Shown: positions 1 through 64,000 of the stretch, piece after piece | Position numbering within the stretch: the stretch's first letter is position 1 | Layout: each line of letters starts with the position of its first letter | From: Roseibacillus sp. | GTDB taxonomy: Bacteria > Verrucomicrobiota > Verrucomicrobiia > Verrucomicrobiales > Akkermansiaceae | Length of the DNA: 64,000 nucleotides | Assembly: GCA_965242925.1 (NCBI GenBank) | Contig: CBDEUM010000029.1 | Location: 256,001 to 320,000 of the forward strand | Direction: 5' to 3' | The notes under the pieces: model-generated | Database searches by the model: none | Seen by the model: the letters and a program-made list of their open reading frames with translations, nothing else | Told to the model about the DNA's origin: nothing | Position numbers and translations under genes: made by a program

Positions 1-163
1 GGATTGAAGCAGATGGTCGGATTCGATGGCGCCTTCGATGAGTGAGAAAATCGTTGGGAAATTGGGGAGGATTGGTATAGGGCTCCCTTCCAACCGAGAA
101 CACTAAATCGAAGACGAGCTACCGGCAAGGAGCGTCGGTCGACGCTCAGCGACACGGCTTCCC
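1..163 (+). ncRNA. Candidate 6S RNA-like structured RNA, 5' end probably outside the window
   Basis: Rod-like nested pairing: CTTCGAT-gAGTG (33-44) with CACTaaATCGAAG (101-113), TCGTTGGGA (51-59) with TTCCAACCGA (88-97), GGGAG/CTCCC apex. A 3' hairpin GAGCGTCG-GT-CGACGCTC (130-147) follows, then an intrinsic terminator. No convincing ORF. Confidence 0.45.
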
Positions 164-164
164 G

Positions 165-206
165 CCGCCGGCATCTGCCTCTTGAGGCAGACTTGGCGGT
201 TTTTTA
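165..206 (+). terminator. Rho-independent terminator
   Basis: CCGCC..TCTGCCTC-TT-GAGGCAGA..GGCGG stem followed by a T6 tract. Confidence 0.7.
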
Positions 207-271
207 TTAGTGCTCATAGAGCGGAAAAATCCGCGGGTTGCAGCCATGAACAACACTCATCAGATTGAATC

Positions 272-1168
272 ATGCTAAGGAATTTTACCAAGGGTCTTAT
301 CAGTTGTGGAATAGTGGGCCTCGTCGTGGGCTGTGGAGGGAAGGAAACCAGGGATGGTGCTGAAGAGAGCGCCAAGGTGCTGCGGTTTTCAGCCATCCCG
401 GATGAGGACACTACCGCACAGAAGGAGCGCTTTCAACCGGTGGCCGACTACCTTTCGCAGGAGCTGGGAATCAAGGTGGAGTTTGTCCCTTCAATCAACT
501 ATGGTGCATCGGTGGAGAAGTTCGAAAACAACGACATCCAACTGGCCTGGTTCGGAGGGGTAACGGGAGTGCAGGCGATGACGGCGGTTGAGGGAGCGCG
601 TGCACTGGTTGCCGGAGAAAACGATCTCGCTTTCAAGTCCTACTTCATTGCGAATTCGTCGACCGGGCTGGAGGCGTCGGATGAGTTTCCGGGCGCGATA
701 GCGAATCTCACCTTCACCTACGGGAGTTCCAGTTCGACGTCAGGCTGTATCATGCCCAGCCACTTCATCATGGAGAATACCGGCAAGGCGCCCCTCGAGT
801 TCTTCAAGAATAAGCCCGGCTTTTCAGGTGCCCATGACAGGACCGCAATGCAGGTTCAGGATGGGACGTTCCAGGCCGGGGCCCTCAACTACCGCACCTA
901 CGAGAAGCTGGTTGCAGAGGGAAGACTTGATCCCGAAAAGTGCGTGAAGATCTGGGAGACTCCGCCATACGCGGACTATAACATGACCGCCCACCCGTCT
1001 CTTGAGGAGACCTTCGGGGAGGGGTTCCTCGACAAGCTCCAGGCCGTTCTGGTCGAGTGCGGGGATGAGGCAGCGCTGAAGGCTCTCAATCGGAAGAAGC
1101 TGGTGAAGGTCGATAACGACACCTTTGCAGGCATTGCGACTGTCATGGAGAAAGTGAAGTTCGACTGA
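272..1168 (+). CDS. PhnD-like ABC substrate-binding lipoprotein (putative selenate/phosphonate/phosphite family)
   Basis: Lipobox VVGC; FSAIPD, LAWFGGVTGVQA, STSG and HD motifs; first gene of the ABC trio. Confidence 0.85.
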   Translation: MLRNFTKGLISCGIVGLVVGCGGKETRDGAEESAKVLRFSAIPDEDTTAQKERFQPVADYLSQELGIKVEFVPSINYGASVEKFENNDIQLAWFGGVTGVQAMTAVEGARALVAGENDLAFKSYFIANSSTGLEASDEFPGAIANLTFTYGSSSSTSGCIMPSHFIMENTGKAPLEFFKNKPGFSGAHDRTAMQVQDGTFQAGALNYRTYEKLVAEGRLDPEKCVKIWETPPYADYNMTAHPSLEETFGEGFLDKLQAVLVECGDEAALKALNRKKLVKVDNDTFAGIATVMEKVKFD

Positions 1169-1183
1169 TCCTGCCCCGGTTCC

Positions 1184-1951
1184 ATGGAGATGGTGTTTGA
1201 GCTCGACAATGCGTGCCGGAGCTTTGGCGCGGTGAAGGCGCTTGAAGACATCAATCTCTCGGTTGCAAAAGGTGAGCGAGTTGCGCTCATTGGCGCTTCA
1301 GGGAGCGGGAAGACGACCCTTCTGCGCCTGCTCGGGGCCCAGTTGGCGCCAGACCGGGGATCGGTGCGGGTCCTGGGCTGCGACCCGCTGGGGATGGGCG
1401 AACGGGGCCTGCGCGCCCTTCGTTCGCGCCTGGCGTTCCTTCCGCAGGATCTGGGGCTCGTTTTAAACCTGCGCGTGCTGCAGAACGTGGTGGCAGGTCG
1501 CTGCGGGCGGCGGTCGATTCTCGGAACATTGCGTGATTTGATCTTGCCGGGTCTCGATGTGCGCCGGGAGATCTACGCCCTGCTCGACCGGGTGGGGATT
1601 GGGGAGAAAATGTACGATCGAGTCGACACCCTCTCCGGCGGTCAGCGGCAGAGGGTGGCGGTGGCGCGAGCTCTCTTCCAGGAACCCGTGGCTCTTCTGG
1701 CCGATGAACCGGTATCGGCCGTGGATCCAGCGCGGGCTCGCGATGTCCTCGAATTGCTTGCGCGCTTGTGTGAGGAAGAGGAGTTGACCCTGCTTGTTTC
1801 CATGCATCAGCTCGAACTAGCGAAGGAATTCTTTCCTCGACTGGTCGGCCTGAAGGCGGGCCGCATCGTATTGGACGGCGAACCGTCCGCCCTTGGGGAC
1901 GATAAACTGGACGCTTTGTTCCGACTTGGAGAGGGGGCGGAGGCCTCGTGA
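1184..1951 (+). CDS. PhnC-like ABC ATPase
   Basis: Walker A GASGSGKT, signature LSGGQRQR, Walker B LLADEPVSAVDP. Confidence 0.9.
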   Translation: MEMVFELDNACRSFGAVKALEDINLSVAKGERVALIGASGSGKTTLLRLLGAQLAPDRGSVRVLGCDPLGMGERGLRALRSRLAFLPQDLGLVLNLRVLQNVVAGRCGRRSILGTLRDLILPGLDVRREIYALLDRVGIGEKMYDRVDTLSGGQRQRVAVARALFQEPVALLADEPVSAVDPARARDVLELLARLCEEEELTLLVSMHQLELAKEFFPRLVGLKAGRIVLDGEPSALGDDKLDALFRLGEGAEAS

Positions 1952-3813
1952 AGATACCGGCCAACCTGTGGCTGGGTAAGCGTCTGGTGGTGTTTGCCCT
2001 CGTGTTCGTGTTCGCGGGATGCGCTTTGGTGCTCGGTCCGCGTGTGATCCAGTTGAGAGAGGGCGCCGATCCATTTGCGGAGATCGGGCGCTTTGCTGGA
2101 GCGGCATTTGCACCTTCCCTGGTCGACCAGAATGCATCCCTTCCATCCGACGCGACGCCCTTTCTGGAGCGTCTCGGAGGCAGTATGGGGCGAACCTTCC
2201 GCTACGCCTTGATTGCGATGAGCCTCGCGGTGCCGGCTGGTCTGGTGCTCGGATTCTTCGCCTCCTCGGCGTGGTGGCCGGGGGTAATGACCTATGGACG
2301 GGTCTCAGCGAAGCGGCATATGCTGCGCGGGGCTCTTCGCCTGCTGCGCTGGAGTTGCCGCCTTCTCATCACGCTGGGGCGCTCCATCCATGAACTGGTG
2401 TGGGCCCTGCTCTTCCTTTCGGCGCTCGGGGATGCACCCATTGCGGCCTGTGTGGCCCTCGCCCTTCCCTTTGCGGGAACACTCGGGAAAGTGTTTTCGG
2501 AACTCATCGATGAACAATCGCAGGGCCCGCGGGCTGCTCTCCTGGCCACCGGGGCTTCCCCGCTGCAGGCCTTTGCAGGTGCTCTTTTCCCGCCTGCCCT
2601 TCCCGAGATGCTGACCTACACGGTCTACCGGTTCGAGTGCGCCCTCCGTTCCTCCGCCGTGCTCGGATTTATCGGCGTAGAAACGATCGGGCTGGGCATC
2701 CGCCAGTCCTACGAGAACCTCTTTTATGGTGAAGTGTGGACCCAGCTCTACGCGCTGGTTATTGTTGTTGTAGCGGTTGATGTGGTTGGTGCCCGGTTGC
2801 GGGATCGCCTGAACCGAGGCACCCTGCGGAATCGCGTAGCCGAGACAGCGGGAAAGAGCCTGGAGCGGGCCGAAGAGCTCCTTCGCCGGACGGCCCCGCG
2901 CGATTGGCTCGTGCGGGGTGGGGGGATTGCGGTGGTGATGGTCGTCCTGCTCTCCTGGAATTTCGGGGAGCGACTGGGAACAGATCTCACGCGCGACCAG
3001 CGGACGGAACGTATGGGGCGATTTCTCACCAAGCTCACGCCCGAGCCGGCCCGACCGGATGACAGATTGGCCTCGGGAACAGAACGGGTGGGAGCCCTGT
3101 GGGAGAATTCAGGCGCGGTGGGGGATTGGGCGCGTGATCTCTGGACCCGCAACGGAGCGGAGGCCCTTCTCAATACCGTGGCAATTGCCAGTGCGGCTAT
3201 CGTGCTGGCAGGGATCGGTGCGGCCTTGCTTCTGCCGCTGGGCAGCAGGGCCCTCGCACGGGGAGATCCTTTTGGTGTCCTGGGAACGGCTTCGCGAGGG
3301 GTGCATCTGCTCTGGGCCCTGGTGGGGTTTATGACCCGTGGAGTCTTTGTGCTGGGACGGGCGGTGCCGGAGTATGTCTACGCATTTCTCCTGGTGGGTC
3401 TCCTGGGACCGAGTGCCTGGCCGCTGGTCCTTGCCCTGGCCCTTCATAACCTGGGGATCCTCGGTCGCCTGTGGGGCGAGGTCATGGAAAACCAACGGCC
3501 GGAAGGACCGCGTTACTGGGTTCAGAGCGGGGCAGGGCGCGGCCAGACCTATCTGGGCAGTCTCGCTCCGCTATCCTTCAACCGCTTCCTTCTCTTCTTC
3601 TTCTACCGGTGGGAGACCTGTATCCGGGAAGCCACCATCCTCGGGATGCTTGGGATCTCGTCGCTCGGCTACTACGTCTCGATCTCGCATAACTGGCTTC
3701 GCTACGACCAGATGCTCTTTTATGTCCTGCTGGGAGCGGCGGCTGTCTTTGCAGGGGACCTTCTCTCGGACTGGATGAGACGGAGGCTGCGCGGCACGCC
3801 TGTCAGCCTCTGA
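1948..3813 (+). CDS. PhnE/PtxC-like permease with two fused permease domains
   Basis: Two copies of R(S/A)(I/V)xE...YR(F/W)E..(L/I)R...LG..G...G permease motif; overlaps the ATPase stop. Confidence 0.85.
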   Translation: MKIPANLWLGKRLVVFALVFVFAGCALVLGPRVIQLREGADPFAEIGRFAGAAFAPSLVDQNASLPSDATPFLERLGGSMGRTFRYALIAMSLAVPAGLVLGFFASSAWWPGVMTYGRVSAKRHMLRGALRLLRWSCRLLITLGRSIHELVWALLFLSALGDAPIAACVALALPFAGTLGKVFSELIDEQSQGPRAALLATGASPLQAFAGALFPPALPEMLTYTVYRFECALRSSAVLGFIGVETIGLGIRQSYENLFYGEVWTQLYALVIVVVAVDVVGARLRDRLNRGTLRNRVAETAGKSLERAEELLRRTAPRDWLVRGGGIAVVMVVLLSWNFGERLGTDLTRDQRTERMGRFLTKLTPEPARPDDRLASGTERVGALWENSGAVGDWARDLWTRNGAEALLNTVAIASAAIVLAGIGAALLLPLGSRALARGDPFGVLGTASRGVHLLWALVGFMTRGVFVLGRAVPEYVYAFLLVGLLGPSAWPLVLALALHNLGILGRLWGEVMENQRPEGPRYWVQSGAGRGQTYLGSLAPLSFNRFLLFFFYRWETCIREATILGMLGISSLGYYVSISHNWLRYDQMLFYVLLGAAAVFAGDLLSDWMRRRLRGTPVSL

Positions 3814-3830
3814 CTGCCCCCCTGATCCCG

Positions 3831-4853
3831 TTAGCCCCGGCTCTCGATCTGTGAAATGGCCCAGGTGGCGTGTTCGGCGATGAGGGGGTCCTCATCCGCG
3901 GCCGCGATATGGAGGGCGGGGAGATCGCGTGCTTCGCCGATGTTCCCCAGGACCACGCAGACGTTGCGGAGAAAGCGGGGACGCTTGATGCGCTTGATGG
4001 GGGACTTTCGGAAAAGACGGCGGAATTCCTCCTCGGAGAGAGCGAGAAAGTCGCGCAGTTCATGCTGGAAGACGTCCTTCCGGGCATGGAAGCGCAGGTC
4101 GCGGCTGGTCTTTGCGAAGCGGTTCCAGGGGCACGCGTCCAGGCAGTCATCACAGCCGTAAAGGCGATTTCCTATCAGGGAGCGCAGTTCCAGTGGGATG
4201 GATCCCTTGTGCTCGATGGTGAGGTAGGAGATGCAACGGGGGGCATCCACGAAATGGGGCCGGGGAATGGCGTTGGTGGGACAGGCGTCCAGGCAGGCGG
4301 TGCACTTTCCGCAATGGTCATTCTCCGGTGGATCGGGTGGGAGAGGAAGGGTGGTGATGAGCTCTGCGAGAAAGAACCAGGCTCCGAGTTTGCGGTGGAT
4401 CTGGACGGTCGATTTTCCGTTCCATCCGAGGCCTGCCTCGGATGCGAAGTCCCGTTCGAGGATCGGTCCGGTGTCGACGTAATAACGCTGCTTCCCGCCC
4501 ATCTCCTGCATGGCCCGGTCGAGAACTGCCAGTTTTTCCTCGATGACATCGTGGTAATCGTCATTCCAGGAATAGCGGGCGATGCGGTAAGCCGGGTTGG
4601 GCTCCTGTGGGCCGGGGTAGTAGTTGAGGGCCAGGCAGACGACTGCCCGGGCACCGGGCAGGATTTGGCGTGGGTCAGTCCGGCGCTCCGGGTTGCGTTC
4701 GAGCCACTTCATGTCCCCCGCCTTGCCCCGGGCCACCCAGGCCAGGAATTCGTCGGCATGCCGGGCCCGTCCAGCGGGCGCCACCCGGCAGTCGTCAAAG
4801 CCGATCCGGGTGGCAATCGACTGCAAGTTGTTTTTGGCGACCAGTGGGTCCAC
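3831..4853 (-). CDS. queG: tRNA epoxyqueuosine(34) reductase
   Basis: IARY..DYH, VDTGPILER, CGKCTACLDACP, CISYLTIE, GCDDCLDACPWN. Confidence 0.95.
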   Translation of the reverse strand: MDPLVAKNNLQSIATRIGFDDCRVAPAGRARHADEFLAWVARGKAGDMKWLERNPERRTDPRQILPGARAVVCLALNYYPGPQEPNPAYRIARYSWNDDYHDVIEEKLAVLDRAMQEMGGKQRYYVDTGPILERDFASEAGLGWNGKSTVQIHRKLGAWFFLAELITTLPLPPDPPENDHCGKCTACLDACPTNAIPRPHFVDAPRCISYLTIEHKGSIPLELRSLIGNRLYGCDDCLDACPWNRFAKTSRDLRFHARKDVFQHELRDFLALSEEEFRRLFRKSPIKRIKRPRFLRNVCVVLGNIGEARDLPALHIAAADEDPLIAEHATWAISQIESRG

Positions 4854-4942
4854 GAGTCCGGGTTTGCAGGCGTTTGGTTAAGAGGGAGCTGAAAGCGTAT
4901 GATGCCCGTGAGCATTGCTCAACACGTGAAAGTAGATCGCAA

Positions 4943-5491
4943 TCACCGGGCGAAGAAGTAGCGGGCGGATTCCACAATCCCGGTGGTGATCTCCGGGAAG
5001 GTGAGGTCATCGGTTTCGATTTCCTGGTGAGCGGTGCCGCGGTAGAGTTCGCAGCGCTCCTTGAGCAGGCGGCCGATGGTCCCCTTCTGGTCCTCGTTAT
5101 TGAGGAGGGGGCGATCCCTGTTCTTGCCCGTGCGCCTCATGATTTCCCCGGCCGAAACCACCAGCCAGACCACGAAACCCAGTCGGCGCAGGATTTCCCG
5201 GTTTTCGGGGCGAACGATAACACCCCCACCGGTGGCGATGATGCGACGGGTGGGCAGGGATTCTTCGAGTTTGCGCAGAATGGCCGATTCCAGGTCCCTG
5301 AAGGCGTCCTCGCCCTCATCCTCGAATATTTTCCGGATTGGTTTGCCCGCCTGCTTGACGATCAGGACATCGGTATCGACCACGGGATATCCGAGGGTAT
5401 GGGAGAGTTCCCGGGCAATAGAGGACTTTCCGGAGCCCATGAAGCCGATCAGGACGATGTTTTTTGGTGGAGACGGGGATTCGGCTGCCAT
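4943..5491 (-). CDS. aroK: Shikimate kinase
   Basis: NIVLIGFMGSGKS, GEDAFRDLE, IATGGG, RPLL. Confidence 0.95.
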   Translation of the reverse strand: MAAESPSPPKNIVLIGFMGSGKSSIARELSHTLGYPVVDTDVLIVKQAGKPIRKIFEDEGEDAFRDLESAILRKLEESLPTRRIIATGGGVIVRPENREILRRLGFVVWLVVSAGEIMRRTGKNRDRPLLNNEDQKGTIGRLLKERCELYRGTAHQEIETDDLTFPEITTGIVESARYFFAR

Positions 5492-5557
5492 GGAGGCAGG
5501 AGTTTAGGGCCGAAATTCTAAATTCTAAACCCTAAGTGTTATTTGTTACAGCGGGGC

Positions 5558-6583
5558 GTGCAGACACGCGTGGAAAATGCCGACTTTGAGAATTGGGGTG
5601 CCGCGGCCGGGGAGGCCGCCAAGGTGCTGGCCGCCGGCGAAGTGGTGGCGGTGCCGACCGAGACGGTCTATGGATTGGCGGCGGTGGCCTTCAACCCGAA
5701 GGCGGTGGCCAAGGTGTTCGAAGCCAAGGAGCGCCCGTCCTTTGATCCCCTCATTGTGCATCTGGCCGGCATCCGGGATCTCCACCGGGTGGCGGTGGTG
5801 CCGGAAGGACTCGAGGGGGTGGTACGCCAACTGGCGGAGGCTTTCTGGCCCGGTCCCCTTACTCTTGTGCTGCCGAAACACGAAGACGTTCCGGACCTGG
5901 TGACGAGCGGGTTGCCCACCGTGGCGGTGCGGGTGAGCAAGCACGAGGTGATGCGCTATCTTGCCAGGGAACTTGGTCCCATCGCCGCGCCCAGTGCAAA
6001 TCGCTTCGGACGTATCAGCCCGACTTCGGCCGGTGCGGTGATGAATGAACTGGAAGGCCGTATCCCGCTGGTCATCGATGGAGGGGCCTGCTCGGACGGC
6101 TTGGAGAGTACAATCGTGGCAGTGGAAGTCGGAGAGAAACGCCCCACCCTGCGACTGCTGCGTCCCGGGCCGGTTACGCGTGAGGATCTTCGAAAGTTTG
6201 GTCGGGTGGTGAAGGCCGGACGCGTGACCGACGATCGACCGGAGGCGCCCGGCACGCTGGAGTCGCATTACGCTCCGGGTGTGCCGGTCCTTCTCTTTGA
6301 CGACCCCGGGGAGTTCGAGCCGGAAGAGGGCAGGAACTACGCCCTCCTGAGTTACCGGGGTGATCCACGGGACGGCTATCTTGAGCGTCATGCGTGGACC
6401 AGGGTGGAAGTCCTCAGCCCTGGGAAGGGAAAGCTGGCAGAAGCGGCAGTGCGCTTCTTTTTCACCATGCGGGCCCTCGATACCGAAGGAATCGACGCCA
6501 TCGTGGCCGAACCGGTGAGCGATGTGGGGATCGGCTCCGCCATCATGGACCGTCTGCGACGTGCGGCGGCCAAGTCATCCTGA
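5558..6583 (+). CDS. sua5: L-threonylcarbamoyladenylate synthase, Sua5 type
   Basis: PTETVYGL, KERPSFDPLIVH, FWPGPLT, AAPSANRFG, C-terminal PG.L.SHYAP; GTG at 5558 is the likely start. Confidence 0.93.
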   Translation: MQTRVENADFENWGAAAGEAAKVLAAGEVVAVPTETVYGLAAVAFNPKAVAKVFEAKERPSFDPLIVHLAGIRDLHRVAVVPEGLEGVVRQLAEAFWPGPLTLVLPKHEDVPDLVTSGLPTVAVRVSKHEVMRYLARELGPIAAPSANRFGRISPTSAGAVMNELEGRIPLVIDGGACSDGLESTIVAVEVGEKRPTLRLLRPGPVTREDLRKFGRVVKAGRVTDDRPEAPGTLESHYAPGVPVLLFDDPGEFEPEEGRNYALLSYRGDPRDGYLERHAWTRVEVLSPGKGKLAEAAVRFFFTMRALDTEGIDAIVAEPVSDVGIGSAIMDRLRRAAAKSS

Positions 6584-6644
6584 ATCCAGTGGTTCTGAGT
6601 ATGGGCATTGAACAACGGGCCTGATTCGGGCATTCTAGGCCCGG

Positions 6645-8738
6645 ATGTTGCGGGCGATGATGACGGTGTCCGGGTTCACTTTGGTGAGCCGGATTCTGGG
6701 ATTCGTGCGAGATATTCTGATTGCCCGGTTCATAGGGACCGGTCCAGTTGCGGATGCCTTCGTGGCGGCCTTCCGGTTTCCCAACATCTTTCGGCGCATC
6801 TTTGGGGAAGGGGCCTACAATGCCGCCTTCGTGCCGCTCTTTGGACGGAAACGGGAAGAGGAGGGGGAGGAGGCTGCAGTGAGTTTCGCTCGCAACACCT
6901 TTTCCGCCCTGGTCTGGGGGGTCGGGATTCTGACCCTGGTCGCGATTCCCTGCATGCACTGGCTCATGATGGCGGTCGTGCCCGGGTTCCTGCCCAAGTA
7001 TGAGGAGGACCTGGGCTCCATCGGACCCGGACAGGCCTTTCATGAACGTAAGGTCAATACGAGGGGTGCACGGGAGATTTATTTCCAGGTCACGGGGGAA
7101 TCGGAGGCTGCGGTGAGGCACTGGTCGGCGCGGACGAGGATAAAGGACATGCGCTTCGTCGATGCCGACGGGAAGGAGTTTCCGCTGCTGGCCAGGCTGG
7201 AGGCGAAGGAATCTCACATGATCCTGGGGGAAGATGAAGATCAGGTCGTGGATTCCAGCGGCTTCATCCGGACCCGTCTCGCCTTGAGTGGTGACAGTCA
7301 CAGTGGTGTCAGACGCGAAGTGGATCCGCGGGAACGGTTCTTCCCGAGAGAAGGAGAGAAGATCCTGGAGGTTGTCCACGGACTGGCATCCGGCGGTTTG
7401 GCACGCATCGTGTTGCCCGAGGGGCACCGACTGGAATCGTTCCATGTGCGGGTGGCGATCGATCCGGCATCCGGCGGTGCGGACTTTCCGCAGGCCACTC
7501 TGCGACTCTACCGCAATCATCCCGACAATTTCGATCTCACGGTGGCGCTCTCGCGCATCATGTTCTGCTACCTGTTCTTCATGGCGCTGGTGGCGCACCT
7601 GAGTGGGGTGCTCAATACCTTCAAGCATTTTGCCATGCCGGCGGCTGCGCCCATCCTGCTGAACATCGTGCTGGTGAGCGCACTGGGACTGACCTGGATG
7701 ATGCGCTGGGAGGGCGACCTTCAGATTGGGAAGACCCTTGCCTGGGGCGTGGCGCTGGCCGGGGTCCTGCAGTTTGCCGCCCTCTGGGTGACCTGTAGCC
7801 GTGCCGGGGCCGTCATGGTGCCCCACAAGCCGCTGTGGAATCCCGAACTTAAAAAACTCCTTCTCCTGATGGGACCGGGTGTGATTGCGGCTGGAATCCA
7901 GCAGGTCAATCTCCTGGTGGGTGGTATCATTGCCTCCTTCCAGCAGGGAGCGATTTCCACGCTTTATTATGCCGACCGGGTCAGCCAACTTCCCCTGGGG
8001 ATGATCGGGATTGCCCTGGGCGTAGTGCTCCTGCCCGAAGTAACTCGGCGCCTTCGCAGCGGCCGCGAAAGCGAGGCGGCCGACAGTATCCTGCGCGGGA
8101 TGGAGTTGGCCATGCTGCTGACCTTGCCTGCCACCGCCGCCATGATTGCCATTCACGAGCCATTGATCGGAGGACTCTTCGGGGGAGACAGGTTCGATGC
8201 GGAAGATGTCAGCAAAACGGGCTGGGCCCTGGCGGGATTCGCCCTGGGACTGCCCGGCTATGTCCTGATCAAGGTGCTGCAGCCGTCCTACTTCGCGCGC
8301 GAAAACACCAAGGCCCCCATGTTCATGGCGGGAGTGGCGGTGGCGGTGAACATTGTGTGCAGCCTGATCCTTTTCAATCTTCTGCGACCCACCGGATACG
8401 GCCACGTGGGGATCGCGGTCGCGACTGCAATTTCCGCCTGGGTGAACGTCGCCCTTCTCTGGCGCGGAATGGATGGATTCGTGAAGATCTCATCCGATGA
8501 GTGGAAGAGATTGATCCGTATGATCCTGGCCAGCGTGGTGATGGGAGGAGTGGTCTGGCTCGCGGGGATGGCCCTGGGTCCCTGGTTGTCCGGGACGCAG
8601 TGGCAGAAGATCATGGCATTGGTCCTGATTGTGGGCACGGGTATGACGGTCTACGGCATCCTTGCCCTCGCGATGCGGGCGACGTCCCTGGCGGCGCTCA
8701 GGGCGGGCTTCGATGAGGCGCGGTCATCCCCCAAGTGA
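6645..8738 (+). CDS. murJ: Lipid II flippase MurJ with a ~175-aa insertion after TM3
   Basis: SRILGFVRD, ADAF..AFRFPNIFRRIFGEGA, YYADRVSQLPLG, QPSYFARENTKAP. Confidence 0.92.
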   Translation: MLRAMMTVSGFTLVSRILGFVRDILIARFIGTGPVADAFVAAFRFPNIFRRIFGEGAYNAAFVPLFGRKREEEGEEAAVSFARNTFSALVWGVGILTLVAIPCMHWLMMAVVPGFLPKYEEDLGSIGPGQAFHERKVNTRGAREIYFQVTGESEAAVRHWSARTRIKDMRFVDADGKEFPLLARLEAKESHMILGEDEDQVVDSSGFIRTRLALSGDSHSGVRREVDPRERFFPREGEKILEVVHGLASGGLARIVLPEGHRLESFHVRVAIDPASGGADFPQATLRLYRNHPDNFDLTVALSRIMFCYLFFMALVAHLSGVLNTFKHFAMPAAAPILLNIVLVSALGLTWMMRWEGDLQIGKTLAWGVALAGVLQFAALWVTCSRAGAVMVPHKPLWNPELKKLLLLMGPGVIAAGIQQVNLLVGGIIASFQQGAISTLYYADRVSQLPLGMIGIALGVVLLPEVTRRLRSGRESEAADSILRGMELAMLLTLPATAAMIAIHEPLIGGLFGGDRFDAEDVSKTGWALAGFALGLPGYVLIKVLQPSYFARENTKAPMFMAGVAVAVNIVCSLILFNLLRPTGYGHVGIAVATAISAWVNVALLWRGMDGFVKISSDEWKRLIRMILASVVMGGVVWLAGMALGPWLSGTQWQKIMALVLIVGTGMTVYGILALAMRATSLAALRAGFDEARSSPK

Positions 8739-8807
8739 AGGGAGGATCCGGCAAAATCGCGGTTGCGGGAATTGAAATGAGGCCTAGGTTCTCGGGCAGT
8801 TGCCCCG

Positions 8808-9443
8808 ATGAAGATTCGCGTGTTTTCCCAAGGCTCCCTGGTCTGCGTGGTGATCTGGGTGCTGGTTCTGGCGGCGCAGGGATATTTCCGGAGTCTGCGG
8901 AGCACGGCGGAGAACCTGGGGAAGATGGTGGAGAAGGAGGAATTTGCGGATTGGACCGCCAGCAAGGGTGAACCGGGAGGCGAAGAGCGGCAGTTGCGCG
9001 ATGGCCGGATCCGCGAGGTAGTGTCGCTGCTCGCCGGTCAGGAGTTCAATCCCGAGACCAGGATGCGGCTGACCGAACTGAAGGATCAGTTCTATTCCAG
9101 ATTGTCCCCGGGGGAGAGGAAACTGTTCGTGAACCTCGTCCTTGAGCAGATCGATCCCTACATCGTTCTCTTTGACGCTCTTCCTGTTGAGCGTCGCCGG
9201 AAACTCATCAAGCGAGCGGTAAGGGCCGCGAGGGAGGAACTTCCCCCGGAACTCCTGGGCAGTTACGAAATCCTGAGTGCCGGGGAGGAGCAGGAGAGGA
9301 TTGGTGAAACTGGATGGCGCAGGGCGATGAAGGGGAAGAGCCCTGACCAGATCATGGAATACCTGCAGCTGATCGAGATCGCGGGGGAGCTCATTCAGCG
9401 GCTGCGGATCCCGAAGTGGGAAGGACAGATTCGCGATGAGTGA
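8808..9443 (+). CDS. Hypothetical membrane-anchored helical protein
   Basis: 211-aa ORF with an N-terminal hydrophobic segment, overlapping the downstream ABC ATPase start. Confidence 0.7.
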   Translation: MKIRVFSQGSLVCVVIWVLVLAAQGYFRSLRSTAENLGKMVEKEEFADWTASKGEPGGEERQLRDGRIREVVSLLAGQEFNPETRMRLTELKDQFYSRLSPGERKLFVNLVLEQIDPYIVLFDALPVERRRKLIKRAVRAAREELPPELLGSYEILSAGEEQERIGETGWRRAMKGKSPDQIMEYLQLIEIAGELIQRLRIPKWEGQIRDE

Positions 9444-10368
9444 AACTGATCCCGAAGTCATCCTGGAGGCGGTCAATCTCTCCAAATCCTTTGGCGGAAA
9501 ACCAGCCCTGCAGGATCTCTCCTTTTCCGTGCGGCGAGGAGAGATCTTCGGGTTGTTGGGCCACAACGGCGCGGGGAAGAGCACCGCTCTGGGCATCTTC
9601 CTCGGGATGGTGGAACCCGACGGGGGAGAGGCTCGCATCGGGGGGGAGTCAGTGCAGCGGAGAAGGGAGCGGGCCCTGCGGCAGGCGGGTGCGATATTCG
9701 AGGCACCTGCTTTCTACGATTATCTGAGCGGCTGGGAGAACCTCAAGGTTCTCATGAGTTACTCGGGAGGATTTGATGCGGACGCGGCGCAGCAGGTTGT
9801 GGAGGAGGTGGACTTGTCGGACCGGGTTCACTCCAGGGTTTCGTCCTACAGTCATGGGATGCGGCAGCGGCTGGCCCTGGCCCAGGCCCTCCTGCCGGAA
9901 CCGCGGCTCCTCCTGCTTGATGAGCCCACCGACGGCCTTGATCCCGAGGGGATCAAGTGGTTCCGCGACTTTATCCTGCGGTTGCGGGCAGAGCGCGGCA
10001 TCACGGTCCTCTTCAATTCGCACCTGCTTCCGGAAGTGGAGCAGATGTGTGATCGCGTCGCCATCGTGCGACGGGGTCGCAAGGTCTACGATGGAGAACT
10101 GGCAGGAATAGCAGATGACCACGTGAAGCTGGAAATCGAGGCCGATCCCGCCGAGCAGGCAAGTGCCTGCTACCGTAAACTGGGCGGGCGGGAGCTGGAG
10201 GAGGGCAGAAGGGTGATTTTTCCGGAGGGCACTGATCCGGCGGAGGTGGCCCGGGCGCTGATCAAGGCAGGGGTGGATCTGAGAAAACTGATTCCCGTGC
10301 GGCGTTCACTGGAGGATGTCTACCTGGAGGTAATTGGGTGTCTGGATGGAGAGGAAGGGGAGCAGTGA
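9436..10368 (+). CDS. ABC-2-type exporter ATP-binding protein
   Basis: GHNGAGKS, YSHGMRQR, LLLDEPTDGLDP, C-terminal SLEDVYL. Confidence 0.92.
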   Translation: MSETDPEVILEAVNLSKSFGGKPALQDLSFSVRRGEIFGLLGHNGAGKSTALGIFLGMVEPDGGEARIGGESVQRRRERALRQAGAIFEAPAFYDYLSGWENLKVLMSYSGGFDADAAQQVVEEVDLSDRVHSRVSSYSHGMRQRLALAQALLPEPRLLLLDEPTDGLDPEGIKWFRDFILRLRAERGITVLFNSHLLPEVEQMCDRVAIVRRGRKVYDGELAGIADDHVKLEIEADPAEQASACYRKLGGRELEEGRRVIFPEGTDPAEVARALIKAGVDLRKLIPVRRSLEDVYLEVIGCLDGEEGEQ

Positions 10369-11216
10369 AGCTCTTCCTGATCCAGTTACGCAGCGAGCTC
10401 AAGAAGCTCTTTGCGCGCCGTCGGACCTATATCGGATACGGCGCCTTCCTTGTTCTCGAGCTGGTTATCCTCTGGGTCTTTCATCTCGACGGGCCCCGCG
10501 AGGAGATAGCGAAGATTCTCTCGGACACCGGACTTGAGGTGGAGCACTACTATTCCGCACTCACCGTCACCTATTGGATGATCGGGTTCAGCATGGCAAT
10601 GCTCGGGGCGATCTACCTTGCGCTGGTTTCCGGAGATATAGTAGCCAAGGAAAGTGAGGACGGCAACCTGCGGATGGTGCTCGCCCGTCCCATCAGCCGA
10701 CTTCGGATCCTCACCCTCAAGTACCTTGCGGTCCTGATCTACACAGTGACCTTTGTCTGGTTTGTCGGGGTGTCTGGCTACCTCATGTCGTCCATCGCCC
10801 TGGGATGGGACGGCGGTCTTTTCGTATGGAATTACGATCTCAAGGTGTTCTCGTTTTTTCCCGCCGCGACTGTCGGGATCGGGCGACTCTCCCTGTCCCT
10901 GGTTTTTCTCAGCCTGAGCATGTTCACGCTGTCCTCGATTGGATTCGCCTTTTCCTGCCTCAGGATCAAGCCGGCGTCGGCAACCATCCTCGCCCTCAGT
11001 GTCCTCTTCGTTGACTCGGTCCTGCAGATGCTGCCCTTCATGGCTCCCTACCGGGAGCATCTGCTCACCTTCCGCATGAGCAACTGGATCTACGTCCTTG
11101 AGAACACGGTTTCCTGGGCCAAGCTGGCTGAGAATTATACCTTCCTGGTCGGGTTGGATCTCACTCTCTTTGTACTCGGCTGGATGGCATTCAAGGTGAG
11201 GGATTTCAAGACCTAG
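10365..11216 (+). CDS. ABC-2-type permease
   Basis: About six TM segments, GDIVAKE.EDG.LRM.LARPISR motif; GTGA overlap with the ATPase stop. Confidence 0.88.
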   Translation: MKLFLIQLRSELKKLFARRRTYIGYGAFLVLELVILWVFHLDGPREEIAKILSDTGLEVEHYYSALTVTYWMIGFSMAMLGAIYLALVSGDIVAKESEDGNLRMVLARPISRLRILTLKYLAVLIYTVTFVWFVGVSGYLMSSIALGWDGGLFVWNYDLKVFSFFPAATVGIGRLSLSLVFLSLSMFTLSSIGFAFSCLRIKPASATILALSVLFVDSVLQMLPFMAPYREHLLTFRMSNWIYVLENTVSWAKLAENYTFLVGLDLTLFVLGWMAFKVRDFKT

Positions 11217-11359
11217 GATCTCCGGGACCCTGGGTGGCCGGCCGTCGGCGGAGTGGAGGTCCTTCTGCCCGGTTATGCATTACTCCTGAGAGGATGGGGA
11301 ATTGGGCCGAGGGTCTTTCTTCAGTTGCTGTAGCGGCTGGTTGTGCTTGAGTCCCTTCG

Positions 11360-12430
11360 GTGACCAAACGAGAGAAGGAATTTTTGTTCGAGCTGCTGGA
11401 GACCCCGAGTCCGGTGGGATTCGAGATGCCGGGTCAGAGGGTATGGGCCGATTATGTCAGGAAGACCGCCGATGCGGTGGAATGCGATGCCTACGGCTCG
11501 ACCTGGGGGACTCTGGGGGAAGGCAAGAAGAGCGTGATGCTGGCGGCGCACGCTGACGAGATCGGCTACATGGTCAAGCAGATCACTTCGGATGGGTTTC
11601 TCCGGATCGATCGCCTGGGCGGAAGTGACAGTGCGACGGGTCGTGGGCGGCGGTTGCGTATCTTCGGTGACAAGGGTGAGGTGCCGGGGATCATCGGAAA
11701 TACGGCCATTCACCTGCGGGCTGATCTGGCCAATGAGAAGGCTCCCAAGTCTCACCAGCTCTGGGTGGATGTGGGGGCTTCCTCGGCGGAGGAGGCGGAA
11801 GGGCTCGGGATCCGAGTGGGGCATCCGGCGGTGTATTCAGACGGCCCGTTGGAACTGAACAGGCAGCGGGTGGTGAGCCGCGCCATTGATAACCGGATCG
11901 GGGGTTTCATCATCGCCCAGGTCATGAAGAAAGTGGCCGCAGCCAAGCGCAAACCCGCCTTCCAGCTTGTCTGTCTCAATGCGGTGCAGGAGGAGATTGG
12001 CGGCAATGGTGCGCTCATGGCGACCCATCGCCTGATGCCGGACGTGAGCCTTTGCCTGGATGTGACCCACGCCACCGATACCCCTGGCATCGACAATGCC
12101 CGGCACGGCCAGGTGAAGCTCGGGGGTGGTCCGACACTCACCCACGGAGGGGCCAACCACCCGTTGGTGATTGAGCGACTGGAGAAGGTGGCCAGGGCGA
12201 AGCGCATTTCGATCCAGCATGAGGCATCCAGTCGATTCACCGGGACGGATACCGATCGGATTTTCACGGTGCGCGAAGGAGTTCCGAGCGCCCTCGTTTC
12301 CCTTCCTCTGCGTTGTATGCACTCGGTGGTAGAGACTGCTGATCTGGGGGATGTGCAGCACACCATCAACCTGATGGCGGGCTTTGTGCTTTCGCTCCGG
12401 GCCCGGGAAAGTTTTCATCAAACACTGTGA
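11360..12430 (+). CDS. M42 family metallo-aminopeptidase
   Basis: AHADEIG, AIDNR, VQEEIG, LDVTH and MHS metal-ligand motifs. Confidence 0.92.
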   Translation: MTKREKEFLFELLETPSPVGFEMPGQRVWADYVRKTADAVECDAYGSTWGTLGEGKKSVMLAAHADEIGYMVKQITSDGFLRIDRLGGSDSATGRGRRLRIFGDKGEVPGIIGNTAIHLRADLANEKAPKSHQLWVDVGASSAEEAEGLGIRVGHPAVYSDGPLELNRQRVVSRAIDNRIGGFIIAQVMKKVAAAKRKPAFQLVCLNAVQEEIGGNGALMATHRLMPDVSLCLDVTHATDTPGIDNARHGQVKLGGGPTLTHGGANHPLVIERLEKVARAKRISIQHEASSRFTGTDTDRIFTVREGVPSALVSLPLRCMHSVVETADLGDVQHTINLMAGFVLSLRARESFHQTL

Positions 12431-14466
12431 ATCGGAGCGCGGTGATCAGGAACGCACTTTGTCTTGCCGCATTTGCTCTGGTGGGGACGGTTGTGCCGGT
12501 CCAGGCAATCGAACCGGGCAAAGCGGCGCTGGCATTCCTCGTTGACCTGCGTGATGAGGGGCGGGCGCTCGACGAATTGCTGAACGACAGCATGCTTTCA
12601 GCGCACACCGGAGAGATCCGCCGTTCCGCAATCTCCCAGCGGCTGGGTCGTGTCGGCCGCTATCTCCGCGACAACCATTACGAGTTGGAGGTGACGGACG
12701 AGAAGCGTGACGGCGACCTCGCGGCGGTGATCCTGACCGCGGTGAGCAGGCATGACCCGCTCGAAGTCGATGTCTTTGCCCTGGGATTGCGCGAGAAGAA
12801 GGATGTGCGCTGGAGGGTGGCGCCTGTGCCCGGCAGCTTTGACAATGTTGACCTGGGCTATGACGAGGCGCTGGAGAAGCGGGCAGAGGTTCTTGAGTTG
12901 TGGATGGGAGCAGAGCGTCTGGTGAGATTGCGCGCCCTTCACGAGGAGGTCCTCGGAGCCCTGCGTGAGCGCATGAACGGGGCGGTGCCCCGGGCCCGGA
13001 TCGAAGGGGCCGGGCCAGTCCAGTTGGTGACCGCCTTCGTGGAAGCCTGCAGGGAGGGGGATCTGCCGGCTGCGATGGTTCTTCTGGGGCAGTTCGAGGG
13101 GGAGCTTACGGAGGAAGACCGTCGCCTGCAACGCGTCATTTCGCGCGGACTGCAGGGGCTGGACCGTCGTGGTTACTGGCATCTCCTCACCAGTCCGGAT
13201 GTTGTCCGGGTGGCCGTGCAGGAAGACGGTGGGGACGATCTTGACGCGGAGGTGCTTCTGCTGATCTTCGACCCCGACCGCGGCAAGCCGGTGAGTCTGG
13301 TGCGCTTCGTTCTTCTTTATGCGGGTAAGCGCTGGACCATTGAGCTGCCGAACGGTCTGCGCCTGGCTGACGCGGACCGGGTCACCTTCCAGAGGGCGCT
13401 CCTCCGGGAGCAGGATTACGACGAGGACAATGAATTCCGGAACAAGTTTGAGAAGCAGTTTGAGGAGCAGCACGAACCGTCGCGAGCGGCCACCTTGAAG
13501 GAGGCCGGGGCCCGGATCGGAAAAATTCTAAAGGAGGGTTCTCTGGGGGATTTCTTCCGGTTCGTGCACCGCAGTGAGGATCTCAGCGGATCGGAGCGTC
13601 GCACGGCCTACCGCTATCTGGGAGCGTTCTGGAACGAATTCCAGAAGAACAGCAAGGCGGCTTCCGACGGCAAGTTGCTGGAGGTGATTGAACACGGGGA
13701 CGCGGGGGTTCTCGTGTTCCAGCTCATTTCCACAGCCCAGATCGAACGCCTCAATCTGACCCCCCTCGTCCTCATCAGGGATGAGAACGGCTGGGCTATT
13801 TCGCCGGGAGTGACCACGGGTGGCAACTATGCGAAGCTGGACGAGGGCAAGCGCGGGAGGCAGGGGGAAGTACGCCGCCGGTTTGAAGAGCAGAAGGACG
13901 AATTGACCAGAAAGGCGACCACCGAGCTGCTGAGCCACTTCGTGGAAGCCAGGGCCCAAGAGGGCAAGGTGGTCGGTGAGCGGGAAGCTGGCCAGCTGGT
14001 ACGAAAATTCCGGAACCTCCTGCGGGAGGGAAAACTGCTGGAGTCCTTCGAGTGCGGCTCGCTGCTCGATCCGGAAGAGGGCGTCTGGGAAGCCCTCAAG
14101 GCCATGAGTTACGAATATCGAGGGGCGCGGCAGTCCTCTACCCCCGATCGCGAAATCCAGGTAAAGGGCGGAAAGGCCTGGGCCGCAGTCACCCTGCGGG
14201 TCGATTCAGGCCCGGGATTGGAGCCGAATTATCCCATGTATCTCGTGGTGGCCACCACCGAAGGTCCCCGGATTGTGGTAGATGTGGGGTTGCGTCTCGC
14301 CACTAACAAGGGTCGCGAAGTGCTGAATAAGCGCGTTTGGGAACGGATTGATGCGCACCTCGAAGAACAGGAGAGCGCCCTTGTGCGAACCTTGTTTGAG
14401 GGACATGTTGAACAGAGCAAGATGGATCTGTCCGAATGGGAGAAGAGCAACAAATTGTCCCCCTGA
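12427..14466 (+). CDS. Hypothetical exported protein with about four internal repeats
   Basis: 679-aa ORF with a signal peptide, overlapping both neighbours; repeated helix + beta-strand + W units. Confidence 0.8.
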   Translation: MNRSAVIRNALCLAAFALVGTVVPVQAIEPGKAALAFLVDLRDEGRALDELLNDSMLSAHTGEIRRSAISQRLGRVGRYLRDNHYELEVTDEKRDGDLAAVILTAVSRHDPLEVDVFALGLREKKDVRWRVAPVPGSFDNVDLGYDEALEKRAEVLELWMGAERLVRLRALHEEVLGALRERMNGAVPRARIEGAGPVQLVTAFVEACREGDLPAAMVLLGQFEGELTEEDRRLQRVISRGLQGLDRRGYWHLLTSPDVVRVAVQEDGGDDLDAEVLLLIFDPDRGKPVSLVRFVLLYAGKRWTIELPNGLRLADADRVTFQRALLREQDYDEDNEFRNKFEKQFEEQHEPSRAATLKEAGARIGKILKEGSLGDFFRFVHRSEDLSGSERRTAYRYLGAFWNEFQKNSKAASDGKLLEVIEHGDAGVLVFQLISTAQIERLNLTPLVLIRDENGWAISPGVTTGGNYAKLDEGKRGRQGEVRRRFEEQKDELTRKATTELLSHFVEARAQEGKVVGEREAGQLVRKFRNLLREGKLLESFECGSLLDPEEGVWEALKAMSYEYRGARQSSTPDREIQVKGGKAWAAVTLRVDSGPGLEPNYPMYLVVATTEGPRIVVDVGLRLATNKGREVLNKRVWERIDAHLEEQESALVRTLFEGHVEQSKMDLSEWEKSNKLSP

Positions 14467-15416
14467 CGCGACCCGCTTTCGAGAAGGCTGTTGAAACGGC
14501 GCGCCGGCTGGAAGAGTCCGTCTGCCGCGTTCTTCTGGGACAGGAGCACACGGTGCGCCGGGTGCTGGCCTGTTTCGTTTCAGGCGGACATCTCCTCCTC
14601 GAGGATTATCCGGGCACGGGCAAGACCACCCTGGCCAAGGCCATAGCTGCCTCGGTCGGGGATGTGAAGTTTTCCCGCCTGCAGTTCACCCCCGATCTTC
14701 TTCCCTCCGATGTGCTGGGGGTATCGGTCTACGATCAGAAAACACAGGAGTTTCGCTTTCTGCCCGGCCCCGTATTCACTGACATCCTCCTCGCTGATGA
14801 AGTCAACCGGGCTTCCCCCCGCACACAGAGTGCCCTGCTGGAGTCGATGGCGGAGCGGCAGGTCACGGTGGATGGTCAGAAGTATGAACTGGACGGGCTC
14901 TTCTTCGTGGTGGCTACCCAGAACCCCGTTGAGTTCCGGGGGACCTACCCGCTCCCCGAGGCCCAAATGGACCGATTCACCATGCAGTGTGCCCTTGGCT
15001 ACGTTGAGCCCGAACATGAAGTAGCGATTCTCTCGGATCAGGCGCGGGATCATCCCCTTGACCGCCATGATCCGGTCGCCAACCGTGACGAACTCATGGA
15101 CCTTGTTGCCGCTGTCCGCGATGTTCGGCTCACGGACGATCTCAAGGAGTATATCGTGGCCCTGGTGGCCGCCACCAGGGAGTGTAAGGATGTGCAGCTG
15201 GCTGCCAGTCCCCGTGCTTCGCTGTCGCTCATGCGGGTGGCGCAGGCTCTTTCGCTCTTCGAGGGACGGGACTTTGTGGTGCCGGAAACCATTCAGGATC
15301 TAGCGGTGGACGTGATCGCTCACCGCCTCGTGGTGGAGCCCGAGGCGAAGTATTCCGGCCGTTCGGGGCGTGTTGTGGTGGAGAAACTGCTCCAGGAAAT
15401 TCCTGTCCCTGTCTGA
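14436..15416 (+). CDS. MoxR family AAA+ ATPase
   Basis: LLEDYPGTGKT, RLQFTPDLLPSD, DEVNRASPRTQSALLE, TQNP.E..GTYPLPEAQMDRF. Confidence 0.95.
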   Translation: MGEEQQIVPLTRPAFEKAVETARRLEESVCRVLLGQEHTVRRVLACFVSGGHLLLEDYPGTGKTTLAKAIAASVGDVKFSRLQFTPDLLPSDVLGVSVYDQKTQEFRFLPGPVFTDILLADEVNRASPRTQSALLESMAERQVTVDGQKYELDGLFFVVATQNPVEFRGTYPLPEAQMDRFTMQCALGYVEPEHEVAILSDQARDHPLDRHDPVANRDELMDLVAAVRDVRLTDDLKEYIVALVAATRECKDVQLAASPRASLSLMRVAQALSLFEGRDFVVPETIQDLAVDVIAHRLVVEPEAKYSGRSGRVVVEKLLQEIPVPV

Positions 15417-15459
15417 AGAGCGGAGCTGGGCAGGACCGCACAGGAAAGGAGATCAAGTC

Positions 15460-16866
15460 ATGGCTGAAGGTGGAATCGCGAAGCGACCGGTCCCCCAGGT
15501 GCCCTTGCTCTATCGCCTCCTCTACCGGAGTTACGCGCGGGGATCGGATCTCTCCGTGTCCCTCAATCGGCGGGTGACTGCTGCGGGCTGGGTGGTCCTG
15601 GCCCTCCTGTTGCTGACGGCCATCCTGGGAGTCGATCTCTCCAAGTCCACGCTCTACCAGATCTTCTCGCTGGTTTTCGGTGTGCTGGTGGTATCCCTGC
15701 TGTGGTCCTGGTCCCGGCGCGCACGATTATCGGCCCGGCGGGAACTGCCGCGCTACGCCACGGTCGGTGAATCCTTTCCCTACATGGTGACGGTTACCAA
15801 TGAAGGACGGCGTCCGGTGCGCGGCTTTCTTCTTTCCGAGTGCGCTCCCGATGCCAGGCCGTCGCTGCCCAACTTCGCCTTCACGCCGGAGCCGGGCGAG
15901 GGGGAACGAAACGTCTTTGACCGGTTCTTCGTGTACTATCGCTGGCGCTGGCTCATGGAGCAGCGCCTCCTCTTTGAGAGCGAGGACCGGGGAGAACATC
16001 GCACGGTGCGCCCGCATGAGTCCTTGCGCACGCTGCTGCACCTGAAGCCGCGGCGGCGCGGGGTGGTGCGCCTGAATGATCTCAGAGTGCGTCTGCCGGA
16101 TCCCTTCGGCCTCTTCCAGCGCTGCCGCAAGGTGGAGGCAGGGGGAGATGCCCTGGTTGTATTTCCCCGGCGTTATCGCCTCCCGGATCTGGACCTGCCC
16201 GGGGAGGCCTGTCTGCAGCTCGGGGGTGAGGCCGTCTCAAACACCATCGGTCAGTCGGGCGAATTCCTCGGATTGCGCGACTACCGCAGCGGCGACGCCC
16301 TGCGCCGCATTCACTGGAAGGGCTGGGCCAAGACCGGGCGGCCCGTCGTGAAGGAGTTCGAGAACATGTACTTTCCACGCTACGGGCTGGTACTCGATAA
16401 TTTCACGGAGGAGGGGGACGAAAATCTCTTTGAGGAGACGGTGGCGGTGGCAGCTTCCTTTGCGTGCTCTATTGATACCAGGCGCAGCATGCTTGACCTC
16501 ATGTTCATCAAGGATGAAGCCATCGTCGTGAAGGCTGGCCGGGGAGAAGCCAGGGCCGAAAAACTCCTGGAAGTGCTCGCTGGGGTGGAGGCCGAACCGG
16601 AAGAGCATCTCGATGATCTGGAGCGGCTGGTCAAGCGGCATGGCGACCGGTTGACTGCCTGCATCTGCGTCTTCACCGGTTGGACAACTGGACGGGCGCG
16701 CTTCCTTCGGCACCTCGTCAGCGCCGGAATGGAAGTCATGCCATTCATCCTTTGTCGTTGTGCCTCGGAAACCAAGGCTATGATCGATGCCGATCCGCTT
16801 CCCTGTCGCCATCTGTTGCTGGAACCACCCAACGTGCAGGAGGGACTGCTCAAACTTCAGCTGTGA
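15460..16866 (+). CDS. DUF58 domain protein
   Basis: DPFGL, GEFLGLRDYRSGDALRRIHWK, VVKEFE; follows MoxR; ATG at 15460 has an AGGAGA RBS. Confidence 0.9.
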   Translation: MAEGGIAKRPVPQVPLLYRLLYRSYARGSDLSVSLNRRVTAAGWVVLALLLLTAILGVDLSKSTLYQIFSLVFGVLVVSLLWSWSRRARLSARRELPRYATVGESFPYMVTVTNEGRRPVRGFLLSECAPDARPSLPNFAFTPEPGEGERNVFDRFFVYYRWRWLMEQRLLFESEDRGEHRTVRPHESLRTLLHLKPRRRGVVRLNDLRVRLPDPFGLFQRCRKVEAGGDALVVFPRRYRLPDLDLPGEACLQLGGEAVSNTIGQSGEFLGLRDYRSGDALRRIHWKGWAKTGRPVVKEFENMYFPRYGLVLDNFTEEGDENLFEETVAVAASFACSIDTRRSMLDLMFIKDEAIVVKAGRGEARAEKLLEVLAGVEAEPEEHLDDLERLVKRHGDRLTACICVFTGWTTGRARFLRHLVSAGMEVMPFILCRCASETKAMIDADPLPCRHLLLEPPNVQEGLLKLQL

Positions 16867-19094
16867 ACCGCAGCCTGGACAATCCCCAGAGTCCTCCCCG
16901 GCTTCTCGAGGGAGCCACCCTGTTGTTCTGGGGAGGGGTGACCGGCCACCCGGTGGTGGGTCTGATCTGTGCGCTGCTGGCGGAGGGCCGCTCCTGGACC
17001 GACCTGCGCTGGCACTTCGGCGAGCGGGGCTTTGTCCGGGCCTGGTACCTGGCCCTTGTCCTGGGGGTGCTCACCCTGGTGTGGACGTGGTTGCAGGGGT
17101 CGAGTCAGATTCTTCTCTTCGATGTCCTTGCGTGGATGCCGTTTTACCTTTTGCCGGTTCTTCTCGCACAGAACTACGCCATCGAGCCGGCTGTGCCACT
17201 CAATACCTTTTCTCTGATTGCGCGGCGCAAGATGCTCATCGACCGCAGAGCGGGTCGCAAGGTGGCGCCCATCCAGGTCCATATCGGCTATCCCTATCTC
17301 TGCCTCGTGATGGTGGCTGCCGCACTGAGTCGGATCGACGAGCTGGCCTTTTTTACGGGCATGATCTTTCTTGCATCCTGCGCGCTGGTCTTTGCCAGCC
17401 CGGTGAGTCGCCTGCGCCCCTTCAGCATCGGGGGGGCTCTTCTGCTGGCCGGTGTCCTGGGGGCAGGGGGATCGATTGGTCTCAAGGCCCTGTGGATGAG
17501 CCTGGACAGCGTGTTCAGCATCCCGTCCGGGGGTTACACGACGGGAGACAGTTCCCAGACCGCCATCGGTCAGCTTGGGAGGATCAAGCAGTCGAAGCGT
17601 ATTCGATGGCGGGTGCGTGACACGGAGACAGGAGGGTCGCGCCTCTTTCGTGAGGCTGCCTACAATCATTACACGGGGGGGCAGTGGTGGCACCGTCCGG
17701 TGCCCGAACGTGGAGGCGGAGGGCAGGGTGGCACGCCAGGGAACAGGGAGAAAGTGCCGGGAGGGATCGAACTCGACAAGCGAGAGGGTGACTATGAGCC
17801 CCTTTGGGACCGCACCCTGCCCAACGGCTTGTTGCAGTTTGCCTTCGATCCTGCCGAGTTTGACCGCGATCCCGGCATCCGGCGCAAGCTGATTGTGAAA
17901 GGAAAGGTGGGGACCAAGACTCCCCTTCCTCTGCCCTCCACCACCCAACGGCTCTCGGGATTCCGGGTTGCCGATGGTGGCGTCGACTGGAATTCCCTCG
18001 GAACGGTCCGACTTGAGAATCCCGATCACGGAGTGGCTTCCTTTGAAGTCTTCGCCGGGGGACGGCCCCTTTACGAGGCGTTGCCTGATCCCGAACTTGA
18101 TCTGCAGGTTCCGCTGGCGGAGCGCCTGCCCGGGCGCCTGAATGCGGATGAGGAGTGGATTCCCGATCCGGAGCGGAAGGGTATCCGCGATCTCTGCGAC
18201 GAGTGGGGATTGCGGGGGCTCCCCGCCCGCGAGGCCACCAAGTTGATCAAGGAGCGATTTTTCGGCCCCGATTTTTCTTACAGCATGTTCCTTGGACACC
18301 AGCGTGCCAGCAGGGAGAACTGGGCGGTGTCCAGGTTTCTCAGTGAGACTCGGATTGGGCATTGTGAGTACTTCGCCACTGCGGCGGTCCTGCTCCTTCG
18401 GGAGGCCGGAATTCCGGCCCGTTACTGTGTGGGATACTCTGGCCAGGAGCGGAGCAGGGACGGCGAGTGGCTGTTGCGGGGTAGTCACGCCCATGCCTGG
18501 TGCCGGGTCTGGCACGGAACGATGCCTCCGGATGAGATTCCCGATGGAGCGGATACAGCTTCCTATGGGCGCTGGGAAAATTTCGATGCCACCACCCCGC
18601 GATGGCTCGACTATGAAGGATCAGGGCTGCCGTGGTCATGCCACCTGATCGATTGGTGGCAGAAGATGCGCGAGGATTTCCTAGTCTGGAGAACGTTGCC
18701 GGGAAATACCGGGATGGTCAACTGGCTCATCATCACAGTGGGGGCCCTCCTCTTCGCCTGCCTCGTGGTGCGTCTATGGCAAAGCAGGACCCGTCGCCGG
18801 GGGGAAGTCGGTGGGACTACGCGGGCAGAGATCATGCGAACTCCCCTCCACGACCTGACCCGGCTCGCCGAGCGCCGCCTGGGTCCCCGGAATGAGAGCA
18901 GAGCCTTCACTGAATGGATCCTCGGACTGGGTGAACTCGTTCCTGCTGTGGAGTCCGATCTGCGCCGGGCGGTCAGTTATCATTGGAAGGCTCGTTTTGA
19001 TCCCATCGGTCTCGCCCCCAGCGAGGAAGGACAGTTCAGGGAGTTGTGCCGTGGATTGCGGGAGCAGATCGGCAGGGCCCAGCGGGGGAAGTAG
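16863..19094 (+). CDS. Membrane-bound transglutaminase-like (TgpA-like) protein
   Basis: N-terminal TM segments; catalytic triad in GHCEYFA, HAHAW and FDAT; GTGA overlap with DUF58. Confidence 0.9.
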   Translation: MNRSLDNPQSPPRLLEGATLLFWGGVTGHPVVGLICALLAEGRSWTDLRWHFGERGFVRAWYLALVLGVLTLVWTWLQGSSQILLFDVLAWMPFYLLPVLLAQNYAIEPAVPLNTFSLIARRKMLIDRRAGRKVAPIQVHIGYPYLCLVMVAAALSRIDELAFFTGMIFLASCALVFASPVSRLRPFSIGGALLLAGVLGAGGSIGLKALWMSLDSVFSIPSGGYTTGDSSQTAIGQLGRIKQSKRIRWRVRDTETGGSRLFREAAYNHYTGGQWWHRPVPERGGGGQGGTPGNREKVPGGIELDKREGDYEPLWDRTLPNGLLQFAFDPAEFDRDPGIRRKLIVKGKVGTKTPLPLPSTTQRLSGFRVADGGVDWNSLGTVRLENPDHGVASFEVFAGGRPLYEALPDPELDLQVPLAERLPGRLNADEEWIPDPERKGIRDLCDEWGLRGLPAREATKLIKERFFGPDFSYSMFLGHQRASRENWAVSRFLSETRIGHCEYFATAAVLLLREAGIPARYCVGYSGQERSRDGEWLLRGSHAHAWCRVWHGTMPPDEIPDGADTASYGRWENFDATTPRWLDYEGSGLPWSCHLIDWWQKMREDFLVWRTLPGNTGMVNWLIITVGALLFACLVVRLWQSRTRRRGEVGGTTRAEIMRTPLHDLTRLAERRLGPRNESRAFTEWILGLGELVPAVESDLRRAVSYHWKARFDPIGLAPSEEGQFRELCRGLREQIGRAQRGK

Positions 19095-19514
19095 GCGGGG
19101 ACGGATCAGGGAGGGCGAGTCCGGGGTCGATCCCCGGGCATGGGAGGAGCAGGAGGGCTGCGAGCAGCACGCCCCTTGACGAGTGAGGTGGTTTTATCCA
19201 CGGGCTGCAGATCCCAAATGGTCGCCCGAAAGCAGGGCTCGTTCTCATCCCGCGAGCATGGCGATCCGCCAATCCGGGTCAATGGCCCGGACATCGGTTG
19301 CCCTCAAGAAGGATGAAGACTTCATCTTGAGCGTGTTCATCGACACATTCAGGAAAGTCCGAACATCCGCTTGTCCGCCAAGGGTGGGGATGCGAGTATC
19401 AGATCGATCAAGGCGTGGAAGATGCAGACGATCGGCCAAACGCCTTAGAACCGGGACTGGCTGAACCGGAAAGGCTGATTCCGGGTGACGGACCCGGTGC
19501 GCAGTATTTTGTCC

Positions 19515-20624
19515 ATGGCCATTCCAGAGACTCGAACTCATCATCGCCCCATCGCGATCTGGCTCCTGATCTGTTGTGTGACCCTTGCGGGAATGGTCTT
19601 GCTGGGCGGGGCAACCAGGCTGACGGGTTCGGGACTCTCGATGGTGGAATGGAAACCGGTTACCGGTGTTCTTCCCCCGTTGAGCCAGAATGATTGGGAG
19701 GAGGTTTTTGATCTCTATCAGCAGTCGCCGGAATTTCAGCTGGTGAATCGCAATATGAATCTAGAGGGGTTCAAAGGCATCTTCTATCTCGAATACTTCC
19801 ATCGCCTTCTCGGGCGCCTGATCGGGCTTATCGTCATGCTGCCGCTGATCTACTTCGTGGTCAGGAGGAAGATCGATCGGACGCTGGCCCTGAAACTGGC
19901 AATCATGGTGGTTCTCGGTGGGCTGCAGGGGGTGCTCGGTTGGTACATGGTCCAGAGTGGGTTGGTGGATGTTCCCCATGTCAGCCAATACCGGCTGACC
20001 GCTCATCTCGGCCTGGCGTTCCTGATCTACGGATACATTCTCTGGATTGCGTTTGATCTGCTGTGGCCGAACTTTGTTGGCAAATCAGACACCGATCTTC
20101 GAGGGCTCCGGCGCTTCTCTGTAGTCATCCCCTGCCTGGTCTTTGTGACCGTTCTTTCAGGAGGATTTGTGGCGGGCCTGGAGGCCGGCCTCATTCACAA
20201 TACCTTTCCCCTGATGGGCGGTCGGGTGGTTCCGGAGGGGCTGCTGTATCTTGATCCGGCATGGAGAAATGTCTTCGATAATCCCGTTACCGTGCAATTC
20301 AATCACCGGATTCTTGCGACGCTCCTGTTTGTCTTGGTTCCGGTTTTCTGGCACCACGCAAGACGCCATGCTCTGCCCCGCCGGATCAGAATCGGCTTCC
20401 ACCTCCTTCTGGCACTCCTGTTGATCCAGGTTGCGCTGGGTATCTCGACTCTGCTTCTGCGCGTACCGGTGTCGATTGCCACCATTCACCAGGGTGGAGG
20501 GCTGGCTCTTTTCTCGGCGGCCTTATTTCTCGCCAACCAGCTGCGAAGGAGCATTCCGTCGGGTAATACGGGTGGGAAGATCCCGGTTCAAGAAAAGGAT
20601 CGGCATGCCTTCGGCACCGATTAG
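19515..20624 (+). CDS. ctaA: Heme A synthase (COX15/CtaA, type 2)
   Basis: GGATRLTGSGLS, EYFHRLLGR, GWYMVQSGL, YRLTAHL, QFNHR, HQ. Confidence 0.93.
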   Translation: MAIPETRTHHRPIAIWLLICCVTLAGMVLLGGATRLTGSGLSMVEWKPVTGVLPPLSQNDWEEVFDLYQQSPEFQLVNRNMNLEGFKGIFYLEYFHRLLGRLIGLIVMLPLIYFVVRRKIDRTLALKLAIMVVLGGLQGVLGWYMVQSGLVDVPHVSQYRLTAHLGLAFLIYGYILWIAFDLLWPNFVGKSDTDLRGLRRFSVVIPCLVFVTVLSGGFVAGLEAGLIHNTFPLMGGRVVPEGLLYLDPAWRNVFDNPVTVQFNHRILATLLFVLVPVFWHHARRHALPRRIRIGFHLLLALLLIQVALGISTLLLRVPVSIATIHQGGGLALFSAALFLANQLRRSIPSGNTGGKIPVQEKDRHAFGTD

Positions 20625-20636
20625 CATTCGCCCATC

Positions 20637-23324
20637 GTGAGATCTTTTCGCTGGATAGTTCCTGCAGCTTTGTTCTGCGCAGGCGTCGCTCCGGTGGCAT
20701 TTGCTCAGGTCATCATTCCCGGGATCGTTTCCAGTCAACTCGCTCCGGACCTCAAAGGCCTGATTCTGCTCGAGGAATTGAATTGCGCCGCCTGTCACGC
20801 GAGCGAGGCGCCATTTGCAGACCAGGCGAAGAAGGCGCCCCGGCTCTCTGCGGTCGGATCGCGGGTCAATCCACATTATCTTGAGGCCTTTCTCCGCGAT
20901 CCGCATGGGACGAAACCCGGCACTACCATGCCGGACGTGCTGGCGCACCTCGGTGCCAGGGAACGGGGAGAAGTTGCCAAGTCGCTTACGCACTTCCTCC
21001 TGTCCCTGAAGAAAAGCGACTTTGCGCTGCAGCCACCCGATGCGGTGGCTGCGCGACATGGCGAGCAATTGTTCCACTCGCGGGGCTGCGCGGCCTGTCA
21101 TTCGCCCCGTGATGAAGGGGGAAAGGAGCTGCTCGGTAGAACCTCCGTTCCGCTCGGGGCCCTGCAGAAGAAGTACAGCGTCAAGAGTCTGGCCGAGTTT
21201 CTGCGGCGGCCGCACGCCAGTCGCCCCTCCGGGCGCATGCCCGATCTGCGCTTGCAGGGAAAGGATGTCGAGCGGATCACCCACTACCTCCTGCAGGGCA
21301 CGCGGGTGCCGGGATCACTGGCCTATACGCTGTATCGCGGGCAGGTGTGGGAGGGACTGAATAGCGACAAGGTGGAGGCCGAGCAGGCTGGACACGTGGA
21401 GGATTTTTCCCTGGAGAGCCTCGGGAAGGTGCATCATCAGAGTGCGATCGCATACAAAGGATGGCTGAAGATCCCGCAGTCCGGTCGTTATACCGCCTAC
21501 CTCAAGATGAACGGCGGATCGCTGCACGTGGATGGAAAGGAAATTGTCCGGGAGGAGCCGAGCAACCGGCGTGGAGCAAGGAAGCTACAGGGCAGGGCCG
21601 ACCTGCAGGCGGGCTGGCGGAAGATTGAACTGACCTACTTTCACACCGGGCGGGAACCGGAGTTCTCCTTTGAACTGGAAGGACCCGGCTTCAGGCGGCA
21701 TGCCATCCCTTCCTCGATGCTCTCGGTATCCGACGAGCCGCTACCTGCCTTCGCGCCCCTTCAGGTGGATGCCGATCTCGCGGCGCGGGGCCGGACCCAG
21801 TTCGCCAGTCTCGGTTGTGCCAGTTGCCACGACGATCTCCGGATCCGTTCCGAGGCCGGACCGGTCTTTGCGCAATTGGATCCGAGCCGCGGATGCTTGA
21901 GCGAAGCCGCCGGACCGTGGCCCCGGTTCGACCTCGATGCTGAACAACGTGGATTGCTCTCGCGAGTGCTGCCCCGGGCGGAAGGTCGACGGCTCGATGA
22001 CCGGCAACGGCTCGAGAAGACCCTGGTGACCTTCAATTGCATCGCTTGTCACGACCGGGCCGGGCTGGGGGGAATCGCTCCGGAGCGCAACGTGCTTTTT
22101 ACCGGAACGCGGGAAGCGCTGGGGGACCAGGGTCGCCTGCCTCCGCCGCTGTCCCATGTCGGTGCGAAATTGAAGCCCGAGTGGTTGACCGAGGTGTTGC
22201 TGCACGGGAAGCGCCAGCGTGACTACCTGGACGCGAGCATGCCGCAGTATGGCGGAGAGAACGTCGGCCATCTGGTTGAGCTGTTCGGCAGAGTCGACGA
22301 ACTGGAAGCGGTCACGTTCCCGGAGATTGCCGACATCCGGGAGTCCAAGGATGCCGGCTATGAGATGATGGGGACCACCGGATTCAGTTGCATCGCCTGC
22401 CACGATTTCAACGGGCAGCGGGCGGGTGGGGCAGGGGCGCTCGACATCGTGCACGTGACGGAGCGCGTCCGGAAGAGCTGGTTTCACCTCTACATGCGGC
22501 AGCCATCGCGCTTCCACCCCACCGTGATCATGCCCAGCTACTGGCCGGGAGGAAAATCGATTCGTCCCGGCATTCTCGGCGGCGATACCGCTCAACAGAT
22601 CGAGGGGCTGTGGGCCTATCTTGAGGACGGGACCCGGGCGAAGAAGCCCAGGGGACTGTCGCGGCAATCGAGCGAGCTCCGGGTCACCGATGTGGCGGAG
22701 ATGTGCCGGGGCCGGGGCACGGCCGGCTACCGCGGGATCGGCGTGGGCTACCCGGAGCGTATCAGCCTGGCCTTTGATTCCGAGGAGATGGCCCTGCGCC
22801 TGCTGTGGAAAGGGGAGTTCGCGAGCGTCAATCACGGATCGTTCCGGGCCCGTGGTGGCGAGCGGATTTCCTTCCCGGCCGGGATTCCCTTTCACCGCTT
22901 GAAGTCGATGGATGATCACTGGCCCTACAAGGGGAAGACCGATTACGCTTTCCCTCACGACCATGGCTACCAGTTTCGCGGCTATCGCCTGGATGCGCTG
23001 CGGAGACCCACTTTTCAATACCGCTACGGCAATATCGTGGTGGAAGACTTCTTCGAGGACCTTCTCGATGCCGACGGCCGGGCGTATTTCAAGCGAACCA
23101 TCCTGTTTGAATCACCGGACGCACCGCCGCTGTTCCATTTTCGTGCGGGTTCCGGGAAGAAAATCACGTCGCAATCGGACCATGACTTCGTCATTGATCA
23201 ACTCCGGTTGCGCACGGCAGGCGATTACAGGGGAGTGGTCCGTGATGGCGATCCCGCGGAATTGCTGATCCCGCTGACGCTGTCTGCCGGGCGCTCCACT
23301 CTCACCCTTGAATACCGATGGTAA
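20637..23324 (+). CDS. Secreted pentaheme c-type cytochrome with a PA14-like domain
   Basis: Signal peptide; five CxxCH motifs (CAACH x2, CASCH, CIACH x2), several followed by MP distal-ligand motifs; central beta-sandwich. Confidence 0.85.
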   Translation: MRSFRWIVPAALFCAGVAPVAFAQVIIPGIVSSQLAPDLKGLILLEELNCAACHASEAPFADQAKKAPRLSAVGSRVNPHYLEAFLRDPHGTKPGTTMPDVLAHLGARERGEVAKSLTHFLLSLKKSDFALQPPDAVAARHGEQLFHSRGCAACHSPRDEGGKELLGRTSVPLGALQKKYSVKSLAEFLRRPHASRPSGRMPDLRLQGKDVERITHYLLQGTRVPGSLAYTLYRGQVWEGLNSDKVEAEQAGHVEDFSLESLGKVHHQSAIAYKGWLKIPQSGRYTAYLKMNGGSLHVDGKEIVREEPSNRRGARKLQGRADLQAGWRKIELTYFHTGREPEFSFELEGPGFRRHAIPSSMLSVSDEPLPAFAPLQVDADLAARGRTQFASLGCASCHDDLRIRSEAGPVFAQLDPSRGCLSEAAGPWPRFDLDAEQRGLLSRVLPRAEGRRLDDRQRLEKTLVTFNCIACHDRAGLGGIAPERNVLFTGTREALGDQGRLPPPLSHVGAKLKPEWLTEVLLHGKRQRDYLDASMPQYGGENVGHLVELFGRVDELEAVTFPEIADIRESKDAGYEMMGTTGFSCIACHDFNGQRAGGAGALDIVHVTERVRKSWFHLYMRQPSRFHPTVIMPSYWPGGKSIRPGILGGDTAQQIEGLWAYLEDGTRAKKPRGLSRQSSELRVTDVAEMCRGRGTAGYRGIGVGYPERISLAFDSEEMALRLLWKGEFASVNHGSFRARGGERISFPAGIPFHRLKSMDDHWPYKGKTDYAFPHDHGYQFRGYRLDALRRPTFQYRYGNIVVEDFFEDLLDADGRAYFKRTILFESPDAPPLFHFRAGSGKKITSQSDHDFVIDQLRLRTAGDYRGVVRDGDPAELLIPLTLSAGRSTLTLEYRW

Positions 23325-24808
23325 ATGTCCGATTCATCCTGGTCCTGGTGATCGCCGCGATCCCTCATGCCCTTGTTGCCGAGGACCTCGGGGAAATGTG
23401 GGGCACGGCCCGGGAGGAAGAAAAGTACTACCCGATCGTGAACATCCCGATTCCGCCGGAGGTTCCGATGCGTCCGGGCAGTTTTGAGATCCTCCCGGAC
23501 GGGCGGCTGGCGGTGGGCACCCGGCGGGGTGACATCTATTTCATCAAGGGCGCCTTCCAGTCTCCCCCCGAGCCGCGGTACCACCTCTTTGCCAGCGGGC
23601 AGGACGAGATCTTCGGACTCGCCTGGAAAGACGGAGCGATGACGACGACGCAGTTCGGGGAGGTCACCCGCATTTCCGATGTCGACGGGGACGGGATCGC
23701 GGATCGCTACGACACGTTGAGCAACAACTGGGGTTACGCGGAGGGCCACGAGTTTGCCTTTGGATCCAAGCATGATCCGGAGGGCAATATCTGGGTGGCC
23801 CTCGGGTTGAGCGGATCGTATCACTCGCGCAACCTCTTCCGGGGATGGGCGGTGAAAGTGACGCCGGACGGGAAGATGATACCGGTGTGCAGCGGACTTC
23901 GGAGTCCGGGCGGGGTGGGTCCGAATGCGCAGGGGGTCATGTTCTGCATCGAGAGCCAGGGGCCATGGAACGGATGCTGCTCGTTGAAGCATCTCAAGCA
24001 GGGCGCTTTTCTCGGCCATCCTGCCAGTTACAACTGGTATCCCTTCGTTCCCGGCCTGGATGCGCCCGCGGTGGAGCCCGACAGCCCGTCCCGTCTGCAG
24101 GTTGAGAAGAAGCGGGTCAGGGAACTGGTGCCTCCCGTGGTGCGTTTTCCCTACATCAGGATGGGCCGCTCGATCGCCGGCTTCCGGCTCAACCAGACCG
24201 GAGGAAAGTTCGGTCCCTTCGAAAACCAGATCTTCCTGGGCGATTACACCCTGAGCATCATCCTGCGAGTGACCACCGAACAGGTCAACGGGGTGTGGCA
24301 GGGCGCGTGCTATCCCTTTCGGGAAGGCCTCTCCACGGGGATCATGCACGTGGAATTCTCCCCCAGGGGGCAATTGATTGTCGGCGGCTTCACGACCAAC
24401 CGGCAGTGGCCGGTGCGCGGAACGGAACCATTTGCGATCCAGCGCATCGACTGGTCCGGCGTTGTGCCGTTCGAGATCAGGGAAATCAATATCAGGAAGG
24501 ACGGGTTCCTGGTCACCTTCACCAAGCCAGTGGACAGGGGTATCGCCTCCAGCACCGAGACCTACACCGTGACGACCTACACGCACAACTACGCCGCCGG
24601 CTACGGTAGTCCGGAGGTGGATCACACCACGCCCGAGGTGATCAGAGCCGTGCCCTCTGCCGACGGGTTGTCGGTGATGGTGCACCTGGACAAGACCACG
24701 GAAGGCCACATCCACGATTTCGATCTCGCCGGAATGGTGGGCCGGGACGGCGAGCGTCTCCTCCACACCAAGGCCTACTACACGGTGAACGAAATCCCGG
24801 ATCACTAG
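23318..24808 (+). CDS. Secreted beta-propeller protein (PVC sugar-dehydrogenase-like)
   Basis: Signal peptide; DVDGDGIAD, SGLRSPGG, FGPFENQIFLGD, WQGACYPF. Confidence 0.75.
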   Translation: MVNVRFILVLVIAAIPHALVAEDLGEMWGTAREEEKYYPIVNIPIPPEVPMRPGSFEILPDGRLAVGTRRGDIYFIKGAFQSPPEPRYHLFASGQDEIFGLAWKDGAMTTTQFGEVTRISDVDGDGIADRYDTLSNNWGYAEGHEFAFGSKHDPEGNIWVALGLSGSYHSRNLFRGWAVKVTPDGKMIPVCSGLRSPGGVGPNAQGVMFCIESQGPWNGCCSLKHLKQGAFLGHPASYNWYPFVPGLDAPAVEPDSPSRLQVEKKRVRELVPPVVRFPYIRMGRSIAGFRLNQTGGKFGPFENQIFLGDYTLSIILRVTTEQVNGVWQGACYPFREGLSTGIMHVEFSPRGQLIVGGFTTNRQWPVRGTEPFAIQRIDWSGVVPFEIREINIRKDGFLVTFTKPVDRGIASSTETYTVTTYTHNYAAGYGSPEVDHTTPEVIRAVPSADGLSVMVHLDKTTEGHIHDFDLAGMVGRDGERLLHTKAYYTVNEIPDH

Positions 24809-24828
24809 CCCCCGGGCCGAACCCGATC

Positions 24829-25873
24829 ATGATCAGACTATTGCTTCCCTCACTCTGTCGCGCGGCCCTGCTTTTGAGTTGCAGCCCCCTCCTGGCCCAT
24901 CCCGTTCCGGACAGTCCGCAGTGGTTGACGTATTCCGGAAAGAAGGGCCCCGGCAAGGGCAGGCATATCGTGCTGATCTCCGCCGACCAGGAGTACCGTA
25001 GTGAACAATCGATGCCGATGATGGCAGGAATCCTGAGCAGGCATCACGGATTTGACTGCACCATCCTGTTTGGGGTCAATGACAAGGGGGAAGTCGATCC
25101 CACCATGCCGGTCTACCCGAAGAAAGGACAGGAGGCTGAGTTCAAATCCCACAACATACCCGGTCTCAAGCATCTCGCTTCGGCTGACCTGGTCGTCTTC
25201 TTTACGCGCCTCCTGACCCTGCCCGGTGAGCAGCAGGAGCGCATCGTCAGTTACATCGACTCCGGCAAACCGATGATCGCGCTGCGGACTGCGAATCATG
25301 GTTTTCGCGGAGCCTTGCCCTACAAGATTGATGGCAAGACCGTGAACTTCGGCCGGGATGTGCTCGGGGGGTCCTTCATGGGTCATCACGGCCGCTGGCA
25401 CGCCGACTCGACCCGCGGCACGATTGTCAAGGAGCTGAAGGGGCATCCTATCGCGGTCGGGGTCGACGACATCTGGGGACCCTCGGATGTCTACCGGACC
25501 TACAAGGAGGGAACCGGGCTGCCGGAAGGGTGCACGGCCCTGGTCTGGGGACAACCACTGACAGGGCGAAACCATGACGACCCTCCCAATCCCGGGAAGG
25601 AACCGCTTCCCGTGGCGTGGTTCAAGACGTGGCAGACCAGCGAGGGAAAGAAGGCCCGCGTCTTCCAGTCCACGATGGGCAGCGGCAAGGACCTGGAGAG
25701 TGCCGGGCTCCGCAGGTTGATCATCAACGCTGCGTATTGGGGACTCGGAATGGAAGCTGCCATCTCTCCCACTCGGCAGCGTCGACTACGTGGGCCCCTA
25801 CGAGCCACTCGCAAGCGGCTTCAATTACGAGAAGCTGGGAGTGGTCCCCAAGCTGCCTGCTGCCTACAAATAG
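24829..25873 (+). pseudogene. ThuA-like domain protein with a +1 frameshift near 25777 (real or assembly error)
   Basis: HIVLISADQEYRSE..P motif. After ..AISPTR the +1 frame reads SVDYVGPYEPLASGFNYEKLGVVPKLPAAYK* (TAG 25871-73), whereas the 0-frame tail is non-coding-like. Confidence 0.75.
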
Positions 25874-26020
25874 CAACCGGAGTCGGAGCTTGTGGAGCAC
25901 TCGCTACCGCGTTTCAGAGAAGCGGGGAGGCAAGTAACGAGGGAGGGCATGGCGAGGTGCTTCATGGCAGCCGGTTGCGGGGTTCTTTCCGATCGGAACG
26001 GCACCGGAGGATGGGGGAAT

Positions 26021-26221
26021 TCACCTGGTTGGGGGTCGGTCCTTACCCATCACGGCCCAGGTTTCTTCGGGAGAGACATCAGCAATATCCGGGCCGGGCG
26101 GATCCGAGGGGGCCAGAATGGCAAGAAACGTGACGTCCTGATCGAACGGGTTGCAGGTTCCGTGGACGATGTTCTCGGGAATGAGGACCATCTCGCCGGA
26201 ATTGACCCAGCCTTCAGGGCC
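26021..26221 (-). pseudogene. 5'-truncated cupin remnant
   Basis: Reads GEMVLIPENIVHGTCNPFDQDVTFLAILAP (cupin motif 2); motif 1 is absent and there is an in-frame TGA at 26222-24. Confidence 0.55.
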
Positions 26222-26238
26222 TCAACCGTAGGTTTGAG

Positions 26239-26315
<77 letters not shown>

Positions 26316-26477
26316 ACTGTGGGCGGGGAGGATGGGTCAATTCCGGCGCGGGGCAAGCGGAAAGGGGGTTTGGGAAAATTTTAGGAGAGCCCTCTGCTGG
26401 AGGAACGTCTTCAAAGAACCGGGCACATGTGTTTGATTGCCGGGAGGCTTCCGGTTAAGAGCAGTCAACCTACTGTG

Positions 26478-27950
26478 ATGCGCTTCCCGGTTGTCCTGTT
26501 TCTTCTCCTCACGCTTCTTCCCGTGGTCGGCAGGGAGCGTCCCCACGTCCTCTTCCTCGCGGTGGACGACCTCAATGACTGGATCGGTTGTCTGAAAGGT
26601 CATCCCCAGGCGCACACCCCGAACATGGACCGCCTTGCCGCCCGGGGCGTGCTCTTCACCAATGCCCACTGCGTGGCCCCGGCCTGCAATCCTTCCCGGG
26701 CGGCGGTCTTCAGCGGTCGGAGGCCGGGCGTGACCGGGGTCTGGTCCAACCAGAGCGGCTCCCTCGCGCGCCGCTACCCGCAGGCCCGTCTCCTCAGCAC
26801 CGCCTTCGCGGAGTCCGGGTACGAAACCCTCGGGGCGGGTAAACTTCTCCACTCCCGGGGAGGGAAGTCCTTTGGAGAATACTTCGGAGTGAGCCAGCGC
26901 TGGAGTCCCCTGTCGAAGGAGGCGGTGAAGTACACCCGGAAGGAGCTTCCCAGCAAGGCAACGGCGAATCCACGCCATGTCACCAGGGACAGCCGTGGCC
27001 GCAAGGTGGTTCTGCCCCTCAACCGCATGCCTTCGGATCGCAAGCCGACGGAGACTGATGGCGAGTCTTTCGACTGGGGAGGATGGGATGTGCCGGATAC
27101 GGATTTCGGGGATACCCGGATTACGGACTGGGCGATTGGTAAACTGAAAGAAGAGGCAAAGAAACCGCTGTTCCTCGCGGTGGGTTACTACCGTCCCCAT
27201 ATTCCTCTCTGGGCCCCCAAGCGGTTTTTTGACCGTTTTAAGGATGAACCGGGAAACCTGCCTCCCGCCAAGGAGTCCGATCTGAATGACCTCGGTGAAG
27301 GGGGCCGCAAGTGGGCGCGGGAGGCGGTCACGGCGGGTAGCCATGCCACGGTAATACAATACGGCCAGTGGCAGGCTGCGGTGGAAGCCTACCTTGCCTG
27401 CACCACTTATGTGGATCATGAGATCGGACGGCTGCTCGAGGCTCTCGACCAGAGTGCGGTTGGCCAGAATACGTGGATCGTGCTGTGGTCCGACCACGGC
27501 TGGCACCTCGGGGAGAAGGAGCACTGGGGAAAGTGGACCGGCTGGGAGCGGTCGACCCGGGTTCCTCTCATGGTGGTCCCCCCCCGGTCACAGGCCGGGG
27601 AGTTTGCCGCAGGGGGATCGCGTTGCCACCAGCCTGTCAGCCTGCTCGACCTTTATCCCACCCTCGTGGAGCTTTGCGGGTTGAAGGGCCCGGGTAAGCT
27701 GGATGGCCAGTCCCTGGTTCCCCTGCTGCAGGAACCCTCCCGGTCTACGGGACGGGTAGTGGTCACTACCTTTGATCGGGGCAATGTCTCCCTGCGTAGC
27801 GACCGCTGGCGCTACATCCGGTATGGCAACGGGGAGGAAGAGCTCTACGATCTGAAGGCGGACCCCAATGAGTGGTTCAACCTCGCCGGTCGACCGGAAC
27901 ATGCCGCCACAAGGAAAAGGTTCGCCGCCCGTGTCTCGGGGGAGGATTAG
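26478..27950 (+). CDS. Sulfatase (S1, Cys type; iduronate/choline-sulfatase-like)
   Basis: Signal peptide, VDDLNDW, CNPSR, GKLLH, SDHGWHLGEKEHWGK. Confidence 0.93.
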   Translation: MRFPVVLFLLLTLLPVVGRERPHVLFLAVDDLNDWIGCLKGHPQAHTPNMDRLAARGVLFTNAHCVAPACNPSRAAVFSGRRPGVTGVWSNQSGSLARRYPQARLLSTAFAESGYETLGAGKLLHSRGGKSFGEYFGVSQRWSPLSKEAVKYTRKELPSKATANPRHVTRDSRGRKVVLPLNRMPSDRKPTETDGESFDWGGWDVPDTDFGDTRITDWAIGKLKEEAKKPLFLAVGYYRPHIPLWAPKRFFDRFKDEPGNLPPAKESDLNDLGEGGRKWAREAVTAGSHATVIQYGQWQAAVEAYLACTTYVDHEIGRLLEALDQSAVGQNTWIVLWSDHGWHLGEKEHWGKWTGWERSTRVPLMVVPPRSQAGEFAAGGSRCHQPVSLLDLYPTLVELCGLKGPGKLDGQSLVPLLQEPSRSTGRVVVTTFDRGNVSLRSDRWRYIRYGNGEEELYDLKADPNEWFNLAGRPEHAATRKRFAARVSGED

Positions 27951-27962
27951 GCGACCCTGTTG

Positions 27963-29981
27963 TCACTCCTCCACTCTCTGGAGGCGGAAGAACTGCTGTG
28001 ACGCGTCAGGGAGTTGGATGGTGAAGATCTGCTCGGTGCTGTCCTGAAACGAATGGACCGATCCTTCCACACTCTCCCAGTTCTCCAGATCAGACGAGCT
28101 CTCTAGATGGTAACGGCTGGAGTCGTCGAAGCCGGCATAATCGATATGGAGCTGGAAATATCCGTTCCAGTAATTCACTGGCACAAGGTCGAACCGGAAC
28201 AGGGTCTGGAGATATTCTTCCAGGTCACTCAGTTGGCTCTCCCTCGCGGTCTCCAGCAGGGTGGACTCGGCAAAGACGTTTTCGTGGTGCCCGATCAGGT
28301 AGAGGGCCATCTCTGCCTGCCTGCTTTCCATGGCCTGGATGAGAGGGGTCAGGTTCCCGGGGTTGCCCTCGGAAGCTGGTTCGACTGTCTGGAGGTCCAG
28401 CCCTTCCTCCTGGTAGGCCTTAACGAGCTCCAGGTTTCCGGTGCGAATGGCATCCCAGAATGAGATGCCATGGCCTGCGGGGGCCTGCCGCTGCTGGAGC
28501 AGATTGAGGGTCTCCCCGGTGGCCACGTCGAGCGGGGTTGCTCCGAAGGCGTTGAGCGCGGCCATCGAGTCGGCACTGGCCAGGTGCCCAGCCACGTCCA
28601 GGCTGTCATGTTGGGCCGCAAGGTGAAGAGGAGTGTTGAGCTGCTGGCTGAGGCTGGCTCCGTGGTCGAGCAGGAACTGAACGCCGGACACGTTGTTCTC
28701 TTCAAGCATCACGATCATCGGAGAGACAACACCGCCGAGGGTGAAACTGCAGTATTGCAGGTTCACATTGGCTCCCATGCCTCACCAGCAACCGGGCGCA
28801 TTCCATCGCAGTTATCCCTGAAGGGCCGTGACGGTCACCGGGGGGATAGAGGGTGGGGAGCCCTGGCCGGGGTTAGTTCTCCAGGCGGCAGGTCCGGGAT
28901 TGGCCGCAATCTTGGGGGCGGTAATCAGCATCCCCTGGTCCAGATAGGAGGCCAAGACGGCAACGTTGTCGTCCTCAATCGCCTCCTGATAGCTGGGCAA
29001 ACTACTTTCCGTTCCGCCGTTTTCCATTAAGTAGTCGGCCACATCGCTCCTGTTCCGCGCACGGGCCAGCATCAAGGGGGTCTCGCCATTGATATTGACC
29101 GCGTTGATGTCCGCCTCCGCCTCCACCAGTAATTCAAGGACTGGGAGGGACATCGAACGCTGGATCGCAAAGTGAAGGATTGTGGTGAGGTCCTCAAGAG
29201 CGCCTCCGATCCTAATTCCATTATTCAACAGCCACTCCAGTTCATCAGGATCAACCCGTGATTCGGGTCCGTTTGGATCAAGGACGTTGAATTGCGTCGT
29301 CAGTAAATCGAGGAGCGAAGTTTCATCCAGCACGGCTCCGTAAGCCAAAGGTAGTTGCAGAAACTGCCGGTTAAACCTGCCGCGAAATTCTTTGGGAATT
29401 CGAACTCCGTTGATTGTGGCTCCATATTCGATCAGAAGGTCCATCGCTTCAGCGGTCTGGGCCGCAAAGATTTGCGAGCTTGGGTTGGCTCCATTATCCA
29501 GGAGGAAGCGGGCGGTCTGGAGTTGACCAGATGTCAGGGCAACTCCGAGAGGCGTAGTGACAGGAGAGCTGAATAAGGGGTAATTCGGAACGATGCGGTC
29601 TACATCTACGCCAGCAGCGATGAGATGCCTTAGCGTCTCGGTCTGTCCATTTTGCGCGGCAGAGTGTGTGTATACCAAGCAGCCAAAGAAACCAGCGCAG
29701 CCGAATCCATGTGGATCGGCCCCGGCATCAATGAATAGCGGAATGAGGTGCGGTTGGTCGTGATGGATACACAATCCAATTGTGGGATAACGCCCTTGAG
29801 GTGACAGCCCTACCGTGATCCGCCCTGGAACGACTTCGACAAAATGTGGATCAGCCCCGTTGGCGAGGAGTTGTTGGACGGCTTCGGCATCCCCGGAGGA
29901 GATCGCCTCTCGCATGGGATCTGCTGAGGCAGGGAGAATGAGTGCAATGCTGCAGAGAATTGAAAACCAGAGATGTTTCAT
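27963..29981 (-). pseudogene. Secreted ankyrin-repeat protein split into two same-frame ORFs (28812-29981 and 27963-28778)
   Basis: Signal peptide from ATG 29981; GADP, TPL and GANVN ankyrin motifs; a shifted frame across the gap reads AMECARLLVRHG; C-terminal SSDLENW..FFRL domain. Confidence 0.75.
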
Positions 29982-30230
29982 CGGGGGGGTAGCGGTAACC
30001 TGATCACCGGTGAGAGAAGCGGCAAGGCGGATCTCCCTGCGCGGTGCTCTCTGGCGTGACATCCGGCATGCCGACGGCGAGGAGGAGCTCTACGCTGGCA
30101 GGCCGATTTTAACGGGTTTGCAGCGCTTGCCGTGGGGAAGGCTGGACCGACTACACCGGGAACCCTAGCATCCCGGGGCCCGCTGGAGGCCCGACTCTTT
30201 CTCCCCTTCCCGTTGGAGAGGAAACCTGTG

Positions 30231-31706
30231 ATGAAATTGCTTCCTGTCTTCTTTTGCCTCGCCAGCGTGTGCGGTGCTGTTGCGCAGGCGGCGAAGCCCA
30301 ACATGGTGGTGGTCCTGGTGGATGACCACGCCTTGGAAGCGATCTCGGCCTACGGTACCCATCTCAAGGATCACGCCAGAACCCCTGCCATTGATCGACT
30401 CGCCAGAGAGGGGATGCGTTTCGACAACTTCAGCTGCGGGAACTCGATCTGCTCGCCGAGCCGCGCGTCCATCCTGACCGGCCAGTACAGTCACCGGAAC
30501 GGGGTGCTTGGCCTGAACGGGGCGATCAACGGGGACTCTCCGCAGTATCCGGTGGAACTGCAGAAGGCGGGGTATGACACCTACCTTGTCGGCAAGTGGC
30601 ACTTGAACAGCAAGCCCAGGGGCTACCGCAAATACATGGTGGTGAAGGGGCAGGGAAAATACTTCGACCCGGTCTTCACCGGTTCCGAGGGCACCTGGGA
30701 GCGGGAAGGCTACTCCACCGACGTCTACACCGACATCGCGATGAAATGGCTCAAGGAGCGTGACCGCTCCCGGCCCTTTCTCATGTGCCTCCAGTTCAAG
30801 GCTCCCCATCACGACTACGGACATGCCAGTCGTTACGACGAACTCCTGGCCGGAGTGACCATCCCCGAGCCAGCGACACTCCATGAGGATCTCGCCAACT
30901 GTGACTCGAACCTGAAGCGTGAATTCCTGAAGGCGACCAAGTTCCACATGCTGCACTCAAAGGGCCGGGGTGGCCGGAAGGATCCCGGGGGCAGCTACTA
31001 TGCCCGTCACCTGAAGGACAAGGCTCCCAACACAATGTGGAAGCATGATCCCGCTGATGACAGGGACAAGATCCGGGTGGCCTACCAGCACATGATGCAC
31101 AAGTACATCCGCTGTCTGGCCGGCAATGACGACAACCTCAGGCGGGTGCTCGATTATCTTGATACCGAGGGCCTCACCGGGGATACGGTGGTCATCTACA
31201 CCTCGGATCAGGGCTACTGGCTGGGCCAGCACGGGCTCTACGACAAGCGATTGATCCTCGAGACCTCCATGCGGATGCCGTTCCTGGTCCGTTACCCCGG
31301 GCTGATCAAGGCGGGTTCGGTCAACCGGGACCTGTGTATGAACGTCGACATCGCCCCGACCCTGCTGGAACTGGCCGGGGTGGAGATACCCGTGGCCATG
31401 CAGGGGCGCAGCATGATGCCCCTGCTGAAAGGGAAGCAGGTTGCCGACTGGAGGACGGCCCAGTTCTACACCTACTGGAGCAATCCGGGCCATTACGGGA
31501 TCCGGACCGGGCGCTTCACCTACCTGAAGGTGACCGGTCACCCGGCCGAGTTGTTTGACCGGAAAAAGGATCCGGACCAGCGCTATAATGTGGCGGGGAG
31601 GGAGGTCTACCGGGAGGTCATCAAGGAGCTCGAACTGGAACTCAATCGCCAGATCAGGGAGGCCGGGATCTCCGCCTCTGAACTTCCAGGAGCCAAAAAA
31701 AAATGA
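30231..31706 (+). CDS. Sulfatase (S1, Cys type)
   Basis: KPN..VDDH, CSPSR, GKWHL, SDQGYWLGQHGLYDKR. Confidence 0.93.
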   Translation: MKLLPVFFCLASVCGAVAQAAKPNMVVVLVDDHALEAISAYGTHLKDHARTPAIDRLAREGMRFDNFSCGNSICSPSRASILTGQYSHRNGVLGLNGAINGDSPQYPVELQKAGYDTYLVGKWHLNSKPRGYRKYMVVKGQGKYFDPVFTGSEGTWEREGYSTDVYTDIAMKWLKERDRSRPFLMCLQFKAPHHDYGHASRYDELLAGVTIPEPATLHEDLANCDSNLKREFLKATKFHMLHSKGRGGRKDPGGSYYARHLKDKAPNTMWKHDPADDRDKIRVAYQHMMHKYIRCLAGNDDNLRRVLDYLDTEGLTGDTVVIYTSDQGYWLGQHGLYDKRLILETSMRMPFLVRYPGLIKAGSVNRDLCMNVDIAPTLLELAGVEIPVAMQGRSMMPLLKGKQVADWRTAQFYTYWSNPGHYGIRTGRFTYLKVTGHPAELFDRKKDPDQRYNVAGREVYREVIKELELELNRQIREAGISASELPGAKKK

Positions 31707-33118
31707 AGTTCCAACCGTTACTTCTCATGCTGGTGGCGATGGTCGCCGTTGCGGGTCCGATGGCCGGGGCGGTGGAACGCCCGAACATCGTCTTTGTCCT
31801 GTTTGACGATTTCGGGTGGGGACAGCCCCCGAGCAACCGGGGGGATTCCCCCTTCAAGACCCCCTCCTTCGATGGCCTGGCACGGGAAGGAATGCGATTT
31901 ACGGACGCCCATTCCGCGGCGGCCAACTGCACGCCGACCAGGTATGGTCTCCTTACTGGCCGTTACCCGTCCCGGATCGGACAATTCGGCGTCCTCAACA
32001 CCTATTCCCCTCCGATCATCCCCGGGGAACGGTTGACGGTGGCGTCCTTTCTCAAGGGGCAGGGTTACCACACCGCCTGCATCGGGAAATGGCACCTCGG
32101 ACTGAACTGGACCGGGGACAAGAAGTCCCGGCCCGACACCCCGCCGGTCGGGACCCGTTTCGAGGATGGCCCGAATACCCTAGGCTTTGACTACTTTTAC
32201 GGGTTCACCCATGCCCGCAACATCGGCTGTATCCTGGAGCAGGATGCGGTGGTGTCGCATGTGGAGCGGATCCGGAACCAGCCGCTCATGATTGCGAAGG
32301 CGCTTGAGTACATCGATGAGCGGGCCCGTTCAGGGAAGGAACCCTTCTTCCTCTACTTTCCCATGTGCCCACCCCACAACCCGATCATCCCGGCGCCCGA
32401 ATTCACCGGCAAGGGAGGGCTCACCGGCAAGGAGGGCAAGTATGCGGACTGGGTCTACCAGGGCGATCACATGCTGGGCCGGATCCTGGAGGCGCTGGAG
32501 AAGAAGGGGTTGGCCGGGAACACCCTCGTCATTGCCACCGGTGATAACGGCGCGGCCAAGCGTCCCTATCCCCCTCTGCGGGCGGCCAAGAGCAGTATCT
32601 ACGAGGGCGGCCACCGTGAACCCCTCGCGGTGCGCTGGCCTGGCCGGGTCAAGCCCGGGACGGTGTGTCGCGAACTGGTCTGCCTGAACGATCTCTTCGC
32701 AACCTGTGCGGACATCCTGGAGGAAAAACTTCCCCCCGGAGCGGGTGAGGACAGCGTGAGCATCCTTCCACTTCTGGCGGGGGGATCCCAGCCGGTGCGC
32801 GAAGCGGCCGTCCACCAGGCTTCCGGCGGGCTTGCCATCCGGCAGGGGCCGTGGAAGCAGATCTTCCACCGGGACGGGCGACGGGAGTTGTTCAATCTCG
32901 GTGAGGACATCGGGGAAACCCGAGATCTCAGTGCCTCCCGCAGCGAAGTGGCCAGGCAAATGACCGCCCTGATGCAGCGTTATATCGACCGGGGGCGCAG
33001 TAACCCCGGGCCTCCCCAGAAGAACGACTTTGCCCTGGAACTCTGGGGCACCAAGGAGGAGAGAAAAGAGGGGCGCAAACGAAAAAAGAAAAAACAGGAT
33101 AGCAATGACCAGAACTAA
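31703..33118 (+). CDS. Arylsulfatase-like sulfatase (S1, Cys type)
   Basis: RPNIV..DD, CTPTRYGLLTGRY, GKWHLG, DNG, YEGGHR. Confidence 0.93.
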   Translation: MKFQPLLLMLVAMVAVAGPMAGAVERPNIVFVLFDDFGWGQPPSNRGDSPFKTPSFDGLAREGMRFTDAHSAAANCTPTRYGLLTGRYPSRIGQFGVLNTYSPPIIPGERLTVASFLKGQGYHTACIGKWHLGLNWTGDKKSRPDTPPVGTRFEDGPNTLGFDYFYGFTHARNIGCILEQDAVVSHVERIRNQPLMIAKALEYIDERARSGKEPFFLYFPMCPPHNPIIPAPEFTGKGGLTGKEGKYADWVYQGDHMLGRILEALEKKGLAGNTLVIATGDNGAAKRPYPPLRAAKSSIYEGGHREPLAVRWPGRVKPGTVCRELVCLNDLFATCADILEEKLPPGAGEDSVSILPLLAGGSQPVREAAVHQASGGLAIRQGPWKQIFHRDGRRELFNLGEDIGETRDLSASRSEVARQMTALMQRYIDRGRSNPGPPQKNDFALELWGTKEERKEGRKRKKKKQDSNDQN

Positions 33119-34727
33119 TTCAATCCCACCCCTCATGACCTTCCTGTCGACTCATTCCTTTCGACTGGGCGTCTTCCTGCTGACGGCGGTTGCCCTTGTT
33201 GCGGTCCCTTGCCCGGCCGCGGACAAGGGCCCCAATATCCTGTTCATCATCGCCGACGACCAGTCTCCCTTTGACCTGAAGATCTACAATCCGGATTCCT
33301 CCCTCGAGACTCCGAACCTTGATGCGCTGGCGGCCGCTGGCATGGTGTTTGACGGAGCCCATCACATGGGAGCCTGGGTCGGCGGAGTCTGCACGCCGTC
33401 GCGGCACATGGTCATGTCGGGCCGCACGGTCTGGCATATCCCGGACAAGTCGGGCCGGACCATGAACCCGCACGTCTCCAATCCCCGGCTGGTTCCGTCG
33501 AACTTGCCCATGCACACGATGCCGGCTGTCTTCAACCGGGCGGGCTACGACACCATGCGGACCTGCAAGCGGGGCAACAGTTATGAAAAGGCCAACGCCC
33601 TTTTCACCGTGCGGCATGATGCCACCAAGCGGGGAGGCACCGACGAGAGCGGCAGTGCCTGGCATGCCGGGCAGGTCCTGGACTTCCTGGCCGGGCGGGA
33701 AGCGGGGAAGGATACGGATCCCTTCCTGATCTACTTCGGGTTCTCCCATCCGCACGACGTGCGCGACGGCAAGCCCGGCCTCCTGGACAAGTACGGGGCG
33801 GTCAATCACACCGACGAGAACACCCTGCCGCCGGCGAATGCGAAGCAACCGCTTCTTCCCCCCAATTACCTGCCCCGGCATCCCTTTGACAACACCCACA
33901 TGACGGTCCGGGACGAAGTGGGGGTCAAGGGTGTCTGGGCCAGGCGCGACGAGCGAACCATCCGGAACGAACTCGGGCGCGAGTTCGCCTGCAGCGAGAA
34001 CATCGACATCCAGGTTGGCCGGGTTCTCCGCAAGCTGGAGGCCATGGGGGAGCTGGAGAACACCTACGTGTTTTACACCGCTGACCACGGGATGGCCATT
34101 GGCCGCCACGGGTTGCAGGGAAAACAGAACCTCTACGAGCACACCTGGCGAATCCCCTTCATCGTGAAGGGACCGGGAATCAAGGGGGGCTCCCGGGTGA
34201 AGGGCAACATCTACCTCCTCGACGTTCTGGCGACTCTCTGTGACCTGACCGGAATTGAGATTCCCCGGACCAGCGAAGGCACCAGTTTCAAGCCCGTCCT
34301 GCTCGGCCGGAAGCAGACGGTCCGCGAGGTCCTCTACGGCGTGTATTGCGGAGGCGCCCGCCCGGGGATGCGCTGTGTGAAGCAGGGCGACTGGAAACTG
34401 ATCAAGTACCAGTCCGACAAGGGGAAGGTGCGCGAAACCCAGCTCTTCAATCTCGCGCAGAATCCCCACGAGCTCATCAGCCAGCACCGCGGGCAGGAAG
34501 TGATTGAACTCACCGGCCACGAGCCGGGGGAGCACCAGTGCAACCTGGCCGACGATCCGGAACAGGCCGGGAAGCTGGCGGAGATGGAAAAACTTCTCCT
34601 GGCCGAGATGCGCCGGCTCGATGATCCCTACCGGCTCTGGAACCAGCCCGATGATGGTTTGCCGGTGCCCACGATCCGGGAGAAGGTCAACCGTCCGAAG
34701 AGGAAACCACGGAAGAAATCGCAGTGA
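33105..34727 (+). CDS. Sulfatase (S1, Cys type)
   Basis: PNILFIIADDQ, CTPSR, ADHG..GRHGLQGKQNLYE; start codon uncertain. Confidence 0.9.
   Translation: MTRTNSIPPLMTFLSTHSFRLGVFLLTAVALVAVPCPAADKGPNILFIIADDQSPFDLKIYNPDSSLETPNLDALAAAGMVFDGAHHMGAWVGGVCTPSRHMVMSGRTVWHIPDKSGRTMNPHVSNPRLVPSNLPMHTMPAVFNRAGYDTMRTCKRGNSYEKANALFTVRHDATKRGGTDESGSAWHAGQVLDFLAGREAGKDTDPFLIYFGFSHPHDVRDGKPGLLDKYGAVNHTDENTLPPANAKQPLLPPNYLPRHPFDNTHMTVRDEVGVKGVWARRDERTIRNELGREFACSENIDIQVGRVLRKLEAMGELENTYVFYTADHGMAIGRHGLQGKQNLYEHTWRIPFIVKGPGIKGGSRVKGNIYLLDVLATLCDLTGIEIPRTSEGTSFKPVLLGRKQTVREVLYGVYCGGARPGMRCVKQGDWKLIKYQSDKGKVRETQLFNLAQNPHELISQHRGQEVIELTGHEPGEHQCNLADDPEQAGKLAEMEKLLLAEMRRLDDPYRLWNQPDDGLPVPTIREKVNRPKRKPRKKSQ
34421..34705 (+). 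repeat. Diverged direct repeat, copy A (sulfatase 3' end)
   Basis: Aligns with 36325-36609 (ETQLFNLAQNPHEL..RLDDPYRLWNQPDDGLPVP). Confidence 0.9.
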
Positions 34728-36280
34728 GAAACTTCATGATTTCCCGACCGGGAACCCGCCTTCCCGGTGTGCTGACGGTCCTCCTTCTCATGGGCCAGCC
34801 GATGGTCCACGGCGCTGACGAACCTCCCGCCACCGGGAAACCGAACATCGTGCTGATCCTGGCCGACGACGTGAGCGCGGACATGTTTTCCTGTTATGGG
34901 CGACCGGGCTCGGCCCGCACCCCGAACATCGACCGCATCGCCCGCGAAGGGGTGCGTTTCCGCACCTGTTATGCCCCGGCCATCTGCGGACCCTCCCGCG
35001 CGCTCCTCATGACCGGGGTCTACGGCAACCGCACCGGCGCGTTCCGTAACGACATGTGGGCCTTCGGTTCCCGCGGGACCCTGTTCACGGCCCAGCACAG
35101 CTGGGCCAGGCTGCTGGGACAGGGGGGCTACAAGAGCGCCATCGCCGGGAAATGGCACTGTGGTGCGAAAGAGCCGTGGGATCCCGCGGTCGGGTTTGAC
35201 GAATTCTGTGTCTGGGAGGGGCCGGACAAGATCAAGGGGCACTTCGGGATCGACGTCATCGCCAGCGGAAAACGCAGGGACCTCAAGCTTCCCGACCTGC
35301 GCTACTGGTATCCCTCCATGGTCCGGAACGGGAAATACGTCGAGGTCACCGAATCCGACTTCGGTCCTGATCACCGCTGCAGCTTCCTCATGGACTTCAT
35401 GGCGCGCCAGGCCCGGGCCGGGCAGCCCTTCGTGGCCTACTGGCCCACCGTCATCCCGCACGGCCCCTATTCCACCACCCCGGACGCGGGGGCGGTCATG
35501 GACATCGAACTCGGGAAACCCGACCTCACCGGCCTGGACCGGAAGAAGAAGGCCGCGGTCCTCGCGGAGTACAGCCGGCGCCAGCGCCAGCGTTTCGTCA
35601 ACCTCATCGAGTACATGGACAAACTGATCGGCAAACTCATCGCCAGGGCGGAGGAACTGGACATCTACGAGAACACCTATTTCATCTTCTGCTCCGACAA
35701 CGGCACCGCGGTGACCGCCAAGGACCGCGGGGTGGAACGGGGGGTGCACGTCCCCTACGTGGTGAGGGGACCGGGGATCAGGGCCCGGGGGGCCACCGAC
35801 GAACTGACTGACTTCGCCGACATCGCGCCCACTCTCCTCGACATGGCGGACATCACTCATCCCACCGACGTGAAGTTCGATGGCAGGAGCCAGCTGCCCT
35901 TCCTGAAGGGGAAGGTGAAGAGGCACCGGGAGTGGATCTACGCCTACACCGGCCCGGTCCAGGTGGTGCGAACCAGACGCTACCTGCTGGAGGCGCGGGC
36001 TCCCTTCTATGGCCGGCCGCAGGGACGGTTCTACCTGGCCGGGGAAAAGCGGTTCGGGGCGGGCTACCAGCGGGTGGACGACCACCCGGATCACGCCGCG
36101 GCCCGGTCCCGCTTCGAACAGATCATCCGGGGGCTGCCCTCCCACCTTGAGGAGGATCATCCCTTCTGGATCTCCAAGTTCGGCAAGCGCTGGCTGTCCA
36201 ACAATCCCGACCGGACCGAGCTCGCCAGGAAGCAGCTCTACAATCACCCGGACTTCTCGCCCTACGACCAGACCGACTGA
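34724..36280 (+). CDS. Sulfatase (S1, Cys type)
   Basis: KPNIVLILADD, CGPSR, GKWH, SDNGT. Confidence 0.93.
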   Translation: MRNFMISRPGTRLPGVLTVLLLMGQPMVHGADEPPATGKPNIVLILADDVSADMFSCYGRPGSARTPNIDRIAREGVRFRTCYAPAICGPSRALLMTGVYGNRTGAFRNDMWAFGSRGTLFTAQHSWARLLGQGGYKSAIAGKWHCGAKEPWDPAVGFDEFCVWEGPDKIKGHFGIDVIASGKRRDLKLPDLRYWYPSMVRNGKYVEVTESDFGPDHRCSFLMDFMARQARAGQPFVAYWPTVIPHGPYSTTPDAGAVMDIELGKPDLTGLDRKKKAAVLAEYSRRQRQRFVNLIEYMDKLIGKLIARAEELDIYENTYFIFCSDNGTAVTAKDRGVERGVHVPYVVRGPGIRARGATDELTDFADIAPTLLDMADITHPTDVKFDGRSQLPFLKGKVKRHREWIYAYTGPVQVVRTRRYLLEARAPFYGRPQGRFYLAGEKRFGAGYQRVDDHPDHAAARSRFEQIIRGLPSHLEEDHPFWISKFGKRWLSNNPDRTELARKQLYNHPDFSPYDQTD

Positions 36281-36324
36281 AGAGGCGGGGCTGACCGGAA
36301 AGACCGTGGATTGCCCCTGCCGGG

Positions 36325-36655
36325 GGGAAAGGTGCACGAAACCCAGCTCTTCAATCTCGCGCAGAATCCCCATGAGCTTCTCAGCCAGCATCGTAGCGAG
36401 GAGGTCATTGCCCTGACTGGACACAAGCCGGAGAAAGAAGAGCGGAACCTGGCGCAAGATCCCAGGTATGTCGGTAAGCTGGAGGAGATGGAGACACTTC
36501 TGCTCAAGGAGATGCACCGGCTCGACGACCCCTACCGGCTCTGGAACCAGCCGGATGATGGTCTGCCTGTCCCGGAGGACAGGCAAAAAGTCAATCGGCC
36601 GAAGAGGAAGCGCTCACGAGTCCCGTCACCTTCTGCGGAGGGCAGAGGCTCATGA
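36325..36655 (+). pseudogene. Orphan sulfatase C-terminal fragment (repeat copy B)
   Basis: About 95 codons homologous to the end of 33105-34727; no catalytic region. Confidence 0.85.
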
Positions 36656-36688
36656 GGTCCTGGTGTTCGCTTTTCCAGCCGGGAATTT

Positions 36689-38125
36689 TCAGGCCAGGAT
36701 CTCGTTGATCACTTTTCCTGCCACGTCGGTAAGACGAAAATCACGACCGTTGAAGAAATAGGTGAGACGTTCGTGATCGATGCCGAGGAGATGGAGGATA
36801 GTGGCGTGCAGGTCGTTGACACTGACCCGGTTTTCCACCGCCTTGTATCCAAATTCGTCACTCGCACCGTAGTGGGCACCCCCCTTGATGCCCCCTCCAG
36901 CCATCCACATGGTGAAGGCGTTGGGATTATGGTCTCGTCCCTTGCCGCTCTGGGCGTCCGAGGTGCGGCCGAATTCACCTCCCCAGACCACGAGGGTATC
37001 CTCGAGCATTCCCCGTGACTTGAGGTCCGAGAGAAGGGCGCCGATGGGCTGATCAACGCTCTTGGCTGCGATCCGATGGTTGGCACCGATGTCATTGTGG
37101 CCGTCCCACGGGACGTCGGCCACGCCACCACCGCCGCCATTGGTCCCGGCGTAGAGCTGCACGAAGCGAACCCCTCTTTCAATGAGCCTTCGGGCCATGA
37201 TGCACTGACGGCCCACGAGCTGGGTCTCCTTCTGGTCCAGTCCGTAGGCCTGCTGAGTGGCTTTCGACTCCTTGTCCACGTCCATGGCTTCCGGAGCAGC
37301 CGTCTGCATCCGGTAGGCGAGTTCGAAGGATTCAATCCGGGCGGCGAGATCCCGTTCGAGGGAACGGGGCTCCCCATGGGCACGATTCATCGCTCTCAGG
37401 ATATCGAGCTGGGCCCGTTGGTGCTGGTCGCCCATGTTCTTGCGTCGTGTCAGATTGCCGATGGGGTTGGTCCCGTTGATTGCGGTGGGTTGGAACTTCT
37501 TTGGAAGGAAGCCGGGTGCCCAGATTGGTTTGCCTCCGCGGGGCATGGCACCGTGCAGGACGACGAACCCGGGAAGGTTCTGGTTTTCGCTGCCGAGGCC
37601 GTAGGTCACCCAGGAACCCATGGCGGGCCGTCCCTGCAGGAACATCCCGGAGTTCATCTCCAGCATGGCCGGGGTGTGATTGTTGGATTGCGAGAAGCAG
37701 GAATAGAGGAAGGCCATGTCGTCCACATGCTTCGCCATGCTCGGGAAAATTTCAGAAACCCAGGTTCCGGACTCGCCGTGCTGCTGCCACTCGAACGGAG
37801 AGGCGAGGATCTTTCCGTTGGTAGTGAAAAATCCGGTCTTGGGATCGGCGCCTTCCAGTTTTTCCCCGTTCCGTTTCTGGAGCTCCGGCTTGTAGTCGAA
37901 GGTGTCGACCTGGGATGGGCTGCCGGGCATGAAAAGCCAGATCACCGACTTTGTCTTCGGCTTGAAGTGCGGTCCGGGGATCGGCATGGAGGCACCGGTC
38001 TGGGAGGCTGTTTGTCCCAGCAGGCCTTCCTCGCTGAGGAGTTTGGTCAGGGCCAGGGAACCGCAGCCCAGTCCTGCCTTCTGGAGGAAGTCGCGGCGGG
38101 AATTATAGAAAAGGGAGTCGCTCAT
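36689..38125 (-). CDS. DUF1501 domain protein, Tat-exported
   Basis: SRRDFLQ twin-arginine, PSQVDTFDYKP, SFELAYRMQ, WGGEFGRT, GRDHN. Confidence 0.92.
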   Translation of the reverse strand: MSDSLFYNSRRDFLQKAGLGCGSLALTKLLSEEGLLGQTASQTGASMPIPGPHFKPKTKSVIWLFMPGSPSQVDTFDYKPELQKRNGEKLEGADPKTGFFTTNGKILASPFEWQQHGESGTWVSEIFPSMAKHVDDMAFLYSCFSQSNNHTPAMLEMNSGMFLQGRPAMGSWVTYGLGSENQNLPGFVVLHGAMPRGGKPIWAPGFLPKKFQPTAINGTNPIGNLTRRKNMGDQHQRAQLDILRAMNRAHGEPRSLERDLAARIESFELAYRMQTAAPEAMDVDKESKATQQAYGLDQKETQLVGRQCIMARRLIERGVRFVQLYAGTNGGGGGVADVPWDGHNDIGANHRIAAKSVDQPIGALLSDLKSRGMLEDTLVVWGGEFGRTSDAQSGKGRDHNPNAFTMWMAGGGIKGGAHYGASDEFGYKAVENRVSVNDLHATILHLLGIDHERLTYFFNGRDFRLTDVAGKVINEILA

Positions 38126-38126
38126 A

Positions 38127-40718
38127 TCAGTCTACAAAGATGAATTCGTTCAGGCAGATCACGGTCTGGCAGAAGTCTGCGATCGCCAGTTTCATGGCCT
38201 GCGCATCGCTGCCGTAGGATGCGGCCTGTCCCTGGATGAAGGCAACCATCTGCTGCTGTTCGCCGGGAGCCGGGGGGCGGGCCAGGGCATGAGTGTAGGC
38301 TCTCCGGACCACCTCGTCGACAGGGACCTTGTCGTCGGAATGAATACGCTGGGCAAATTTCTCGGCCATTTCCCGGACATAGGGAGAGTTCATCATGGCC
38401 AGGGCCTGGGGTGGAACCGTGGTGGAGATTCGTTTGCCGATGCTCTGCATGGCGTCCGGGGCATCAAAGAGTTGCAGGATGGGAATCAGGTTACTGCGCT
38501 TCACGGTAAGATAGATGCTGCGCCGGGCATGGCGCTGGTCCACAGTGCCCTTGTCGAACATGCGTTTGTCGAGGGTTCCGCTGACGGCAAGGAGCGAGTC
38601 TCGGATCACTTCCGCCTCCAGGCGGGTGGCTCCCCGCCGCCACCAGAGCCTGTTCTCCGGATCGACCTTGCGGGCGAGTTCGTTGGAGCCTCCCTGCTGG
38701 CGATAGACGGAACTCATCATGATCATCTTGTGGATGGGCTTGAGTTGCCAGCGGTGGCGGATGAGTTCCGCGGCGAGGTGGTCCAGCAGTCCGGGATGGG
38801 TGGGAGCTGCACCCTGGGTCCCAAAGTCGCTGGGCGTGTTCACGATGCCGCGTCCCATGTGGTGCTGCCAGAGGCGGTTCACGATTACGCGCGCAAGGAG
38901 GTGACCGGCTCCCCGCTGTTCGTCGGTGATCCAGTGGGCCAGGGCGACGCGGGGAGGACGATTCTCCGTGGTGGTGAGCCAGTGAGCCTCGTCCGCCCCC
39001 TCTGCCTGCAGGACGCGAAGAAAGGCCGGGGTGGCGAGCTCCTGTTTGGCATTGGAGTTTCCGCGCTCGAGGAAGTAGACCTTGCGGGTGTCACCCCCGA
39101 AGTTGTAGGTCGCTCCTCCCGTGCGGGCTGCATAGATGTTCACCAGGGCCGGCTTGGGAGTTTTCTTGGTGTGCTCCTCGACGGCGAGGTTCAGTTTGCC
39201 CCAGTCCGGGTCCCGCGGGGCGAACCACTTGAGGAGTTCCTGTTTCTGCTTCTCGTTGCGCTTGTCCGGGGACAGGGCGAGGATGTCCTCGATGTTCTTG
39301 GGGACCTCCGGATTGGTGCTGAAGTAGAAGCCGGAACCGCCTCCACCATTGACGATTTTGATCAGCAACTTGTTGGTGCCGGCCTTGAGCTGCAGGGTGA
39401 TCCGGTCCTGGTCCTTGGCCACTCCGCCCTGGACTTCCTTGGCCAGCACGGACTGGCCGTTGAGCCAGACCTTGATGGCATCGTCCCGGCCCAGGGAGAT
39501 GGGGAGAGGGCGCGCCTTGGGGACCTCGATGGTGCGGAAGAGATAGTTCGCGCTGTTGTCTCCCTGGAGGGTGTTGTGGATTACCCCGTCCTTCCATTCC
39601 GGCCTGGCGAGCCACTTCCTGTCACCGTAGGCCTTGGCGAGGTCGATTTCCTTCTCCGGGGGGAAAGCCTCGTTGTAGGCCTTCTTGAAGTCCGCAGCCC
39701 CGAAGGGACCGATATGATGCCAAGGGCTGAGGTTCTCGAGGGAAGCCGGTTTCTCCCGCTTGGCGACCCACTCGGTCAGGCGGGTTGGGAGCACATCCTG
39801 CTCAAAACGGGCCCGGGTTTCGACGAGGGGTTTGTGGGTAGCCTCAAAGCGTTCCTTGTCGGCTTTCGTCTTAGCCGGATCAGGATCGTGAGCATGGTTC
39901 TGGAAGCCGGTTTCCGCGAAGCAGGAGACAAGGCGGTAGTAATCCCTGATTGGAACGGGGTCGTATTTGTGGTCGTGGCAGCGGGCGCATCCGATCGTCA
40001 GGCCGAGCATGGAGGTTCCCATGGTATGGACAATATCGTCCAGTTGCTCGTAGCGACTGCGTTCCCGCTCCTTCTGTGTCTGCTGGGAGGTGAAGGGGCC
40101 AGCCGCCAGGAACCCGGTGGCGGCCTGGGCCATATAGTTTTCCGGTTCTATCTGATCGCCCGCGATCTGCAGTTGGACGAAGCGATCGTAGGGCATGTCT
40201 TCGTTCAGCGCCTTGATGACGAAGTCACGATAGTGATAGGCATCGCCACGGTCCTTGTCGAAGGCGTAGCCATTGCTCTCGGCGAAGCGGGCGAGGTCCA
40301 GCCAGTGGCGGGCCCACCGCTCTCCGTAGTGGGGGCTGGCGAGGAGCCTGTCGATGAGCTTCTCATAGGCCTCCGGAGATTCATTGCCGAGGTAGGCCTC
40401 AATGGCGGCCGGTTCCGGGGGGAGTCCCCAGAGACCAAACATGGCCCGTCGGAAGAGCGTACGCCGGGAGGCTTCCGGGTTCGGGGACAGATTCTGTTTC
40501 TCGAGAGGGGCAAGAATGAAGCGGTCAAGGTGGGTGCGCACCCAGGACTCGTTCTTCACGTCGGGTGGTTTGATGGTCCTGAGGGACTGAAAGGACCAGA
40601 ACTTGCGGCCCTTCTCAAGGTCGATCATCCGGGGAGGGGAAGGGGCTTCCTCGGCGATTGCGATCCCGCCGAGGGCGGTGCAAACCATGGCGGACAGGGC
40701 AATGGGAACACGGCTCAT
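38127..40718 (-). CDS. DUF1549/DUF1553 (PSCyt2/PSD1) protein with an inserted beta-sandwich
   Basis: YGERWARHWLDLARFAES, CARCHDHKYDP, VNRLWQHHMGRG, PTHPGLLD, PQAL.MMNS. Confidence 0.92.
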   Translation of the reverse strand: MSRVPIALSAMVCTALGGIAIAEEAPSPPRMIDLEKGRKFWSFQSLRTIKPPDVKNESWVRTHLDRFILAPLEKQNLSPNPEASRRTLFRRAMFGLWGLPPEPAAIEAYLGNESPEAYEKLIDRLLASPHYGERWARHWLDLARFAESNGYAFDKDRGDAYHYRDFVIKALNEDMPYDRFVQLQIAGDQIEPENYMAQAATGFLAAGPFTSQQTQKERERSRYEQLDDIVHTMGTSMLGLTIGCARCHDHKYDPVPIRDYYRLVSCFAETGFQNHAHDPDPAKTKADKERFEATHKPLVETRARFEQDVLPTRLTEWVAKREKPASLENLSPWHHIGPFGAADFKKAYNEAFPPEKEIDLAKAYGDRKWLARPEWKDGVIHNTLQGDNSANYLFRTIEVPKARPLPISLGRDDAIKVWLNGQSVLAKEVQGGVAKDQDRITLQLKAGTNKLLIKIVNGGGGSGFYFSTNPEVPKNIEDILALSPDKRNEKQKQELLKWFAPRDPDWGKLNLAVEEHTKKTPKPALVNIYAARTGGATYNFGGDTRKVYFLERGNSNAKQELATPAFLRVLQAEGADEAHWLTTTENRPPRVALAHWITDEQRGAGHLLARVIVNRLWQHHMGRGIVNTPSDFGTQGAAPTHPGLLDHLAAELIRHRWQLKPIHKMIMMSSVYRQQGGSNELARKVDPENRLWWRRGATRLEAEVIRDSLLAVSGTLDKRMFDKGTVDQRHARRSIYLTVKRSNLIPILQLFDAPDAMQSIGKRISTTVPPQALAMMNSPYVREMAEKFAQRIHSDDKVPVDEVVRRAYTHALARPPAPGEQQQMVAFIQGQAASYGSDAQAMKLAIADFCQTVICLNEFIFVD

Positions 40719-40849
40719 ATGAGACCCCGATGATAGGCCCTCCGCGCCATTGGGCAAACGGGATCTTCCCGCCCGATGGGAGGACCTCAGTGGGATGGGA
40801 CCGGTATCCCTGGCGGACCGAGCTTCGGCGAGTCTCACCGGTCGGTTTC

Positions 40850-42259
40850 TCAGACCCCGAGCCCTCTGATTGGAAGAGCCTCGGAGATATACTGAGTGAG
40901 CTGTTCGGGGAGTTTGTCCGCCTCGCGGAGTTTTCCCATGTCAAAGAGCGTCCGCATGATCGTTCCCATCAGGTTCCGGGGGCCAAACCCTTCGGTGGCT
41001 GGTTCCGCGGCGATGTTGTCCGACTCTCCGATGACCTGTCCCATGTGGAGTCCTCCCCCGGCGAGGAGGAGGCTGGTGAGCTTCCCATAGTGGTCGCGCC
41101 CGCCATTTTTGCTGAGTTTCGGGGTTCTTCCCATCTCGCTGGTGACCACGAGGAGGACATCATCGCTCAGGCCCCGCTGAGCGAGATCCTCAATGAAGGC
41201 GCTCACCGCGTGATCGACCTGGCCGCCCATGGGGTAGAGCCCCTCCATGTTCTTGGGGCTGTTGTTGTTGGCGTGGTAGTCCCACCCGCAGTCGGAAACC
41301 GTGACAAATCCCGCGCCCTGCTCCACGAGACGGCGGGCCATGAGCATCTGCAGGCCGAGAAGATTACTGGCCCGGCGCATGTCGTGCCAGCGCTGGAGCT
41401 TCTTCTGGTCGAAAAGGGGACGGGTGTCGTAGCGGGCCACCGTGCGGGGATCCTCCCCGGACAGGTCAAAGGCCTTGTCGATGCCGGCGGTGAGGACGTC
41501 GAAGGCCTGTTGCTGGACCCGGTCGGCTCCCTCGATCACCCCTGATTCGTCGGCCTGGCGGCGCAGGCTGTCGAGCTTGGAGAGGAGCGTCCGGCGATCG
41601 GTGAAGCGGTCCGGGTCGAGGGTTAGTTGCATGTCGTCGCGCAGGGGGCCCCCACCCGAGGGATTGAAGGCGCCATTCGGAGCCCCGAGTTTTCCGGGAG
41701 CGGCCACGGTGGGAAGGGCCTTGGTCTCGAAATTGCTCTCGAGCTTCAGGGTAGGATCGACGGCTTCGGGAAGAATGAGGGTGTTGTTGGGAATCGAGGC
41801 CGGTCCGAGGGGGCCTGCCACCTTGGAGTAGATCGCTCCCATCGAGGCCTCAAGGGGGTTGCCGGCGGTGGCGACCGATCCGTAGGTGTGCTGGCCGTTG
41901 TTGGACCCGTAGGAGCGGACCACGGAGAACTTGTCCGCCATCGCGGCCAGTTTGGGAAAGGTTGAGCCGAAGGTGATCCCGGGGAGCTTGGTCTTGATCT
42001 CCCCGGTGATGCTGCGCACCTCCCGCGGAGCGGTCATCTTCGGATCGAAGAATTCAATATGGGGTGCCCCCCCGTGGAGGAAGAGCAGGACCACCGATTT
42101 GCCCCGGAGCACCCCGGGGGTCCCGGCCGCGGCGGCCTTGGTGGCGAGGAGACCCGGAAGCCCCAGTCCGGCCAGGCCGAGGGAACCGACCTGCAGGAAG
42201 TCCCGCCGGGAATAGCCCGCGCAGGTCCGGTTCAGGGAGGGGTCGGAGATACGGATCAT
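40850..42259 (-). CDS. DUF1501 domain protein, Tat-exported
   Basis: SRRDFLQVG, GG..H.E.FDPK, MARRLVEQG, WDYH, EMGRTPK, GGRDH. Confidence 0.92.
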   Translation of the reverse strand: MIRISDPSLNRTCAGYSRRDFLQVGSLGLAGLGLPGLLATKAAAAGTPGVLRGKSVVLLFLHGGAPHIEFFDPKMTAPREVRSITGEIKTKLPGITFGSTFPKLAAMADKFSVVRSYGSNNGQHTYGSVATAGNPLEASMGAIYSKVAGPLGPASIPNNTLILPEAVDPTLKLESNFETKALPTVAAPGKLGAPNGAFNPSGGGPLRDDMQLTLDPDRFTDRRTLLSKLDSLRRQADESGVIEGADRVQQQAFDVLTAGIDKAFDLSGEDPRTVARYDTRPLFDQKKLQRWHDMRRASNLLGLQMLMARRLVEQGAGFVTVSDCGWDYHANNNSPKNMEGLYPMGGQVDHAVSAFIEDLAQRGLSDDVLLVVTSEMGRTPKLSKNGGRDHYGKLTSLLLAGGGLHMGQVIGESDNIAAEPATEGFGPRNLMGTIMRTLFDMGKLREADKLPEQLTQYISEALPIRGLGV

Positions 42260-42399
42260 GTCAGAAGGAACGTAAAGCCGCTGCCTTTTCTATCCCTTGC
42301 GGGAATCGCTTTCATTAATACACGATTCGATCTCCGGGAGAAAGGCTGAAAATGGATGGGCAGGACCGGTCCTATGTCACTTTTCGTTGCGCTCCAAAC

Positions 42400-42428
42400 T
42401 TGCTCTTAAGGCCGGTTTGTGCTATGCT
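42400..42428 (+). promoter_or_regulatory. Sigma70-like promoter
   Basis: TTGCTC-N17-TATGCT with an extended -10 TG; predicted TSS about 42435, at the first base of the riboswitch. Confidence 0.6.
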
Positions 42429-42435
42429 TCCGGCA

Positions 42436-42557
42436 GCATTCAGAGTGGTTCTGCCAGCCGAGAGGTGAAGGAACCCGGCAACCTGTCGCGGAGACGACAA
42501 GGTGCCTGTGCCAGCTGGCACGATGCGCGGCCCGAAAGGGCTGAACGAAGGTCTCCC
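42436..42557 (+). promoter_or_regulatory. SAM riboswitch, SAM-I/IV-variant-like
   Basis: P1 GCATT/GATGC with CAGAG; P2 GGTTC/GAACC; core GGCAACC..GGTGCC; P3 TGTCG/CGACA; P4 GTGCC-AGCT-GGCAC; P5 GGCCC-GAAA-GGGCT; pseudoknot of L3 GGAGAC with GTCTCC (42551-56). Confidence 0.8.
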
Positions 42558-42630
42558 TGCCCCGCTCGGGGGCGTTCGTTCAGCTCGGCCGTGGCTCCGG
42601 GTGCTTCTCCACCGGAAAGGAACCAGCATC

Positions 42631-42864
42631 ATGAGCCAAACAGCAAGCAAACCAGCCGTCCACCTCGTCAGCAAGACACGGGGCTCCCATCCCAATCACC
42701 ACCTCACCAACAACAATGGAACGTGGTGGTGCCAGATCACCATTCACCAGGGTCCGTTCTCGAGGCGGCTCCGCTTCTCCCTTGGAACGGGGGAATTGGA
42801 GCGGGCCCGCGCCCTCCGGGACCGGGTCTTTGACAATCTCACTTCCGGGGTCCGGGCGGCCTGA
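42631..42864 (+). CDS. 77-aa hypothetical protein downstream of the SAM riboswitch; possible nucleic-acid-binding fold
   Basis: GAAAGGAA RBS; NHHLTNNNGTWWC..RRLRFSLGT.ELERARALRD. Confidence 0.75.
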   Translation: MSQTASKPAVHLVSKTRGSHPNHHLTNNNGTWWCQITIHQGPFSRRLRFSLGTGELERARALRDRVFDNLTSGVRAA

Positions 42865-42905
42865 TGAACCACGTCCCTCTGCCACGAACTGGAAACTGAA
42901 AACGG

Positions 42906-43118
42906 ATGAACGGGAAAGAGAATAACACGCCCTCGCCTCAAGCGGGGAAGAAGGATGCGACGACCGGGGGGCTGCCCCCGATTCCGAGGGGATCTCTTCC
43001 CTCTCTCCCTGATTCACACCCGCTGTTCAAACGGGGCTTCGTGATCGGCGGGAGAGGGTTCAACCGGCAGGGGACCAAAAAGGACCCCAGGCAGCAGGGC
43101 GGTCGGGGTCACCGTTGA
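42906..43118 (+). CDS. Possible small hypothetical protein
   Basis: 70-aa ORF co-oriented with the orphan gene; weak RBS; mostly low complexity. Confidence 0.3.
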   Translation: MNGKENNTPSPQAGKKDATTGGLPPIPRGSLPSLPDSHPLFKRGFVIGGRGFNRQGTKKDPRQQGGRGHR

Positions 43119-43280
43119 GAAACAGGAAACAATCAGTCAGATGGAATGTGGATATTTACCAGCAAGGGGCCTCCTGCTCCCATCTCCCTTGCCATTTGGC
43201 GGAGTGATGCCCTAGTTAGTCCTGCCCGCTCAAATCTCCGTGTGAGCCATTGAGCCCAATCAGCACCGACCACAAAACCC

Positions 43281-43724
43281 GTGAAAACTGCGAACTGAAT
43301 TTGTCCCCTTCCAGCCCTGACCTGTATCCTGTCCATGGCGGGTTCCATGGTCACGGCTGCGCCGGATGGAAACCGGCTGGTGCACCTCGATGAACCGAAC
43401 AATCCGTGGCAGTTCCACCGCCACCCGACCCTCGAAGTCCCAGATCAACGTCACGCCTTGGCCCGTGGCCGTCATCACAACCGCGAAGGCGGCGAGCAGG
43501 GCCACGCCAGGGCTCAGTTTGCTTTCGGCCAGGCCTGCGCCGCGGGCAGCGGAATTCCCCGCAACATCGCGGAAGCCCTCAAGTGGCTCACCCTCGCGGT
43601 CAACTCGGGATACGGATCAGCCGCTGACGATGAACTCGCCGCCCTCAAGGCCAAGGCCTCACCGGCCGAGATCGCCGAGGGCCGGAAGCTCTCCGGCGAG
43701 TGGAAGCAGAAGGCCCCGGAGTAG
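43281..43724 (+). pseudogene. Chimeric relic: secreted-protein N-terminus + antisense CotH piece + Sel1-repeat C-terminus
   Basis: 43380-43421 is identical to 52201-52242; 43413-43499 is near-identical to 48530-48616; then EQGHARAQF..EALKWL (Sel1); in-frame TGA at 43296. Confidence 0.8.
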
Positions 43725-43897
43725 GCTGGTGCACCCCGAGGATCTCACCCGCAAGAAAGCCATCGAGATCGTCACCAAGATCCTTTCCCCCCAAGCAAAC
43801 CGGCGCATCTTGCTGCACTTTGGCTGCAGTTCAGACCCTTCGCCCCTGAAAATCAACGATCTAGGCCTACCGGTCCAATGGCCAAACCCGAACATCC

Positions 43898-46800
43898 TTA
43901 CGGGGCGGGGCTTGGGCGACCCGTGACGTTCAGCCGGAGGAATTGTGTGTTCTGAACGCTGATCGGAGCGGTGGAACGCCAGGTTTCCAGGACGGTGCCG
44001 TCATTTTGGTTGTGGCGTGACACAAACGCGACTGCAGTTCCCCGGAGCCAGGTAACGAGATCCTCGGATTGCTCGACGTGGCAGATGACGTCGTCCGCGG
44101 CGAGGTTGCGTTCGAAGGTCATAGTGAGATAGCGATCCGTCCCACCGATCCCACCGATCCCACCGATCCCAGTATCGAAGGAGCCGATGCCGGGCGTCGG
44201 GAGTGGCGTGGTGATCGAAGTTCCCGCCAGGGCGTGTTCGAGAAAGTCGCTGAGTCCATCGTTATCGCTATCGGCGACGGGATCGCCTGCGAAGTCGATG
44301 GCGTCGGTGCTACCGGGATTTCCACCGACCGCCACGCTGGGCCGCCAACTAAATGGATCGTTGTGATCCGGGTTGCTACGGGGGGCGATGAGCACCAGAC
44401 TGAAGCCGACCCCGTCGGCGCTCTCGGGCCACGGAAACTTGTCGTCATAAGTGAAAGACTGAACCACGGTGGTCCCATCCCCACCGAGGATCGTAATCGT
44501 CTCGCCTTCGTTGGCCAGATTTCCAGCATACTCTCCATGCGGCGCAAAGCCGTAGCGTTCTGTGAAGGCGGCGGCGTTTTTCGCGAGGACGAGACGCCCC
44601 TGCGGAAGCAGCGTGGTCCCGAGCGGAAAACCGAAATCGATCCCAGCCGAGAAGGAAAGCAGGGAGAGATCGATCGGACCATTGCTGATGTTCATCAATT
44701 CGAGAAACTCGTAGCCCTTTCGTTCCTGACCAACGAGGGCCTCGGCCGGAGTCTGCGGAGGGAGCGGATGGTGGTTGATCTCGCTGACCACGAGGTTGCT
44801 CGCATCGGCGGGAGTTCCCACAATAAGGGGAGCCTCCACCAAAGCGCTCCAAGTAGTTCCATCCAGGACCCGCGCCCGCAGCAGCGCCGAGGTCGAGGGC
44901 CTGAAGGGAGCGGTGTAGAGTTGCGCAGTCGCGGAGGTTCCGGTGGCACTGGTAGCATTGGATACCAGCTGTGGCAGAACCAACATGTCGTTGCTTGCCG
45001 CGGAGTCGTTCATGGCGTGAATCGCCAGCACATTGTTTCCGAGCTGCAGCCCCCCTTTGTGAGCGGAAATGTCGAAGGGCTGGAAGGCGGTGGCCTGCCG
45101 GTCGATTCGGTCGGAGGTCGCCTCCGATTGCCAGTCCAGTACGCCCGGCTCGTTCTCAGCGGCGACTCGCGTCCCGTTCAAGTAGGCCACAAATCCCGAA
45201 TCGTACTTCATGTTCAGCGTAAGGCTGTCGATGTGGTCGAGGGTGGCCTGGTTGGCGATGGTGAAGGGGATTCGCACATAGACCGAGGCGGTGGCATCCA
45301 TCATCTCGGGGACGTAGTGATTAATGAGATCCTCAAAGGCATCCGGAACTTGTTCGAAGCCCACTCCAGTGCTGCCTGACTTCCACACGGCCAGGTTGAA
45401 CGGATCGGCCAGTCCGGTCCACTGCGCGGGGATGAGGGCTGAACCGCCGTTCGCCACCGAGGGGACGAGGGCGCGGACATCTGGAGCAAATTCAGAGAGC
45501 AGCACCACCTCCTCGTTGGAGGTGTTCGACCTGCGCGGGTCCGTGTCGTCGGTCGTGAAATAGATGGCGCCGGAAGCCGGAGCCGTAAACCCAACCAGCG
45601 TATCGCCGACGGTCCCCCCGTGCCGAGGCACACCGTCGACGCGAATCTCGGGTGGAGCGAGATCGGGATAGAGGCCAAGCGCACGGAGCTGATTCAAAAC
45701 AACTCCCGTGCGCTGGGGAAAGTAGGACCGCAACAGGCGGTCGCGCTCGGGGATCCAGTGGTCGTCGCGCGTGTACAAATGATAGGGTCCCCGCAGGATC
45801 GAGTTGACGTCACGCCGGTAGTCGCCCCAGCGCGCCGACTCCGCAACCACCGCAAGCTCAATCTCAGCGGCCAGCGCCGCGTAGCGCGCCGCGGCGACCT
45901 CGGGTAGCAGCACGCCGTCGTTGAAGAAGTGCCACTGAATGCGGTCTGCAACCATGAGGCGGAACTCTTCGTTGCCGCGCAGGCGGTGGAACAGATGAGC
46001 GGGCGAAGTCGGGTGGTTAGCTCCCGTGACGTTGATGCCGACAGTTTCCATCGAGGCCTCGGCGTCCCAGGTGAAGAACCGATACTTGCCGGGAGGTTCG
46101 CGGCGGCGGGCGGCGGTCCAATTGCTGCCCGGCCAATCGTTGTTCCCGATCCAGAAGTTGATCAACATGTAGTCGATCAGGTTGGTCAGATCGAGCGCCT
46201 CGCTAATCGCCTGGAGCTCTTCCGGTGAGGAGACGCCGCTGTTTACCAAGTCGACCAGGGCGTTGTAGGAGTTCGCGCTGCCGTCTTGGACTTCGATCCG
46301 CCCGACATCGAGATTGACGACATCCCAGTCCTCCTCGTTGCCGCCGAGGATCTCCGCGAGCCAAGATGCGCGGATTCGCTCGATTGGGTTGTAAAGGCCC
46401 CAATAGTGACCGTTGATGTAGAGGTGGGCAAAGTTGCTCCTGACCGAAGTCTGCCCCATCAGGCCGAAGGTGTCGTGGACGAACTTGTCGATGACGTACT
46501 GAGCCTGCGGCCGTGGCGCGCCGACGCCCCAGGCGCCGTCGTGGATCCATGCGTCGAGGTATCCGGAGCGCAGACTGAAGGTGTCGTAGCGGTTGGTCGA
46601 CGAATCATCGAACATCTGGAACTCCAATTTGGCCGCGCCGTAAGCCTCTTTGAACAACAGGCGCAGGGAGTGCTTCGGCGACTTGTCGGGCTGTCGGCTG
46701 GCCCCGCCCTGGATGCGGATACCAGCGTCGACCTGGAACTCCCGTCCGCCCGCAGAGTTGAAATACTCGACCGACACCGGCCGCTCCCAATCCGGTCCAC

Positions 46801-48730
46801 GGTTCGCGTCGCTGCAGCAGTTACCGGGATTCGCGTAAATGCCGAAACTCGGGTCGAACAAGTCGCCCGCGTCCAGCACCAGGGAAATGGTCGGGATTGA
46901 CCGCAGGGCGTCACTCATGATGCCACTGAAGCGCGGATCTCTGGTGACCTCTGGGTCCATGCCGTAGTCCGCCCGGCCGCCGCCCACCCACGACGCGGGC
47001 AACGTAGGGGGCGTGTTGTCCTGGACGACGATATCCTCGATGAAGAAGTAGCTCTGCGTGTCGACGTTGGTCGGGCTCAGCCCTGTCTTGAATGCCATTG
47101 CGCGCAGGGTGGTTGTCGAGCTGATCTGGATCGGATCGGTGTAGCGGTTTCCATGGGTGTCGGACGGTGCGCTGCCATCGACCGTGAAGCGTACTCGCGC
47201 TCCGGGGGTGGCAGTCGTGATCTCCACCTGGATGGGCGTGTCGTAAAAGCCACCGTCGACGCTGAAGGTGGTGTCGCCGACGGATCCCTCAAAGCCGGGT
47301 TCGTTTGGGAGACCGGGAGTGGGCGGATCAAAGAAACCCCGCTCCAGCGCGACTCCGAAGAGTCCGTAAGAGACGTCGGGTTTCTGTTCCGGAAAGGCCG
47401 GCGAATACTCGCACGTGATACTCACACCGTCCGGCCTCACGAGCGCGAGATACTCGCCATCGCCATCCAGCCGGAAGTTGGTATGCAGCTGGCGTCCGGC
47501 CACCGCCCGGTCCTTGCCTGAGGCGAAGACCAGGACGTAGTCACCGCCATCCAGCAAGTGAGGCGGGAACCGCCACTTGGTGAGAAAGTTCGGGTCGTCA
47601 GTGAGATGCCAGCCGTCCAAGTCGATCTCACTACTGGCGGTATTGCAGATTTCGATCCAATCCGTATTCTCGCCATCTTCGTCGAGCAAGGAGTCATCGT
47701 TGATGGCAAGAAACTCGGTGATGGTAAGAGTCTCTCCTGCGATTACGAAGGTAGTGGCCGTAGCGGTCCCCTCCGCGTTGGTGGCGATCAGGGTGTAGGT
47801 GGTGGTGACGAGCGGGTTAACTACCACGCTGGACTGTCCGGTCACGTCACCGACATCGGGGGTGACGGCGGTCGAGGGAATGCCGCCCAGCGGATCGACG
47901 ATGGTCCAGGAAAGCGTCACGGGCGTCCCGGCCATGATGCTCTGCGAACTCGCCGTGAACGAGATGATTTCGGGAATTGCGGGAAGACCGGCATTCTGCA
48001 CCACGATGTTGTCGACCGAGACCGTGCCCCAGCCGCGGGTGGTGCCGTCCACAACGCGCAAGTATACTCCACGTTGTCCGGTGATTCCAGCCGCCTGCAG
48101 TTCCGGGTTCGTCCAGGCGCGGTGGTGCAGAAAGCCGCCTCCCAGGCTCTCCGAAATAATGACATCTCCAGTTTCGGCATCATGCAGGAACAGTCCGTTG
48201 GGTGGCGCACCCCCGCCAAGGTCCATCGTGAAGGAACTGGTCTCGTCGATGAGGAAGGTGTCACTGATGAACTCCCCCATGTCGCCGTCTCCGTGTTTGA
48301 AGTGCGCGGCGCCGTTGAAACCCCAGTCCGCTCGAAGGAGCCACTCGTTCAGTGGGTGGGCACCGGGCGTGTCGGTGATGAGGCTCTCATCATCGATGGC
48401 GTTGTAGCGGACCGGGTTGCTGGGGACTCCTTCCTCGAACCGATCAAAGCTGTCACCACCCCCGGGGGTGGTGAGATGAAACTTGAGGGCTCCGCTCGTA
48501 TCGTAGAGCCGATCCTGCACCGGGTCGTTTTCCACCGCCACCCGACCCTCGAAGTCCCAGATCAACGTCACGCCTTGGCCCGTGGTCGTCATCGCGACCG
48601 CGAAGGCGACAAGCAGCCTCACATGATGGAGCAACAGACACACAGCTGATAGAGGGGGTATGCCGCACTGCGGGTCGAGCCACGGCATCGTTTGGGCCTT
48701 TATATAAGGCGCGTTCCGCGGCCAGAGCAA
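43898..48730 (-). CDS. Large secreted CotH kinase-family protein with lamin-tail and Ig/Fn3-like domains
   Basis: LTD motifs ITEF..DWIEI.N and VSEINHHP..EFLEL.N; CotH motifs KHSLRL, LYING.YWGLY..ER, N.DWP, WDAE; true start may be GTG 48622. Confidence 0.88.
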   Translation of the reverse strand: MLWPRNAPYIKAQTMPWLDPQCGIPPLSAVCLLLHHVRLLVAFAVAMTTTGQGVTLIWDFEGRVAVENDPVQDRLYDTSGALKFHLTTPGGGDSFDRFEEGVPSNPVRYNAIDDESLITDTPGAHPLNEWLLRADWGFNGAAHFKHGDGDMGEFISDTFLIDETSSFTMDLGGGAPPNGLFLHDAETGDVIISESLGGGFLHHRAWTNPELQAAGITGQRGVYLRVVDGTTRGWGTVSVDNIVVQNAGLPAIPEIISFTASSQSIMAGTPVTLSWTIVDPLGGIPSTAVTPDVGDVTGQSSVVVNPLVTTTYTLIATNAEGTATATTFVIAGETLTITEFLAINDDSLLDEDGENTDWIEICNTASSEIDLDGWHLTDDPNFLTKWRFPPHLLDGGDYVLVFASGKDRAVAGRQLHTNFRLDGDGEYLALVRPDGVSITCEYSPAFPEQKPDVSYGLFGVALERGFFDPPTPGLPNEPGFEGSVGDTTFSVDGGFYDTPIQVEITTATPGARVRFTVDGSAPSDTHGNRYTDPIQISSTTTLRAMAFKTGLSPTNVDTQSYFFIEDIVVQDNTPPTLPASWVGGGRADYGMDPEVTRDPRFSGIMSDALRSIPTISLVLDAGDLFDPSFGIYANPGNCCSDANRGPDWERPVSVEYFNSAGGREFQVDAGIRIQGGASRQPDKSPKHSLRLLFKEAYGAAKLEFQMFDDSSTNRYDTFSLRSGYLDAWIHDGAWGVGAPRPQAQYVIDKFVHDTFGLMGQTSVRSNFAHLYINGHYWGLYNPIERIRASWLAEILGGNEEDWDVVNLDVGRIEVQDGSANSYNALVDLVNSGVSSPEELQAISEALDLTNLIDYMLINFWIGNNDWPGSNWTAARRREPPGKYRFFTWDAEASMETVGINVTGANHPTSPAHLFHRLRGNEEFRLMVADRIQWHFFNDGVLLPEVAAARYAALAAEIELAVVAESARWGDYRRDVNSILRGPYHLYTRDDHWIPERDRLLRSYFPQRTGVVLNQLRALGLYPDLAPPEIRVDGVPRHGGTVGDTLVGFTAPASGAIYFTTDDTDPRRSNTSNEEVVLLSEFAPDVRALVPSVANGGSALIPAQWTGLADPFNLAVWKSGSTGVGFEQVPDAFEDLINHYVPEMMDATASVYVRIPFTIANQATLDHIDSLTLNMKYDSGFVAYLNGTRVAAENEPGVLDWQSEATSDRIDRQATAFQPFDISAHKGGLQLGNNVLAIHAMNDSAASNDMLVLPQLVSNATSATGTSATAQLYTAPFRPSTSALLRARVLDGTTWSALVEAPLIVGTPADASNLVVSEINHHPLPPQTPAEALVGQERKGYEFLELMNISNGPIDLSLLSFSAGIDFGFPLGTTLLPQGRLVLAKNAAAFTERYGFAPHGEYAGNLANEGETITILGGDGTTVVQSFTYDDKFPWPESADGVGFSLVLIAPRSNPDHNDPFSWRPSVAVGGNPGSTDAIDFAGDPVADSDNDGLSDFLEHALAGTSITTPLPTPGIGSFDTGIGGIGGIGGTDRYLTMTFERNLAADDVICHVEQSEDLVTWLRGTAVAFVSRHNQNDGTVLETWRSTAPISVQNTQFLRLNVTGRPSPAP

Positions 48731-48791
48731 ACCATTATCGGGCTCCCTCTTTCTTGCACCTAACAGGAAGGAAAATTTATCTGCAATTTCC

Positions 48792-48821
48792 TTGCGACTC
48801 CGTGTGCCTCGTTCCTATGAT
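48792..48821 (+). promoter_or_regulatory. Candidate sigma70 promoter for the PEP-CTERM gene
   Basis: TTGCGA-N18-TATGAT in an AT-rich divergent intergenic region. Confidence 0.4.
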
Positions 48822-48891
48822 ATTTTAAATATATCTCGTTCTCGAGACTCGCCGACCCGCTAACTGCCAACATCCAAAATACACAACGAAA

Positions 48892-49578
48892 ATGAGTCAC
48901 ACGAACCTCAACACTCGCCGCAGCTTTCGCAATCTTGCCGGAACCGCCGCCCTTACCTTCTGCCTAGGCCTCGCGCCACAGGCCTTCGGAGCCAACACCA
49001 TCATCGACATCGTCGATGGGGTGGTCACCCCCGGCCCCCAGCGTACCGCTAATGGCAGCGAGCACTTCCTCGCCTGGGACGGCGATGTAAACACAAGGAC
49101 CTTCTCCACCAATTCCGGGACCCAGACCGTGCCCCAGCACACACGCCTGGATTTCGAGGGGGGGGGGCATTTGCTGGGTCTCGTTCGCATCAACGACCAA
49201 GCGGGAAATGACAACAACGGCCGCATGCAGCAGATCAGCCTCTCGTTTACGACCGACACCGACTCCGACCTGAACGCCCGAAATTACACGGCGGTCACCA
49301 ACCTCATCTTGACCCAGTTCACCGGCGACGATCCCGTCGGCCCGAACCTCAACATCTCCGGCAACACCATTGAGCACCTCGACACCGCCCACGACGGATT
49401 CTATTCCGTTACCTTCGATCCCGTTCCCAATGCCACCGGAATCGAGTTCGAATGGGAGAACGAAGGCCCCTTCAAACACTGGACCATCCGCGAACTCGAA
49501 GCTTACGCCGTCCCCGAGCCCTCCACCGCGCTGCTCGGCCTCCTGGGCCTGACCCTTCTGGCCCGTCGGCGTCGCTAG
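48892..49578 (+). CDS. PEP-CTERM surface protein with one copy of an unrecognised ~160-aa domain
   Basis: Signal peptide; C-terminal VPEPSTALLGLLGLTLLARRRR. Confidence 0.92.
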   Translation: MSHTNLNTRRSFRNLAGTAALTFCLGLAPQAFGANTIIDIVDGVVTPGPQRTANGSEHFLAWDGDVNTRTFSTNSGTQTVPQHTRLDFEGGGHLLGLVRINDQAGNDNNGRMQQISLSFTTDTDSDLNARNYTAVTNLILTQFTGDDPVGPNLNISGNTIEHLDTAHDGFYSVTFDPVPNATGIEFEWENEGPFKHWTIRELEAYAVPEPSTALLGLLGLTLLARRRR

Positions 49579-49699
49579 ACGACGGCGTCTCCGGACCCCG
49601 GCAAGCCCTGATCGTTCGTGGGATCAGGGCTCGCCGTCTGGAGCCCGCCTTCCTTGGATTCATGTGCGTCCATACTCTCAAAATAAGAAAGAGGATCCC

Positions 49700-51952
49700 A
49701 TGAATAGCAGCACTCCTTTGCAAAGGATCAGATCCACCGGCCTCCTCGTCACCCTCGCGGGCAGCCTCTGCCTGGGTGCCTCCCCCCGCGCCGCCTCCGA
49801 CACTCTGATCGACATCGTCGATGGCGTAGTCATCCCCGGACCCCAGCGCACCGCCCCTGGTAGCGAGCACTTCCTCGCCTGGGATGGTGACGTGAATACG
49901 AGGACCTTCTCTACCAACTCCGGGACTCAGACCGCACCCCAGCGCACCCTGCTCGACCTGGAACCAGGTGGGCACCTCCTGTCGCGCATTCGTATCAACG
50001 ATGTCGCCGGCAACGACAACAACGGACGCATGCAGCAAATCACCGTCCGGTTGACCACAGACATCGACGCCGACCTGAGCACCCGCACCTATACCGATGT
50101 CACAAACTTGATGGTCCTCTCCCTGCCCGACGACGCCCCCACCGCTCCCAATGTCAATGTCACCGGCGCCACCGTCGAACACCTCGACACTCTCCACGAC
50201 GGTTTCTACTCCCTCACCTTCGACCCGGTCCCCGACGTAACCGGCATCGAGTTCGAGTGGGCGAACGAAGGTTCCTTCAAGCACTGGACCATCCGCGAGA
50301 TCGAAGCCTACGCCGCTTCCACTGAGGATCCGGATCTTCTGGTCGCTTCAGTAGTCAACCTCGAGCTCCCGGGCGCCGACACGATCCTGATCCGGCTCCG
50401 CAATGGGGGACAGAGCCAGAATCTCAACATTTCCAACGTCGAGATCACCGGGGGCGCCCAGCAGGGCTCCTTCTCCAACGTCCAGTTCCCCGGTCAGTTG
50501 ACGCCTGGTGGGGTCGGCACGGTCGAGGTTGATTTTGATCCTGGAAACACTCTCGGCGACTTCGAGGGGATCCTTACCATTTCCAGCGACGATCCATCCG
50601 ATCCCGAGAAAACCGTCACCATCAACGTGACCCGGCCCGAACCGCCTATCCCCACAGGTGACACCCTTATCGATATTGTTGACGGCCTGGTCGACCCGGG
50701 CCCGGGCCGCACCTCGAATAACCCCCCGGAAAACGCCTACGACGGTGACGTCAGTACCCACACCTTCATGACCGAGTCCGGTACCCAGACCGCGCCCCAG
50801 CACACTTACCTGGATCTCGAGGATGGGCTTCACGACCTCTCGCGCATCCGTATCAACGACGTGGCCGGCAACGACAACAACGGCCGCATGCTCCGCATCA
50901 CCATTCGAGTCACCACTGACACCGACCCTGACCTCGCATCCCGAACCTATCACGACGTCACCAATTTGGCCGTGCAGCAATTCGATGGAGACGCTGACCC
51001 TCCGCCCAACGTCATCGTCACCGGGAACTCCATTGAGCACCTCGACACCGCCCACGACGGATTCTATTCCGTTACCTTCGATCCCGTTCCCAATGCCACC
51101 GGAATCGAGTTCGAATGGGAGAACGACGGCCCCTTCAAACACTGGACCATCCGTGAGATCGAGCCCTATTCCGGCGCGCCTGCCGGCGTCAGGATCACCG
51201 ACATTTCCTACAATGCCTTTGCGGACAGCATCAGCATCAGCTGGGAGAGCAAGGACGGCAATCTCTACAATCTCCGGAGCGAGACTGATCTCTCGAATTC
51301 CCCCACCGCCGATTGGCCCATCGTGGGGGCCAACCAGGATATCGCCGCCACGCCACCCGAGAATACCATCACCTTCGCCCGCCCCGGCGATCTCACGCGC
51401 TTCTATGTCGTCGAGTGTTTCCCCGCTCCCCCAGTGGCCGTCTTCTCGGAGAACTTCGACGACGCCGCGGCTCTGCCGCCCGGCTGGACCACCGGCATCA
51501 ACCCCACTGACACCGGATCGACCGCTTGGGAGTTCGGGACCCCCTCCGGCGTGGGCCCGGGTGCCGCCAACAGCCCTCCGAACTGCGCCGCTACCAACCT
51601 GGGCGGCGCCTACGGAGCGGACAGCGACATCTATCTGCGCACGCCGGCGATCGATCTGACCTCCGCCAGCGGAGCCACTCTGAACTTCGCCCAGTGGGTG
51701 GATATCGAAGCCAGGTTCGACTCCGGACAAATTCGCCTCCTCGATGTCGATGCTGCTGAAGCCGAGATCGCAGTGCTCGATATGACCATCGACGGAGAAG
51801 ATCCGGCCGACTGGGATTCTTACAGCAAGAAGCTCCCCACCCCTGCTCTCGGCAAGAATGTTCGCTTCGAATTTCGCCTTAATACCGACGACTTCGATCC
51901 CGACCCCTTCGCGGGATGGTACCTGGACAACGTCATCGTCACCGTCCCGTGA
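49700..51952 (+). CDS. Secreted modular protein: two copies of the unrecognised domain, an ASH/choice-of-anchor-D-like Ig domain and a MAM/adhesin-like C-terminal domain
   Basis: Signal peptide, AAGAGGA RBS; two DTLIDIVDG..KHWTIREIE.Y units; LTISSDDP; FSENFD..GWYLDNV. Confidence 0.85.
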   Translation: MNSSTPLQRIRSTGLLVTLAGSLCLGASPRAASDTLIDIVDGVVIPGPQRTAPGSEHFLAWDGDVNTRTFSTNSGTQTAPQRTLLDLEPGGHLLSRIRINDVAGNDNNGRMQQITVRLTTDIDADLSTRTYTDVTNLMVLSLPDDAPTAPNVNVTGATVEHLDTLHDGFYSLTFDPVPDVTGIEFEWANEGSFKHWTIREIEAYAASTEDPDLLVASVVNLELPGADTILIRLRNGGQSQNLNISNVEITGGAQQGSFSNVQFPGQLTPGGVGTVEVDFDPGNTLGDFEGILTISSDDPSDPEKTVTINVTRPEPPIPTGDTLIDIVDGLVDPGPGRTSNNPPENAYDGDVSTHTFMTESGTQTAPQHTYLDLEDGLHDLSRIRINDVAGNDNNGRMLRITIRVTTDTDPDLASRTYHDVTNLAVQQFDGDADPPPNVIVTGNSIEHLDTAHDGFYSVTFDPVPNATGIEFEWENDGPFKHWTIREIEPYSGAPAGVRITDISYNAFADSISISWESKDGNLYNLRSETDLSNSPTADWPIVGANQDIAATPPENTITFARPGDLTRFYVVECFPAPPVAVFSENFDDAAALPPGWTTGINPTDTGSTAWEFGTPSGVGPGAANSPPNCAATNLGGAYGADSDIYLRTPAIDLTSASGATLNFAQWVDIEARFDSGQIRLLDVDAAEAEIAVLDMTIDGEDPADWDSYSKKLPTPALGKNVRFEFRLNTDDFDPDPFAGWYLDNVIVTVP

Positions 51953-52113
51953 ACACGAGGAACTGCGGGACAACGAGCGGGTGCCTCTGCTCAGGGGCGC
52001 CCGCAATCATCCGGATTGCCCTCCTCCTCTCTCTGTCACAGTCTTCCCCCGAACATTCGTTCTCCGCGTCCCGCGGAAATCGTTCGCGCACTTTCTAAAA
52101 CCTTGATCCTGCC

Positions 52114-55100
52114 ATGACCCGAACTGCTCTTCCTCTAACAACCGCGGTGTTCCTTTCGCTCTGCCCTTCCCCAGCGTGGGCTACCGACGGCAATCGCCTC
52201 GTGCACCTCGATGAACCGAACAATCCGTGGCAGTTCCACCGCGAGTCGGCCAAGCTCATCACGCCACAGTGGATCGGCGAAAAGGGTGTGCACGGGGTGG
52301 CCGTGCTCGCCATCGACGACATGTCGGGCGACGGTCTGCACTTCCGCAACTATCTGAGTCCGATCATCGATCGGCTCAAGCTCATCGACGGTCGCGGTCC
52401 GGTCAGCATCACCTGCAATCGTCCGGATCCCACTCATCCCAACATGCAGTGGCTGCTCGGCCAGGGCGTCTCGCTGGAGACCCACACCCTGAGTCATCCC
52501 TGTCCGCTCCTGCATCACCTCGACTTCGCACGGGCCGCCACCGACTACCACCGCTGCGTCGACCTCCTGGCCGCCATCCCCAACAACCGCTCGGTGGGAT
52601 TCCGGTTCCCCTGCATGGACGGCCAGAACACGCCGAGCCCTCGCGCCTACGCGGAGATCCTCAACGGCGTGAGCGAAATGGGGAATTTCATGTCGTCAAG
52701 CACCAGCGTGGGCATCGTCTTCACTCCGACGGACCCGGAACTGCCGCGCTCGATCTTCGAGGGCGACCCCGCCGGCGGGAGGCGCTTCTCCAAGTACCTG
52801 ATGACGGGCTTCGTCAACTACATCGAAGATTACCCGTATCCCTTCACGGTCGGAAACCTGATCTGGGAAGTTCCCTTTGTCTACCCCAACGACTACACCG
52901 GCCAGGCCCTGAACGGAGCCCAGAACCCGGTCATGATTGCCGATTTCAAGGCGGCGGTGGATGCCACGGTCGCGAAGCAAGGCGCGGTTTCGCTTTGCTT
53001 CCACGCCGGCGGATGGATGCGCAATGACCAGATGGTCGAAATCGTTGATTACGCCGACCGGACTCACGGCAAGAAGGTGAAGTTCCTCACCATGCGGGAG
53101 ATGGACGAACGCATGGTCGAGAACATGCTGGCTGGCCATTCCCTCCGCAACGCGAAGGGCGGTGACAATGGCGTGCGCATCTTTGATATCGACGGCAACG
53201 GCTACATGGATGTCGTCATCGGCAACGACAGGACCAGGCTGAGCCGCATCTGGAATCCGGAGAAGGAATCCTGGCAGGAGTCCCCCTTCCCGACTCTCGT
53301 CACTCCCGCCCTACGCTTCGGGATCCTCGACAAAAGCGGAAGGGCCGCTGCGATCGAAACAGACGGGCGCGGCGTAAACCGTGCCTGGCGCTTCGACGGC
53401 AAGGCCTGGGTGGCCGACCAGTCACTGGTGGCGGGACTGGCCGGGGTGACCACACACCGCAAGGGCGCCGACGGGGGCGTGCGCCTGCGCGATGTCGATG
53501 GCGACGGAATCTGTGAATTGATCGTCGGGACGCCCACACAGTCCGCGGTTTATCGCCTCGGGAAGAAAGGCTGGCAGAAGCTTCCCTTCGGACTCCCGGA
53601 GGGATCCTCGCTTGTAACCCAGTCCGGAGGCGACGCGGGACTCCGCTTTGCGGATATCGATGACGATGGGCAGCAGGATATCATCTTTTCGAACGCCGAG
53701 CGCTACGGGACCTGGATGCTCGAGTCGCTCAAGAGCGGCTGGTCACGGAAGGGCCTCCATGGCAAGCGCCAGGGCGACGGAGTGGGAGAACAACACACCC
53801 GCGTGCGCACGGCCCTGGCTCCCATCGTGCGCAAGGACGGCACCAACAACGGCGCGTGGATCAAGCGCGGACATCTCTACTGGCAGAGCGAAGATACGGG
53901 CGCGATCATGCCGCACCACATCGACCAGCGCAGCTTTGGCGACCTGTTGGGCGACCAGGTGAACCAACCCCGGACTGCGAACTCGTCCTTGCGCGCGATG
54001 CAGGCACGTTCCGGCTTCCGGGTGGAATTAGTGGCAGCCGAACCGCTCGTCATGGATCCGGTCGACGTGGCGTGGGGCCCGGACGGTCGTCTGTGGGTGG
54101 CCGAGATGGCTGATTATCCAATGGGCCTCGATCACAAGGGCCAGCCCGGGGGCCGAATTGTCGCTCTTACCGATACCGACGGAGATGGGCGCTACGACAA
54201 GCGCACTCTCTTCGCGGACGGTCTCGAGACCGCCAACACCGTGCTTCCCTGGCGCGATGGTGTCCTGGCGATCGCACCGCCCAACATTTGGTTGCTGCGC
54301 GACACCACTGGCGATGGCAAATCGAATCTCAGGGTGCTTCTTTACGAAGGATTTGGCCGGGGAAACGAGCAGCATCGAGGGAATGGATTGGTCTGGGGAC
54401 TCGATGGCTGGCTCTACGTCTCCAACGGGGACAGCGGCGGGACGATTCGATCCATCAAGACCGGTAAAAGACTCAATCTCGGTGGATTCGATCTGCGCAT
54501 CCGGCCGGACACCGGTGAGTTTGAACCCGCTACTGGAGTCACCCAGCACGGCCGCAACCGCGACGACTGGGGAAACTGGGTGGGAGGAAACAATTCGAAC
54601 GGCTGGCAAATCGCACTGGAAGACCACGAAGTCCGCCGCAACCCGAAGGTCGATCAACCAAATTCCCGCCATCCAATAAACGGGGTGATCCCCCTCTATC
54701 CCATCAGCCGCGTGCTCAGTCACTACAGCGGGTATCGAGCCCCGCCGGCGGGATCCTCAGGCAGCCTCACTTCAGCCTGTGGATATACCTTCTATCGCGA
54801 CAGTTTGTTCGACGGTCACATCGCTCCCTCGGTCTACTTCTCCTGTCCCGTGCACAACTGCGTGCATCGGGAGGAGATCACCTGGAACGGAGTCCTTATG
54901 GAAACCGAGCGCGCGAGCGACGAGGCACGGAGCGAGTTTCTCCGCAGTTCCGATTCCTGGTTCCGTCCCACCGCCATTCGCACCGGACCGGACGGCGCGA
55001 TGTACGTGGCCGATATGTACCGGCTTGTTATCGAGCACCCGGAGTGGATCGACGACAAACTCGAGCAGGAAATGATTGCCGACGGACGCCTGCGTGCCGG

Positions 55101-57825
55101 ACACGACCGGGGACGGATCTACAAGATCTTTCCGAGCGGGGCGAAGCTCCACAAGCGGGCAAACCTTGCCTCGCTCAACCCGGCTGAGCTCGGTGCCGCG
55201 CTGGACTCCTCGAACGGCTGGCAGCGTGACACCGCCCACATGATGTTGACCTGGGTCCAAGAGTCCGAGCAGAAGAAGGCAATTCCGGGGCTCGTCAGTG
55301 TGCTGCGAAGCAAGCATGCGGCCGCCCGGGCCCAGGCCTTGAGCGCGCTCGCAGATCTTGGCGCGCTTTCCGCGGATGCGCTGAAGATCGGTCTCGACGA
55401 TTCACACCCCGGCGTGCGGCGCAATGCGCTGCGCGTAGGCGCTCACCTCTTCAACGACCATCCGACCCTGGGTCAGCGCGCGGTTGCCCTGCTCAACGAC
55501 GAAGATGCCCACGTGCAACAGCAGGCTGCCTATGCGTTGGGCGCCTGGACGCACAAGGAGGCTGGGAGGGCCCTTGGACGTTTCCTCGTGAAGAACGCCG
55601 GTCGTCCCTACCTCCGTGCCGCGGCCCTCACCTCGGCGGGGGCACTCCCGCATGAGGTCCTGCTCGCCGTTCTCGGGTCTGAGCGGACGCCGGTGACCTC
55701 CGCCCTCAGCGCGGAGCTGATGGGGATGCTCGGAGCCGACGCCAAAAAACTCGTGCCGCCCGTGCTGACGCGCATCGCGAGCAAACCGGACAACGGCAAA
55801 CACTACCAAGCGTGGGAGTTTCATGCCGCGACGCGCCTCATGGAAGCCATGGGCGACGACGAAGCTGCTCGCGCGCTCGTGCCCGCCATGCTGGTTAAAG
55901 CGCGCGCTACGGTGATAGATGGGAAGAGGGACTTGGAGACCCGCCTCTCCGCGGTTCCGTTCCTGGAACGGGCTTCCCCCAACGCTGATGTCCGTCTGCT
56001 CACCTCTCTTCTGAAGCTGACGACGCCGATCGAATTGCAGGTCGCGGCGGTCAAGTCGCTCCTGCGGCATGAGAATACCGGCGCGGCAAAGAATCTCTTG
56101 GCCGGTTGGTCCGCACACGGGCCGGCGGTCCGCGGCGCCATTATCGATGCTCTCCTGGCCCGGCCGGTGCTCACCGGCACGCTCCTGGATGCGATTGACG
56201 GAAACCGCGAATTGGGAGTTTCCCTCGACACCAGCCGTCGACAGTTGCTCCTCCGGCACTCCAACGAGTCCATCCGTGTGCGAGCCACCAAGCTGCTCGG
56301 CGGCGCCACCAATGCGAACCGCGCGGCCGTGCTCAATAAGTACACTCCGGTGCTGACCAAGGCTGGAGACCGCGAGAAGGGCCGGGCGCTCTTTGGAACG
56401 CACTGTGCACTCTGTCACCGGCTCAACGGCGTCGGCAAAGTGGTCGGTCCGAACCTGGCTGCGCTGAGCAATCGCGCGCCGCTCACGTTCCTCACCGCCA
56501 TCCTGGATCCCAACCAGGCCATCGAGGCGACCTGGATGCTCTTTGTCGCCAAGACCAAGGACGGGCGCACTCTCGCCGGGGCGGTGGCGGAGGAAACGAG
56601 TTCCGCCGTCACGCTCGTGGGTGTCGACGGAGCCCGCACCCAAATCCCGCGGGACCAGCTTGTGTCGCTGGAGTCCACCGGCCGCTCGCTCATGCCGGAG
56701 GGACTCGAAGGAGCAATCACACTCGAGCAAATGGCCGACCTGCTCGCCTACCTCAAGATGGCGGGGAGGCCGATGTCCCAGGTAGAGGTCAAGGGCAATA
56801 CTCTCGAACACCTCGACGCCAAGCACGACGGCTTCTACTCGATCTTGTTCGATCCCGTGGCCGGAGCGACGGGAATCGAGTTGGAATGGGCCAACGAGGG
56901 CCCCCACAAGCACTGGACGATTCGCGAGATCGAAGCCTACGCCAACTTCGAGACGAAGGTCGATATCGTGGCTGGCACCGTTGTTCCGGGACCGACGCGG
57001 ACCGGGGCCAACGGGCTGGAGAAGGCCTTCGACGGCAAGGTCGAAACCCGGACCTACACCACTGCATCCTACACGAATGTCGTACCCCAGCGGACGCTTC
57101 TCAAGCTCGCGCCGGGTGCCCACGTGCTCGACCGCATCCGCATCAACCATGTGGGGGGCAACGACAGGAACGGGCGGCTCCAGCAGATCACCGTCCGCGT
57201 CACCACCGATGCCAATCCCGATCTGGCCGCCCGCAAGTATGCCAATGTCGCCAACCTCTCGGTTCAGATCTTTGGTGAAGCGGGGGCCGAAGAAGCGGCG
57301 AAGCCCGAGGAGAAGCCGAAGCCCAAAGGAAAACCGAAACCCTTCGGTGGCAAGCCGCACAAGATCCCGGGGTTGATCGAGGCCGAGCATTATGACGAGG
57401 GGCCGCCCACGGTCGCCTACCGGGACAACGACGCGAATAACCAGGGCGCGCCCTATCGCAAGAACACACAGGTCGATATCGAGAAACGTGACGACGCCTC
57501 CAACGGACACGGGATCGGCTGGACCGGGGCAGGGGAGTGGCTGAACTACACCGTCGAGGTCGCTGCGACCGGAACCTACGCGATCGAGATGCCCGTCGCC
57601 TCCAGCAAGCAGGGGGGGCTCTTCCACCTTGAGATTGAAGGGAAGGACCTCACCGGCCCCATCCGCATCCCCGACACCGGGGGATGGACCACCCTCAAGA
57701 CGATCTCGCACAAGGGCGTGGAACTGAAGAAGGGCGTGCACGTCATCCGGGTCGTGATGGACAAGAACGGTGCCAACGGCGGGATCGGAGACATCGACTA
57801 CTTCAAGTTCAAGGCCGTGAAGTAG
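52114..57825 (+). CDS. 1903-aa PVC-type fusion: deacetylase-like + FG-GAP + beta-propeller dehydrogenase + HEAT + cytochrome c + permuted unrecognised domain + CBM6-like
   Basis: AIDD/HTLSH/FRFP; DIDGNG and DVDGDG; ELVAAEP..DPVD..WGPDGRLWVAEM; CALCH..GPNL..SLMPEG; IEAEHYD..IGW...GEWLNYTV. Confidence 0.88.
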   Translation: MTRTALPLTTAVFLSLCPSPAWATDGNRLVHLDEPNNPWQFHRESAKLITPQWIGEKGVHGVAVLAIDDMSGDGLHFRNYLSPIIDRLKLIDGRGPVSITCNRPDPTHPNMQWLLGQGVSLETHTLSHPCPLLHHLDFARAATDYHRCVDLLAAIPNNRSVGFRFPCMDGQNTPSPRAYAEILNGVSEMGNFMSSSTSVGIVFTPTDPELPRSIFEGDPAGGRRFSKYLMTGFVNYIEDYPYPFTVGNLIWEVPFVYPNDYTGQALNGAQNPVMIADFKAAVDATVAKQGAVSLCFHAGGWMRNDQMVEIVDYADRTHGKKVKFLTMREMDERMVENMLAGHSLRNAKGGDNGVRIFDIDGNGYMDVVIGNDRTRLSRIWNPEKESWQESPFPTLVTPALRFGILDKSGRAAAIETDGRGVNRAWRFDGKAWVADQSLVAGLAGVTTHRKGADGGVRLRDVDGDGICELIVGTPTQSAVYRLGKKGWQKLPFGLPEGSSLVTQSGGDAGLRFADIDDDGQQDIIFSNAERYGTWMLESLKSGWSRKGLHGKRQGDGVGEQHTRVRTALAPIVRKDGTNNGAWIKRGHLYWQSEDTGAIMPHHIDQRSFGDLLGDQVNQPRTANSSLRAMQARSGFRVELVAAEPLVMDPVDVAWGPDGRLWVAEMADYPMGLDHKGQPGGRIVALTDTDGDGRYDKRTLFADGLETANTVLPWRDGVLAIAPPNIWLLRDTTGDGKSNLRVLLYEGFGRGNEQHRGNGLVWGLDGWLYVSNGDSGGTIRSIKTGKRLNLGGFDLRIRPDTGEFEPATGVTQHGRNRDDWGNWVGGNNSNGWQIALEDHEVRRNPKVDQPNSRHPINGVIPLYPISRVLSHYSGYRAPPAGSSGSLTSACGYTFYRDSLFDGHIAPSVYFSCPVHNCVHREEITWNGVLMETERASDEARSEFLRSSDSWFRPTAIRTGPDGAMYVADMYRLVIEHPEWIDDKLEQEMIADGRLRAGHDRGRIYKIFPSGAKLHKRANLASLNPAELGAALDSSNGWQRDTAHMMLTWVQESEQKKAIPGLVSVLRSKHAAARAQALSALADLGALSADALKIGLDDSHPGVRRNALRVGAHLFNDHPTLGQRAVALLNDEDAHVQQQAAYALGAWTHKEAGRALGRFLVKNAGRPYLRAAALTSAGALPHEVLLAVLGSERTPVTSALSAELMGMLGADAKKLVPPVLTRIASKPDNGKHYQAWEFHAATRLMEAMGDDEAARALVPAMLVKARATVIDGKRDLETRLSAVPFLERASPNADVRLLTSLLKLTTPIELQVAAVKSLLRHENTGAAKNLLAGWSAHGPAVRGAIIDALLARPVLTGTLLDAIDGNRELGVSLDTSRRQLLLRHSNESIRVRATKLLGGATNANRAAVLNKYTPVLTKAGDREKGRALFGTHCALCHRLNGVGKVVGPNLAALSNRAPLTFLTAILDPNQAIEATWMLFVAKTKDGRTLAGAVAEETSSAVTLVGVDGARTQIPRDQLVSLESTGRSLMPEGLEGAITLEQMADLLAYLKMAGRPMSQVEVKGNTLEHLDAKHDGFYSILFDPVAGATGIELEWANEGPHKHWTIREIEAYANFETKVDIVAGTVVPGPTRTGANGLEKAFDGKVETRTYTTASYTNVVPQRTLLKLAPGAHVLDRIRINHVGGNDRNGRLQQITVRVTTDANPDLAARKYANVANLSVQIFGEAGAEEAAKPEEKPKPKGKPKPFGGKPHKIPGLIEAEHYDEGPPTVAYRDNDANNQGAPYRKNTQVDIEKRDDASNGHGIGWTGAGEWLNYTVEVAATGTYAIEMPVASSKQGGLFHLEIEGKDLTGPIRIPDTGGWTTLKTISHKGVELKKGVHVIRVVMDKNGANGGIGDIDYFKFKAVK

Positions 57826-57927
57826 CGCCCCTGCCGCAGGACCATGCCCCGCCGCTTCTTCCGGTTCATCGCACGGCAGATCCCTGCACCTTAGCGGCGT
57901 GCACCGTGCCCTGGTTCCTGCACTGGG

Positions 57928-58365
57928 ATGCGGGGCTCCATCGGTTCAGGCAATGCTTGGGGCAGCACTTTCGATTCCAGGCACCTGATCGCATGTGGTA
58001 GAGTTGCGGAATGGAACCGCCTCCTCAGCTTCTTGAGCAGTGAGTCCGTGCCCACTACCAACCAGATGGCGATTATCAGCATGGTTGCGGGTGGCACTGG
58101 TGCTGTTGGCGTCCTCGGTGTTGTGGCCCTCTTCTGGACAGGGAGCAGGCTATGCCTCATATGCGTAGTGCTAGTGCTACTAGCATCTCTATGTGCGATC
58201 GTATGCGGGCATATCGCACGTCGACAGATTCGAAAGGCAGATGGACGGGAAAAGGGGAAAGGAATCGCCCTGGCGGGATTGATCTGTGGCTATTTATGGG
58301 TTTTGGCTCCGCTAGCGCTCGCTCTCTGGATTCTCCTGGTCCTCATAGGGATGAGCCAGTGGTGA
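57928..58365 (+). CDS. DUF4190-like small membrane protein
   Basis: TNQMAIISMV.G..AIVCGHIARRQIRK..GKGIALAGLICGY; true start probably downstream; visibly AT-richer codons. Confidence 0.75.
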   Translation: MRGSIGSGNAWGSTFDSRHLIACGRVAEWNRLLSFLSSESVPTTNQMAIISMVAGGTGAVGVLGVVALFWTGSRLCLICVVLVLLASLCAIVCGHIARRQIRKADGREKGKGIALAGLICGYLWVLAPLALALWILLVLIGMSQW

Positions 58366-58603
58366 AATCCACAGACACTTCCGACCCCGGGACGTCATCC
58401 CGCGACTATTTCCTGCGGTTCCTGTAATTCATCATCCGGTCCGTCGTGCCCACCAGGCCCTCCGGCGGAAGGGCACACAGGATTCCGGATCTCACCGAAA
58501 CCGGTTCGGGTGTGGGGCGAGCGGGGAGTGAGTCAGACGCTCACTCTCTGGGAATTAATCCACTCTCCCGCATCGCGAATGCGAGAAACTCATTGATAAT
58601 CAA

Positions 58604-58680
58604 TGGCGCGCCCGAGAGGAGTCGAACCCCTAACCTCCTGATCCGTAATCAGGCGCTCTATCCAATTGAGCTACGGGCGC
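58604..58680 (-). tRNA. tRNA-Arg(ACG)
   Basis: GCGCCCGTAGCTCAATTGGATAGAGC-CCTGA-TTACGGA-TCAGG..GGTTCGACTCC..GGGCGCGCCA. Confidence 0.97.
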
Positions 58681-58984
58681 GCATGCCGAGAACGGCGGGG
58701 CGGAAGGTAGGGAATTGAGGGGCGGTGTCAAGCGGGGTTGCCAGGGCGGAGAGGTCGCCGGTGGGGAGCGGGGATCCGGAAGAAGCTGCCGTATTCCGCC
58801 CCTGCACCCACCCTGACCATTTCCGACATTTCCCTTGATTTTCAGGGGTCGATCCCTAGGTTCACCACCCGTTTGGGCCTGAGGCTGGGGCGGTTGCGGC
58901 GATGGATGGAGCCCCGTTGTCGTCGCGGAAGAGGGGCAATTGTCGGAAGGCAAGCAAACCAACAACCAACCTTAACTACAGAAA

Positions 58985-60745
58985 ATGAGTAACGAAGCCG
59001 TCGCGGACGCGCCGATCAATGCTGAACTCGAGGCATTAATCGATTCGAAGTTCCGCGAATTCAGAGAGGGTTCCATTGTGAATGGAACAGTCCTCGACAT
59101 CCGTCCCCAGGTCGTGATTGTCGATATCGGTTACAAGTCGGAGGGCGTCATACCTGCCTCCGAGTTTGAGGACGATGAGATTGAGCAAGGGGACGAAGTG
59201 GAAGTCCTCCTGGAGCGCCTCGAGAACGATGAGGGCATGGTTGTCCTCTCGAAGGAAAAGGCCGCCCACAAGCAGAACTGGGACAAGATCGTCAAGGTGT
59301 TTGAAGACGGCGGCCTGGTGAAGGGCAAGGTCAAGAGCGTGGTGAAAGGTGGACTGATGGTGAACGTCGGGGTGGAGGCCTTTCTCCCGGGTTCCCAGGT
59401 CGACATCATCCCGCCCAAGGACCTCAACGAATTTCTGGGTAACATCTACGATTTCAAGATCGTCAAGGTCAACGACGAGCGGAAGAACATCGTGCTGAGT
59501 CGCCGCGAGGTGATCGAGGCCGAGCGTTCCGAGCGTCGCCAGCTCTTCCTGCAGACCGTCAAGGTCGGCGACAAGGTGAGCGGACAGGTGAAGAACATGA
59601 CCGACTTCGGCGCCTTTGTCGACCTCGAGGGCATGGACGGCCTCCTGCACATCACGGACATGAGCTGGGGTCGCATCAATCATCCCACCGAGATGCTGCG
59701 TATCGCCCAGGAGATCGAGGTGCAAATCCTCGATGTGGATCGCGAGAAGGAACGCGTCTCTCTTGGTCTCAAGCAGATGACCGACAACCCGTGGGAGGAC
59801 ATCGAGGGCAAGTTCCCGATTGGTTCCAATGTAAAGGGACGGGTTACCAAACTGCTCCCCTACGGGGCTTTCGTGGAACTGGAGCGAGGCGTGGAAGGCC
59901 TTGTGCACGTCTCCGAACTCTCCTGGGTCAAGCGGGTTACGCGCCCCAGCGATGTCCTGGAGTTGGACATGGAAATCGAAGCGGTGGTGCTGGGAATCAG
60001 CATCGAGGAGCAGAAGATTTCCCTCGGGGTGCGTCAACTGGAGCCCAATCCATGGGACGAGATCGAAGCACGCTACCCGGTGGGAACGAAGATCAACGGT
60101 GTGGTGCGCAACCTCACGGCCTACGGCGCTTTCGTGGGACTGGAGGAAGGGATCGACGGCATGATCCACGTTTCTGATCTCAGCTGGACCCGCAAGATCA
60201 ATCACCCGAGCGAAATCCTCAAGAAGAGCGACGAGATCGAGGCCATTGTGCTCACCATCGACAAGGAGAACCAGCGTGTTTCGCTGGGGACCAAGCAACT
60301 CGATACCGATCCGTGGTCCGACATCGATACCAAATTCAAGGTGGGCGATATCGTCAAGGGGACGGTGGCTAAGATCGCGAGCTTCGGGGCCTTTGTCAGC
60401 CTTGACGGTGACATCGACGGTCTGATTCACATCTCCCAGTTGAGTGAGGAGCACGTTGAGCGCGTGAAGGATATCCTCAAGGTGGCTGACGAAGTGGAGG
60501 CCCGCGTGATCAAGGTCGACAAGATCGAGCGCCGTATCGGCCTTTCCATCAAGGCGGTGGAATACAGTGAGGAGCAACTCCGGAAGGAGTCCCAGAGCTT
60601 CGAGACGCTGCGTCCCTCCAGCGACCTGGTGGGCCTGGAGCAGGCCTTCAACCTTGCAGCGGCTGCCACTGGTTCCGAAGAGGAAGAGTGGAGTCCGAGT
60701 GCGGAACCCGAGGCACCCTCCGAAGAGAAAGAGAAGAGCGAGTAA
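58985..60745 (+). CDS. rpsA: 30S ribosomal protein S1
   Basis: Six S1 repeats (DIGYKSEG, FLPGSQVD, FGAFVDL..DGLLHITDMSW). Confidence 0.98.
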   Translation: MSNEAVADAPINAELEALIDSKFREFREGSIVNGTVLDIRPQVVIVDIGYKSEGVIPASEFEDDEIEQGDEVEVLLERLENDEGMVVLSKEKAAHKQNWDKIVKVFEDGGLVKGKVKSVVKGGLMVNVGVEAFLPGSQVDIIPPKDLNEFLGNIYDFKIVKVNDERKNIVLSRREVIEAERSERRQLFLQTVKVGDKVSGQVKNMTDFGAFVDLEGMDGLLHITDMSWGRINHPTEMLRIAQEIEVQILDVDREKERVSLGLKQMTDNPWEDIEGKFPIGSNVKGRVTKLLPYGAFVELERGVEGLVHVSELSWVKRVTRPSDVLELDMEIEAVVLGISIEEQKISLGVRQLEPNPWDEIEARYPVGTKINGVVRNLTAYGAFVGLEEGIDGMIHVSDLSWTRKINHPSEILKKSDEIEAIVLTIDKENQRVSLGTKQLDTDPWSDIDTKFKVGDIVKGTVAKIASFGAFVSLDGDIDGLIHISQLSEEHVERVKDILKVADEVEARVIKVDKIERRIGLSIKAVEYSEEQLRKESQSFETLRPSSDLVGLEQAFNLAAAATGSEEEEWSPSAEPEAPSEEKEKSE

Positions 60746-60771
60746 GCGATTGCTTCCGTAAACCGCTTTAC

Positions 60772-60802
60772 ACGCTCCGGGGTTTTCCCCGGGGCGTTTT
60801 TC
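60772..60802 (+). terminator. rpsA intrinsic terminator
   Basis: ACGCTCCGGGG-TTTT-CCCCGGGGCGT followed by TTTT. Confidence 0.8.
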
Positions 60803-60891
60803 TTGGGAGCTCTTCGCGGATGGGAGCCGGGAGAATTCGGATGAATGCCTGCCCCCTGACGGGTGGCAGGGCAGGAAGTCAGGATGCGTTC

Positions 60892-61170
60892 CTAACCGTT
60901 GTCCTCGACCTTGGGCTTCTTGGCACGGCGCACGGCACCGAAGCGCTTCTGGAACTTGTCGATGCGCCCCTCGGTGTCGACGAACTGCTTCTGTCCCGTG
61001 AAGAACGGGTGGGAGTCAGCGGTGACACCTATTGAGATCACGTAGTGGTCCACTCCGTCGACCTTTTCGACGCGATCCGATTTGGCGGTCGACTGAGTGA
61101 CGTACTGCTTCCCGGTACTCATGTCCTGGAAGATGACCGGGTGGTATTCGGGGTGGAGATCCGCTTTCAT
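60892..61170 (-). CDS. rpmE2: 50S ribosomal protein L31 type B (no Zn-ligand Cys)
   Basis: MKADLHPEY.PVIFQD..SHPFFTGQKQFVDTEGRIDKFQKRF. Confidence 0.95.
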   Translation of the reverse strand: MKADLHPEYHPVIFQDMSTGKQYVTQSTAKSDRVEKVDGVDHYVISIGVTADSHPFFTGQKQFVDTEGRIDKFQKRFGAVRRAKKPKVEDNG

Positions 61171-61239
61171 GGGAATCAGCCGCGGGAGGCGGGCGGGGAG
61201 AATGCGCGATCTCCCGGAGGTGTCAAGAAATTGAGCCCG

Positions 61240-61953
61240 TCATTGGCGCTTTTGTTCGGGTTGAATGACGAGCAGACGTGGCCCTGCCCCCGACTTGGTG
61301 GTGCGGATGAGGACTGTGTCGCTTCCCCCGCTCAGATCGAAAACGATGGTCTCTGATCCCTGTAGCACGGTGGCGGGAAGGGGAATGTCGAATGTTCCTC
61401 CAGAGGGGGCCCCCCTGACGGCACCGATCATCTTTCCGCCGTAGTTGACCCGGATCGTACTTCGCGTTCCACCATGCGGGGCGGTGATCAGGCGAAGGAC
61501 GACCTGCTGATTCGCGGCAACTTTTGGAGTCGGTCCGAAGCGGCGGAACTGCAACCGCAGAGATCCTTCGCTGGTGGACAGGGAATCGACCGGGTAGTAG
61601 CCGCGCTCCTGGGCCTTGGAGGTAGTGAGTTTCTTGGAGCGGAATTCCTCCCAGGTGAGCGGGGTATGGGAGACGATCCCCCTTGAGGTGTCCCTGGACA
61701 GCAGGCCTCTCACATACTCCAGATCAGCGTTGGAGAGGGCGCCAAGAGGCACCTCGAATTCACGGCCCTTCCTGCCCCTGAGGTAGAGTGTGTCCAGGCT
61801 CGACCACTGGTACTCGGCCGTGAATGTCCGTCCGTCCGTGTAGTGCCAGACGCGCGCCTGTCCCGCCTCCAGTAGCGGGGAGGCGAACAGCATTACGAAG
61901 AGGAGAGTGTGGTTCAAGGGTGCCACTATCGTGTCCCAGGCAGGATCAATCAA
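61240..61953 (-). CDS. Exported hypothetical protein with an N-terminal SHD1-like domain
   Basis: RVW..TDGRTF.A..G.EFEVPL..LS.AD.EYV; start uncertain. Confidence 0.7.
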   Translation of the reverse strand: MIDPAWDTIVAPLNHTLLFVMLFASPLLEAGQARVWHYTDGRTFTAEYQWSSLDTLYLRGRKGREFEVPLGALSNADLEYVRGLLSRDTSRGIVSHTPLTWEEFRSKKLTTSKAQERGYYPVDSLSTSEGSLRLQFRRFGPTPKVAANQQVVLRLITAPHGGTRSTIRVNYGGKMIGAVRGAPSGGTFDIPLPATVLQGSETIVFDLSGGSDTVLIRTTKSGAGPRLLVIQPEQKRQ

Positions 61954-62854
61954 GGGTGCCGCTGACGGAAGTGACCGTATCCATGAAATTGTTGGCCCAA
62001 TTGTAGACGAAGTGGCGCCAGGTCAGTTCGGGCGAGGCTAGGCACAGGAGGGCGGAGAGCAGGAGCACATTGGAGAGGTAAATGAGGGAGAGAGAGAAGA
62101 AAGTGCCGTTTTCCTTCAGGTCGGGTTGATCGCGCGGGATGATCCAGAGGGTCCAGAGCAGGTGGAAGCTCCAGGTGGCGCCCATCGTGCCGAACAGGAT
62201 TTTCTCGTGATGAGGAAGGGACCCGATGAGGCCGATAATGGTCATGAGGATGAAGATCACCACGGACCAGAAGGGAATGAAGTAGGGTGAGAGCGCGATG
62301 AGAATGTTGGATTTGTTGGTGACGATGTGACCTCCGTCCAGGCTGACACGGAAGCCGCTCACGCGTCCGAGGCAGGCGTAAACGAAGATAACGTGGGTAA
62401 GTTCGTGTCCCAGGACGTAGAGGTAGAGGAAGCCCGGTTGGAAGAGCCGGGTGAAGAACCAGCCTACGTTGAGGATGAAGCCGACTGAAAAATAGAGGAA
62501 GGCGTTGGTACGCCAGAACTGCTGCCAGAAGGAAAGGCTGCTGCCGGTATCACCCAGGGCGTGGAGGTGGGGATTGAGGAGGGTGATAGTGGTGATGAAA
62601 CAGAGGGGGAGGAGAGCAAGGCCGGCCAGGATGCGGAGGGATCGGGTGGACCAGCCCAGCTGTTCCTGGGCATAATGGGAATCCGCGATTGCAGATTGCA
62701 CGGAGGTGAGCCCCCGGCGGCGCCACGAACGCTGGTTCGCACGTTGGCGGGCCCGCCGATCGGCTTCGCGCAGGGCCTCGCGCAGGGTGGGGCGCCTGAT
62801 ACGGCGATTCTCGCCCGTTCGTCGCAGATGGAGTTGTTTTCGACCTCTTGCCAC
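61946..62854 (-). CDS. Membrane metalloprotease-like protein (M50-like)
   Basis: HELTH motif in a hydrophobic context, IALSPYF, conserved-looking QPDL. Confidence 0.7.
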   Translation of the reverse strand: MARGRKQLHLRRTGENRRIRRPTLREALREADRRARQRANQRSWRRRGLTSVQSAIADSHYAQEQLGWSTRSLRILAGLALLPLCFITTITLLNPHLHALGDTGSSLSFWQQFWRTNAFLYFSVGFILNVGWFFTRLFQPGFLYLYVLGHELTHVIFVYACLGRVSGFRVSLDGGHIVTNKSNILIALSPYFIPFWSVVIFILMTIIGLIGSLPHHEKILFGTMGATWSFHLLWTLWIIPRDQPDLKENGTFFSLSLIYLSNVLLLSALLCLASPELTWRHFVYNWANNFMDTVTSVSGTLD

Positions 62855-63131
62855 GCAGGGAATGAGATAGAGGATATTTCGGAAAAGTTAAAGAGTTTTG
62901 GTAGAGTTTAAAGTGGGTATCCGGGGAACTCCGGGATGTGAAAACCGCTTGAGAGGAGTCGCAGGGGACTGTGGTGGCATATTCCTACCGCGGAGGTGGT
63001 TGGGTTGCTCTTCTCCTGGTGAGGAGAGATGGCGAGGGAGGGGAGCCCCCAAGGTGGGGATATTCGGTCCGATTTGGTTGACGCGAGTGCCCCGGGGGAT
63101 AGGAGTGGGGAGAAACCCTGCTCCTATCCCC

Positions 63132-64000
63132 ATGACGATGCACCCTCTGATTTCCGGTCCCCCGCTCACTCTTGTGCTCTCCCTGATGCTCACCGGCGGT
63201 GCAACTGCGCAGGTGCGCGGCAGCACGGTGCTTACGCTCTCGGATGCTCCTGACGTCAACATCCTGAACGTCACCCTTTCTGCCGTTGGTATCGAAGACG
63301 AGCAGGACAGTGTCCTCGGTGGAACGGTGAATGCCATCCTTGGGATCGATCCGGCGACGGACCAGGTTTCGGAGTTCACTCTGACATCGGGGGACCTGAC
63401 CGCAACCGACATGGACTTTTCCCTGCTCGGGGGGTTGATCGCTGACGTATCGCTCAGTGGCATCAAGGCCACCCTCGTGACCTCTTCGACCGGACTGGTT
63501 GACCCTGCGACTGGTCAGTTCGACGGCGCTCAGCATCAGGTTACCCTCCACCAGGGCGCCATTAGCGGGACGTCGATCGCTGGAGCGGTGGATGAGAACT
63601 TCTCGCAGAACCCCGTCTCCGGAGCAGGTTCCGGGACCGGGACGGTCACAATCACCCGGACGGCGACAGAGGGAAACATCGTGACCTACGATATCCTGGT
63701 GCTGCTGCCCCTGGATTTCAGCAACCCCCTTCAGGAGGGAGTTGATGTGGTGGTGGACGCAACGATCCAGATGGAAGGATCCATTGAAGTTCCGCTAGAC
63801 CCCTACCTGGGGTGGACGGAGGCGAATGGAATTCCGGAGGCTCCGTTTGAAGGGGACCACAATGGTGACGGAATCCCTAACGGATTGCTCTGGGCGCTTG
63901 GTTACAGCCCGAACGATCGCCCCGAGCTTTTCATTCCCGACCTGTTCTTTCCAGGCCAGGTGGATCTCTTGATCGATCCGGGCCCGGATGGCACCCGGGC
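63132..64000 (+). CDS. Secreted hypothetical protein, 3'-truncated by the window
   Basis: Open frame MTMHPLISG..ATAQ to the window end; acidic and beta-rich; Y..W..DHNGDGIPN..WALG motif. Confidence 0.75.
   Translation, partial: MTMHPLISGPPLTLVLSLMLTGGATAQVRGSTVLTLSDAPDVNILNVTLSAVGIEDEQDSVLGGTVNAILGIDPATDQVSEFTLTSGDLTATDMDFSLLGGLIADVSLSGIKATLVTSSTGLVDPATGQFDGAQHQVTLHQGAISGTSIAGAVDENFSQNPVSGAGSGTGTVTITRTATEGNIVTYDILVLLPLDFSNPLQEGVDVVVDATIQMEGSIEVPLDPYLGWTEANGIPEAPFEGDHNGDGIPNGLLWALGYSPNDRPELFIPDLFFPGQVDLLIDPGPDGTR

Follow-up and report, generated by a model that had tools for sequence, protein, structure and literature searches.

Textbooks present SAM-clan riboswitches as acting directly on genes for methionine and SAM. 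Among proteins, MetJ couples SAM/SAH status to transcription and binds the metabolite itself. A second protein, SahR, is presented in the portion of Leyn et al. (2014, PMC4239095) used here as an SAH-responsive regulator of the ArsR family acting at a 20-bp palindromic site. Two RNA precedents also bear on the locus described below. The SAM-I/IV variant was described, in the section of Weinberg et al. (2010, PMC2864571) on which we draw, as having no internal loop in P2. SAM-I variants with odd gene associations were reported to bind spermidine and, according to the same excerpts of that work, to carry changes in the conserved regions that contact SAM (Salvail et al., 2023, PMC10853860).

We analyzed a window of 64,000 nucleotides from a marine Roseibacillus genome (Verrucomicrobiales), that is, the whole stretch of DNA in which all positions given here are counted. 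The source assembly amounts to 4.58 Mb in 42 contigs, with a completeness of 89.9%, and the nearest protein relatives carry the source labels Roseibacillus or Akkermansiaceae. Scanning the whole window with cmscan at gathering thresholds returned three matches, namely two tRNAs and one SAM-I/IV riboswitch (RF01725). The riboswitch precedes a 77-aa ORF on the forward strand (42631-42864, with the ATG at 42631 and the stop codon ending at 42864). The two genes upstream, DUF1501 (40850-42259) and PSD1/PSCyt2 (38127-40838), are both on the reverse strand. In about 1 kb 3' of the ORF, no recognizable gene was seen on the forward strand, the two candidate ORFs in that kilobase matched no Pfam family, and a reverse-strand gene of 1610 aa converges on the region. 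A sequence-only reading of this DNA had proposed a complete unit of promoter, aptamer, ribosome binding site and small ORF, divergent from the DUF1501/PSD1 genes and with no Met, SAM or Cys gene at the locus. This description was accurate: all elements were found where they had been placed, the unit and its two neighbors do diverge, and no Met/SAM gene lies in the transcription unit of the 77-aa ORF. The riboswitch and the ORF would form a monocistronic unit, which is one part of a best explanation that, taken as a whole, we consider evenly balanced between right and wrong.

The Rfam SAM-clan search that had been proposed as a check placed the aptamer at 42431-42559 on the forward strand, with 42.8 bits for RF01725 (clan CL00012; E 0.0014) against a gathering score of 41.1. 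The SAM-I model RF00162 aligned end to end (42433-42528), at 24.6 bits, the gathering score of that model being 44.4. Helices P1 (42436-42440/42522-42526), P2 (42445-42451/42471-42476) and P3 (42477-42487/42496-42506) are followed by an extra P4-like hairpin at the position of SAM-I P4 (42508-42512/42517-42521) and by a 3' hairpin (42528-42533/42538-42543). P1 to P4 were recovered in the minimum free energy (MFE) fold of the leader. A pseudoknot pairs GGAGAC of the P3 loop (42490-42495) with GUCUCC (42551-42556); we take this pairing between P3 loop and 3' tail, of the SAM-I/IV type, to be the one named PK-2. In this genus, P2 holds an internal loop and a 3-bp extension with a tetraloop cap (42457-42459/42464-42466 in the window), and it is simple in the more distant relatives L026, L028 and L031.

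The structure is supported by covariation. An alignment of 31 aptamers, 30 of them distinct, was guided by their own covariance model; because it was fitted to that model, its figures lean towards the structure, with 95.6% of cells paired and 23 of 34 pairs changed on both sides. As controls, none of 500 shuffles reached the observed values, and slid partners were paired in 33-47%. The P4-like hairpin (helix 6) covaries as well, with double changes in all four of its pairs. The partners of PK-2 co-vary as GGAGAC/GUCUCC, GGAGAA/UUCUCC, CGAGAC/GUCUCG, CGGGAU/AUCCCG and GGAGU/ACUCC, and at least five contiguous pairs were present in 26 of the 30 distinct sequences, the site in L028 and L030 lying past the aligned tail and being found by eye only. 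Neither the internal loop of P3 nor the two A-U pairs in the middle of P1 vary across the aligned aptamers, and the window aptamer matches the strongly conserved consensus positions of RF01725. Conservation of the aptamer among relatives (see below) and the covariation turn the RF01725 score, marginal when taken alone, into a decisive one. The aptamer is a structural sub-variant of the SAM-I/IV type, distinguished by its P4-like hairpin.

The pairing of this aptamer with the small gene is conserved. Searching with the 77-aa protein by tblastn gave matches in 33 of 61 related genomes, all in short open frames; 14 of the 19 other genomes of the same genus matched. At E≤1, Rfam models found a SAM-clan aptamer just upstream and on the same strand in 19 of 29 fetched loci (18 RF01725, one RF00162). 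Seven of these 19 matches reached the gathering score and the other 12 scored 30.1-40.4 bits. We then used a covariance model, R1, built from 19 of the relatives' aptamers, which may miss other SAM riboswitch types because it was trained on aptamers lying before the small gene. R1 found an aptamer in 20 of the 29 fetched loci and, when run on the 61 whole genomes, 34 aptamers in 26 genomes. On the proposed check of whether homologs keep the aptamer, an R1 aptamer is present at 32 of the 46 tblastn protein matches; seen from the RNA side, 32 of these 34 aptamers are immediately followed by a homolog of the small protein. As for the two exceptions, one aptamer (G042) is directly followed by an AAA_5 ATPase gene with no small ORF, and the other (G048) is a weak match of 33.8 bits with no recognizable gene after it. 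Hence, in the related genomes, the association of the aptamer with one small protein is near-exclusive.

At a wider scale, 438 loci among GTDB species representatives encode a relative of the small protein. In the 80 of them that were listed, an R1 aptamer was present in 24 and absent in 56. The 24 comprise 16 from Roseibacillus and eight others, some of the latter labeled Planctomycetota, Lentisphaerae or Verrucomicrobia subdivision 3. Sampling the phylum evenly (151 genomes) added R1 matches in nine further genomes. Six of these nine aptamers precede a homolog of the small protein, with a hairpin-plus-U-tract terminator in between. The remaining three, all from one genus, precede a gene for O-acetylhomoserine sulfhydrylase (TIGR01326, 637-647 bits against 495), and none of those three genomes (95-98% complete) held a small-protein homolog detectable with the A1 profile. 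The riboswitch belongs to a known kind, to which it adds a structural peculiarity. The gene family and its pairing with the aptamer are apparently undescribed: no paper on the association was found among CC-licensed PMC and bioRxiv articles, and an earlier description may exist elsewhere.

These comparisons bear on the ligand, which is probably SAM. We take it as such because the aptamer agrees with the consensus at the conserved positions and shows no variation in the P3 internal loop or in the central A-U pairs of P1, and the presence of the same aptamer type before O-acetylhomoserine sulfhydrylase in another genus supports the assignment. A different possibility was that the aptamer is a SAM-clan specificity variant recognizing another ligand, either a SAM derivative or some other metabolite, and that the small protein acts in another pathway. 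The atypical gene association, the marginal Rfam score and the combination, within a SAM-I/IV-type fold, of an internal loop in P2 with a P4-like hairpin would fit such a variant, for which the spermidine case offers a precedent, at least in the excerpts of PMC10853860 used here. We nevertheless consider it improbable, even a little more so than the two functional alternatives discussed further below, given the conserved core just mentioned, the sulfhydrylase gene under the same aptamer type, and the fact that the small protein is tied to a Cys/Met PLP gene independently of the riboswitch (see below).

Upstream of the aptamer, a candidate promoter of the sigma-70 type spans 42400-42428 on the forward strand, with a -35 box TTGCTC (42400-42405), a 17-nt spacer and a -10 box TATGCT (42423-42428). 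A generic promoter scan of 42260-43900 called no site, and the scanner misses the candidate because only seven of 12 consensus positions match. When aligned, 12 relatives all keep TTG in the -35 hexamer and T at the end of the -10 hexamer, and at least 90% of the sequences have A as the second base of the latter. Both the leader and the ORF are covered by contigs from RNA libraries of four marine runs, which show neither strand nor level. In two studies, contigs stop at 42443 and 42444, and this hints weakly at the 5' end of a transcript; the sequence at that end of one contig is presumably adapter. Incidentally, we noticed that 42329-42422 was uncovered by RNA contigs in three of the four runs, and this observation is not counted as evidence.

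Downstream, the expression platform would occupy 42560-42630 of the forward strand. The 3' side of a long hairpin (42527-42592) falls within it, and this hairpin competes with both PK-2 and the 3' hairpin of the aptamer. A Shine-Dalgarno-like purine-rich stretch, GGAAAGGA, lies at 42614-42621, and an element GGGUGCUUCUCC at 42599-42610, both on the forward strand. In the MFE fold, GGGUGCUUCUCC pairs with GGAAAGGA and with AGCAUC just before the AUG, and it resembles the 3' strand of P1 plus the 3' strand of the pseudoknot. Forcing the 5' strand of P1 onto 42600-42604 gave -103.3 kcal/mol versus -108.1 kcal/mol, that is, a cost of 4.8, and opened the start region. UCUCC before the start codon was kept in most leaders of the same genus, as read by eye. 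No U-tract terminator was seen in the platform of this genus. In the distant relatives, the 5' arm of the terminator holds CCUGAUG, which is complementary to CAUCAGG of the P1 5' strand, and their leaders read as the standard antiterminator/terminator OFF design.

The following mechanism is proposed. The promoter at about 42400-42428 would drive a leader folding into the aptamer (42431-42559). On binding of SAM, P1 and PK-2 would be locked, and this lock would leave GGGUGCUUCUCC available to base-pair with the Shine-Dalgarno sequence and the region of the start codon. The start region being sequestered, translation of the 77-aa ORF would be off; in the distant relatives, the terminator/antiterminator would do the same OFF job. 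Since the SAM-bound leader would shut translation, the protein would be made when SAM is scarce. We hold this OFF logic to be likely, slightly less so than the identity of the ligand. One result counts against the proposed switch, namely that the sequestering hairpin is already part of the MFE fold without ligand.

What is the protein made at low SAM? The 77-aa product is basic, with an invariant core HHL..N.G.WW...T.H......R.R.SL.T.....A...RD; 17 columns do not vary in an alignment of 26 members, among them HHL, N, G, WW, T, H, R.R.SL.T, A and RD. Its 30 database relatives of similar length are all either unnamed or annotated "hypothetical protein". The sequence-only reading had called it an orphan, a label that does not hold: a profile search of 1.84 billion representatives gave at least 1054 clusters at E≤1e-3 (754 at E≤1e-10), to which the 438 loci among species representatives can be set alongside. 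The family is found mostly in Verrucomicrobiota, Akkermansia included. NCBIfam and PADLOC returned nothing for the small protein.

The same reading had likened the protein to the Arm domain of integrases, and a possibility was that the ORF is the N-terminal remnant of a decayed integrase or mobile element, with an incidental position behind a riboswitch. The weak likeness to integrase N-terminal domains is all that speaks for such an origin. Against it, members share 34-95% identity at an ORF length of 74-94 aa across an order and beyond, and the gene is chromosomal, usually single-copy and not beside mobile genes. The best 150 of the at least 1054 clusters have lengths of 68-155 aa, and a search for longer forms gave 11 proteins of 169-274 aa, none of them with a Pfam domain or a recombinase. 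The family is standalone and not fused to recombinases, and the fragment origin, already refuted by these checks, keeps a negligible probability.

The fold itself is less firmly placed. Pfam DUF6538 (PF20172) matched the 77-aa protein with 15.9 bits against a cut-off of 27 (E 0.01). All 26 family members touched this model at E≤1, under its cut-off (best E 2.2e-5), and Arm-DNA-bind_3 and AP2 each matched one member weakly. Searching the whole genome with DUF6538 gave only E 0.12 for the 77-aa ORF. An AF2 model based on the family alignment had a beta-beta-beta-alpha topology (pLDDT 71.3, pTM 0.50). Compared with 48,161 chains by VIA-align, it reached no Z≥5; PX domains came top at 4.7, followed by the HPI integrase arm (3jtz, Z 4.3, 24% identity), lambda integrase (1z1b, Z 4.2) and AP2 domains (Z 3.7-3.8). 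The nearest named clusters in the ESM Atlas were integrase arm DNA-binding domains at 0.91, a match graded by the tool itself as a lead only. Foldseek gave no match in the PDB at E≤0.001 and, in BFVD, a best E of 0.012 to uncharacterized phage proteins; a profile search of PDB sequences produced two chance-level matches and nothing relevant. The Arm-like fold claimed earlier is weakly supported, every score falling under its threshold. Taken together, the DUF6538, AF2, VIA-align and ESM Atlas results leave an Arm/AP2-like nucleic-acid-binding fold as our best guess. Binding of nucleic acid by the protein has about an even chance.

Two other candidate features of the protein were rejected. A zinc site made of H23, H24, C34 and H39 was set aside, since Leu, Ile, Val or Phe takes the place of the Cys in the L152-L157 homologs as well as in 55 of 135 representatives. 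Likewise, a C-terminal Ala-Ala was considered as a family-wide degradation tag, and it was present in 50 of the 80 listed genome loci and in only 37 of 149 representatives.

We next considered which genes such a protein might serve, starting with the SAM cycle in its own genome. The window aptamer is the only SAM-I, SAM-I/IV or R1 match in that genome, in which a SAM-II search gave nothing significant; metK and metY, located elsewhere in it, have no SAM-I, SAM-I/IV or R1 aptamer. As a matter of fact, metK is divergently paired with a gene for a 304-aa protein that combines an ArsR HTH and a methyltransferase domain, an architecture that we take to be that of SahR. A palindrome in the metK intergenic region has one further copy in the genome, which lies 47 nt before a homocysteine S-methyltransferase gene. 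It was absent from the 64-kb window when up to three mismatches were allowed, and no shared motif was seen by eye upstream of metY. The palindrome shared by metK and the homocysteine S-methyltransferase gene suggests that the SAM-cycle genes have their own, SahR-like, protein regulator. With this regulator present, control of the SAM cycle would not need the small protein, which lowers the odds that the latter is a master methionine regulator; the de novo branch would remain a possible target.

A second association came from relatives without the riboswitch. In riboswitch-less Akkermansiaceae, the small gene sits directly behind a gene for a Cys_Met_Meta_PP protein of about 500 aa, of the cystathionine-gamma-synthase family. 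This arrangement, with the PLP gene directly upstream on the same strand, was seen in five of nine loci and in 14 of the 80 listed loci, two sets that share species. The best NCBIfam match of the enzyme was BesB, far under the cut-off of that model. The PLP-linked copies had no SAM-clan aptamer out to a distance of about 5 kb, and in the genome studied here the ortholog of the PLP enzyme is on another contig. The PLP linkage is thus a second link of the small protein to sulfur amino-acid metabolism, independent of the riboswitch.

This arrangement raises the alternative that the small protein is an accessory or inhibitor, made at low SAM, that binds a partner protein, either the PLP enzyme or an AAA_5 ATPase. 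It would account for the adjacent PLP genes just counted. It would also fit the AAA_5 ATPase gene that lies directly downstream of the small gene in L058, L092 and L096, as well as the aptamer of G042, which precedes such an ATPase gene. A predicted complex between the PLP enzyme and the small protein of the genome studied here scored 0.00 against a mark of 0.32, which gives no verdict either way. Weighing against a protein partner, the PLP ortholog is encoded away from the window, no ATPase gene follows the ORF, and neither neighbor is found at most loci. In addition, the surface of the modeled protein, rich in Arg and aromatic residues that do not vary, suggests nucleic acid as the partner, as do the nearest folds. 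Thus, we regard the accessory or inhibitor role as unlikely.

Other neighbors were varied. The gene was found beside recA (L020, L100), uvrD (L022, L067) and uvrA (L027) in riboswitch-less lineages; in Akkermansia it comes after rpmB, encoding ribosomal protein L28, and in Roseibacillus a photolyase/cryptochrome-like gene converges on it. One may therefore picture a small DNA- or RNA-binding factor that serves methylation-dependent processes at low SAM, such as repair or protection of DNA or functions of the ribosome, and not Met genes, the more so as the SahR-like system already covers the SAM cycle. Each of these neighbor types is nonetheless confined to one or a few lineages, none being conserved family-wide, and only two associations recur, one with the SAM aptamer and one with the Cys/Met PLP gene. 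We consider this role outside methionine metabolism to be as improbable as that of an accessory protein. In one riboswitch-less clade, two copies of a direct repeat, TTGCGC-N4-TCACA, precede the gene with a period of 21 nt; the repeat was rejected as an operator, its other matches in five genomes lying inside ORFs, as called crudely, and none being intergenic.

Having weighed these alternatives, we favor the reading in which a SAM-OFF riboswitch allows a small nucleic-acid-binding regulator to be made at low SAM. The protein, a putative distant relative of the Arm- and AP2-like domains with which tyrosine integrases bind DNA, would bind nucleic acid and so relay the shortage of SAM to targets in sulfur amino-acid metabolism. 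Taken as a whole, this reading stands about halfway between acceptance and rejection. Its last step taken singly, in which the small protein regulates methionine-related genes, is possible and somewhat doubtful. No operator for the small protein was found. The 56 of the 80 listed family loci that have no aptamer, with their varied neighbors, also speak against a simple SAM-responsive regulator of met genes. Of the overall picture drawn by the sequence-only reading, what stood is a riboswitch before a conserved small gene with no Met/SAM enzyme; the orphan status fell, and the Arm-like fold is weakly supported.

The pairing is of interest in that it points to a relay from a sensor RNA to an effector protein in a genome where the classical metK and metY have no riboswitch. 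A large unnamed family, which includes a conserved gene of Akkermansia, thereby gains a function that can be tested. A broader version, which we put forward as speculative and rather unlikely, is a two-tier relay of the PVC group: a SAM-sensing RNA would act on no metabolic gene itself and would instead control a small, possibly short-lived, Arm/AP2-like DNA-binding protein, which would in turn act on low-SAM transcription or on methylation-dependent transactions of DNA. If this relay were true, the family would represent a novel class of bacterial regulators with an origin in the arm domains of integrases.

How does this locus compare with the described systems? With RF01725 it shares P1 to P3, the 3' hairpin and PK-2, all present and covarying, along with the conserved core and, in relatives, the OFF-type platforms with terminators. 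It differs from that type by the extra hairpin at the P4 place of SAM-I and by the control of a small protein of unassigned role instead of a Met/SAM gene. The P2 of this genus also keeps an internal loop, in contrast to the description in the section of PMC2864571 on which we draw. The four-way junction of P1 to P4 is common to SAM-I (RF00162), whereas the 3' hairpin and the P3-loop pseudoknot are additions, and the score is under gathering. Like the spermidine-sensing SAM-I variants, as far as the cited excerpts describe them (PMC10853860), it is a SAM-clan aptamer noticed through an unusual downstream gene; unlike them, it keeps the conserved positions, and a sister aptamer controls metY. 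On the protein side, the small protein would resemble the integrase Arm domains of lambda Int and HPI (DUF6538, Arm-DNA-bind) and AP2 domains in a predicted three-stranded sheet packed on a helix, and it departs from the integrase Arm domains in standing alone, with no recombinase domain and with scores under the family thresholds. Lastly, it would share with SahR, as presented in the source used here, and with MetJ the coupling of SAM/SAH status to transcription. Yet those proteins bind the metabolite themselves, whereas here an RNA would sense SAM and a protein would execute the response.

Several genomes carry more than one copy of the small gene, which encodes the 77-aa basic protein: four in G032, four in G052, and two each in G012, G015, and G051. 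Each of these paralogs is preceded by its own SAM-I/IV-type aptamer, save the second G012 copy, which lies at a contig end and whose matching record (L058) shows the 3' part of the aptamer only. Within the window, the other RNA genes reported by Rfam cmscan were two tRNA genes, both on the minus strand (26242-26315, 65.4 bits; 58607-58680, 65.7 bits).

Genes for ATPases of the AAA_5 type (MoxR/dynein-like), 466-536 aa in length, were found at L058:376-1773, L092:2728-4269, L096:479-2017, and L145:365-1972 (minus strand). In the first three loci, the gene lies directly 3' of the small ORF; in G042 it directly follows the aptamer, with no small ORF in between. The ATPase matched no family in NCBIfam or PADLOC; it may be a functional partner of the small protein. 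As a side observation, genes for DNA repair repeatedly neighbour the small ORF across lineages, any one kind being confined to one or two of them: recA (L020, L100), uvrD (L022, L067), uvrA (L027), and a photolyase/cryptochrome-like gene of 417 aa, convergent with the small ORF (L005-L013).

Upstream elements were also seen in lineages devoid of the aptamer. In one such clade, two direct repeats of TTGCGC-N4-TCACA, spaced by 21 nt, lie between the PLP gene (cystathionine-gamma-synthase family) and the small ORF (L019, L064, L066, L068, L069, L072, L093, and L095). The remaining genomic matches to the repeat fell within ORFs in the five genomes searched, as judged by crude ORF calls. The repeat pair may serve the small gene as a promoter or as a site of autoregulation. 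In Akkermansia, the gene just ahead of the small ORF encodes ribosomal protein L28 (L060, L071, L074, L081, L100, L104, L105, L107, and L110), and the gap holds a TTGAAC...TATAAT-like candidate promoter and a 10-12-bp inverted repeat, whose sequence varies by species while complementarity is kept. In the leader, the motif GAACGCGG is seen repeatedly.

A conserved family of cystathionine-gamma-synthase-like PLP enzymes of ~500 aa, with an extra N-terminal ~100 aa (L034:4659-6167; L032:5923-7428, minus strand; L151:1483-2979), is also encoded in 14 of the 80 small-ORF loci listed (of 438). Its best match was BesB, at 182-210 bits vs a cut-off of 800.

The small protein ends in Ala-Ala in 50 of the 80 genome loci listed (of 438) and in 37 of 149 best-matching representatives, an ending reminiscent of ClpX-recognised C-termini; in these two sets, it showed no conservation outside Akkermansiaceae.

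Outside the window, the Roseibacillus genome carries metK divergent from a gene for a 304-aa protein in which an ArsR-type HTH is joined to a methyltransferase domain (L165, G000:C14:16332-20504), and a homocysteine S-methyltransferase gene (L170, G000:C38:83605-86626). The palindrome TCAACAAAT-N4-ATTTGTTGA lies between the divergent genes, and its one further copy in the genome, with two mismatches, is 47 nt upstream of the homocysteine S-methyltransferase gene. The arrangement looks like a small SAM-cycle regulon; the 304-aa protein beside metK has a SahR-like architecture.

Follow-up and report, generated by a model that had tools for sequence, protein, structure and literature searches.

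The window, that is, the whole 64,000-nucleotide stretch of Roseibacillus sp. DNA analysed here, encodes a lectin-like domain in two chain orders (Table 1). The canonical order is encoded in two surface-protein genes that lie 3 to 8 kb upstream of the permutant; in the larger of the two products, a choice-of-anchor D Ig-like domain separates the copies and a choice-of-anchor J domain follows both. The permutant is part of a 1903-aa protein that starts with a signal peptide, followed by the N-terminal 340 aa (unassigned), FG-GAP repeats and a DUF7133 / PVC-type heme-binding CxxCH domain. The remaining domains are, in order, HEAT repeats, cytochrome c, the permuted module, a Lys/Pro linker and CBM6. 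The cytochrome c domain adjoins the module on its upstream side. The CBM6 is missing in some orthologues, whose chain stops directly behind the permuted module.

Table 1. Genes and protein features around the permuted module (window coordinates)
Feature	Position (nt)	Strand	Basis
228-aa protein (P0002): signal peptide, one canonical-order domain, PEP-CTERM anchor	48892..49578	+	translation; PF07589 4.6e-05
Canonical domain of 228-aa protein, aa 36-206	48997-49509	+	translation, AlphaFold model
762-aa protein, two canonical-order copies	49664..51952	+	translation, family matches, part mapping
Canonical copies in 762-aa protein	49802-50314 and 50663-51172	+	part mapping
1903-aa exported multidomain protein	52114..57825	+	ORF list, translation, Pfam/NCBIfam matches
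Heme-binding cytochrome c domain, aa 1418-1548	56365..56757	+	TIGR02603 1.1e-35; PF00034 1.4e-08
Permutant segment 1, aa 1557-1610	56782..56943	+	BLASTP to canonical C-terminal third
Three-residue join NFE	56944..56952	+	gap between two BLASTP matches
Permutant segment 2, aa 1614-1721	56953..57276	+	BLASTP to canonical N-terminal two thirds
Glu/Lys/Pro-rich linker, aa 1722-1780	57277..57453	+	translation; no family match
C-terminal CBM6 carbohydrate-binding module, aa 1781-1900	57454..57813	+	PF03422 2.4e-19

Swapped segment order and its conservation

Translation of 56782-57276 (+) yields 165 residues, corresponding to residues 1557-1721 of the 1903-aa ORF. In a BLASTP comparison with the 228-aa neighbour, residues 1-54 of this module matched canonical residues 153-206 (39/54 identical, 72%; E 2e-29), and residues 58-164 matched canonical residues 36-143 (57/109 identical, 52%; E 3e-32). 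The two matches do not overlap, stand in swapped order and leave three residues between them. Segment 1 corresponds to the last five strands of the canonical form and ends in ..HWTIREIEAYA, while segment 2 carries the motifs VDIV.., DGxxxT, RIRIN, GNDxNGR, TTD and SVQIFG in this order; the tripeptide NFE joins the old C-terminus to the old N-terminus. A tblastn search of the whole window with the canonical domain revealed three full canonical copies (48991-49506, 49796-50311 and 50660-51169) and the swapped pieces at 56779-56940 and 56953-57258, with no further comparable match in the window (all others E >= 0.078). The order swap is far above chance level.

Furthermore, '..PMSQVEVKGNT' and '..SVQIFGE', the sequences at either end of the module, jointly correspond to a single canonical inter-strand loop ('..LFQGDALPLPNVTVSGNT' in P0040). 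Since the ends sum to one loop, the module represents one domain equivalent with nothing missing or duplicated. It thus consists of two homologous segments in swapped order that add up to one domain without overlap, as a circular permutant is defined. These results bear out the preliminary description, in which the usual C-terminal third was said to precede the usual N-terminal two-thirds in the giant protein, the sum to equal one domain and unpermuted relatives to lie nearby. The linker, which had been given as the six residues ANFETK, is indeed short, but it spans three residues, as the alignment to the start of the canonical domain already includes 'TK'.

The C-then-N order was found in 35/35 database homologues of the region and in ten further proteins. 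The carriers fall into two unrelated architectures, namely 18 PVC-heme giants and 17 DUF1588/PSD proteins (n=35). When species-representative genomes were searched with the module as query, full-length permuted matches were obtained in 4/15 further genomes from the genus of the window and in 9/118 genomes from a second family. Canonical-domain genes adjoin the permuted gene in two of the five loci examined, i.e., the window and G194, and some genomes, for example G043, G091 and G140, each gave one match to the module and no canonical copy with this query. The median dN/dS of the permutant was 0.13 (29 usable of 91 pairs), which points to purifying selection on the module; its conservation suggests that it is functional.

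The genome that contains the window was assembled from a metagenome (42 contigs, 89.9% complete), and assembly may mis-join conserved repeats, so that the swapped order might reflect an assembly artefact or else a decaying, functionless remnant of a broken tandem. However, contigs from three other studies (X4 record 8, X6 record 11 and X15 record 1) cover at least 56300-57587 without any indel or joint and bridge all junctions, which, as far as contigs can tell, disposes of the misassembly that the preliminary description had named as a concern. A further run, X8, was left out of this evidence (11/30 bins covered, short contigs). The order common to all 35 homologues, the dN/dS value and a reading frame that stays open over 1903 aa likewise contradict both readings, which were rejected and to which we assign a negligible probability. 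We conclude that the circular permutant is real and conserved, and that it represents no assembly error or relic.

Predicted fold of the canonical and permuted forms

AlphaFold predicted a single compact all-beta domain for the permutant (pLDDT 81.6, pTM 0.82); the canonical form was modelled with a pLDDT of 86.6 and a pTM of 0.85. The strand order of the permutant model is a cyclic rotation of that of the canonical model, and the DSSP state agrees at 51/54 (94%) of the homologous positions in segment 1 and at 94/106 (89%) in segment 2. In the permutant model, a three-residue turn links strands 46-54 and 58-60, and the gap between the mapped parts at this join is 2 to 6 residues across homologues. 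Of 24 residues conserved to at least 90% over 15 canonical domains, 23 are kept in P0001, and 18 of these 23 are also conserved to at least 90% over 22 permutants. That the permuted segment folds, which the preliminary description presupposes, is supported by a predicted compact domain with rotated canonical elements. Homology, secondary structure and pTM together suggest that the permuted and canonical forms probably adopt the same three-dimensional fold.

Within a tandem array, such a C-N junction joins two different domains, so that an intramolecular fold is not forced. A C-then-N chain could form a strand-swapped oligomer, its two pieces pairing in trans either with a second copy of the module or with canonical domains such as those encoded next to it in G194 and in the window. 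Nevertheless, the monomer model is compact, with its short turn joining the old terminal strands, and the module is present both in genomes in which this query found no canonical copy and in two unrelated carrier proteins. We therefore regard trans pairing as improbable and favour a permuted chain that folds on its own.

A Foldseek search with the canonical model yielded 104 matches at E <= 1e-3, colinear with CBM32 / F5-8C chains. In the VIA comparison, 7blg_A was matched at Z 14.7 (136/142 residues aligned, 21% identity), and 100 chains reached Z >= 8. The canonical copy thus has a predicted jelly roll colinear with solved members of the CBM32 / F5-8 type C superfamily, and its model identifies it as a divergent CBM32 / F5-8 type C (discoidin-like) jelly roll. 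The permuted model gave no Foldseek match at E <= 1e-3 and reached a Z of only about 5 against the same CBM32 chains, because the rotated chain order defeats colinear aligners; the blank Foldseek result therefore carries no information on fold novelty. Its best structural match was 6eon_A 635-779 (Z 8.7), a beta-sandwich for which no assignment to CBM32 was made here. At the profile level, positions 5-92 of the canonical profile aligned to residues 24-107 of 7blg_A (E 0.013), and positions 55-142 of the permuted profile aligned weakly to residues 22-106 (E 0.21). By order-blind language-model features, P0001 fell among the F5/8 type C clusters (score 0.97).

The Pfam family F5_F8_type_C (PF00754) did not match P0001 at E <= 1, and it matched the second canonical copy of P0004 with 18.8 bits, under the cut-off of 28.2. 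Since neither form reaches the PF00754 threshold, both were filed at the fold/superfamily level only. The permuted module had no match among the Pfam or NCBIfam profiles. Precomputed PF00754 matches are recorded for many PSCyt2/PSD1 proteins with the canonical form.

Origin of the permuted module

Directly tandem canonical copies occur in two proteins, P0040 and P0084. In P0040, a C-part at 337-389 is followed by an N-part at 397-498, with 7 residues between the mapped parts, and in P0084 the C-to-N gaps between mapped parts are 10 and 15 residues. In most two-copy proteins, the copies are 112 to 120 residues apart with an Ig-like domain between them.

Trees of the N-part from two samplings placed the permutants in one clade (SH-aLRT 95, then 93), nested among canonical N-parts, and the N-part sister to all permutants was the second tandem N-part of P0040 (SH-aLRT 83, then 88). 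The C-part trees are poorly resolved because 54 columns are too few. In these trees the permutants do not form one clade (4 or more changes needed), P0040_C2 gains no support as their sister, and no strongly supported branch demands more than one origin. By mean identity, the closest canonical halves are P0040_N3 (60.8%) and P0040_C2 (74.2%), with small margins over the next values (59.9% and 72.2%, respectively), and these two halves abut at the P0040 tandem junction.

With 44 representatives at E <= 1e-3 in a set of 1.84 billion proteins, the family is small, and the C-part tree, when rooted on a long branch, has some permuted copies at its base, as might be seen if the C-then-N order were ancestral and the N-then-C copies were the derived permutants. 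The N-then-C order, however, is the one colinear with solved CBM32 / discoidin structures, all distant relatives (28-37% identity) are arrays of N-C units, and the permuted N-parts are nested within the canonical ones. An ancestral C-then-N order is thus very improbable, and we take the permuted order to be the derived one.

The sister position of the N-part and the abutting tandem pair fit a duplication followed by an out-of-register excision, and we infer that the permutant took this duplication route. The proposal of tandem duplication and trimming in the preliminary description is supported in part, by the direct tandems and the N-part sister, but the C-part tree is silent, and no half-trimmed N-C-N or C-N-C forms were found among the matches listed for 141 mapped protein ids in length-limited searches. 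These last two points, together with the Ig-like spacer of most two-copy proteins, whose copies do not abut, would also suit a real permutation that arose by fission/fusion or by cut-and-paste recombination of two canonical genes, with the tandems as side branches. On the other hand, such a route does not account for the direct tandems known in two proteins, for the placement, in both samplings, of the second tandem N-part as sister of the whole permuted clade or for the fact that both nearest halves flank one tandem junction; moreover, the module ends make up exactly one canonical loop, as an out-of-register cut of one repeat-length would give. We consider a fission/fusion or recombination route possible, though clearly less likely than tandem duplication.

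According to the tandem reading, the module would have arisen once, most likely from canonical domains in direct tandem, when one repeat-length was taken out of register, so that the C-part of one copy was combined with the N-part of the following copy. The old C-terminal strand would thereby be tied to the old N-terminal strand via the three-residue turn, while the chain would be opened in the loop between two strands; the rotated chain could form the same beta-sandwich, in which the new termini are neighbours again. The excised unit would then have become part of a PVC-type heme-binding dehydrogenase-like protein, and the module may later have been transferred to the N-terminal end of DUF1588/PSD-family proteins. 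As judged from the CBM6 in the same protein, the permuted module may bind a ligand. Its putative role would be glycan recognition, and together with the C-terminal CBM6 it would tether the exported redox protein to polysaccharide. For the explanation as a whole, i.e., a genuine, heritable CBM32 / F5-8C permutant with a single tandem-derived origin and a proposed glycan role, we estimate a probability of roughly 80%.

Relation to known systems and implications

Among known systems, CBM32 / F5-8 type C domains (e.g., the BT3015C CBM32, 7blg, and the CBM32s of C. perfringens) are the closest. They share with the canonical neighbours the predicted fold, a DGxxxT motif close to the start and a last strand of the pattern E-x-E-aromatic; the permutant differs by its chain order, with the last five strands first. 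A literature search, which had most subscription journals outside its range, yielded no description of a permutant among CBM32, discoidin or galactose-binding-like domains. Montanier et al. (2010, J Biol Chem 285:31742) reportedly described a natural circular permutation that links CBM36 and CBM60, two beta-jelly-roll CBM families, which would be a precedent for CBM jelly rolls that tolerate permutation. CBM36 and CBM60 are two separate CAZy families, whereas here both forms are ~52-72% identical and are encoded within 8 kb of each other in one genome; furthermore, tandem forms survive in the present family.

For saposin and swaposin, the proposed route is a duplication with a subsequent out-of-register cut (Bliven & Prlic 2012, PMC3320104). 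There, the permuted domain lies inside an unrelated carrier and the canonical domain in tandem arrays, as in the present family (PMC3320104). The saposin fold is a different one, alpha-helical, and the case is eukaryotic. In the present family, a bacterial PVC-type heme-binding protein serves as the carrier, and the module also occurs in a second carrier family.

Circular permutation is a known path of protein evolution, and most natural permutation pairs are, to our knowledge, old and without surviving intermediates. Here, canonical, directly tandem and permuted forms coexist at high identity in one small marine Verrucomicrobiales-type family, which makes the evolutionary route testable by experiment. 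That this is a young natural permutation whose tandem precursor survives, with a module that has since been mobile in two unrelated PVC-type families, is a joint claim for which we see even odds. Since the module lacks a Pfam or NCBIfam match, a probable glycan-binding module of widespread giant PVC-type heme proteins has gone unannotated, and a permuted profile would close this gap. The module also marks where a CBM32-like sandwich would tolerate new termini, which may be useful for engineered glycan sensors. If the reading as a young permutation with a surviving precursor and later spread is true, this would be one of few cases in which duplication, out-of-register excision and spread are all reconstructable and testable at the bench, and a tolerated cut site would be identified in a widely used glycan-binding scaffold.

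Order of the two domain parts in the giant protein

The preliminary description had proposed that a module of the 1903-aa giant protein carries the usual last third of a domain (C-part) ahead of the usual first two thirds (N-part). The 165 residues quoted there are the translation of a plus-strand segment of the corresponding open reading frame (table). BLASTP of this module against the 228-aa neighbor gave two strong, nonoverlapping matches in swapped order: module residues 58 to 164 correspond to residues 36 to 143 of the neighbor (57/109 identical, E = 3e-32) and residues 1 to 54 to residues 153 to 206 (39/54 identical, E = 2e-29), with a gap of only three residues (NFE) between the matches in the module. 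This confirms the permuted order. Since the upstream flank of the module (..PMSQVEVKGNT) and its end (..SVQIFGE) represent the two sides of a single canonical loop (..ELFQGDALPLPNVTVSGNT.. in the homologous database protein P0040), exactly one domain equivalent is present, as had been claimed. When the canonical (N-then-C) domain was run over the window by tblastn, the 228-aa gene yielded one complete canonical copy and the 762-aa gene two, and both swapped pieces were recovered as well; all remaining matches had E values of at least 0.078. Across the whole assembly (4.58 Mb, 42 contigs, 89.9% complete), no further copies were found beyond those in the window.

Features of the window and their coordinates
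Feature	Window position (strand)	Residues of the giant
PSCyt2/PSD1 protein	38127-40838 (-)	
DUF1501 protein	40850-42259 (-)	
1610-aa CotH kinase protein	43898-48730 (-)	
228-aa gene	48892-49578	
762-aa gene	49664-51952	
Giant open reading frame	52114-57825	1-1903
Giant, 1st: signal peptide		
Giant, 2nd: 340 residues without Pfam or NCBIfam match	52114-53133	1-340
Giant, 3rd: FG-GAP repeats		
Giant, 4th: DUF7133/PVC-type heme-binding CxxCH domain		
Giant, 5th: HEAT repeats		
Giant, 6th: cytochrome c domain		1418-1548
Giant, 7th: permuted module	56782-57276 (+)	1557-1721
Giant, 8th: Lys/Pro-rich linker		
Giant, 9th: CBM6		
Logan contig spanning module, run X4 record 8	56300-57800	
Logan contig spanning module, run X6 record 11	56300-57755	
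Logan contig spanning module, run X15 record 1	56300-57587	

A search with residues 1540 to 1740 against 5.8 billion clustered proteins returned 35 homologs, all of which place C before N, the mapped parts lying 2 to 6 residues apart. Eighteen are orthologous giants (1099 to 1908 aa) and 17 are DUF1588/PSD family proteins of ~1050 aa, in which the module (residues about 45 to 212) directly follows the signal peptide. Another ten permuted proteins came from a second search. Logan contigs of three other studies, which are assemblies and not raw reads, run through the module and its two flanks free of indels and joints, so that the junction is spanned by independent sequence. Given these contigs and the order common to 35/35 homologs, misassembly was rejected. 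Decay of the module was likewise rejected, because the order is kept in all 35 homologs and the median pairwise dN/dS over the module at 14 loci is 0.13 (range about 0.07 to 0.34; only 29/91 pairs with usable dS).

Of the species representatives searched with one query, 4/15 other genomes of the genus had a full-length permuted match, and 19 other genera of the family (135 genomes) matched neither form. Such a match was also present in 9/118 genomes sampled from another family of the order (one query), and one of them, G194, carries both the giant and the DUF1588-type carrier. The DNA was found in marine metagenomes and seawater, and two homologs are named by their sources as Verrucomicrobiales and Akkermansiaceae MAG proteins. 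In genome G073, a 58-aa open frame (L009; C48:12289-12405) aligns solely with the final 39 residues of the module (77% identity) and looks like an isolated fragment.

Fold of the canonical and permuted forms

The 165 residues matched no Pfam or NCBIfam model, and Pfam F5_F8_type_C (profile 9 to 74) matched the second canonical copy of the 762-aa protein (residues 350 to 420) below threshold (E = 0.0018; 18.8 bits versus a cut-off of 28.2). The AlphaFold model of a canonical copy (pLDDT 86.6, pTM 0.85; alignment of 15 sequences) matches solved CBM32, F5/8 type C and APC10-type jelly rolls across its full length, with 104 Foldseek matches at E ≤ 1e-3 and 100 VIA-align chains at Z ≥ 8; the solved CBM32 chain 7blg_A reaches Z = 14.7 (136/142 aligned, 21% identity). 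The canonical-alignment profile also reaches 7blg_A by sequence (positions 5 to 92 to residues 24 to 107, E = 0.013). By these structure and profile matches, the canonical form is a divergent CBM32/discoidin-like lectin fold, and the order of that fold is N-then-C.

The permutant was modeled as an all-beta domain (pLDDT 81.6, pTM 0.82; alignment of 22 permuted modules), and this pTM would not be expected had the two pieces been placed independently. Its predicted strands are a cyclic rotation of the canonical ones, with the same DSSP state at 51/54 homologous positions in the C-part and 94/106 in the N-part, and a three-residue turn links the old last strand (46-54) to the old first strand (58-60, 62-68). 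Foldseek yielded no match at E ≤ 1e-3 for this model, and CBM32 chains at Z 12 to 15 against the canonical model dropped to about 5 (7blg_A to 5.0), a loss by colinear aligners as expected from a permutation. A weak alignment (E = 0.21) of permuted profile positions 55 to 142 to 7blg_A residues 22 to 106 puts the start of the solved CBM32 mid-module, and language-model features, being order-independent, group the module with F5/8 type C clusters (score 0.97). The window's permutant has the same residue at 23 of the 24 positions conserved at ≥90% in 15 canonical domains, and 18 of these 23 are also ≥90% conserved among 22 permutants. Homology, predicted secondary structure and pTM strongly indicate the same three-dimensional fold for both forms.

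In the published discoidin topology (PMC3320712; sheets b1-b2-b7-b4 and b5-b6-b3-b8), strand parity would place both termini at the same end of the barrel. A short join is therefore plausible. In the factor V/VIII C domains, the ends are bridged by a disulfide. Among solved chains, the permuted model reached Z ≥ 8 only with 6eon_A (residues 635 to 779; Z = 8.7, 129 aligned), well above the CBM32 chains. These residues form the C-terminal beta-sandwich of galactanase BT0290, which may represent a solved example of the permuted strand order.

Origin of the permuted order

Among 1.84 billion representatives, searched exhaustively with HMMER, only 44 relatives reached E ≤ 1e-3. Part mapping placed the majority in canonical order, and the distant relatives (28 to 37% identity) are arrays of N-C units. 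P0040 (928 aa) harbors two directly abutting canonical copies, where a C-part (337-389) is followed after seven residues by an N-part (397-498), and this tandem junction (..REIEAYAKLDPGLKVDITDG) is similar to that of the permutant (..REIEAYANFETKVDIVAG). P0084, with five copies, is another protein of this tandem type; the C-to-N gaps of its last two junctions are 10 and 15 residues.

Maximum-likelihood trees of the N-part unite the permuted copies in a single clade lying within the canonical ones (SH-aLRT 95; 38 permuted of 60 rows). A second sampling, in which the permutants were thinned and both P0049, odd in composition, and the degenerate first P0040 copy were left out, recovered the clade again (SH-aLRT 93; 22 permuted of 60 rows). 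In both trees the clade has as its sister the N-part from the second copy of the P0040 tandem pair (support 83 and 88), and DUF1588-type copies are nested within those of the giants (support 93). By mean identity, the canonical halves nearest the permutants are, by small margins, P0040_N3 (60.8%; next 59.9%) and P0040_C2 (74.2%; next 72.2%), the halves that meet at the P0040 tandem junction. We favor a single origin in which one repeat length would have been captured out of register from a tandem array, a route to which we assign a probability of roughly 60%; the permuted module would then have moved into the second carrier family. Two results count against such a capture: the poorly resolved C-part trees (54 columns) recovered no single permuted clade, and the 141 mapped protein ids included no N-C-N or C-N-C form. 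The proposed capture would follow the same "permutation by duplication" route that is described for saposin/swaposin (PMC3320104).

Natural circular permutants are well documented, and another pair of jelly-roll CBM families, CBM36/CBM60, is reportedly related in this way. A permuted CBM32/discoidin domain was not found in the literature searched, which covered few subscription journals. What stands out is that the two forms are highly identical inside one genome, that the tandem state survives, and that two architectures reuse the permuted module.

Carrier proteins and likely role

The domain layout of the giant was derived from Pfam and NCBIfam searches (table); some orthologs end directly after the permuted module. 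Its first 340 residues are 82 to 94% identical among orthologs from two families and represent a conserved domain outside Pfam and NCBIfam.

In both the window and G194, a canonical two-copy gene adjoins the permuted giant, and no such neighbor was present within the stretches fetched for three other genomes (G371, G043 and G140). In G194, a member of another family, the arrangement echoes that of the window: a 576-aa two-copy gene (L041; C11:4261-5988, minus strand) is divergent from the adjoining giant (6062-11197, plus strand). Directly upstream of the window's canonical-domain genes lies the gene for the 1610-aa protein, with CotH kinase, Lamin-tail and chitobiase/hexosaminidase C-terminal domains. 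The PSCyt2/PSD1 and DUF1501 genes lie side by side, as is usual for this planctomycete-type pair.

The window's canonical copies are carried by two surface proteins, one PEP-CTERM anchored and one of the choice-of-anchor D/J type. Canonical copies also occur mid-protein in PSCyt2/PSD1 proteins of about 950 to 1006 aa; in P0111-P0137 (DUF1549/DUF1553) and G194:C16:319892-320413, the canonical-order insert lies at residues about 412 to 635. Thus, three PVC-type architectures use the module, two of them in permuted form. From its fold and neighbors, the most likely role of the module is glycan recognition that would tether exported redox proteins to polysaccharide.
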